Part shown: piece by piece, positions 1 to 20,000 of the stretch
Numbering within the stretch: the stretch's first letter is position 1
Layout of the letters: each line of letters begins with the position of its first letter
IMG/VR virus record: IMGVR_UViG_3300035034_001691
Reading direction: 5' to 3' (one strand)
Origin: an uncultured virus (IMG/VR IMGVR_UViG_3300035034_001691)
Lineage: Duplodnaviria > Heunggongvirae > Uroviricota > Caudoviricetes
DNA: 20,000 bases
Translations under genes and position numbers: made by a program
The notes under the pieces: model-generated
Seen by the model: the letters and a program-made list of their open reading frames with translations, nothing else
Told to the model about the DNA's origin: nothing
Database searches by the model: none

Positions 1-2211
1 GATGCAGAAGAGCAAGTTAAAGATTTTCCTAATACCTATCTCTACAGTGACGAAGGTGAAATGTTATCTGCATTTCTTGATCTAATAGAAGATGCCGATA
101 TGTTAACTGGTTGGAATAGTGAAGGATATGATATTCCGTATACAGTTAACCGTGTTGCAAGAGTATTAAGTAAGAATGATACTAGAAGATTTTGTTTATG
201 GGATCAACTTCCAAAGAAACGACTCTATGAAAAATACGGTAAAGAAGCAGTAACATTTGATTTAATTGGCAGAGTTCATCTCGATAGTTTAGAATTGTAT
301 CGTAAATATAATTATGAAGAAAGACATTCTTATCGGTTGGATGCTATTGGTGAAATTGAAATAGGTGAAAACAAAACAGTATACGAAGGAACACTTGATC
401 AATTATATAATAATGACTTTAAAAAGTTTATTGAATATAACAGACAAGATACTTCGTTGCTTGATAAACTTGATCGTAAACTTCGCTTTATTGATTTGTC
501 AAACGAACTAGCTCATTCTAATACTGTTTTATTGCAAACTACTATGGGAGCAGTTGCAGTTACCGAACAGGCTATCATAAACGAAGCACATGATAGAGGA
601 ATGGTAGTTCCTAATCGTCCAGTTGTTGACCGAGAGAATTCAAGTGCAGCCGGAGCATATGTTGCTTATCCAAAGAAAGGCTTGCATATGTGGTTAGCAT
701 CAATGGATTTAAATTCACTATATCCATCTGTTATTCGTGCATTGAATATGGCTCCGGAAGCAGTAGTTGGCCAATTACGACCAACCGATACCGATGCTTA
801 TATAAAAGAAAAGATGACTTTTGAGAAGAAGTCTTTTGCAGGAGCATGGGAAGGATTGTTTAGTTCTATTGAATACAAACATATGATAGAAAAAAATAGA
901 GGTAAAGATATTACCATCGATTGGGAGAACGGAGATGTTGATGTACTTAGCGGTGCAGAAACCTACGAACTTATATTCAATAGTAACAATCCTTGGATGA
1001 TTAGTGCTAATGGTACTATTTTTACAAATGAATTCGAAGCTGTCATTCCTGGACTTCTAAAACGTTGGTATTCAGAACGTAAAGAATTACAAGCAAAATT
1101 AAAAAAGGCAATTGATGCCAACAATAAAACCGAAATAGCCTTTTGGGACAAGCGTCAGCTTGTTAAGAAGATTAATTTGAATAGCTTATATGGTGCTATC
1201 TTAAATCCAGGTTGTAGGTTCTTTGATAAAAGAATTGGTCAATCAACTACACTTACTGGTAGAGGAATTGTTCAACATATGAGTGCAAAGGCAAACGAAG
1301 TAATAACAGGAGAATATGACCACGTTGGTAAGGCTGTTATATACGGTGATACCGATTCTGTTTATTTTAGTGCTTATCCTATACTAAAAGACGAAATAGA
1401 CAATGGTACTATTCCTTGGGAAAAGGAACGTATAATTCAGTTATATGATCAAGTAGCAGAAGAAACAAATAAATCATTTACTAGATTTATGGCTGATGCA
1501 TATCATTGTCCTAAATCTCGCTCAGGTGTTATTGCAGCAGGTAGAGAAATTGTTGCACAGAGTGGATTGTATATTACTAAGAAAAGATATGCTGCCCTAG
1601 TAATTGACGACGACGGTAACAGAAAAGATATAGACGGTCAAATTGGTAAGGTTAAAGCAATGGGATTAGATTTGCGGCGATCAGATACTCCGGTTTTTAT
1701 GCAAGACTTCCTTAAGGATATTCTACTTATGGTTTTAACAACAAAAGACGAAAACGAAATTTTAAAAAAGATTGAAGATTTTCGTAGTCTATTTAAGGAA
1801 CGGCCTGGTTGGGAAAAAGGAACTCCCAAACGTGTTAACAACCTAAGTAAATTTCGAGATTTAGAAGAAGAAAAAGGAAAGGCAAATATGCCAGGACACG
1901 TTCGTGCATCACTTAATTGGAATACTTTAAAAAGAATGAATAGTGATCGTTACAGCCAAGACATAGTTGATGGAATGAAAGTTATCGTTTGTAAACTAAG
2001 GCCAAATCCATTAGGATTTACAAGTGTTGCATTTCCAACAGACGAACTACGCTTACCGCAATGGTTTAAGGATTTACCTTTTGATGACAGAGCAATGGAA
2101 AATACTATCATTGATAATAAAATTGATAACTTAATAGGTGTCTTGAATTATGACATCGAATCTACAAAACAAGACACAACATTTGGAAGTTTATTTGATT
2201 TTGGAGATTAA
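1..2211 (+). CDS. polB: Family B DNA polymerase (T4 gp43-like), 5'-truncated; frame is open from base 1
   Basis: ExoII GWNSEGYDIPY, ExoIII YNRQD, polymerase motifs SMDLNSLYPS, KKINLNSLYG, YGDTDS and KKRYA. C-terminal aromatic clamp-binding-like tail TTFGSLFDF. No stop in frame from 1 to 60. Confidence 0.96.
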   Translation, partial: DAEEQVKDFPNTYLYSDEGEMLSAFLDLIEDADMLTGWNSEGYDIPYTVNRVARVLSKNDTRRFCLWDQLPKKRLYEKYGKEAVTFDLIGRVHLDSLELYRKYNYEERHSYRLDAIGEIEIGENKTVYEGTLDQLYNNDFKKFIEYNRQDTSLLDKLDRKLRFIDLSNELAHSNTVLLQTTMGAVAVTEQAIINEAHDRGMVVPNRPVVDRENSSAAGAYVAYPKKGLHMWLASMDLNSLYPSVIRALNMAPEAVVGQLRPTDTDAYIKEKMTFEKKSFAGAWEGLFSSIEYKHMIEKNRGKDITIDWENGDVDVLSGAETYELIFNSNNPWMISANGTIFTNEFEAVIPGLLKRWYSERKELQAKLKKAIDANNKTEIAFWDKRQLVKKINLNSLYGAILNPGCRFFDKRIGQSTTLTGRGIVQHMSAKANEVITGEYDHVGKAVIYGDTDSVYFSAYPILKDEIDNGTIPWEKERIIQLYDQVAEETNKSFTRFMADAYHCPKSRSGVIAAGREIVAQSGLYITKKRYAALVIDDDGNRKDIDGQIGKVKAMGLDLRRSDTPVFMQDFLKDILLMVLTTKDENEILKKIEDFRSLFKERPGWEKGTPKRVNNLSKFRDLEEEKGKANMPGHVRASLNWNTLKRMNSDRYSQDIVDGMKVIVCKLRPNPLGFTSVAFPTDELRLPQWFKDLPFDDRAMENTIIDNKIDNLIGVLNYDIESTKQDTTFGSLFDFGD

Positions 2212-2228
2212 TCAAAAGATGATTTTTC

Positions 2229-2257
2229 TTGACAATACGAAAAATTCATAGTAATAT
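2229..2257 (+). promoter_or_regulatory. Sigma70-type promoter for the clamp/transglycosylase operon
   Basis: TTGACA 2229-2234, 17-nt spacer, TAATAT 2252-2257 (TATAAT also at 2255-2260). Lies in the intergenic gap upstream of a GGAG RBS and ATG 2280. Confidence 0.7.
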
Positions 2258-2279
2258 AATAAATCATACGGAGAATAAT

Positions 2280-3011
2280 ATGAAAGATATACTTAAAGAT
2301 ATTATAGCGCATACACATTCATTGGGGTTCTTATCCCTAGTTAAGGTGACAAACGAAGAAGACAAGACTAAAATTGAAACTATGTCTGAAGATAGAACAG
2401 TTATACTAATGGCTGCAACTAAAAATAAGGTTGATGAATTTATTGGTACGTTTGGCATGCCAAACTTAGGACTTCTGGCTTTTCATCTAAAAAATCCAGA
2501 ATACGAAAAAGATAGTGTTCTTGAAATTAAGACTGATGTTCGAAAGGGAGAAACTATCAATACACATATTCATTTTGAGAATTCAAATGGTGATTTTGAA
2601 AATGATTATAGATTTATGAATCAAGCTCACATTGAAGAAAAATTAAAGAATGTGAAGTTTAAGGGAGCAACATGGAACGTTGAACTTGAACCCGCTATTG
2701 ATTCTATAAGAAGAATGAAGTTACAGGCTGCTGGAAATCCAGATGAATTAATAGTTAATGTTAAAACCGAAGACGGTGCATTAGTAATGACATTTGGTGA
2801 TGAATCATCACATGCAGGAAAATTTATTTTTCAAAGTAATATAACAGGTGAATTAAAGCACACATGGTCTTGGCCTGTTGCTCAAACCCTTGCTATACTT
2901 AGCTTAGATGGTAAGATAACTATGAGATTATCAGATCAGGGCGCAATGAAGATATCTGTTGATAGCGGATTAGCTACATACGATTATATTCTTCCAGCGC
3001 AGGCTAAATGA
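2280..3011 (+). CDS. Probable DNA polymerase sliding clamp (gp45/PCNA-like)
   Basis: 243 aa from ATG 2280 (GGAG RBS). Size, alternating beta/alpha pattern, C-terminal YDYILPAQ strand and position directly after polB fit a phage clamp. No catalytic motif to confirm. Confidence 0.6.
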   Translation: MKDILKDIIAHTHSLGFLSLVKVTNEEDKTKIETMSEDRTVILMAATKNKVDEFIGTFGMPNLGLLAFHLKNPEYEKDSVLEIKTDVRKGETINTHIHFENSNGDFENDYRFMNQAHIEEKLKNVKFKGATWNVELEPAIDSIRRMKLQAAGNPDELIVNVKTEDGALVMTFGDESSHAGKFIFQSNITGELKHTWSWPVAQTLAILSLDGKITMRLSDQGAMKISVDSGLATYDYILPAQAK

Positions 3012-4606
3012 TTAACAGAGATTTAACCTCAACACAAAACGATTATGCGTTTTTTCTTCCTGCATTAAGTGGTTTCTATGCCACTTATGTAGGTAAACAA
3101 CGCTTTGGTGAATATGTAGATAAGACTCGTATACCTTCTAATTTTAACAACGGAGTTGAAAGTCTCAATTACCTAAATAAAAAAGAAGGAGCATTTCATT
3201 ACAAATGGTCACTTTATTCAGCAGGACATGCTGAATTAGATGTTAATAAGGATTCACCTAAAGAAGATATGATCCGAAATAGAGATCGTGAAAATTCTTG
3301 GGTACTTGGTGACAGTGGTGGTTTCCAGATTGGTAAGGGAGTGTGGGAAGGCAATTGGAAGGATCCAAGTTGTCCTAAAGCAATGAAGAAAAGAACAGAT
3401 GTTCTTAGTTGGATGGACAAATATATGGATTACGGAATGATATTAGATATTCCGGCCTGGGTAGCTCGTTCACCTGCAGGTGCAGCGGCAACAGGTATTA
3501 ATTCATATCAAGGAGCAGTTGACGCTACTAGAATTAATAATGATTATTTTATTAAGAATAGAAATGGTAATTGTAAATTTCTAAACGTTCTGCAGGGTGA
3601 AACATTTCAAGAAGCCGACGATTGGTATTTTCAGATGCGTGATTTTTGTGATCCAAAGAAATATCCAAATGAACATTTTGAAGGATGGTCAATGGGTGGA
3701 CAAAATATGTGTGATGTCCACCTTGTGTTAAAGCGTTTGATTGCACTTCGTTTTGATGGATATTTAGAAAAGGGTGTTCATGATTTTATGCACTTTTTGG
3801 GTACTTCAAAATTAGAATGGGCATGTTTGTTAACAGATATACAGCGTGCAGTTCGAAAACATCATAATGAAAATTATACAATAACATTTGATTGTGCAAG
3901 TCCTTTCTTAGCTACTGCTAATGGACAAATTTATTTACAGACTGAAACAGAACCTATGGGTAAATGGACATATCGAATGTTACCAAGTATTGATAACAAA
4001 AAATATGCAACTGATCCTCGTGGATTTCGTGATACTGTTTTACAAGATGGTATTTTTGATAAGAAAGATTCAGCCGGCAATGTATTAATAACTAGAGACT
4101 TCGTTGATTCTCCTATAACAGATGGATTAGGGGTATCAGACGTGTGTATCTATAAGCCGGGAGACCTAAATAAAATAGGTAAAGAAGGAAGAACTTCTTG
4201 GGACAGCTTTTCATATGCTATACAAATGGGACATAATGTTTGGTCTCATATCAATGCAGTACAGGAAGCTAATAGAATGTGTGATTCTGGTACATTTCCA
4301 CATATGCTAATTGCTTCGAAATTACACGGAAAGAAGTTTCGAACTTATAAGAGAGAATTTTTTCGTGATATAGTTGAAGATATTTTTGCTACAGACGACA
4401 GAGAAAAGGCAGAAGCGTTAGTTGAAGAGCATCGTGCATATTGGATGGATATTCCTGGTACACGAGGTGCAATTGGTAAGAAGACCATTAACTCAACAAC
4501 ATTTTTTCATAGTCTTTTTGAAGAAGAAGAAACTGTTACACAAGAAGAAACCTTCACAGAAGAAAATGAAGAGTTATTGGAGAAATTAGAGAATGACCTT
4601 GACTAA
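3008..4606 (+). CDS. dpdA: tRNA-guanine transglycosylase-fold protein, DpdA-like 7-deazaguanine insertion enzyme
   Basis: TGT motifs in the expected order: DSGGFQ, MILDIP, VLQG, SMGG, HFLG, TFDCASP. Lacks the C-terminal CxCxxC Zn site of bacterial Tgt. Clustered with folE and queE. ATGA overlap with the clamp gene. Confidence 0.82.
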   Translation: MINRDLTSTQNDYAFFLPALSGFYATYVGKQRFGEYVDKTRIPSNFNNGVESLNYLNKKEGAFHYKWSLYSAGHAELDVNKDSPKEDMIRNRDRENSWVLGDSGGFQIGKGVWEGNWKDPSCPKAMKKRTDVLSWMDKYMDYGMILDIPAWVARSPAGAAATGINSYQGAVDATRINNDYFIKNRNGNCKFLNVLQGETFQEADDWYFQMRDFCDPKKYPNEHFEGWSMGGQNMCDVHLVLKRLIALRFDGYLEKGVHDFMHFLGTSKLEWACLLTDIQRAVRKHHNENYTITFDCASPFLATANGQIYLQTETEPMGKWTYRMLPSIDNKKYATDPRGFRDTVLQDGIFDKKDSAGNVLITRDFVDSPITDGLGVSDVCIYKPGDLNKIGKEGRTSWDSFSYAIQMGHNVWSHINAVQEANRMCDSGTFPHMLIASKLHGKKFRTYKREFFRDIVEDIFATDDREKAEALVEEHRAYWMDIPGTRGAIGKKTINSTTFFHSLFEEEETVTQEETFTEENEELLEKLENDLD

Positions 4607-4787
4607 TCGTATAGAATCATTAACTGAAAAACATAATATTCTTGACAAACAAGTGAAAGACGCTTATAATAATAAACTGCCTACAGAAGAAATAAGCAAA
4701 CTTAAAATCAAAAAATTAGCAATAAAAGATGAATTATTTAAAGTAGAGAAAGAATTACAATGGAAAGACAATACTCAGGAAACGTAA
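4593..4787 (+). CDS. DUF465/YdcH-like small coiled-coil protein
   Basis: Pattern RIESLTEKHNILDKQV...ISKLKIKKLAIKDEL is typical of DUF465 (L..KH..LD..I ... LK..KL.LKDE). Confidence 0.7.
   Translation: MTLTNRIESLTEKHNILDKQVKDAYNNKLPTEEISKLKIKKLAIKDELFKVEKELQWKDNTQET
4642..4670 (+). promoter_or_regulatory. Internal consensus sigma70 promoter inside the DUF465 gene
   Basis: Exact TTGACA (4642-4647), 17 nt, TATAAT (4665-4670), about 90 nt upstream of the 4760 ORF. Confidence 0.6.
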
Positions 4788-5293
4788 CTTCTAATGATGT
4801 TTCCACTTTTATAGGTGTTGAAGTAGAACATACTCCTGCTTATGGAATGAAAACATTGTTTCTTACTAAGAAACCACTAGCAGAAGATATATTAGAATAT
4901 GCTAGAATAAAAGGTTGTGAACACATTTATCTTGGGGCTAATCAATCGTTTAATCCTACTTTACCAAATGGTACAGACGAAGAAATAAAATATTGGACTA
5001 ATTTAATGAAAGAGCTATCAAAGAGTGAAATGTGGTTTACACTCGATTATGATATTAAATATCACGAGTTTGTAACTGAGTTTTGTTGGGGAGAGTATGA
5101 TCGTTTTATTCCTCTCATAAGTGTAAAGATACCAAACATTAAATCATTAAATTATAACGCCTGCCTAAAAATAGATGACAGTGACTTTCGTAAATCAAAT
5201 CCAGGCGTATGGGTTCATCCAATCCATGATTTACAAGACAGACGAGTATTTACAGACTGGTCAAAATATACAAAAGACGAGATAATATCATAA
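4760..5293 (+). CDS. Hypothetical protein of the deazaguanine cluster; possible degenerate QueE/radical-SAM-fold paralogue
   Basis: 177-aa ORF overlapping both neighbours. Segment-wise resemblance to QueE N-terminal strands but no CxxxCxxC. Confidence 0.6.
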   Translation: MERQYSGNVTSNDVSTFIGVEVEHTPAYGMKTLFLTKKPLAEDILEYARIKGCEHIYLGANQSFNPTLPNGTDEEIKYWTNLMKELSKSEMWFTLDYDIKYHEFVTEFCWGEYDRFIPLISVKIPNIKSLNYNACLKIDDSDFRKSNPGVWVHPIHDLQDRRVFTDWSKYTKDEIIS

Positions 5294-5727
5294 TGAAGAA
5301 TTATTGGTTTAATAAAGAACCAGAAAAGAATAACTTAGATCCAATAAGAAGTATTTGGATTACTTTTAGGAAAGAAGGAATACATTTTTATCCCGGAGCA
5401 GACACTAATGCTGCTCTTGCGACCGGAGATGAATATGATGTTAGTTTCTTAGGATACGAACATAGACATTTATTTCATTTTCGTGTTCGAATTGAAGTGT
5501 TTCACAACGATAGAGATATTGAATTTATACAATTTAAGCGTTGGTTAGAATCATTATATCAAGAAAAACTTGAATTAAATCATAGGTCTTGCGAAATGAT
5601 AGCAGATGATTTATATAAGCAAATTAATAAAAGGTACCCCGGTCGCTTTGTAGAAATAGAAGTAGCAGAAGACGGCGAAAATGGTGCCACACTATTTTAT
5701 CCAAGAAAGGATGAGAATGAAAATTGA
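5293..5727 (+). CDS. QueD/PTPS-like T-fold protein with DpdL-type motif (candidate CDG decarboxylase or atypical QueD)
   Basis: Metal-binding His set (H31; LGYEHRHLF = LxxxHRHxF), SCEMIA (cf. QueD T[AS]ExxA) and terminal EVAEDGENGA strand. Lacks the catalytic Cys of the QueD CxxxHGH motif. Confidence 0.75.
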   Translation: MKNYWFNKEPEKNNLDPIRSIWITFRKEGIHFYPGADTNAALATGDEYDVSFLGYEHRHLFHFRVRIEVFHNDRDIEFIQFKRWLESLYQEKLELNHRSCEMIADDLYKQINKRYPGRFVEIEVAEDGENGATLFYPRKDENEN

Positions 5728-5905
5728 ACTCGAACGGATATTTGATGATTTAGATCAATTCCGAGATTATTGTCGTTTTAATGGCAAGGTTTTTAATGAG
5801 GCAGATCTTTATAAGAATTCTAGTGATAGTTGGAGAGCATACCAGGTTTATACTAGAAGCAAAGGTAGACCACGGCAAACAAGAGATAATAGGTACAAGA
5901 GATGA
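5717..5905 (+). CDS. Small hypothetical phage protein
   Basis: ATG 5717 after AAGGA; MKIELERIFDDLDQFRDYCRF...; basic C-terminus; ATGA overlap with the glycosyltransferase gene. Confidence 0.65.
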   Translation: MKIELERIFDDLDQFRDYCRFNGKVFNEADLYKNSSDSWRAYQVYTRSKGRPRQTRDNRYKR

Positions 5906-6996
5906 CCATTTATATTGTAGATATTGAGGCGGTTGATAATCGCTATACTAAACAATGGAAAGAGTATCTTCCAAAGCAAATACAAAAGAGAACAACTGAA
6001 GAAGTAGTTGTAATCTCTGGAGGAGATGTTCCTCAATCTACAACGCCAGGTGCCTTTTTAAACTTTGGCGGAACTAATATCTACAAAAGCAATCAGTTAA
6101 TGCAAATTGGTGAATTGTTTTGTAATGGTCAAATAAAGAATAATGATTATTTCTTGTACACTGATGCATGGAATCCAACCGTTATACAATTAAAGTATAT
6201 GGCTTCCTTGCTAGGAATACACATTAAAATTGGTGGGATGTGGCATGCAGGAAGTTATGATCCACAAGATTTCCTTGGTCGATTAATTGGTGACCAACCC
6301 TGGATTCGTTCTGCTGAACATTCAATGTTCAGCAGTTACGATCATAACTTCTTTGCAACCGATTACCATATCCAAATGTTTTCTAATGGAATATTTGGAT
6401 GGGATAATGGTAAAGGATGGGATATAACTGATCCTAAATTAGCAAATGACACTATTGTTCGTGCAGGATGGCCGATGGAATATCTATCAGGATCATTAAC
6501 ACAATATAAAGGAATGCCAAAAGAAAATTTAATTCTTTTCCCCCATCGCATTGCACCCGAAAAACAAGTTGAGATCTTTCGTGATCTCAAACAGCATATG
6601 CCAGAATATGAGTTTATTGTTTGTCAAGATCAAACTCTTACAAAGAACGAATATTATAATCTCTTAGGAAGAGCTAAAATAGTTTTTTCTGCTAACCTAC
6701 AAGAAACACTAGGCATAAGTTGGTATGAAGGACTTCAAGTTAATTGTATTCCAATGGTACCAAATCGTCTTTCATACACTGAAATGGCAATATATGATTT
6801 TAAATATCCTTCTAATTGGACTTCTAGTTTTGACAATTATATAGAAAATCAAGAACTGATTAAAAATCAAATTAAAGAATATATAGAGAATTATTCTACA
6901 TACATTCCTAAAATTGCAATTCAATGTAGGATGTTAGAGCAAGAATTCTTTAATGGAGATAGAATTTACGAGGTAATAAATGAATTCGAGCGATAA
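5902..6996 (+). CDS. GT-B (GT4-like) glycosyltransferase, GTDC1/DUF3524-like
   Basis: FPHRIAPEK donor-binding motif, Ex7E motif QETLGISWYEG, then CIPMVPNRLSYTEM. Confidence 0.85.
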   Translation: MTIYIVDIEAVDNRYTKQWKEYLPKQIQKRTTEEVVVISGGDVPQSTTPGAFLNFGGTNIYKSNQLMQIGELFCNGQIKNNDYFLYTDAWNPTVIQLKYMASLLGIHIKIGGMWHAGSYDPQDFLGRLIGDQPWIRSAEHSMFSSYDHNFFATDYHIQMFSNGIFGWDNGKGWDITDPKLANDTIVRAGWPMEYLSGSLTQYKGMPKENLILFPHRIAPEKQVEIFRDLKQHMPEYEFIVCQDQTLTKNEYYNLLGRAKIVFSANLQETLGISWYEGLQVNCIPMVPNRLSYTEMAIYDFKYPSNWTSSFDNYIENQELIKNQIKEYIENYSTYIPKIAIQCRMLEQEFFNGDRIYEVINEFER

Positions 6997-7294
6997 GAAC
7001 TATGACACGGTTTTCAATATAAGTACAGATTTAAATTATTATACCGATTTTAATATGTACTATCAGCCTAGTATGACGATCAATAAAATAAACACATCTG
7101 ATATCATTTATACTATAAAAACAGGTATAGATGAAAAGGAAATAGATTTTGAAAATTATATGCCTCCACTCGAAAAGATAAAAGAAATGTGTGAACATTA
7201 TCCTCCATTAGCTTCTCAATATGAAAAATTTAAATTATTGTATATGATGTCAAAAGATGATTACGATGGAAGAAAAGACAGAGGTGAAATATAA
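6980..7294 (+). CDS. Hypothetical protein
   Basis: 104-aa ORF with GAGG RBS, overlapping neighbours; C-terminal EMCEHYPPL helix. Confidence 0.6.
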   Translation: MNSSDKNYDTVFNISTDLNYYTDFNMYYQPSMTINKINTSDIIYTIKTGIDEKEIDFENYMPPLEKIKEMCEHYPPLASQYEKFKLLYMMSKDDYDGRKDRGEI

Positions 7295-7623
7295 TGGGAT
7301 TAACAATTAATCCAATAGCAAGTTCGGGAACAAAAATATCTGATACTATTCGTAATAACTTTGATTCTATTCCAGAAGTGAGAATTAATGGTAATATAAG
7401 ATGTGATAGAATAGACGCTGATGTACTCTTTTCATCATATCTATCTACAGCAAATATAGAAAACGTAGATGAAGCTATACGCAATTTGCAAGAACGACTA
7501 TTAATAGTTGAAAGAGATCTTGTAATGGAAGAAAAGTACCCCGAACTTAAAAGAGCAGGTACTCGGTATGTTGAAATTAAAAACAAATACGAAACATTGG
7601 AGATTATCAAAGGTGAAAAATAA
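7294..7623 (+). CDS. Hypothetical protein
   Basis: 109-aa ORF, TAATG coupling, GAGGTG RBS; C-terminal coiled coil with MEEKYPEL. Confidence 0.6.
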   Translation: MGLTINPIASSGTKISDTIRNNFDSIPEVRINGNIRCDRIDADVLFSSYLSTANIENVDEAIRNLQERLLIVERDLVMEEKYPELKRAGTRYVEIKNKYETLEIIKGEK

Positions 7624-8110
7624 ACAATATTATGACTGGAACGACGTTGACGATGCTTGTAACACTTTTCTCAAACAAATGTTACGAGATGAATGGAAAC
7701 CTGATTATATTGTTGGTATAACAAGGGGTGGACTTACACTCGCAGTTATGTTGTCTCATATTATCCAAATTCCGTGTCACACTCTTAATGTTAGCCTTAG
7801 AAGTAATCCAGACGACGTTGAATCAAATCTTTGGATGGCAGAAGATGCGTTTAATGGAAAAAAAATACTTATAGTAGATGACATAAACGATAAAGGTGCT
7901 ACTTTTGAATGGATACAAAAAGATTGGAATTCTTCGTGTTGTCCACTTGACGGTAAATGGACCGATGGAACTATATGGGGTGGAAACGTTCGTTTTGCAG
8001 TAATGACCGATAACATATCAAGTGGATTTGGTTCTGTTAATTATGTATTTGAAGAGATTGATAAGAACGAAGAAAACGTTTGGTTAGTTTATCCTTGGGA
8101 GTCTGAATAA
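7613..8110 (+). CDS. Type I purine phosphoribosyltransferase (Gpt/xanthine-guanine PRT-like)
   Basis: IVGITRGGL PPi loop, PRPP-binding ILIVDDINDKGAT, C-terminal WLVYPWE typical of Gpt-like PRTases. Likely GTG start at 7613 after GGAG. Confidence 0.88.
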   Translation: MKNKQYYDWNDVDDACNTFLKQMLRDEWKPDYIVGITRGGLTLAVMLSHIIQIPCHTLNVSLRSNPDDVESNLWMAEDAFNGKKILIVDDINDKGATFEWIQKDWNSSCCPLDGKWTDGTIWGGNVRFAVMTDNISSGFGSVNYVFEEIDKNEENVWLVYPWESE

Positions 8111-8361
8111 TGAAAGTATATTCAATACAAATACCGTTTAGTAAGGATGAAGAAGGCCATGATGATTGGATTTATGTAACAACCGAACATCCAAATGGTA
8201 TTGTAGGTGATAGAATTGTTGTTACTTACAATTCCGAACAGGAAGCAAAAGAAGCAGGTGCTATTTGGAAAAGATTTCGGGTAATTGAATTTAACACTGT
8301 TGCTCCCGAAGAAAAGGCATGGGCTGAACAACAAGTAAAAGATAGTAGGTTTGACGGTTAA
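8110..8361 (+). CDS. Hypothetical protein
   Basis: 83-aa ORF coupled to the PRTase gene by a TAATG overlap. Confidence 0.6.
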   Translation: MKVYSIQIPFSKDEEGHDDWIYVTTEHPNGIVGDRIVVTYNSEQEAKEAGAIWKRFRVIEFNTVAPEEKAWAEQQVKDSRFDG

Positions 8362-8364
8362 TTC

Positions 8365-8392
8365 TTGACAAAACCTAAATAAAGTGTATAAT
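8365..8392 (+). promoter_or_regulatory. Sigma70-type promoter for folE-queE
   Basis: TTGACA 8365-8370, 16 nt, TATAAT 8387-8392 in an intergenic gap. A late-like CTAAATA lies at 8375-8381. Confidence 0.75.
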
Positions 8393-8405
8393 AAAATATA
8401 CTTAC

Positions 8406-8438
8406 AAGACATCCTCGTCTTTAATAACTCGGAAAGGA
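8406..8438 (+). promoter_or_regulatory. Candidate folE leader hairpin/pseudoknot able to occlude the RBS
   Basis: Stem AAGAC (8406-8410)/GTCTT (8417-8421). Loop ATCCTC contains TCCT, complementary to the AGGA RBS at 8435-8438. Confidence 0.35.
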
Positions 8439-8444
8439 AATTTA

Positions 8445-9131
8445 TTGACTATCTCTAATATTATTAAGAATAGAATTTTAAAAGAAGGTAATACATATTG
8501 GGCTGGAGATAATATCAGCCAACATATTCAAGAAGGTGAGCTAGAAGAATTAACTGACGAGCTCACAGAAAAATTTGAAGCAGTGCTTGACTCGCTTGTT
8601 ATAGATCGATTAAATGATCCTAATAGCAAGGACACAGGTAGAAGACTAGCGAAAATGTATATACACGAATTAATGCGTGGAAGATATTATCCAATGCCAG
8701 ATGCAACTTCGTTCCCAAACGAAGTCGAAGATGGTTATACAGGAATGTTGGTGGTGCGAAGTGAAATTAAATCAGTTTGCTCGCATCACCATCAACCTGT
8801 TACAGGTGTTGCTTACATTGGAATTATTGCTGCAGAAACATTGATAGGACTCAGCAAATATACAAGAATTGCACAATGGTGTGCAAGACGTGGTACATTA
8901 CAAGAAGAATTATGTAATGATATTGCAAAAGAAATAATTTCTGCAACAGGCAGCAATGATGTCGGAGTTTACATACAAGCAACTCACGGATGTTGCGAAA
9001 ACAGAGGCATAATGGCACATTCTAGTTTGACACAGACTACTGTGCTAAAAGGTGCATTTAAACATGATCCTGCCACAAAGCAAGAATTCTTTGATAACAT
9101 CAAACTACAACAACAGTGGGCACCAAGATGA
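8445..9131 (+). CDS. folE: GTP cyclohydrolase I
   Basis: DPNSKDTGRRLAKMY, SVCSHHHQP (Zn Cys/His), IGLSKYTR, LQEEL, HGCCENRG. TTG start after AGGA. Confidence 0.95.
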   Translation: MTISNIIKNRILKEGNTYWAGDNISQHIQEGELEELTDELTEKFEAVLDSLVIDRLNDPNSKDTGRRLAKMYIHELMRGRYYPMPDATSFPNEVEDGYTGMLVVRSEIKSVCSHHHQPVTGVAYIGIIAAETLIGLSKYTRIAQWCARRGTLQEELCNDIAKEIISATGSNDVGVYIQATHGCCENRGIMAHSSLTQTTVLKGAFKHDPATKQEFFDNIKLQQQWAPR

Positions 9132-9997
9132 AATTAAGATATAGCGAAGCATTTTATTCTATACAAGGTGAAGGTAAGTTTGTTGGAGTGCCTAGTGTAT
9201 TTCTTCGAACTTTTGGTTGCAATTTTCGATGCAAGAAATTTGGTCTTCCTAAAGATCAAGAAGTTGGAAAATATAATCCAGAAGTAGAACAACTTCTAGA
9301 GAATGGTATTGACCAATATGAAAAATTTGAAGACCTTCCGATTATACACACAGGATGTGACACTTATGCTAGTATCTATCCTGAATTTAAACGTTTTATG
9401 AAAAATGAAACAGTAAACGACGTAGTTGATAATTTATTGAAATTAACTCCAACCGGCAAATGGTCTTTAGATAATGGACAAGATATACATTTTATTTTAA
9501 CAGGCGGTGAACCTTTGCTTGGTTGGCAAAAATTGTATGTTGAGTTGTTTAACCATCCTAACATGAAGGATCTAAAAAATGTTACTTTCGAGACTAACAC
9601 TACACAACATCTTCAATCAAATCTTAAAGAGTTCTTCGGATATCAAGACCACATACGAATTACGTTCTCATGTTCGCCTAAGCTCACAGTTAGCGGCGAA
9701 TCTTGGAATGCTGCAATACAGCCTGATATTGCTCGTCAATACTTTGATGTTCCTAATAGCGACATGTATTTTAAGTTTGTTGTCGCTAATGACGATGATG
9801 TGGAAGATGTTCGTCGTGCTGTTGATGCTTACCGCAAAGCCGGTATTAATTGTCCTGTCTACCTTATGCCGCTGGGTGGAAGAAGTGAAGAATATTATCT
9901 CAATAAAGATAGAATCGTTGAAATTGCGATGCAAGAAGGTTGGAGATATACCCCAAGGCTCCATGTCGAAGTCTTCGGAAACGCATGGGGAACATGA
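9128..9997 (+). CDS. queE: 7-carboxy-7-deazaguanine synthase (radical SAM)
   Basis: EAFYSIQGEG, VFLRTFGCNFRC...GCDT, LTGGEP, FETN, SCSPKL, YFKFVV, PRLH. ATG 9128 overlaps the folE stop (ATGA). Confidence 0.93.
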   Translation: MKLRYSEAFYSIQGEGKFVGVPSVFLRTFGCNFRCKKFGLPKDQEVGKYNPEVEQLLENGIDQYEKFEDLPIIHTGCDTYASIYPEFKRFMKNETVNDVVDNLLKLTPTGKWSLDNGQDIHFILTGGEPLLGWQKLYVELFNHPNMKDLKNVTFETNTTQHLQSNLKEFFGYQDHIRITFSCSPKLTVSGESWNAAIQPDIARQYFDVPNSDMYFKFVVANDDDVEDVRRAVDAYRKAGINCPVYLMPLGGRSEEYYLNKDRIVEIAMQEGWRYTPRLHVEVFGNAWGT

Positions 9998-10042
9998 TGC
10001 CAGTATCAAAGCATTTATGTATTCAAAGCAATAGGAAAGTAA

Positions 10043-10210
10043 ATGAAAATATCAACACAAGACTTAGTTAACAAACTTGTTCATATAATGGAAGAGATTA
10101 AAACTAAGAAATTTACAAAAGAAGAGTTACAACAGATTGAACAAAAAATTGTTAATCCTCTCGAAGAAATTGTAACAGGATTAGAAAATACATACAAGGA
10201 TAAATTATGA
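10043..10210 (+). CDS. Small hypothetical protein (55 aa, not in the ORF track)
   Basis: AGGA RBS at 10033-10036, ATG 10043, MKISTQDLVNKLVHIMEEIKTKKF...YKDKL, ATGA overlap with the next gene. Fills an otherwise empty gap. Confidence 0.65.
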   Translation: MKISTQDLVNKLVHIMEEIKTKKFTKEELQQIEQKIVNPLEEIVTGLENTYKDKL

Positions 10211-10587
10211 AATGGTTACGCAAAATCTTTGGCAGTGAAGAAGTCAAAGGTATAAAGACAGAGGAAGATATAAGGCGAGAAGCTTTAGCTAAAGAAAAAG
10301 AAACCGCTACAAAAAAAGGCGAAGCTTGGGTAGCTGTTTTAGACACGCACGTAAATCCACACGACATTAAGAATGGATTTTTTGAACTTGACTGGAATAA
10401 CGAATTTATTGAGCAATTGGTAGATGCCGGTTATAACGGAGAATCAAATGAAGAAATCATCAACGCTTGGTTTGTTACATTGATAACTCAAATGTTAGAA
10501 GAAGAAGGTCTCAACGATACTCCGAGAGATGCAGGATATATTAAAATAGTACCAAGTAGTAGAAAAGGCAGAAGCGAAATTTCATGA
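10207..10587 (+). CDS. Hypothetical phage protein
   Basis: 126 aa, coupled on both sides by ATGA overlaps; motif GFFELDWNNEFI. Confidence 0.75.
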   Translation: MKWLRKIFGSEEVKGIKTEEDIRREALAKEKETATKKGEAWVAVLDTHVNPHDIKNGFFELDWNNEFIEQLVDAGYNGESNEEIINAWFVTLITQMLEEEGLNDTPRDAGYIKIVPSSRKGRSEIS

Positions 10588-11594
10588 CTTATATTATAGT
10601 AGATACCGCCAACTTATTCTTTCGCGCTCGACATGTTGTTAGGGGTGATTTAGATACAAAAATAGGTATGTGTTTTCATATTACCCTCAATGCTATAAGA
10701 AAAGCATGGAAGGATTTTGATGGGAAACATGTGGTCTTTTGTTTAGAAGGTCGATCTTGGCGAAAGGATTATTACGAACCTTATAAAAAGAATAGATCAG
10801 AAGATAGAGCAGCTATGTCTGCAAAGGAACAAGAAGAAGAAAAACTCTTCTGGGAAGTGTTTGATGAGTTTAAAGATTTTATAAACGAAAAGACAAACTG
10901 TACTGTTTTGAGACATCCTAATTTAGAAGCTGATGATCTTATTGCAGGATGGATTCGTGCTCATCCTGATGATAACCATGTTGTACTTTCTACCGATGGT
11001 GATTTTGCTCAATTGATATCCCCTACTGTATCACAATACAATGGTGTTACGAATACTACCATTACACACGAAGGATATTTTGACGATAAAGGCAAGCCTA
11101 TAATCGATAAAAAAACTAAAAAAGAAAAGCCTGCACCTAATCCTAACTGGTTGTTATTTGAAAAGTGCATACGTGGCGACAAGAGTGATAATGTGTTCCC
11201 TGCTTATCCCGGCGCACGAAAAAAGGGTACTGCAAAAAAGGTTGGAATGTTAGAAGCTTTTGAAGACAAAAATACAAAAGGATATAACTGGAACAATTTC
11301 ATGTTGCAACGCTGGACTGATCATAACGATGTAGAACATAGAGTTATAGACGATTATAAAAGAAACGTTGAACTTTGTGATCTTACTGCACAACCGGATC
11401 ATGTACAAGAAATGATAAACGAAACTATCAGCGAATCTACTAATAATCCAAAGGATGTTAGTCAAGTTGGTATATTATTGGCAAAATTTTGTGCCAAATG
11501 GGATCTTCGTCGCGTTAGTGATAACATCCTTACATATAATGAACAATATAGTTCGAGGTATTTAAATGACAATAAATGCAAAATCTCTGCTTAA
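10584..11594 (+). CDS. rnh: T4 RNase H-like / FEN-family 5'-3' exonuclease
   Basis: IIVDTANLFFR, RKDYYEPYKKNR, LEADDLIA, LSTDGDFAQL and GDKSDNV: the acidic metal-binding motifs of the 5' nuclease family. Confidence 0.9.
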   Translation: MTYIIVDTANLFFRARHVVRGDLDTKIGMCFHITLNAIRKAWKDFDGKHVVFCLEGRSWRKDYYEPYKKNRSEDRAAMSAKEQEEEKLFWEVFDEFKDFINEKTNCTVLRHPNLEADDLIAGWIRAHPDDNHVVLSTDGDFAQLISPTVSQYNGVTNTTITHEGYFDDKGKPIIDKKTKKEKPAPNPNWLLFEKCIRGDKSDNVFPAYPGARKKGTAKKVGMLEAFEDKNTKGYNWNNFMLQRWTDHNDVEHRVIDDYKRNVELCDLTAQPDHVQEMINETISESTNNPKDVSQVGILLAKFCAKWDLRRVSDNILTYNEQYSSRYLNDNKCKISA

Positions 11595-12042
11595 AGGCAA
11601 ATTTTGGATCGTTAACGAAAACGATAAGAGCTTAGGTACAATTACAAAAGAAGAAGATAGGTTTGTCTACCAATGTCAAACCGGTACCATTGTGTTTGAC
11701 AACGAAAGCAAGTTAAAGAAACATTTAGGAAAAATTGTTTGGACTTCAACGGAAGTTGAAGATAAAACTGAAATAAAGATAAATGAAATTTATGGATTTC
11801 CTATTAGTACAAAGTCTGCAACCGCAATGTTTGACATAAAAAGAAAGCTTCCTCTCTTTACAAAGAGTGAAAAATCAAAAAGTTTGTATTGTGCTGGTTA
11901 TTATATAATAAACTTTGACAAAGGATGGGTTAAATCTTTTTGTCCAAAAGTATCAACAATTGAAGGATATGAATACAAAGGTCCTTTTAAGACAGAAATT
12001 GAAATGAAAGCAGCGTTGAAGAATGCCAATAGAACCACTTAA
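11566..12042 (+). CDS. Hypothetical phage protein
   Basis: 158-aa ORF with GAGG RBS, overlapping the rnh end. Confidence 0.75.
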   Translation: MTINAKSLLKGKFWIVNENDKSLGTITKEEDRFVYQCQTGTIVFDNESKLKKHLGKIVWTSTEVEDKTEIKINEIYGFPISTKSATAMFDIKRKLPLFTKSEKSKSLYCAGYYIINFDKGWVKSFCPKVSTIEGYEYKGPFKTEIEMKAALKNANRTT

Positions 12043-12262
12043 TACATTACCATTACAACAATACCTGCAACGTGTTAAAACGGCTGATCGTTCAAATGCA
12101 AAGGAAGTTAAGCTTTCGATGAACGAAGCCAAAGACCTTGCATTTACAATTGGTCTAGTTATGTCGCGAATGGAAGGTGACTTAGAGAGACTTGTAAAAG
12201 AATCAAATGAAACTGCAACTGAAATAATTAAGGTTGAAGTAGGAAGTAAAACAGGATGGTAA
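12023..12262 (+). CDS. Hypothetical protein
   Basis: 79-aa ORF overlapping the upstream gene, co-oriented. Confidence 0.65.
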   Translation: MPIEPLNTLPLQQYLQRVKTADRSNAKEVKLSMNEAKDLAFTIGLVMSRMEGDLERLVKESNETATEIIKVEVGSKTGW

Positions 12263-12280
12263 AAATACGAATATAAAAAT

Positions 12281-12312
12281 GATAAATATGCGTAGTTAAA
12301 GGGGACTACGCA
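12281..12312 (+). promoter_or_regulatory. T4-late-like promoter motif plus RBS-enclosing hairpin
   Basis: GATAAATA 12281-12288. Stem TGCGTAGT (12289-12296)/ACTACGCA (12305-12312) encloses AAAGGGG and ends just before ATG 12314. Confidence 0.5.
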
Positions 12313-12313
12313 A

Positions 12314-12607
12314 ATGTCAAGACCAAAGCCTACAATATTATTAGAACACACTGACCGAGAAACATACAAAGTAGAACAGATATTAGAAGCAGATGCTATA
12401 TGGGCAGTCTACTATAAAGGAAAACCTTTCAATTTAAAATCATCTAATATGTTAACCAGTTATCCTGGTCCAAAGTATAAGAAGGTTTCCTTTTCTAATC
12501 CAGGACATGCTAGAAATTTAGCTAAAAAGATGAATGATCTTTTTAAAACAACAGAGTTTAGTGTCTATCAACTAGTTGAAGGAATCATGCTTCGAGATGA
12601 ACTCTGA
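12314..12607 (+). CDS. Hypothetical phage protein
   Basis: 97 aa, MSRPKPTILLE...YPGPKYKKVSFSNPGHA; basic. Confidence 0.75.
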   Translation: MSRPKPTILLEHTDRETYKVEQILEADAIWAVYYKGKPFNLKSSNMLTSYPGPKYKKVSFSNPGHARNLAKKMNDLFKTTEFSVYQLVEGIMLRDEL

Positions 12608-13019
12608 AACATATACGAAGATTTTTCTTAAAGCCAATAATATAGCAGTTAATGAACCGTCTATAAAAGAACATCACCATAGGTGGTTTAAGAACACACG
12701 TCATCGAGAAACTATGGGTGGATTACGTCTGACAGAAGATGGACTTAACATGGTTAGAGATCTTGATTTAAGACTTTATGAAATCCCATTTTATGATAAA
12801 CTAAAAATGACTACTCAAGTTTTAATATTCCTTGATAAATTTATTGATTGTCCGTATTATGTTAATGAGAGATCTATATATGTAGCAGGAGAGCGAAAGG
12901 CAGTAGAATTAACAATGTTTTCAGGAAACCTTCTCAAATACGGTCTAAACAAAGCTATGAAAAAAACATTAGGTGAAAATGTAGACATAGATATCGAAGA
13001 TATCAATAAAGACACTTGA
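12597..13019 (+). CDS. Hypothetical phage protein
   Basis: Probable ATG 12597 overlapping the upstream gene; GGLRLTEDG...FIDCPYY. Confidence 0.7.
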   Translation: MNSETYTKIFLKANNIAVNEPSIKEHHHRWFKNTRHRETMGGLRLTEDGLNMVRDLDLRLYEIPFYDKLKMTTQVLIFLDKFIDCPYYVNERSIYVAGERKAVELTMFSGNLLKYGLNKAMKKTLGENVDIDIEDINKDT

Positions 13020-13044
13020 CAACCTTAGAATGTGCTGTTATAAT
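13016..13044 (+). promoter_or_regulatory. Perfect consensus sigma70 promoter with extended -10
   Basis: TTGACA 13016-13021, 17 nt, TG-n-TATAAT (TG 13036-13037, TATAAT 13039-13044). AAGGAG RBS before ATG 13090. Confidence 0.85.
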
Positions 13045-13089
13045 TTTAAAACAATTAAGCACTGACGTTTAAAATTTAAGGAGACACAA

Positions 13090-14184
13090 ATGGCTACAGA
13101 TATTGATATTAACGTTCGTCAGGTTACCCCTAAGGGTGCCAAGCGAGCAATTCTACGGGCACACCGACGCAAGCGTCCTATCTTCTTGTGGGGTCAGCCA
13201 GGTATTGGTAAGTCTGACATTGTTAATCAACTAGGTGACGATCTTAATGCTCATGTCATTGACGTTCGGTTGTCTTTGTGGGAACCAACTGATATTAAGG
13301 GTATCCCATATTTTGATCCAGAGATTAAGAAGATGGTATGGGGTTCCCCGGTTGAACTTCCAGATCAAGAACTTGCTTCTCAACACAAGAATATCATCTT
13401 GTTTTTAGACGAGATGAATTCAGCTGCACCTTCTGTGCAGGCTGCTGCTTACCAGCTTATTCTTAATCGAAAGGTTGGTACTTACACTTTGCCCGATAAT
13501 GTTTACATTATTGCAGCAGGTAACCGCGAAGGTGATCGCGGTGTTGTTAACCGTATGCCTGCTCCTCTTGCTAATCGATTCGTTCACATTGAGATGATTT
13601 CATCTTATGATGATTGGTTTGAATGGGCTGTTAAGAACGGTGAACATCCAGATGTTATTGGTTACATTACATTTGACAAGGCTTCGTTGAACGATTTCCG
13701 TCCTAACAGTGGTCGTTCTTTTGCAACTCCTCGTTCTTGGTCGTTTGTTAGTGAATTGATTTACGACGACGACAACGAAGAGACAACTATGGACCTCGTG
13801 AGCGGTTCAATTGGTGAGGGGCTTGCTATTAAATTCATGGGTCACCGTAGGAATTCCGCAGGACTTCCTAACCCAACTGATATCTTGAGCGGGAAGGTAG
13901 AGAAGATTTCTACTAAGGAAGTCAGTGCTATGTACTCCTTAACAGTAGCTCTTTGCTACGAACTAAAAGACTCAAACGAGAAAGACGACGAAAAGGTCTT
14001 CGCTAAAAAGTTTGATCGCTTCCTAAAGTTTTCCATGGACAACTTTGATACAGAAATGGTTGTTATGGGAGTCAAGATTGCTATGACTCAATACGGTCTA
14101 GTAGTAGACGTTGATGAAGCACCGCACTTTGAGAAGTTTCACAATAAGTACGGTAAGTACATCACGGCTGCAAATCGAGCATAA
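13090..14184 (+). CDS. MoxR/dynein-related AAA+ ATPase
   Basis: Walker A GQPGIGKS, Walker B ILFLDE, AAGNR sensor, PLANRF arginine finger, TPRSW. Adjacent to a vWA gene. Confidence 0.9.
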   Translation: MATDIDINVRQVTPKGAKRAILRAHRRKRPIFLWGQPGIGKSDIVNQLGDDLNAHVIDVRLSLWEPTDIKGIPYFDPEIKKMVWGSPVELPDQELASQHKNIILFLDEMNSAAPSVQAAAYQLILNRKVGTYTLPDNVYIIAAGNREGDRGVVNRMPAPLANRFVHIEMISSYDDWFEWAVKNGEHPDVIGYITFDKASLNDFRPNSGRSFATPRSWSFVSELIYDDDNEETTMDLVSGSIGEGLAIKFMGHRRNSAGLPNPTDILSGKVEKISTKEVSAMYSLTVALCYELKDSNEKDDEKVFAKKFDRFLKFSMDNFDTEMVVMGVKIAMTQYGLVVDVDEAPHFEKFHNKYGKYITAANRA

Positions 14185-14188
14185 ACTA

Positions 14189-14220
14189 AAAAGACGGGTG
14201 TTGAAAAACATCCGTCTTTT
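14189..14220 (+). terminator. Rho-independent terminator (possibly bidirectional)
   Basis: AAAAGACGGGTGTT-GAAA-AACATCCGTCTTTT: 14-bp stem with one G-U pair, GNRA loop and flanking A/T runs, immediately after the ATPase stop. Confidence 0.85.
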
Positions 14221-14223
14221 CTC

Positions 14224-14252
14224 TTGATTAATTGCGAAATTTGCTTTATAAT
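14224..14252 (+). promoter_or_regulatory. Sigma70-type promoter for the vWA gene
   Basis: TTGATT 14224-14229, 17 nt, TATAAT 14247-14252. GAGGAG RBS before ATG 14281. Confidence 0.7.
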
Positions 14253-14280
14253 TAAATATAAAGTAACAGAGGAGTGTTCT

Positions 14281-15534
14281 ATGACTGTCAATATTAAGAG
14301 TTGGAAGCCTAATCCCGATATTACCGAAGCTGAAATTGAAGCAATGCGACCAGAAGTAGTTGATAAGATTATCACGGCGCGGATTGCACTCTTGCTTCGA
14401 CATCCATTTTTTGGCAATATGTCAACTCGATTGAAAATTCAAGAAGGTGGTGCATTTTGCAATACTGCTGCAACAGACGGTAAAAATCTTTACTATAATG
14501 TCGAGTTCTTTAATCAGCTTAGTATTAAGCAGACTGAATTTGTTATCGCACATGAGATTTATCATTGCATGTTTGAACACGGATTGCGTAAAGAAGATCG
14601 TGATCACCGAATCTTTAATATTGCATCGGACTATGTAATCAACGGATTGCTCGTTCGTGATAGAATTGGTGACATGGTTGATCAGATTCAAATCTATATT
14701 GATAAGAAATATGACAACTGGACTTCTGAAGAAGTATATGATGATATTTTTAATAAGATGGACGACGCCGAACTAGACGCACTTGGTCAATTGCTAGATG
14801 ATCATCTAGATTGGGAAGACGAAACCGGTAAAGGTGGTGGTCGAATTGATGCAAACGGTCAGCCTCGTTATACCAGAGAAGAATTACGTCGGATCCGAGA
14901 CGAAATTAAAAAGGATATGATTGCTGCTGCAATGGGAGCAGGTGCTGGAAATACCCCAGCAGGGATACAGCGTATGATCCGTGAGTTAACCGAACCTAAG
15001 ATAAATTGGAGAGAATTGATTCAACAACAGATCAAAAGTCTTCGAAAGGATGACTTTACGTTTATGCGACCAAGTCGAAAAGGTCAACAGAGCGGTGCTA
15101 TTCTTCCAGGTAGTGCCAATCAAACTCGTATCGAGGTTGCAATTGGCATTGACATGTCTGGATCTATTGGTGACAAACAAGCTTCTGATTTTATGTCAGA
15201 AATAAAAGGCATTGTTGAAGAGTTTCAAGACTACGAAATTGACGTATGGTGTTTTGATACTGCTGTTTATAACCATGATAAGTTTAACGGTGACGACGGT
15301 CGTGACATTGGTAGCTATTCTATTAAAGGCGGCGGCGGAACTGATTTTGATGCAAATTGGAGTTTTATGAAAAACAAAGAAATTGCACCTAAATTGTTTA
15401 TCATGTTTACTGACGGGTATCCTTATAATTCATGGGGTGATCCTGAATACTGTGATACATTGTTTATCATTCATGGTAATTCAAATAAATCTCTGCAAGC
15501 ACCGTTTGGTGTAACTGCTCATTACGAAGAATAA
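14281..15534 (+). CDS. Metallopeptidase-like (HEXXH) plus vWA domain protein (DUF2201-type), MoxR partner
   Basis: TAATDG, AHEIYHC (HExxH), NIASDYVIN; vWA MIDAS DMSGS, GGGGTDF, FTDG. Start corrected to ATG 14281. Confidence 0.88.
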   Translation: MTVNIKSWKPNPDITEAEIEAMRPEVVDKIITARIALLLRHPFFGNMSTRLKIQEGGAFCNTAATDGKNLYYNVEFFNQLSIKQTEFVIAHEIYHCMFEHGLRKEDRDHRIFNIASDYVINGLLVRDRIGDMVDQIQIYIDKKYDNWTSEEVYDDIFNKMDDAELDALGQLLDDHLDWEDETGKGGGRIDANGQPRYTREELRRIRDEIKKDMIAAAMGAGAGNTPAGIQRMIRELTEPKINWRELIQQQIKSLRKDDFTFMRPSRKGQQSGAILPGSANQTRIEVAIGIDMSGSIGDKQASDFMSEIKGIVEEFQDYEIDVWCFDTAVYNHDKFNGDDGRDIGSYSIKGGGGTDFDANWSFMKNKEIAPKLFIMFTDGYPYNSWGDPEYCDTLFIIHGNSNKSLQAPFGVTAHYEE

Positions 15535-15535
15535 G

Positions 15536-15805
15536 ATGAAGCTTAAGAAACCTAATCCATTGGATTACTTTGGAGTGAGGAGGGTGCCGGTTGCCCCTCC
15601 TCACTTCGAATACGAAATCCTTAATACTGTTATTTTAAAGTATTGGGAATCTAATGTAATTGAATGGATTGAACGTAAACTATCCGGACGTTATTATTTT
15701 GATGACACTACTGAAATAATAGATGGTAACATAATCACCACTAAAAAAATAGGATTTGAAAAGCCTAGTGAATTAAGCTACTTCATAATTTCATATCCAA
15801 ATTAA
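15536..15805 (+). CDS. Hypothetical phage protein
   Basis: 89-aa ORF directly after the vWA gene; IGFEKPSELSYF. Confidence 0.7.
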   Translation: MKLKKPNPLDYFGVRRVPVAPPHFEYEILNTVILKYWESNVIEWIERKLSGRYYFDDTTEIIDGNIITTKKIGFEKPSELSYFIISYPN

Positions 15806-15812
15806 TCTATGT

Positions 15813-15846
15813 GATAAATAATATGCGTACTAAATGACGCATATTA
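15813..15846 (+). promoter_or_regulatory. T4-late-like promoter motif plus perfect 10-bp hairpin abutting the RBS
   Basis: GATAAATA 15813-15820. Stem TAATATGCGT (15819-15828)/ACGCATATTA (15837-15846), then GGAGG and ATG 15857. Confidence 0.55.
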
Positions 15847-15856
15847 GGAGGCATAG

Positions 15857-16090
15857 ATGTCAACAAAAGAAACTACAAAAGAGGAACAACCTGTTTCTCA
15901 AACTGAAAGCGGAAATCACTCCGACATCAGTATAAAAGACCTAGCTACTATCCGTAGTATAATTGACGTAGCGTCACAACGCGGAGCATTTAAAGCAGGC
16001 GAACTTGAATCAGTTGGACAAGTTTATAACAAGATAGATGCAATAATCAATGCACTGACTGCTCAACAAAATGGAGGAGCAGCACAATGA
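15857..16090 (+). CDS. Hypothetical phage protein
   Basis: 77 aa, strong GGAGG RBS; IIDVASQRGAFKAGEL. Confidence 0.75.
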   Translation: MSTKETTKEEQPVSQTESGNHSDISIKDLATIRSIIDVASQRGAFKAGELESVGQVYNKIDAIINALTAQQNGGAAQ

Positions 16091-16716
16091 AGCATGTAGG
16101 AAGACTAAAAAATAACCGACGTAAGCTAGTAGTGGCTTATCGAGTTATTCCGGGTGATGCTGATAGCTGTCTTGTAGTACAAACTGATAGCTTAAATTCA
16201 GATTATCATGATGCGATGATGCGTGTGTTAGAGTCTAACACAGGACAAACGGTATACGAGTTTGCAGAAGCAATGAATCGTTCTACTATTCCTGATGGAC
16301 GCAATATGCTTCGTGCCTTTCACAAGGAAGGTAAGCTAACAAAGTTGCCAACTAATATAGTTGAAATGATTCCAAACAATCAAACTTCGATTATGTTGAA
16401 TGAGCTTAACAAACTCATAGCCGAACAAAAAGGTGTAACTGTTGCCGATCTAGCATTAGGTGCGGATCAAGTAAAAAAGAAGGCAGAAGACTCCTCTCCT
16501 AAAATGGATGCTAGTCAGTCTGCTGCAGAATATGCAATCAAGCCAGATGGAACAGTTGACGAAGCTATAACAATTGAAGAGAAGCCTTTGTCGGATGAAG
16601 ACCTTGCTAAGTCTTATCGTTCTCAAGCGGATGCTATGTTTAAAGAGGCACAACGTTTAAGAAAGATGGCTAAAGAGCTATCTGACACAGCCGACACCGT
16701 TGAAGAAACGGGCTAA
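16087..16716 (+). CDS. Hypothetical phage protein
   Basis: 209 aa, ATGA overlap, GGAGG RBS; C-terminal coiled coil AKSYRSQADAMFKEAQRLRK. Confidence 0.75.
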   Translation: MKHVGRLKNNRRKLVVAYRVIPGDADSCLVVQTDSLNSDYHDAMMRVLESNTGQTVYEFAEAMNRSTIPDGRNMLRAFHKEGKLTKLPTNIVEMIPNNQTSIMLNELNKLIAEQKGVTVADLALGADQVKKKAEDSSPKMDASQSAAEYAIKPDGTVDEAITIEEKPLSDEDLAKSYRSQADAMFKEAQRLRKMAKELSDTADTVEETG

Positions 16717-17036
16717 TGTCTCGCAAACTGCCTGACGAAGCTATAGAACAATGGCCTGAAGTACTTGCGGATGTAGAAATAAGTGTTATACCCGTTGAGT
16801 ATCTTCATGCCATTTACGTTACATTTGATGATGGTCGAGTTTGGGAAATTGAATTTGATAATCGAAAACTTAACAAAAACACAGAAGATGTAGCTAGAGC
16901 AATCGAAGACGACCTCGAAGAACTTTTTGCAGAATTTGAAGATGTCATCGTACATGTTGATTTTCGTTTAGATACCGAACGCGTTAAAAATGATATAAAA
17001 CGACGAACTAGGATCTTCATGAAGAAACAGAAATGA
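16716..17036 (+). CDS. Hypothetical phage protein
   Basis: 106 aa, TAATG coupling to the upstream gene. Confidence 0.7.
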   Translation: MSRKLPDEAIEQWPEVLADVEISVIPVEYLHAIYVTFDDGRVWEIEFDNRKLNKNTEDVARAIEDDLEELFAEFEDVIVHVDFRLDTERVKNDIKRRTRIFMKKQK

Positions 17037-17044
17037 CATAAATA
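17037..17044 (+). promoter_or_regulatory. T4-late-like promoter motif CATAAATA
   Basis: One mismatch to TATAAATA, intergenic, directly upstream of a structural-type gene with a GAGGAG RBS. Confidence 0.5.
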
Positions 17045-17076
17045 CAAGTAACAAAAAGGTTAACGAGGAGTTCTAA

Positions 17077-18300
17077 ATGGCGCTACGCTTAAGAAGAGGC
17101 ACCGATGCAGAAAGGCAAATTATTACGCTGGCTGCGGGTGAGCCTTATTATACATCAGATACAAAAAATCTCTATGTTGGTGATGGCACCACTGCAGGAG
17201 GAATTCCAGTTGATGCTAACTCACTTCAAAGTATTAATTCATTACAAGATGTAGACACCCAGAGTATATCACCTGTTACAGGATGGGTATTAAAATGGGA
17301 TGGTTCTAATTGGATACCTGCCGAAGAAACCGCAACAAGCTCGGGTGTTGTTGAAGGATCAAACTATAGAATTAATATAGTTGGAGACGATAGCAGCGTT
17401 ATAGTTGATACTACTACTAATACTATAATTGGCGATTTATTTGGTGATATTACTGGAAATTTATTTGGTAATGTTATATCAGCAGACGGAAGTACTATCT
17501 TAGTTAATGCAGGTGTTGGAACTTTTACAGGTGACCTAACAGGCAATGTGTTTGGGGAGTTGAATGGTAACGTTAACTCTCCAAATATTGGAGCAATGGT
17601 TGATGTTACATCCGGAGACATGGTAACCGGAAACATAACTGTCTCTAGAATACTAACTGGTGATAGTACTGTATTTTACGATGCTAATCAAAGAACTGTT
17701 TACACAGAAAAAATAAAATCAACAAACGAAATTACGATATTAACTGACCAAGCTCGTTCTGAATTAAGAATCTTATCAGACGACAATCGAAGTATTCTTA
17801 AATTATCAAGACAGTCAACCGGTGACATTTCAGGAATTGGTGCATATTATGGTGCTATCTACTTTGAAAGAGAAGATGACGTTAATAATGTAACTACTTC
17901 ATTAATACTTGGTGGTAACGAACGTATGTTATTTTCTGTTACTAACGACGGAATCGTAGTAGCCGAAGAAACTTTCAATATCACCAATACAGGTATCGGA
18001 TGGGGTACTGTAAATCCGCAAGCAGGACTTGAAATTGTAGGGGATGCTATAATCTCCGGAACAATTGATGCTGCTTCTTTCCGTGGATCGCTTGTTTCGG
18101 ATGATTCAACTATAATGATTGATGCAATTAATAATACGATAACATCAGGAGGATACATACAGTTTGGTTCTTATACTACAACTACAAGAGATGAAATAGC
18201 TGCTGCAAACGGCATGATAGTTTATAACACCACAACTAATAGATTTAATGGTTATCAAAACAGTGCATGGATTAACTTAGACGATGGTACTGCTGCATAA
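17077..18300 (+). CDS. Virion structural / tail-fibre-like protein (Mtd N-terminal-like domain, Gxxx repeats)
   Basis: N-terminal LRLRRGT...GEPYYTSDTKNLYVGDG typical of fibre N-termini. GDLFGDITGNLFGNV and GDLTGNVFGELNGNV repeats; Thr/Gly/Asn-rich; C-terminal GMIVYNTTTNRF. Confidence 0.7.
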   Translation: MALRLRRGTDAERQIITLAAGEPYYTSDTKNLYVGDGTTAGGIPVDANSLQSINSLQDVDTQSISPVTGWVLKWDGSNWIPAEETATSSGVVEGSNYRINIVGDDSSVIVDTTTNTIIGDLFGDITGNLFGNVISADGSTILVNAGVGTFTGDLTGNVFGELNGNVNSPNIGAMVDVTSGDMVTGNITVSRILTGDSTVFYDANQRTVYTEKIKSTNEITILTDQARSELRILSDDNRSILKLSRQSTGDISGIGAYYGAIYFEREDDVNNVTTSLILGGNERMLFSVTNDGIVVAEETFNITNTGIGWGTVNPQAGLEIVGDAIISGTIDAASFRGSLVSDDSTIMIDAINNTITSGGYIQFGSYTTTTRDEIAAANGMIVYNTTTNRFNGYQNSAWINLDDGTAA

Positions 18301-19155
18301 TCAGTCATAAGATGGATGCCAAGTGTATCCATCTACAAGTCCTAAATCCTCTTGTAACCAATCTTCAAAAGTTCCGTCTACTCGCAAAGTGTAACGGAAC
18401 TTTTTTTCTGCTTCTACACCATGGTAATCTCTATTATTAAAAAAATAACTTCTTTGGTCAAGGTCTAGGTAATGCCGTTCGTTGGCGGTATCATTCCACA
18501 CAAATGATTTACGTGATTCAACAAAGAATAGATTTATGTTATGATCCCGGTGTGCTATCATAGGACCATCTCTGTGTGTCACTACTTCAGCATGTGGAAA
18601 TGTTGTAAAGAAAAGTATCCTTCCAATTTGTTTAAAAGGTAAACTGTTTATATACTCAATTAACTTAGGAAAATATTTTGCATCTTCGGTATAATCTTTA
18701 CTTTCATTTGTCTTATTACCAAAGCTATTATTTAAAAGATACACAGCAAAGAACCACGGAATTGGAGCACCCATTGCAAAATACACATAACGATAAACCG
18801 CTTTAACGTTGTTCTTACTAGTACGCCTTAATATTTCCTCAATGTTCTTTGTATGGAAACCAGTTGGATCATACTTTTCTATTTCTCTTAACAACTCAGT
18901 CCATGTGTTCAACCCATCATATTTTTCTTGTTCAAAAGGAGGAATCGATCCAGAAAATCCTCCCATTTTCATTGTGTTACATAACGCTAATCCAATGCTA
19001 CATTCAGCATGTAATTCTTCGTTCATAGAAGTGTCTATGTATTTGTCCATTCCTAAAATAGGAATGTGATTTGTTCCAACACCTTTTAATCCAACTTGTT
19101 CAAATTCCCAAGACTTATAATCTAATCCTGCAAAATTTTCATTATATACTTTCAT
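18301..19155 (-). CDS. 2OG-Fe(II) oxygenase / cupin-like protein (AspH-like C-terminal domain)
   Basis: GRILFF...VVTHRD (HxD)...FNNRDYHGV...RYTLRVDG: facial triad and 2OG-binding Arg pattern. Probable ATG at 19155. Confidence 0.65.
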   Translation of the reverse strand: MKVYNENFAGLDYKSWEFEQVGLKGVGTNHIPILGMDKYIDTSMNEELHAECSIGLALCNTMKMGGFSGSIPPFEQEKYDGLNTWTELLREIEKYDPTGFHTKNIEEILRRTSKNNVKAVYRYVYFAMGAPIPWFFAVYLLNNSFGNKTNESKDYTEDAKYFPKLIEYINSLPFKQIGRILFFTTFPHAEVVTHRDGPMIAHRDHNINLFFVESRKSFVWNDTANERHYLDLDQRSYFFNNRDYHGVEAEKKFRYTLRVDGTFEDWLQEDLGLVDGYTWHPSYD

Positions 19156-19789
19156 TAATAAATCTCTCTTCAAATTCTTCGTCGCTTATATGATCAAATC
19201 CAACAAAGGAAATATCATTATTTGTTAGTTGTCTATATGTTATTTTCTGCCAGCAATCTTTAGTATCGTTTACTCCAACTACATTATAGTATCCATCAAG
19301 TAAACTCCATTCTGGTCTTAATTTTGGTAATTCTATTCCTGCGGTATAAACAAACACATTCTTTTTACGTCCGGTATTTTCTTTTGATGCAAACGCAATC
19401 AGACCACCGTTTTCTTTACAGCATTCAATCATAGGATCATGCCCATGTGTAAATAACCATCCTAACCTAAAAGGATATCCTGTGTGATGCCTTGCAGATT
19501 TTGAACGATAACGAGGATCAACCCAAGTCCTATTTCCTATCCTAAAAAATCCTTCGGGCCACCAGTCTCTTTTATAGACACCATAGAAAGCAACAATATC
19601 CAAAGAATTATTTATTGTGATAAAGAAGCCAGAATGGTCATCAACTTTAAGCCTGTCTTTAGCATAATTCCTTATTAATGCATCATCTGCTTGTAAAATT
19701 TCATTGCGGTAATTTTCAAAGATCTCTCTCCAATTATCATCTTTTTTTATATCAATAGTTTTATAATCTGTCTGAAGAAAGGAATTCAT
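19142..19789 (-). CDS. Hypothetical protein, possible GNAT-fold acyltransferase
   Basis: IVAFYGV...FRIGNRTWVDPRYRSK resembles the GNAT beta4 strand and motif A (VxPxYRxxG), though the Gly is missing. Confidence 0.5.
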   Translation of the reverse strand: MNSFLQTDYKTIDIKKDDNWREIFENYRNEILQADDALIRNYAKDRLKVDDHSGFFITINNSLDIVAFYGVYKRDWWPEGFFRIGNRTWVDPRYRSKSARHHTGYPFRLGWLFTHGHDPMIECCKENGGLIAFASKENTGRKKNVFVYTAGIELPKLRPEWSLLDGYYNVVGVNDTKDCWQKITYRQLTNNDISFVGFDHISDEEFEERFINESI

Positions 19790-20000
19790 CTATATCTATC
19801 TCATGATTAGTTGGGTTTTCGTCTTTGTCATAATACAAAGAAAGGTTTATACTTAAAACAAAACGACTCTCTTTTCCTTTGTTTACAACTGAATGATATT
19901 TGCCGGTGTCAAACCAATAAAAATTTCCATCTTCTGGTATCTGAAATCTTTCACCATTCACCTCCCAAAAAGTTTCTTCATTTGAGAATATCGGTGCATG
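19761..20000 (-). CDS. Aspartyl/asparaginyl beta-hydroxylase-like 2OG-Fe(II) oxygenase, C-terminal part (gene starts beyond the window)
   Basis: Frame is open to base 20000: HAPIFSNEETFWEVNGERFQIPEDGNFYWFDTGKYHSVVNKGKESRFVL, matching the AspH-like H.P..N ... G..Y.FD....H.V.N.G...R pattern. Confidence 0.75.
   Translation of the reverse strand, partial: HAPIFSNEETFWEVNGERFQIPEDGNFYWFDTGKYHSVVNKGKESRFVLSINLSLYYDKDENPTNHEIDIDEFLSSDRL

Follow-up and report, generated by a model that had tools for sequence, protein, structure and literature searches.

Why should a DNA polymerase and a base-exchange enzyme of the same phage carry a similar peptide in their C-terminal tails, and why should the gene of a sliding clamp lie between the two? 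This question is raised by a stretch of 20,000 nucleotides from an uncultured virus (IMG/VR record IMGVR_UViG_3300035034_001691)—the window in the following—which holds a portion of the replication module of a jumbo phage, an uncultured relative of PA5oct. Here, the genes for a family-B DNA polymerase (PolB), a clamp, and a transglycosylase are followed by genes for the synthesis of a 7-deazaguanine base (Table 1). An earlier, sequence-only reading of this locus had proposed that the base-exchange enzyme rides the clamp, which would couple guanine replacement to replication.

The product of the transglycosylase gene had been labeled DpdA-like, a label that holds by its fold and by the published listing of its PA5oct homologue. 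Its model displays a confidently predicted TGT-type TIM-barrel fold, with the TGT match covering model residues 13 to 436. By tblastn, the protein matches the PA5oct locus encoding QCG76197.1 (E 7e-80, 37% identity over query residues 2–426), which Supplementary Data S1 of Cui et al. 2023 (PMC10516641) lists under DpdA3. Exactly three aspartates are invariant in 97 sequences—D102 (in GDSGGFQ), D147, and D295—and their order is the expected one; for S. Montevideo DpdA, passages of PMC10164549 give Asp95, Asp130, and Asp256 as the active-site aspartates (general acid/base, base recognition, and nucleophile). No usable match was found in Pfam, PHROGs, or NCBIfam, nor by phmmer or a family profile against PDB sequences; Pfam TGT (PF01702) does not match the window protein and matches three of 97 family members, with a best E of 0.011. 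Membership in the TGT/DpdA superfamily rests on fold and motifs. Founding members of the DpdA3 subfamily are phiST CGPG_00065 and the protein of Campylobacter phage CP220. In the CP220 genome, DpdA3 was matched neither by the family profile (E up to 10; best E in an hmmsearch over the CP220 ORFs 0.022) nor by BLAST or a scan for DSGG-type motifs. Since the profile does not detect it, DpdA3 is a loose grouping, of which the window family is the long (about 500–600 aa), tail-bearing branch.

The transglycosylase is genomically linked to 7-deazaguanine synthesis genes, as FolE, a QueE-like gene, and a likely counterpart of DpdL lie within the window. The last of these is likened to EST35_0318 (QCG76199.1) of PA5oct, which is DpdL, a predicted 7-carboxy-7-deazaguanine decarboxylase, according to the same Supplementary Data S1 (PMC10516641). 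PA5oct shows the same linkage, its DpdA3 being listed alongside FolE, QueD, QueE, and DpdL (PMC10516641), and so does Vibrio phage 2.275.O with QueF, a QueC-like gene, and FolE. The DNA of PA5oct withstands several restriction enzymes (PMC12191111).

Table 1. Features of the window that bear on the proposed clamp tether, with positions counted from its first nucleotide
Feature	Position	Strand	Basis or remark
Family-B DNA polymerase (PolB), C-terminal 736 codons	1..2211	+	Pfam DNA_pol_B E 7.8e-36; phrog_262 E 3.7e-171
PolB C-terminal tail DTTFGSLFDFGD, presumed clamp-docking peptide	2173..2208	+	T4/RB69 gp43 docking as parallel
PCNA/gp45-type sliding clamp, 243 aa	2280..3011	+	
TGT-fold DNA transglycosylase, DpdA3 kind, 532 aa	3008..4606	+	start overlaps clamp stop (ATGA)
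TTFFHSLFE, residues 497–505; core F500-x-x-L503-F504 (nt 4505–4519)	4496..4522	+	
Acidic tail, residues 505–532, 14/28 acidic	4520..4603	+	translation
Second conserved C-terminal element, acidic amphipathic helix, residues 518–531	4559..4603	+	model; alignment
Likely counterpart of PA5oct EST35_0318 (QCG76199.1)	5293..5727	+	phrog_17812 E 1.8e-33; translations likened by eye
GTP cyclohydrolase I (FolE)	8445..9131	+	NCBIfam NF006824 E 8.9e-40, below curated cut-off
QueE-like radical-SAM 7-carboxy-7-deazaguanine synthase	9116..9997	+	NCBIfam QueE models E 6.5e-13 to 3.9e-7, all below cut-offs

Direct translation bore out both peptides from which the proposal had started: nucleotides 2173 to 2211 read as DTTFGSLFDFGD and a stop codon and thus form the end of PolB, and TTFFHSLFE precedes an acidic tail in the transglycosylase. 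Of the consensus that had been drawn from them, T-x-F-x-S-L-F-[DE], the core F-x-x-[LM]-F and a subsequent acidic residue are conserved, while T and S vary. The two proteins of this phage share what also marks the gp45 clients of T4 and RB69—polymerase and non-polymerase proteins with a short hydrophobic-acidic peptide in common, attached by a flexible linker of poor conservation. There, gp43 uses its C-terminal peptide to dock on gp45 (passages of PMC2988020 and PMC3012046), and RB69 gp45 has been crystallized with this peptide of the polymerase (PDB 1b8h; PMC3012046). According to parts of PMC2988020, the tails of gp43, gp55, and gp33 sit on flexible linkers and can replace one another as clamp ligands, and the gp55 epitope still functions when moved to an internal position. 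The carrier in the window differs from these clients, being a base-exchange enzyme and neither a polymerase nor a transcription factor. Moreover, 28 residues follow Phe504 in the window protein, so that the peptide is not at the extreme C terminus as in the classical T4 tails; both here and in PA5oct, it is internal, and the acidic tail that follows contains another conserved helix. The peptide does form the C-terminal end, as in the T4/RB69 clients, in many lineages of the transglycosylase family (loci L027, L073, and L087, the L088–L096 clade, Vibrio phage 2.275.O, and the L126 and L163 types). Such a variable placement across lineages—at the extreme C terminus or ahead of an acidic tail—would be expected of a docking peptide.

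Whether related phages conserve the motif in their DpdA and PolB had been named beforehand as a check on the proposal. They do so down to about 31 to 37% identity, and cultured phages are among them—PA5oct, Vibrio phage 2.275.O and, though weakly, Phosso. F504 is present in all 69 aligned homologues, and conservation is at least 90% at F500 and L503. Within the final 80 residues of the DpdA-like protein, F..[LM]F occurs in 117 of 164 related loci and in 82 of 119 distinct tails, compared with 4.8 ± 2.1 and 3.4 ± 1.9 (maxima 12 and 10) in 500 composition-preserving shuffles; the loci are mutually related, and their counts hence do not represent independent events. For 99 full-length proteins representing clusters at 50% identity, the motif was found in the final 60 residues of 21 (shuffled: 1.8 ± 1.3), a rate about 28 times that of the protein bodies, and [LM]F falls within the final six residues in 28. 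On the side of PolB, [LMF]F lies within the final seven residues in 144 of 155 related loci. Tails can also be paired within a phage: PolB ends in HFDSLFGW and DpdA carries SFNSLFDV in PA5oct, the respective endings are NNTDLFDW and NNNDLFGW in Vibrio phage 2.275.O, and DLFDF and NLFDF[x] in the L088 clade. For Phosso, they are DLFTF and EGLF, and position −3 differs there and in most of the L088 clade. This residue-by-residue matching is anecdotal.

A candidate for the docking partner is encoded between the two tails, where a probable clamp gene overlapping the dpdA start had been proposed. The overlap is seen on direct reading of the window, with the TGA of the clamp ORF (3009–3011) and the ATG of the dpdA-like gene (3008–3010) sharing an ATGA; the clamp start at the ATG at 2280 is confirmed by homologues. 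Upstream, the polB ORF has its 5′ end outside the window and counts 898 codons from stop to stop in the contig. The product of 2280 to 3011 (about 240 aa) is confidently predicted to adopt a two-domain clamp fold, in agreement with the earlier assignment, and lies nearest to PCNAs in a fold search, a point in which it is set apart from T4/RB69 gp45. The order PolB–clamp–dpdA is found again in related loci down to about 31% identity. Wherever a locus has PolB, a phage clamp gene of the PCNA type is present, too; its place is between polB and dpdA in 76 of 80 diverse loci and likewise in further loci examined, and motif-bearing dpdA genes start at a median of 15 nt past the clamp stop, with a distance of at most 600 nt in 125 of 137. 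We consider it probable that the base-exchange enzyme is tethered to the clamp of its own phage through a T4-type clamp-docking peptide.

The shared peptide might instead dock on another common partner of PolB and DpdA, such as the host β clamp (DnaN), the clamp loader, the single-strand-binding protein, or the helicase. The bacterial β-clamp-binding pentapeptide also ends in Leu-Phe, and dpdA of Phosso adjoins genes for a primase and a DnaB-like helicase, distant from the clamp gene. However, the PCNA-type clamp gene accompanies PolB throughout and lies between polB and dpdA in most loci, motif-bearing dpdA genes adjoin it, and in T4-type phages, the C-terminal peptide of the polymerase is the clamp ligand (passages of PMC3012046 and PMC2988020), which makes a partner other than the clamp unlikely.

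In the preferred tether to the phage clamp, the tail peptide F-x-x-L-F-E would dock on the clamp like the tails of T4 gp43, gp55, and gp33. Clamps loaded on phage DNA during replication would keep the enzyme on newly synthesized duplex, where it would swap guanine for the deazaguanine base. The analysis shows the sequence features with their conservation, both folds, a disordered tail, and the order of the genes; we infer the binding of peptide to clamp and a co-replicative or processive modification with a preference for phage DNA. The nearest precedent is T4 α-glucosyltransferase (α-GT), a phage DNA-modifying enzyme physically associated with the phage sliding clamp: it copurifies with gp45, and modification concomitant with replication has been proposed (passages of PMC13216743, citing Sommer et al. 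2004). Yet, α-GT glucosylates 5-hmC already present in DNA, whereas the window enzyme would exchange the whole base, and the passages on α-GT in PMC13216743 describe no shared polymerase-type peptide. According to the same passages, the α-GT/gp45 interaction is not what mainly determines the share of glucosylation by α-GT, and, hence, docking need not explain high modification levels.

The same report would be compatible with a clamp contact that serves other ends—processive scanning on left-behind clamps, or competition with the polymerase that regulates replication or the late switch. T4 clamps also act in late transcription (passages of PMC2988020), and the conserved acidic helix of the window protein hints at an additional partner. 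Although the present observations would fit either reading, reaching new duplex is the simplest use of a clamp tether for a DNA-modifying enzyme, and a purpose other than co-replicative modification appears improbable to us.

In the model, the transglycosylase consists of a folded catalytic body (about residues 1–480) and a flexible C-terminal tail. TTFFHSLFE lies outside the TGT-matching fold in this low-confidence tail (pLDDT of about 43–73 by AF2, and below 50 at residues 488–496 and 509–516), with a predicted one-turn helix at 500 to 503. After Phe504, 14 residues are acidic and one is basic, a count that includes the Glu ending TTFFHSLFE. In the second element, L527 is invariant and L524, E525, and E528 are nearly so (69 sequences), and similar endings occur in PA5oct and other lineages. 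This acidity and the two short helices predicted in the tail would also suit an intramolecular function—autoinhibitory or DNA-mimicking, with the hydrophobic patch folding back and the likeness to PolB being convergent. We consider this quite unlikely, as many lineages end in the motif without any acidic tail, AF2 gives no confident docking of tail on body, and, in several lineages, the motif goes along with the tail of the PolB that this phage encodes.

A scan of the 76-kb contig (40,154 residues in 280 ORFs that measure at least 60 aa from stop to stop) found [ST].F..[LFM]F[DE] only in PolB and the DpdA-like protein and the looser F..LF[DE] three times. By itself, this contig-wide rarity would be a weak argument, and the weight comes from conservation. 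Among the 3145 ORFs of 80 aa or more in 91 loci, an ending in F..[LM]F.{0,5} is present in 72, and the 40 of those 72 matches listed comprise 34 PolB, four DpdA-like, and two other proteins; in the whole genome of PA5oct, such an ending is found in two of 602 ORFs, PolB and one of 87 codons. Chance likeness of two short hydrophobic-acidic stretches, with about one F..LF[DE] to be expected in the residues scanned by a rough estimate from assumed residue frequencies, is hardly credible, since it is contradicted by a conservation far above shuffles and by the limitation of the motif to PolB and DpdA-like proteins.

The contig yielded no further clamp-client candidate, as the third F..LF[DE] lies inside an ORF of 264 codons upstream of polB, and the FEN/RNase H-like gene (10584–11594) bears no such C-terminal tail. 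By a permissive definition, the motif is absent in 25 of 164 loci. In four of these (L002–L005), dpdA still overlaps the clamp gene, and at least ten more represent a clade ending in ...GMDAxN..S.D[IL]...; a tether, if it exists, is hence dispensable for the family. When the distant members P0283, P0256, and P0333 were used for locus scans, no viral contigs were found. Vibrio phage gene 469, which starts with MFNELFDF, was considered as a homologue of the 364-aa neighbor in the window and rejected (E 0.56).

A similar tethering logic is known from eukaryotes, where DNMT1 and UNG2—enzymes acting on bases of duplex DNA—are recruited to forks via a clamp-binding peptide in a disordered region. 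They use the PIP box, to which the phage motif does not conform: its canonical form Qxxhxxaa has Q at position 1, an aliphatic residue at 4, and aromatics at 7 and 8 (passages of PMC3012046), and TTFFHSLFE, without Gln, reads aromatic-x-x-Leu-Phe-acidic. For phages, a search of the open-access literature and bioRxiv yielded no paper that connects DpdA or deazaguanine with the sliding clamp, and the word clamp occurs 0 times in the passages on DpdA3 in PMC10516641. Passages of this work (Cui, Hutinet et al., NAR 2023) describe phage 7-deazaguanine modification as post-replicative and report complete G replacement for the measured DpdA3 phages, compared with 0.1 to 30% for other kinds of DpdA.

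A bolder and more doubtful extension would make the DpdA3-type transglycosylases of jumbo phages clients of the replisome in general. F-x-x-L-F would sit on the clamp and the acidic helix on a second partner, fixing the enzyme behind the polymerase, so that G would be replaced during replication; maybe, clamp tethering is even a general device of phage base-hypermodification enzymes. If true, such a two-part tether would account for the complete replacement by the DpdA3 kind and for a modification restricted to phage DNA. The clamp tether as such offers a testable mechanism for the efficiency and the phage-DNA selectivity of the modification, with the cultured phages PA5oct and Vibrio phage 2.275.O as systems for its study. 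It would, if true, place a base-exchange enzyme among the few clients of phage clamps, and the motif could tag further replisome-associated modification enzymes.

The PolB tail and a similar peptide in the DpdA-like protein, both picked out by the sequence-only reading, are correct to the base: nucleotides 2173–2211 translate to DTTFGSLFDFGD followed by the stop codon, and nucleotides 4496–4522 to TTFFHSLFE, residues 497–505 of the DpdA-like protein, which hold the motif F500-x-x-L503-F504. Its acidic tail is found as well—14 acidic residues and one basic residue in positions 505–532, the 28 after Phe504—as is the overlap between the clamp gene and dpdA, whose stop and start share ATGA. In the structural model of the DpdA-like protein, the fold stops near residue 480, and the mean pLDDT per ten residues from 481 on is 61, 49, 59, 55, 73, and 43; a one-turn helix at 500–503 coincides with the motif, and a second helix spans 518–531. 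On this model, the motif is a short stretch of a flexible tail and lies outside the catalytic body. The last 15 residues form a second conserved element, an acidic amphipathic helix, in which L527 is invariant and L524, E525, and E528 are almost so. PA5oct and several further acidic-tailed lineages have this helix too; it is missing wherever the LF motif itself is the C-terminus.

The window lies at one end of a contig of 76 kb; G+C content is about 33–36% in the first 12 kb. Among cultured phages, those closest to it are the PA5oct-like Pseudomonas jumbo phages, to which the 532-aa protein is 37% identical, Sinorhizobium phage Phosso, and Vibrio phage 2.275.O. The start of the DUF465 ORF lies 14 nt ahead of the stop codon of dpdA, and this ORF hence seems translationally coupled to dpdA. 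The 364-aa protein, whose single Pfam hint is a very weak one to glycosyltransferase PF04577 (E 0.12), shares 42% identity (E 3e-94) with PA5oct EST35_0317, which likewise comes immediately 3' of the DpdA3 gene; a similar gene is found in the related locus L013.

Features of the window and of related phage loci (L-numbers)
Locus	Feature	Coordinates	Strand	Match
Window	Family-B DNA polymerase (PolB), entering from the 5' edge	1–2211	+	Pfam DNA_pol_B E 7.8e-36; phrog_262 E 3.7e-171
Window	243-aa ORF (clamp gene)	2280–3011	+	phrog_12062 as sole match
Window	532-aa ORF (dpdA)	3008–4606	+	None in Pfam, PHROG, NCBIfam, or PDB sequences
Window	Acidic C-terminal helix, residues 518–532	4559–4603
Window	64-aa DUF465 protein	4593–4787		Pfam E 2.5e-7
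Window	Several small ORFs	Between 3008–4606 and 5293–5727	+
Window	144-aa ORF	5293–5727	+	phrog_17812
Window	364-aa ORF	5902–6996	+	No named family
Window	Phosphoribosyltransferase	7568–8110	+
Window	FolE	8445–9131	+
Window	QueE-like radical-SAM enzyme	9116–9997	+
Window	FEN/RNase H-like nuclease	10584–11594	+
76-kb contig (G000:C1)	264-codon ORF upstream of polB	About 3.3–4.1 kb upstream of window position 1
PA5oct (L001)	polB in two parts	1614–6840
PA5oct (L001)	Clamp homologue EST35_0314	6921–7667
L089	polB as two ORFs	754–5093
Vibrio phage 2.275.O (L083)	NVP2275O_469	9723–10835
L013	136-aa HNH-type endonuclease ORF	7601–8011

Across 97 homologues with identities down to about 26%, S71, D102, S103, G105, D147, P149, H262, G265, and D295 are invariant, with D102, S103, and G105 inside GDSGGFQ. 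The three invariant aspartates D102, D147, and D295 follow the sequence order expected for a TGT/DpdA active site, and passages of PMC10164549 describe three aspartates as invariant in both families. The PA5oct homologue QCG76197.1 appears as DpdA3 in Supplementary Data S1 of Cui, Hutinet et al. 2023 (PMC10516641), so that the label "DpdA-like" chosen from the sequence is correct. The same supplement classes QCG76199.1 as DpdL; this protein resembles the 144-aa ORF as judged by eye and is its apparent counterpart. More precisely, the window protein is a long branch within a loosely defined DpdA3 group. A profile built from this branch failed to find the DpdA3 member of CP220.

Metagenomes contain the family in great abundance (7978 of 8000 candidates score E ≤ 0.001). 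In 69 aligned close homologues, F504 is invariant, conservation of F500 and L503 reaches 90% or more, and the linker downstream is variable. The REPRESENTATIVES set of 50%-identity clusters yielded 968 proteins at E ≤ 0.001, and tails were counted in those 99 of the best 150 of the 968 that have at least 400 aa. F..[LM]F lies in the last 60 residues of 21 of the 99, against 1.8 ± 1.3 in shuffles—none of 1000 reached 21—and is about 28 times as frequent in tails as in protein bodies; [LM]F within the last six residues occurs in 28. The phage contig set comprises 172 loci including PA5oct, with a complete DpdA C-terminus in 164. Here, F..[LM]F is present in the last 80 residues of 117/164 (shuffles 4.8 ± 2.1, maximum 12 in 500) and of 82/119 distinct tails (3.4 ± 1.9, maximum 10 in 500), though the loci are mutually related, so these counts are not independent events. 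A permissive definition covers 139/164 loci; chance matches to it are frequent, with [LM]F of any kind seen in about 32 of 99 tails after shuffling.

Departures from the motif are of several kinds. In L094, Asn replaces Leu, and a few loci show F..HF, F..LY, or F..IF. The proteins of L002–L005 end in NPITKYNEHIEEV; their dpdA nevertheless overlaps the clamp gene. A clade of at least 10 loci (L134, L135, L147, L148, L152, L160, L167, L168, L170, L191, and L195, with a variant ending in L165) wholly lacks the LF motif and bears a different conserved ending, GMDAxN..S.D[IL]. In this clade, the clamp gene, where seen, lies 2–6 kb from dpdA, and PolB retains its LF tail.

The dpdA and clamp genes are coupled to each other. 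The order polB–clamp–dpdA holds in 76 of 80 diverse loci, the remaining four having no PolB or clamp within the stretch examined, and is also found in PA5oct, Vibrio phage 2.275.O, L087, and L088–L097. Motif-bearing dpdA genes begin, at the median, 15 nt past the clamp stop (at most 600 nt in 125/137), and 9 of 21 motif-less ones lie more than 1.5 kb away from the clamp gene. In PA5oct, a gene carrying the annotation of a putative Hef-like homing endonuclease interrupts polB, and in L089 polB is likewise split, with about 1 kb between the ORFs; in both, the clamp-type tail remains on the C-terminal piece. In PA5oct this piece is EST35_0313, and the DpdA3 protein is EST35_0316. The annotation of the PA5oct clamp homologue as "structural protein", made from ESI-MS/MS, could reflect either clamp protein in virion preparations or contamination.

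PolB carries [LMF]F in its last seven residues in 144 of 155 loci with a readable PolB end. The PolB and DpdA-like tails of one phage clearly share a peptide class. Residue-level co-variation is suggestive for Vibrio phage 2.275.O and L087; the two tails of Phosso are discordant residue by residue.

C-terminal peptides of PolB and the DpdA-like protein ("-end" marks the C-terminus)
Phage or locus	PolB	DpdA-like protein
Window	TTFGSLFDFGD-end	TTFFHSLFEEEE...
PA5oct	HFDSLFGW-end	SFNSLFDVD...
Vibrio phage 2.275.O	NNTDLFDW-end	NNNDLFGW-end
L087	NSMFSF-end	HNLFDF-end
L088–L096 clade	TTFxDLFDF-end	xNLFDF[x]-end or STFDSLFD-end
Phosso	TTFNDLFTF-end	IVEGLF-end (weak)

A stricter pattern is confined to PolB and the DpdA-like protein in the 76-kb contig. 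Across 91 related loci with 3145 ORFs of 80 aa or more, the ending F..[LM]F.{0,5} occurs in 72: 40 listed individually comprise 34 PolB, 4 DpdA-like proteins, an antisense ORF, and an HNH endonuclease, and the other 32 are 850–949 aa long, the length class of PolB. Genome-wide in PA5oct, such an end is limited to 2 of 602 ORFs, PolB and an 87-codon ORF. The HNH-type ORF of L013, located between a 176-aa gene and a DpdL-like gene, ends in the PolB-type tail NFNNLFELV, which may be due to chance, or the ORF may encode another clamp user, a homing endonuclease. NVP2275O_469, directly after dpdA, begins with the motif-type sequence MFNELFDFND; as a homologue of the 364-aa neighbor it was ruled out (E 0.56). 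The one further F..LF[DE] of the contig, in the 264-codon ORF, is internal (residue 129) and hence improbable as a tail epitope.

A search of open-access papers and bioRxiv turned up no publication tying DpdA to a sliding clamp; the word "clamp" is absent from passages of PMC10516641, and passages of the jumbo-phage survey PMC7824862 handle clamps and deazaguanine separately. In T4 and RB69, the clamp ligand is the C-terminal peptide of the polymerase, and the epitopes of gp43, gp55, and gp33 are described as short, hydrophobic-acidic, borne on divergent flexible linkers, interchangeable, and still functional if made internal (PMC2988020, PMC3012046). The DpdA tail has all sequence-level properties in common with these epitopes. 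The best reading is that the DpdA-like transglycosylase would dock on the phage clamp. Clamp-tethered DNA-modifying enzymes are already known, such as the T4 alpha-glucosyltransferase and eukaryotic DNMT1 and UNG2. The T4 enzyme, which co-purifies with gp45, also calls for caution, since its share of glucosylation is reportedly set by promoter strength and not by the gp45 interaction (excerpts of PMC13216743). For the DpdA-like enzyme, clamp docking would position the transglycosylase on the newly replicated phage duplex, and might influence the level or timing of modification.

Follow-up and report, generated by a model that had tools for sequence, protein, structure and literature searches.

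The window, by which we mean the whole 20,000-nucleotide stretch analysed, belongs to a 76-kb uncultured-virus record (around 21% complete) and encodes a predicted glycosyltransferase (GT). As the original prediction held, this gene lies within a deazaguanine DNA-modification cluster, with DpdL, a DpdA3-type candidate, FolE and a QueE-like protein as neighbours. The features are listed below, the last of them in contig coordinates.

3008..4606, plus strand: p532, DpdA3-type DNA transglycosylase candidate, 532 aa (37% identity to PA5oct QCG76197.1)
4760..5293, plus strand: p177, conserved 177-aa protein, family unassigned (77/83 related loci, also ACP17)
5293..5727, plus strand: DpdL (p144), QueD-like T-fold, proposed 7-carboxy-7-deazaguanine decarboxylase (motif, profile, structure model)
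5681..5905, plus strand: conserved 74-aa protein, function unassigned (79/83 loci)
5902..6996, plus strand: predicted glycosyltransferase of GT-B fold (GT4-like, retaining-type) with 364 aa, its C-terminal domain related to QTMAN (profiles, AlphaFold2 model)
6529..6564, plus strand: motif LILFPHRIAPEK, of the HRxxxxK type common to QTMAN, aa 210-221 (motif comparison)
6676..6786, plus strand: motif block KIVFSANLQETLGISWYEGLQVNCIPMVPNRLSYTEM (KIVF...PNRLSYTEM), aa 259-295, with E268-x7-E276 and the QTMAN-shared PxRL[AS]YxE (motif comparison)
7568..8110, plus strand: purine-type phosphoribosyltransferase (best NCBIfam matches xanthine and hypoxanthine-guanine phosphoribosyltransferases, all below cut-off; 68/83 loci)
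8445..9131, plus strand: GTP cyclohydrolase I, FolE (profile matches)
9116..9997, plus strand: QueE-like radical SAM enzyme, 7-carboxy-7-deazaguanine synthase type (profile matches)
contig 55222-55716, strand not given: QueD/PTPS (contig ORF scan)

The reading frame at 5902-6996 on the plus strand, whose start is overlapped by 4 nt by the end of the 74-aa ORF, translates without a stop into 364 residues. We regard the gene as real because 1485 cluster representatives (50% clustering) match the GT-family profile at E<=0.001 and the AlphaFold2 model is confident (pLDDT 95.5, pTM 0.93). The representatives come mainly from aquatic metagenomes. The GT protein alone gave no significant match to Pfam, PHROGs, NCBIfam, PADLOC or PDB sequences, and its sole matches in the protein atlas are viral clusters of its own family. 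At the level of the family, PF00534 (Glycos_transf_1) is matched by 75 of 113 members, the GT of 5902-6996 not among them, and the family profile yields no more than weak generic glycosyltransferase matches among PDB sequences, the best being 8xsg at 3.8e-5. Residues conserved across the family include H115, R216, K221, E268 and E276; the EX7E motif is a mark of retaining GT4 enzymes.

Foldseek comparison of the model with PDB chains returned 402 matches at E<=0.001, and its two Rossmann-like domains align full-length to solved GT4 enzymes, as seen with sucrose-phosphate synthase (Z 25.9, rmsd 3.2, 320 residues aligned) and BshA (Z 25.3, rmsd 3.0, 306 aligned). The best structural matches include small-molecule GT4s (BshA, MshA, LmbT, sucrose-phosphate synthase and SenB), with the tetrahydrobiopterin glucosyltransferase 5zer at rank 23 (Z 19.9), phage HY126 GT at Z 19.0 and T4 alpha-glucosyltransferase (AGT, 1y6f) at rank 32 (Z 18.7, rmsd 4.1, 297 aligned). 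BGT was not found among the best 50 structural matches listed, and sequence searches with the GT gave no match to either AGT or BGT. The PDB set appears to contain no QTMAN/GTDC1 chain, so that the absence of QTMAN from these matches is uninformative; for a bacterial QTMAN-family protein searched against the same set, a GT1 fragment (E 0.002) was the sole match. From its fold and conserved motif residues, the protein is predicted to be a GT-B fold, GT4-like glycosyltransferase of the retaining type.

The original prediction likened the GT to QTMAN/GTDC1, described in the part of the literature covered here as the tRNA-queuosine alpha-mannosyltransferase that transfers mannose from GDP-mannose to queuosine-34 of tRNA-Asp. 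Both motifs that it quoted are present, at aa 210-221 and aa 259-295, and the QTMAN motifs that it named are accurate: 20 bacterial proteins with a QTMAN_N domain give the consensus ..WNHRWEYDK.. and ..HDFQGLa.lEA.A.Gc.p..P.RLAYpE. We compared these 20 proteins and 56 generic GT4-type controls with the 113 members of the GT family. HRxxxxK occurs in 96/113 family members, 20/20 QTMAN proteins and 0/56 controls, and PxxLxYxE in 103/113, 18/20 and 1/56, respectively; the generic ExxxxxxxE, counted in the first 25 controls only, occurs in 107/113, 13/20 and 23/25. The motif resemblance of the GT to QTMAN is more than chance. Profile comparison agrees: hhalign of the GT-family profile with the QTMAN alignment gave a probability of 99.4 (E 4.6e-22), and scores against single proteins ranged from 85.8 to 115.2 for 20/20 QTMAN proteins and from 12.8 to 48.8 for the 56 controls, with the reciprocal profile test in agreement. 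Together with the motif counts, these scores bear out the claim that QTMAN/GTDC1 proteins are nearer relatives of the GT than generic GT4 proteins are.

Membership in DUF3524/QTMAN_N is not supported. QTMAN proteins combine QTMAN_N (PF12038) with a Glycos_transf_1-type C-domain, and PF12038 gave no match in the GT (E<=10), in the 113 family members (E<=0.01) or in the 76-kb record. When the N-terminal domains alone were aligned, the GT family scored 16.4 against QTMAN (probability 0.6), no better than the control N-halves, which reached 24.7. With the QTMAN_N domain undetectable, the GT family is a relative of QTMAN and not a member. A tree of 69 sequences (quick IQ-TREE, LG+G4), in which many control branches are long, places the family (24 rows, SH-aLRT 100) outside the QTMAN clade (20 rows, SH-aLRT 99); the two clades and 4 controls branch from one open polytomy, which neither shows nor excludes that the clades are sisters. 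The QTMAN-like part of the GT is its C-terminal, donor-binding half, and the homology therefore says nothing direct about the acceptor. Specific ancestry shared with QTMAN/GTDC1 in this nucleotide-sugar-binding half is the best explanation of the sequence comparisons, and one that we hold to be somewhat better than evenly probable jointly with the role in DNA modification proposed below.

The neighbouring genes point to 7-deazaguanine. DpdL (p144) carries the exact published LxxxHRHxF motif (L53...H57 R58 H59 x F61) and aligns with phiST DpdL at a probability of 98.5 (E 2.8e-15). Its model is a T-fold (Z 11.5 to PTPS), seen by structure comparison only, as the DpdL profile gave no match to PDB sequences. 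For p177, no match was found in the PDB or Pfam. Two PTPS-type proteins are encoded on the contig. QueC was not found among the 92 contig ORFs scanned, and at around 21% completeness neither QueC nor the other missing genes are proven absent. The assignment of p532 is less direct: searches for TGT (Pfam E<=5, PADLOC, PDB profile) gave nothing significant, the published phiST DpdA3 being likewise invisible to HMMER here, and hhalign returned probabilities of 7 with phiST DpdA3, 7.6 with ACP17 DpdA2 and 2.1 with four canonical TGTs. In the protein atlas the lead for p532 is a cluster of which 17% of the proteins carry TGT, and its DSGGFQ, VLQGE, HFLGTS and FDCA presumably line up with the TGT motifs. 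The DpdA3 label is given for the 37% identity (E 7e-80) between p532 and its PA5oct orthologue QCG76197.1, classed as DpdA3 in Supplementary Data S1 of Cui et al. 2023 (PMC10516641). Complex prediction for GT and p532 scored 0.25 and 0.14 against a mark of 0.32, which speaks neither for nor against binding.

This linkage extends well beyond the window. DpdL is present in 82 of the 83 related loci. The GT occurs in 23 sequenced phage records, 18 of them also with DpdL, which was found in 29 of the 50,697 phage records searched, and even homologues with 21-25% identity (BUDD, X1, BCSR5, BUCT-ZZ01) still lie less than 3 kb from DpdL. PhiXhv-15, one of the five GT records without a DpdL match, nevertheless encodes QueE-like and FolE genes; its distant GT-family member has a BshB-like deacetylase and GlmS as partners. 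In PA5oct the GT (QCG76198.1) sits between the published DpdA3 and DpdL, and in ACP17 between the published DpdA2 and DpdL. In cellular assemblies (17 loci, 7 of them from isolates) the GT adjoins a p532/DpdA3-like gene or lies within about 1.7 kb of it in 17/17, DpdL being present in 4/17; neither FolE nor a canonical QueD was recognised in the bacterial-island GT loci examined. A Vut_1/YhhQ-family gene stands directly or one gene upstream in 4 of 6 annotated cellular-assembly loci. DpdL occurs without the GT in phiST and four other phage lineages, and phiST DNA carries plain dDG (PMC10516641), so that the GT is not needed for dDG. The best explanation of this distribution, and a slightly favoured one when joined to the shared ancestry with QTMAN, is that DpdA-type 7-deazaguanine DNA-modification systems have the GT family as a conserved accessory.

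From linkage and homology, we consider it on balance probable that the GT glycosylates a base that derives from 7-deazaguanine and is bound for DNA. The glycosylation itself we infer from gene linkage. By homology, FolE, QueD and QueE would produce 7-carboxy-7-deazaguanine, DpdL would process this base, and the DpdA3-type transglycosylase would replace guanine with the deazaguanine in phage DNA. With a nucleotide sugar as donor, the GT would then glycosylate the deazaguanine-derived base, most likely once this is in DNA, and the resulting sugar-bearing purine would protect the phage DNA against host nucleases. Because 7-deazaguanine, which DpdL is proposed to produce, lacks a hydroxyl, an O-glycoside would need another acceptor. 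Candidates are the carboxyl group of dCDG, the N2 position, a carbon atom or a derivative that has been hydroxylated; among the genes of this record, itself around 21% complete, we recognised no hydroxylase. The cyclopentenediol of queuosine is excluded as acceptor because no queuosine-completing genes were found.

Modification in DNA has to be weighed against action on a smaller substrate, with the GT glycosylating deazaguanine as a free base, or else a pterin/deazapurine precursor, ahead of DpdA, or making a small-molecule glycoside. DpdL, the gene product found most regularly beside the GT in phages, takes the free base only according to modelling (PMC10516641 supplement), many of the best structural matches of the GT are small-molecule GT4s, a tetrahydrobiopterin glucosyltransferase is among the matches, and there are genes for FolE and two PTPS-type proteins. 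The biopterin enzyme, however, shows no special affinity to the GT at rank 23, a sugar on N9 would be expected to block insertion by the transglycosylase, and the bacterial islands keep the DpdA3-like gene with the GT while DpdL is seen in few of them and FolE and canonical QueD go unrecognised. We judge this alternative unlikely.

The kinship with QTMAN could itself be read as a sign that the GT glycosylates a queuosine-type base in host or phage tRNA and not in DNA, as QTMAN-family proteins are its closest detectable relatives and tRNAs are encoded on the phage contig. None of the 3 tRNAs found there has a GUN anticodon, though, and QTMAN_N is undetectable in the GT; the proteins conserved alongside it are DNA-type transglycosylases (published DpdA2/DpdA3) and DpdL in place of tRNA enzymes, and in all four bacterial genomes checked a canonical TGT is encoded separately, at another place, leaving a tRNA substrate very improbable. 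It is quite improbable, too, that we are dealing with an ordinary phage glycosyltransferase for hydroxymethyl-pyrimidine DNA, envelope sugars or protein that stands in the replication module by chance synteny. The fold is shared with T4 AGT and phage HY126 GT, a thymidylate-synthase-family protein is encoded on the contig, and the GT itself is without a Pfam, PHROG or NCBIfam match. Yet no special structural affinity to the T4 enzymes is apparent, and the thymidylate-synthase homologue matches Pfam Thymidylat_synt (2.3e-98) and adjoins DHFR, as a real ThyA would. Against chance synteny, co-occurrence with DpdL/DpdA holds at 21-47% identity, in unrelated phage lineages and in bacterial islands.

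To our knowledge, the glycosylated bases known from phage DNA are all pyrimidines, and the 7-deazaguanine modifications known from DNA are without a sugar. Phage DNA may carry an undescribed sugar-bearing purine, since a QTMAN-like GT travels with 7-deazaguanine DNA genes. In the parts of the literature on 7-deazaguanine, DpdL, DpdA3 and QTMAN/queuosine that were covered, with the 2024 MMBR review of 7-deazaguanine and the bioRxiv supplements outside that scope, neither the GT nor a glycosylated deazaguanine in DNA is described; a literature search on DUF3524 gave no match, and the supplement of Cui et al. 2023 (NAR, PMC10516641) does not list the GT, QCG76198 occurring 0 times. From a GT that forms part of DpdA/DpdL clusters, a new class of DNA base is to be expected. 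ACP17 DpdL and DpdA2 produced no dDG in E. coli from a construct that did not contain the intervening GT gene, and the missing GT is a possible reason. The DNA of PA5oct withstands five restriction enzymes and its G modification has no assigned structure (PMC12191111); the GT points to the modification of this therapeutic jumbo phage. The kinship with QTMAN would link deazaguanine glycosylation in DNA and in tRNA and offers a handle on the origin of QTMAN. More tentatively, and as a view to which we incline less than evenly, these phages, together with a group of alphaproteobacterial genomic islands, may use a QTMAN-related enzyme to attach a sugar to 7-deazaguanine in DNA, which would be the first purine analogue of this kind in a genome, and sugar decoration of deazaguanine may be an old prokaryote or phage invention later used on animal tRNA.

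Among known systems, the locus resembles the phiST DpdL/DpdA3 system for dDG, with FolE, QueD, QueE, DpdL, a DpdA3-type protein, here a candidate, and no QueC found, whereas phiST lacks a GT homologue and has plain dDG; in this locus, as in the cultured phages PA5oct, ACP17, Phosso, BUDD, X1, BCSR5 and BUCT-ZZ01, the cluster includes a GT. BshA, MshA and sucrose-phosphate synthase provide the best full-length structural matches, and an EX7E-type motif is present in the GT, but identity is 8-13% in VIA alignments and 10-14% in Foldseek, and generic GT4 proteins fall far below QTMAN in profile comparison with the GT family. T4 AGT and BGT are likewise phage-encoded GT-B enzymes, and the GT is here proposed to decorate a non-canonical DNA base after replication as they do; AGT shares the fold but ranks below many small-molecule GT4s and has no sequence-level link to the GT, and the T4 acceptor is hydroxymethylcytosine where that proposed for the GT is a purine analogue. 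QTMAN and the GT are both GT-B enzymes associated with 7-deazaguanine bases of nucleic acids, in the case of the GT by gene linkage, and they differ in that the partners of the GT are DNA transglycosylases and DpdL and not tRNA enzymes.

The ORF at 5902–6996 (+) runs uninterrupted through 364 codons of protein, and the two peptides quoted in the original prediction lie at residues 210–221 and 259–295 of its product, the glycosyltransferase GT, which confirms the starting observation. GT alone gave no significant match in Pfam, PHROGs, NCBIfam, PADLOC or PDB sequences. Its homologues amount to at least 8000 matches in a word-indexed search, and a profile built from 30 close homologues matched 1485 cluster representatives (E ≤ 0.001), of which 383 also pass E ≤ 1e-30. 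Despite the empty direct family searches, the gene is thus genuine. In a diverse alignment of 113 members (27–70% identity), 75 match Glycos_transf_1 of Pfam, and the conserved positions include H115, R216, K221, E268 and E276; an E-x7-E motif is a mark of retaining GT4 enzymes.

The AlphaFold2 model built from this alignment has a pLDDT of 95.5 and a pTM of 0.93. A Foldseek search at E ≤ 0.001 yields 402 matches in the PDB, with BshA at the top (5d00, 8.4e-10) and the GT4 enzyme BA1558, MshA and glycogen synthases among the other leading matches. VIA-align was run against 48,161 chains, a PDB set that includes no QTMAN structure.

Structural neighbours of the GT model (VIA-align)
Sucrose-phosphate synthase 6kih: Z 25.9, rmsd 3.2, 320 aligned
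BshA 6n1x: Z 25.3, rmsd 3.0, 306 aligned
LmbT, GlgM, PglA, PimB': ranked directly after BshA 6n1x
Tetrahydrobiopterin glucosyltransferase 5zer: Z 19.9, rank 23
Phage HY126 glycosyltransferase: Z 19.0, rank 30
T4 alpha-glucosyltransferase 1y6f: Z 18.7, rank 32

On the basis of these matches, of Glycos_transf_1 within the family and of the conserved positions, GT is a canonical GT-B, GT4-like enzyme.

Because the PDB set lacked a QTMAN structure, the proposed kinship with QTMAN/GTDC1, the tRNA-queuosine mannosyltransferases (DUF3524), was examined by sequence profiles. The QTMAN N domain, PF12038, scored above cut-off in 28 of 401 sampled Pseudomonadota genomes, and 20 full-length QTMAN ORFs were taken, from the 20 PF12038 loci listed. 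The consensus of these ORFs contains WNHRWEYDK and HDFQGLa.lEA.A.Gc.p..P.RLAYpE and confirms the family motifs given in the original prediction. Aligned with hhalign, the GT family and QTMAN match over 172 columns (probability 99.4, E 4.6e-22, score 163.6), spanning residues 140–333 of the window protein. All 20 single QTMAN proteins scored 85.8–115.2 against the GT family, compared with 12.8–43.1 for 25 generic Glycos_transf_1 proteins of four alphaproteobacterial genomes (25 of 30 loci, five being left out for want of a central ORF of 300–470 aa) and at most 48.8 for a second set of 31, comprising 22 Glycos_transf_1 proteins of five QTMAN-bearing genomes and nine Glyco_trans_1_2 proteins (31 of 50 loci, the others being left out for ORF size or duplication). 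Reciprocally, the QTMAN profile scored 47.2–104.8 (median 70.1) against 23 GT-family members and 11.1–46.6 (median 27.5) against the 25 controls of the first set. The motif HRxxxxK occurs in 96 of 113 GT-family members, 20 of 20 QTMAN proteins and none of 56 controls, and PxxLxYxE in 103 of 113, 18 of 20 and one of 56, respectively. All three comparisons bear out the claim that GT is nearer to QTMAN than to generic GT4 enzymes.

The kinship is confined to the C-terminal half, where it is real and specific. No member of the 113 matches QTMAN_N of Pfam, and the N-terminal domains of GT and QTMAN aligned by themselves scored 16.4 (probability 0.6), which does not exceed the control N-halves, with scores up to 24.7. 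A 69-row tree, the phylogeny called for originally, resolves the GT family (SH-aLRT 100) and QTMAN (SH-aLRT 99) as separate clades, but leaves both in a polytomy with four controls. The common half is the nucleotide-sugar-binding one, and since only this half is shared and the N domains give no signal, GT is best described as a QTMAN relative outside DUF3524.

The genes around GT tie it strongly to deazaguanine, as originally proposed. Preceding it are a family B DNA polymerase and p532, then DUF465, p177, p144 and p74; following it are a purine-type phosphoribosyltransferase (PRTase), FolE, a QueE-like enzyme of the radical SAM type and an RNase H-like exonuclease.

3008–4606: p532, candidate DNA transglycosylase DpdA3
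4760–5293: p177, no match to any family
5293–5727: p144, DpdL by sequence and model
5681–5905: p74, no match to any family
5902–6996 (+): GT
7568–8110: purine-type PRTase

In reverse complement, the window corresponds to bases 1–19,996 of a 76-kb viral record, ~21% complete, which carries a canonical PTPS/QueD at 55.2–55.7 kb; among the 92 ORFs scanned in this ~21% complete record there was no QueC and no Pfam-detectable TGT. In p144, residues L53-x3-H57-R58-H59-x-F61 spell LxxxHRHxF, which the text of Cui, Hutinet et al. (PMC10516641) gives as the DpdL signature replacing CxxxHGH of QueD. Its tblastn match in phage phiST is CGPG_00067 (hhalign probability 98.5, E 2.8e-15), the gene named DpdL in that text. 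The p144 model (pLDDT 78.7) has a beta-beta-alpha-alpha-beta-beta T-fold nearest to PTPS 2dj6 (Z 11.5, rmsd 2.6, 96 aligned, 22% identity), with E. coli QueD also near (Foldseek E 1.5e-4). Profile tests of p532 against TGT gave nothing significant; p532 shares 37% identity (E 7e-80) with PA5oct QCG76197.1, listed in Supplementary Data S1 of PMC10516641 as DpdA3, with QCG76199.1 as DpdL. DpdA3-type proteins measure 532 aa here, 540 aa in PA5oct and 259 aa in phiST (L087 7795–8574), so that p532 exceeds the phiST protein by roughly 270 residues. A p177 homologue lies between FolE and DpdA2 in ACP17. Elsewhere the window encodes a conserved phage pair, a MoxR-type AAA ATPase followed by a DUF2201 metallopeptidase/VWA-like protein (13090–15534; phrog_1297, phrog_1314), and a 407-aa protein that carries the N-terminal domain of major tropism determinants (Mtd_N) and weakly matches a tail fibre (17077–18300). 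Further stretches of the phage contig (L084 6737–9878 and 18264–18947; L086 11818–13561) hold a ClpB-like double-AAA chaperone adjoining DnaJ, a membrane protein of the Bax1-I (BI-1) family and a pair of TelA and 5-bromo-4-chloroindolyl phosphate hydrolysis proteins.

The related loci number 83, made up of 80 viral contigs together with Phosso, PA5oct and ACP17, and many of them are truncated. By tblastn, GT occurs in 83, DpdL in 82, p74 in 79, p177 in 77, p532 in 69, PRTase, within the cluster, in 68, FolE in 58 and QueE in 54. No PRTase was seen near GT in Phosso, PA5oct or ACP17, where DpdL adjoins GT despite differing gene order and is the better conserved of the two (70, 63 and 53% identity to the window copy, against 47, 42 and 35% for GT). 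A collection of 50,697 phage records holds GT in 23, DpdL in 29 and both in 18, and members at 21–25% identity (BUDD, X1, BCSR5, BUCT-ZZ01) still have DpdL at a distance of 13 bp to 2.8 kb. Five GT records show no DpdL match and form one Xanthomonas/Erwinia phage group, of which PhiXhv-15 was examined and has QueE-like (E 3.6e-34) and FolE genes ~115 kb from GT. In PhiXhv-15 (L167 5738–8972), GlmS and a BshB-like GlcNAc-malate deacetylase homologue precede the distant GT member, which hints at an amino-sugar donor, deacetylated later, in this lineage. The transglycosylase beside GT is DpdA2 in ACP17, BUDD and BCSR5 and DpdA3 in PA5oct (PMC10516641 table), so GT tracks DpdL plus a DpdA rather than any single DpdA subtype. 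QCG76198, the PA5oct GT, is absent from the PMC10516641 supplement. Passages of Iyer et al. 2021 (PMC7824862) credit PA5oct with a deazaguanine system, and those of a 2026 review (PMC13282480) still term jumbo-phage deazaguanine incorporation predicted.

A scan of one cellular genome per species found 25 GT loci. Eight carry the full module and resemble phage contigs binned into MAGs; the other 17, seven of them in isolates (two Pelagibacterium, Devosia, Azospirillum, Shimia, Sulfitobacter, Thalassobius), have a p532-like gene (23–32% identity) adjoining GT or at most about 1.7 kb away, and four of the 17 have DpdL. Pfam annotation of six of these 17 placed a Vut_1/YhhQ-family gene directly 5' of GT in three and one gene further in a fourth, a protein of 583–599 aa with no known family after the p532-like gene in three, and a second Glycos_transf_1 gene in two; the surroundings include integrases or resolvases and, as defence-type genes, ABC-3C components, AAA_15/21 and GmrSD paired with an EcoRI-type methylase. 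YhhQ is a transporter of queuosine precursors. The deazaguanine-gene table of Cui et al. (PMC10516641) gives YhhQ its own column.

Alphaproteobacterial chromosomal islands with GT (about 4900–11500 in each locus)
L099, L102, L109, L111: YhhQ/Vut_1-like gene, GT, DpdA3-like gene
L102, L109, L111: also the 583–599-aa protein
L102, L109: also a second GT

These four islands, flanked by integrases and defence genes, look like a cellular DNA-modification system of GT/DpdA3 type that imports its base. On an alphaproteobacterial MAG chromosome (L112 5375–11323), GT is flanked by genes for a PTPS-like 205-aa protein, a DpdA3-like protein, DpdL and a radical SAM enzyme resembling QueE, beside a resolvase, a fuller, phage-like form inside a cellular genome.

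Homology shows a working-looking, retaining-type GT-B enzyme, a pathway making 7-carboxy-7-deazaguanine (CDG), DpdL and an orthologue of the PA5oct protein classed as DpdA3. With moderate confidence, we favour a reading in which GT attaches a sugar to a base that derives from deazaguanine and is destined for DNA, most likely once that base has been inserted. The acceptor is the weak point of this proposal, since 7-deazaguanine lacks a hydroxyl. It could be the carboxyl group of dCDG (the CDG deoxynucleoside), an exocyclic nitrogen, one of the ring carbons or a derivative bearing a hydroxyl, whose maker could be p177, p74 or the 583–599-aa bacterial protein. Both p177 and p74 are candidate sources of the chemistry that would create the sugar acceptor. 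The PRTase may recycle guanine freed by base exchange, perhaps back into GTP for FolE, or may make a deazaguanine nucleotide.

That GT works instead on the base in its free form or on a pterin seems unlikely. An unrelated acceptor is more doubtful. The deazaguanine-related genes that recur beside GT in the annotated bacterial loci are only the DpdA-like and YhhQ-family ones, and a role apart from deazaguanine exchange is hard to reconcile with them. Homology to QTMAN informs on the catalysis of GT and perhaps on its donor, not directly on its acceptor. Action on tRNA is the least probable of these alternatives.

According to the text of Cui et al. (PMC10516641), ACP17 DpdL and DpdA2 expressed in E. 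coli gave no dDG, the 7-deazaguanine deoxynucleoside; the ACP17 GT gene sits between those for DpdA2 and DpdL. DpdL occurs with no GT in 11 phage records, phiST included, and the same text gives plain dDG for phiST DNA.
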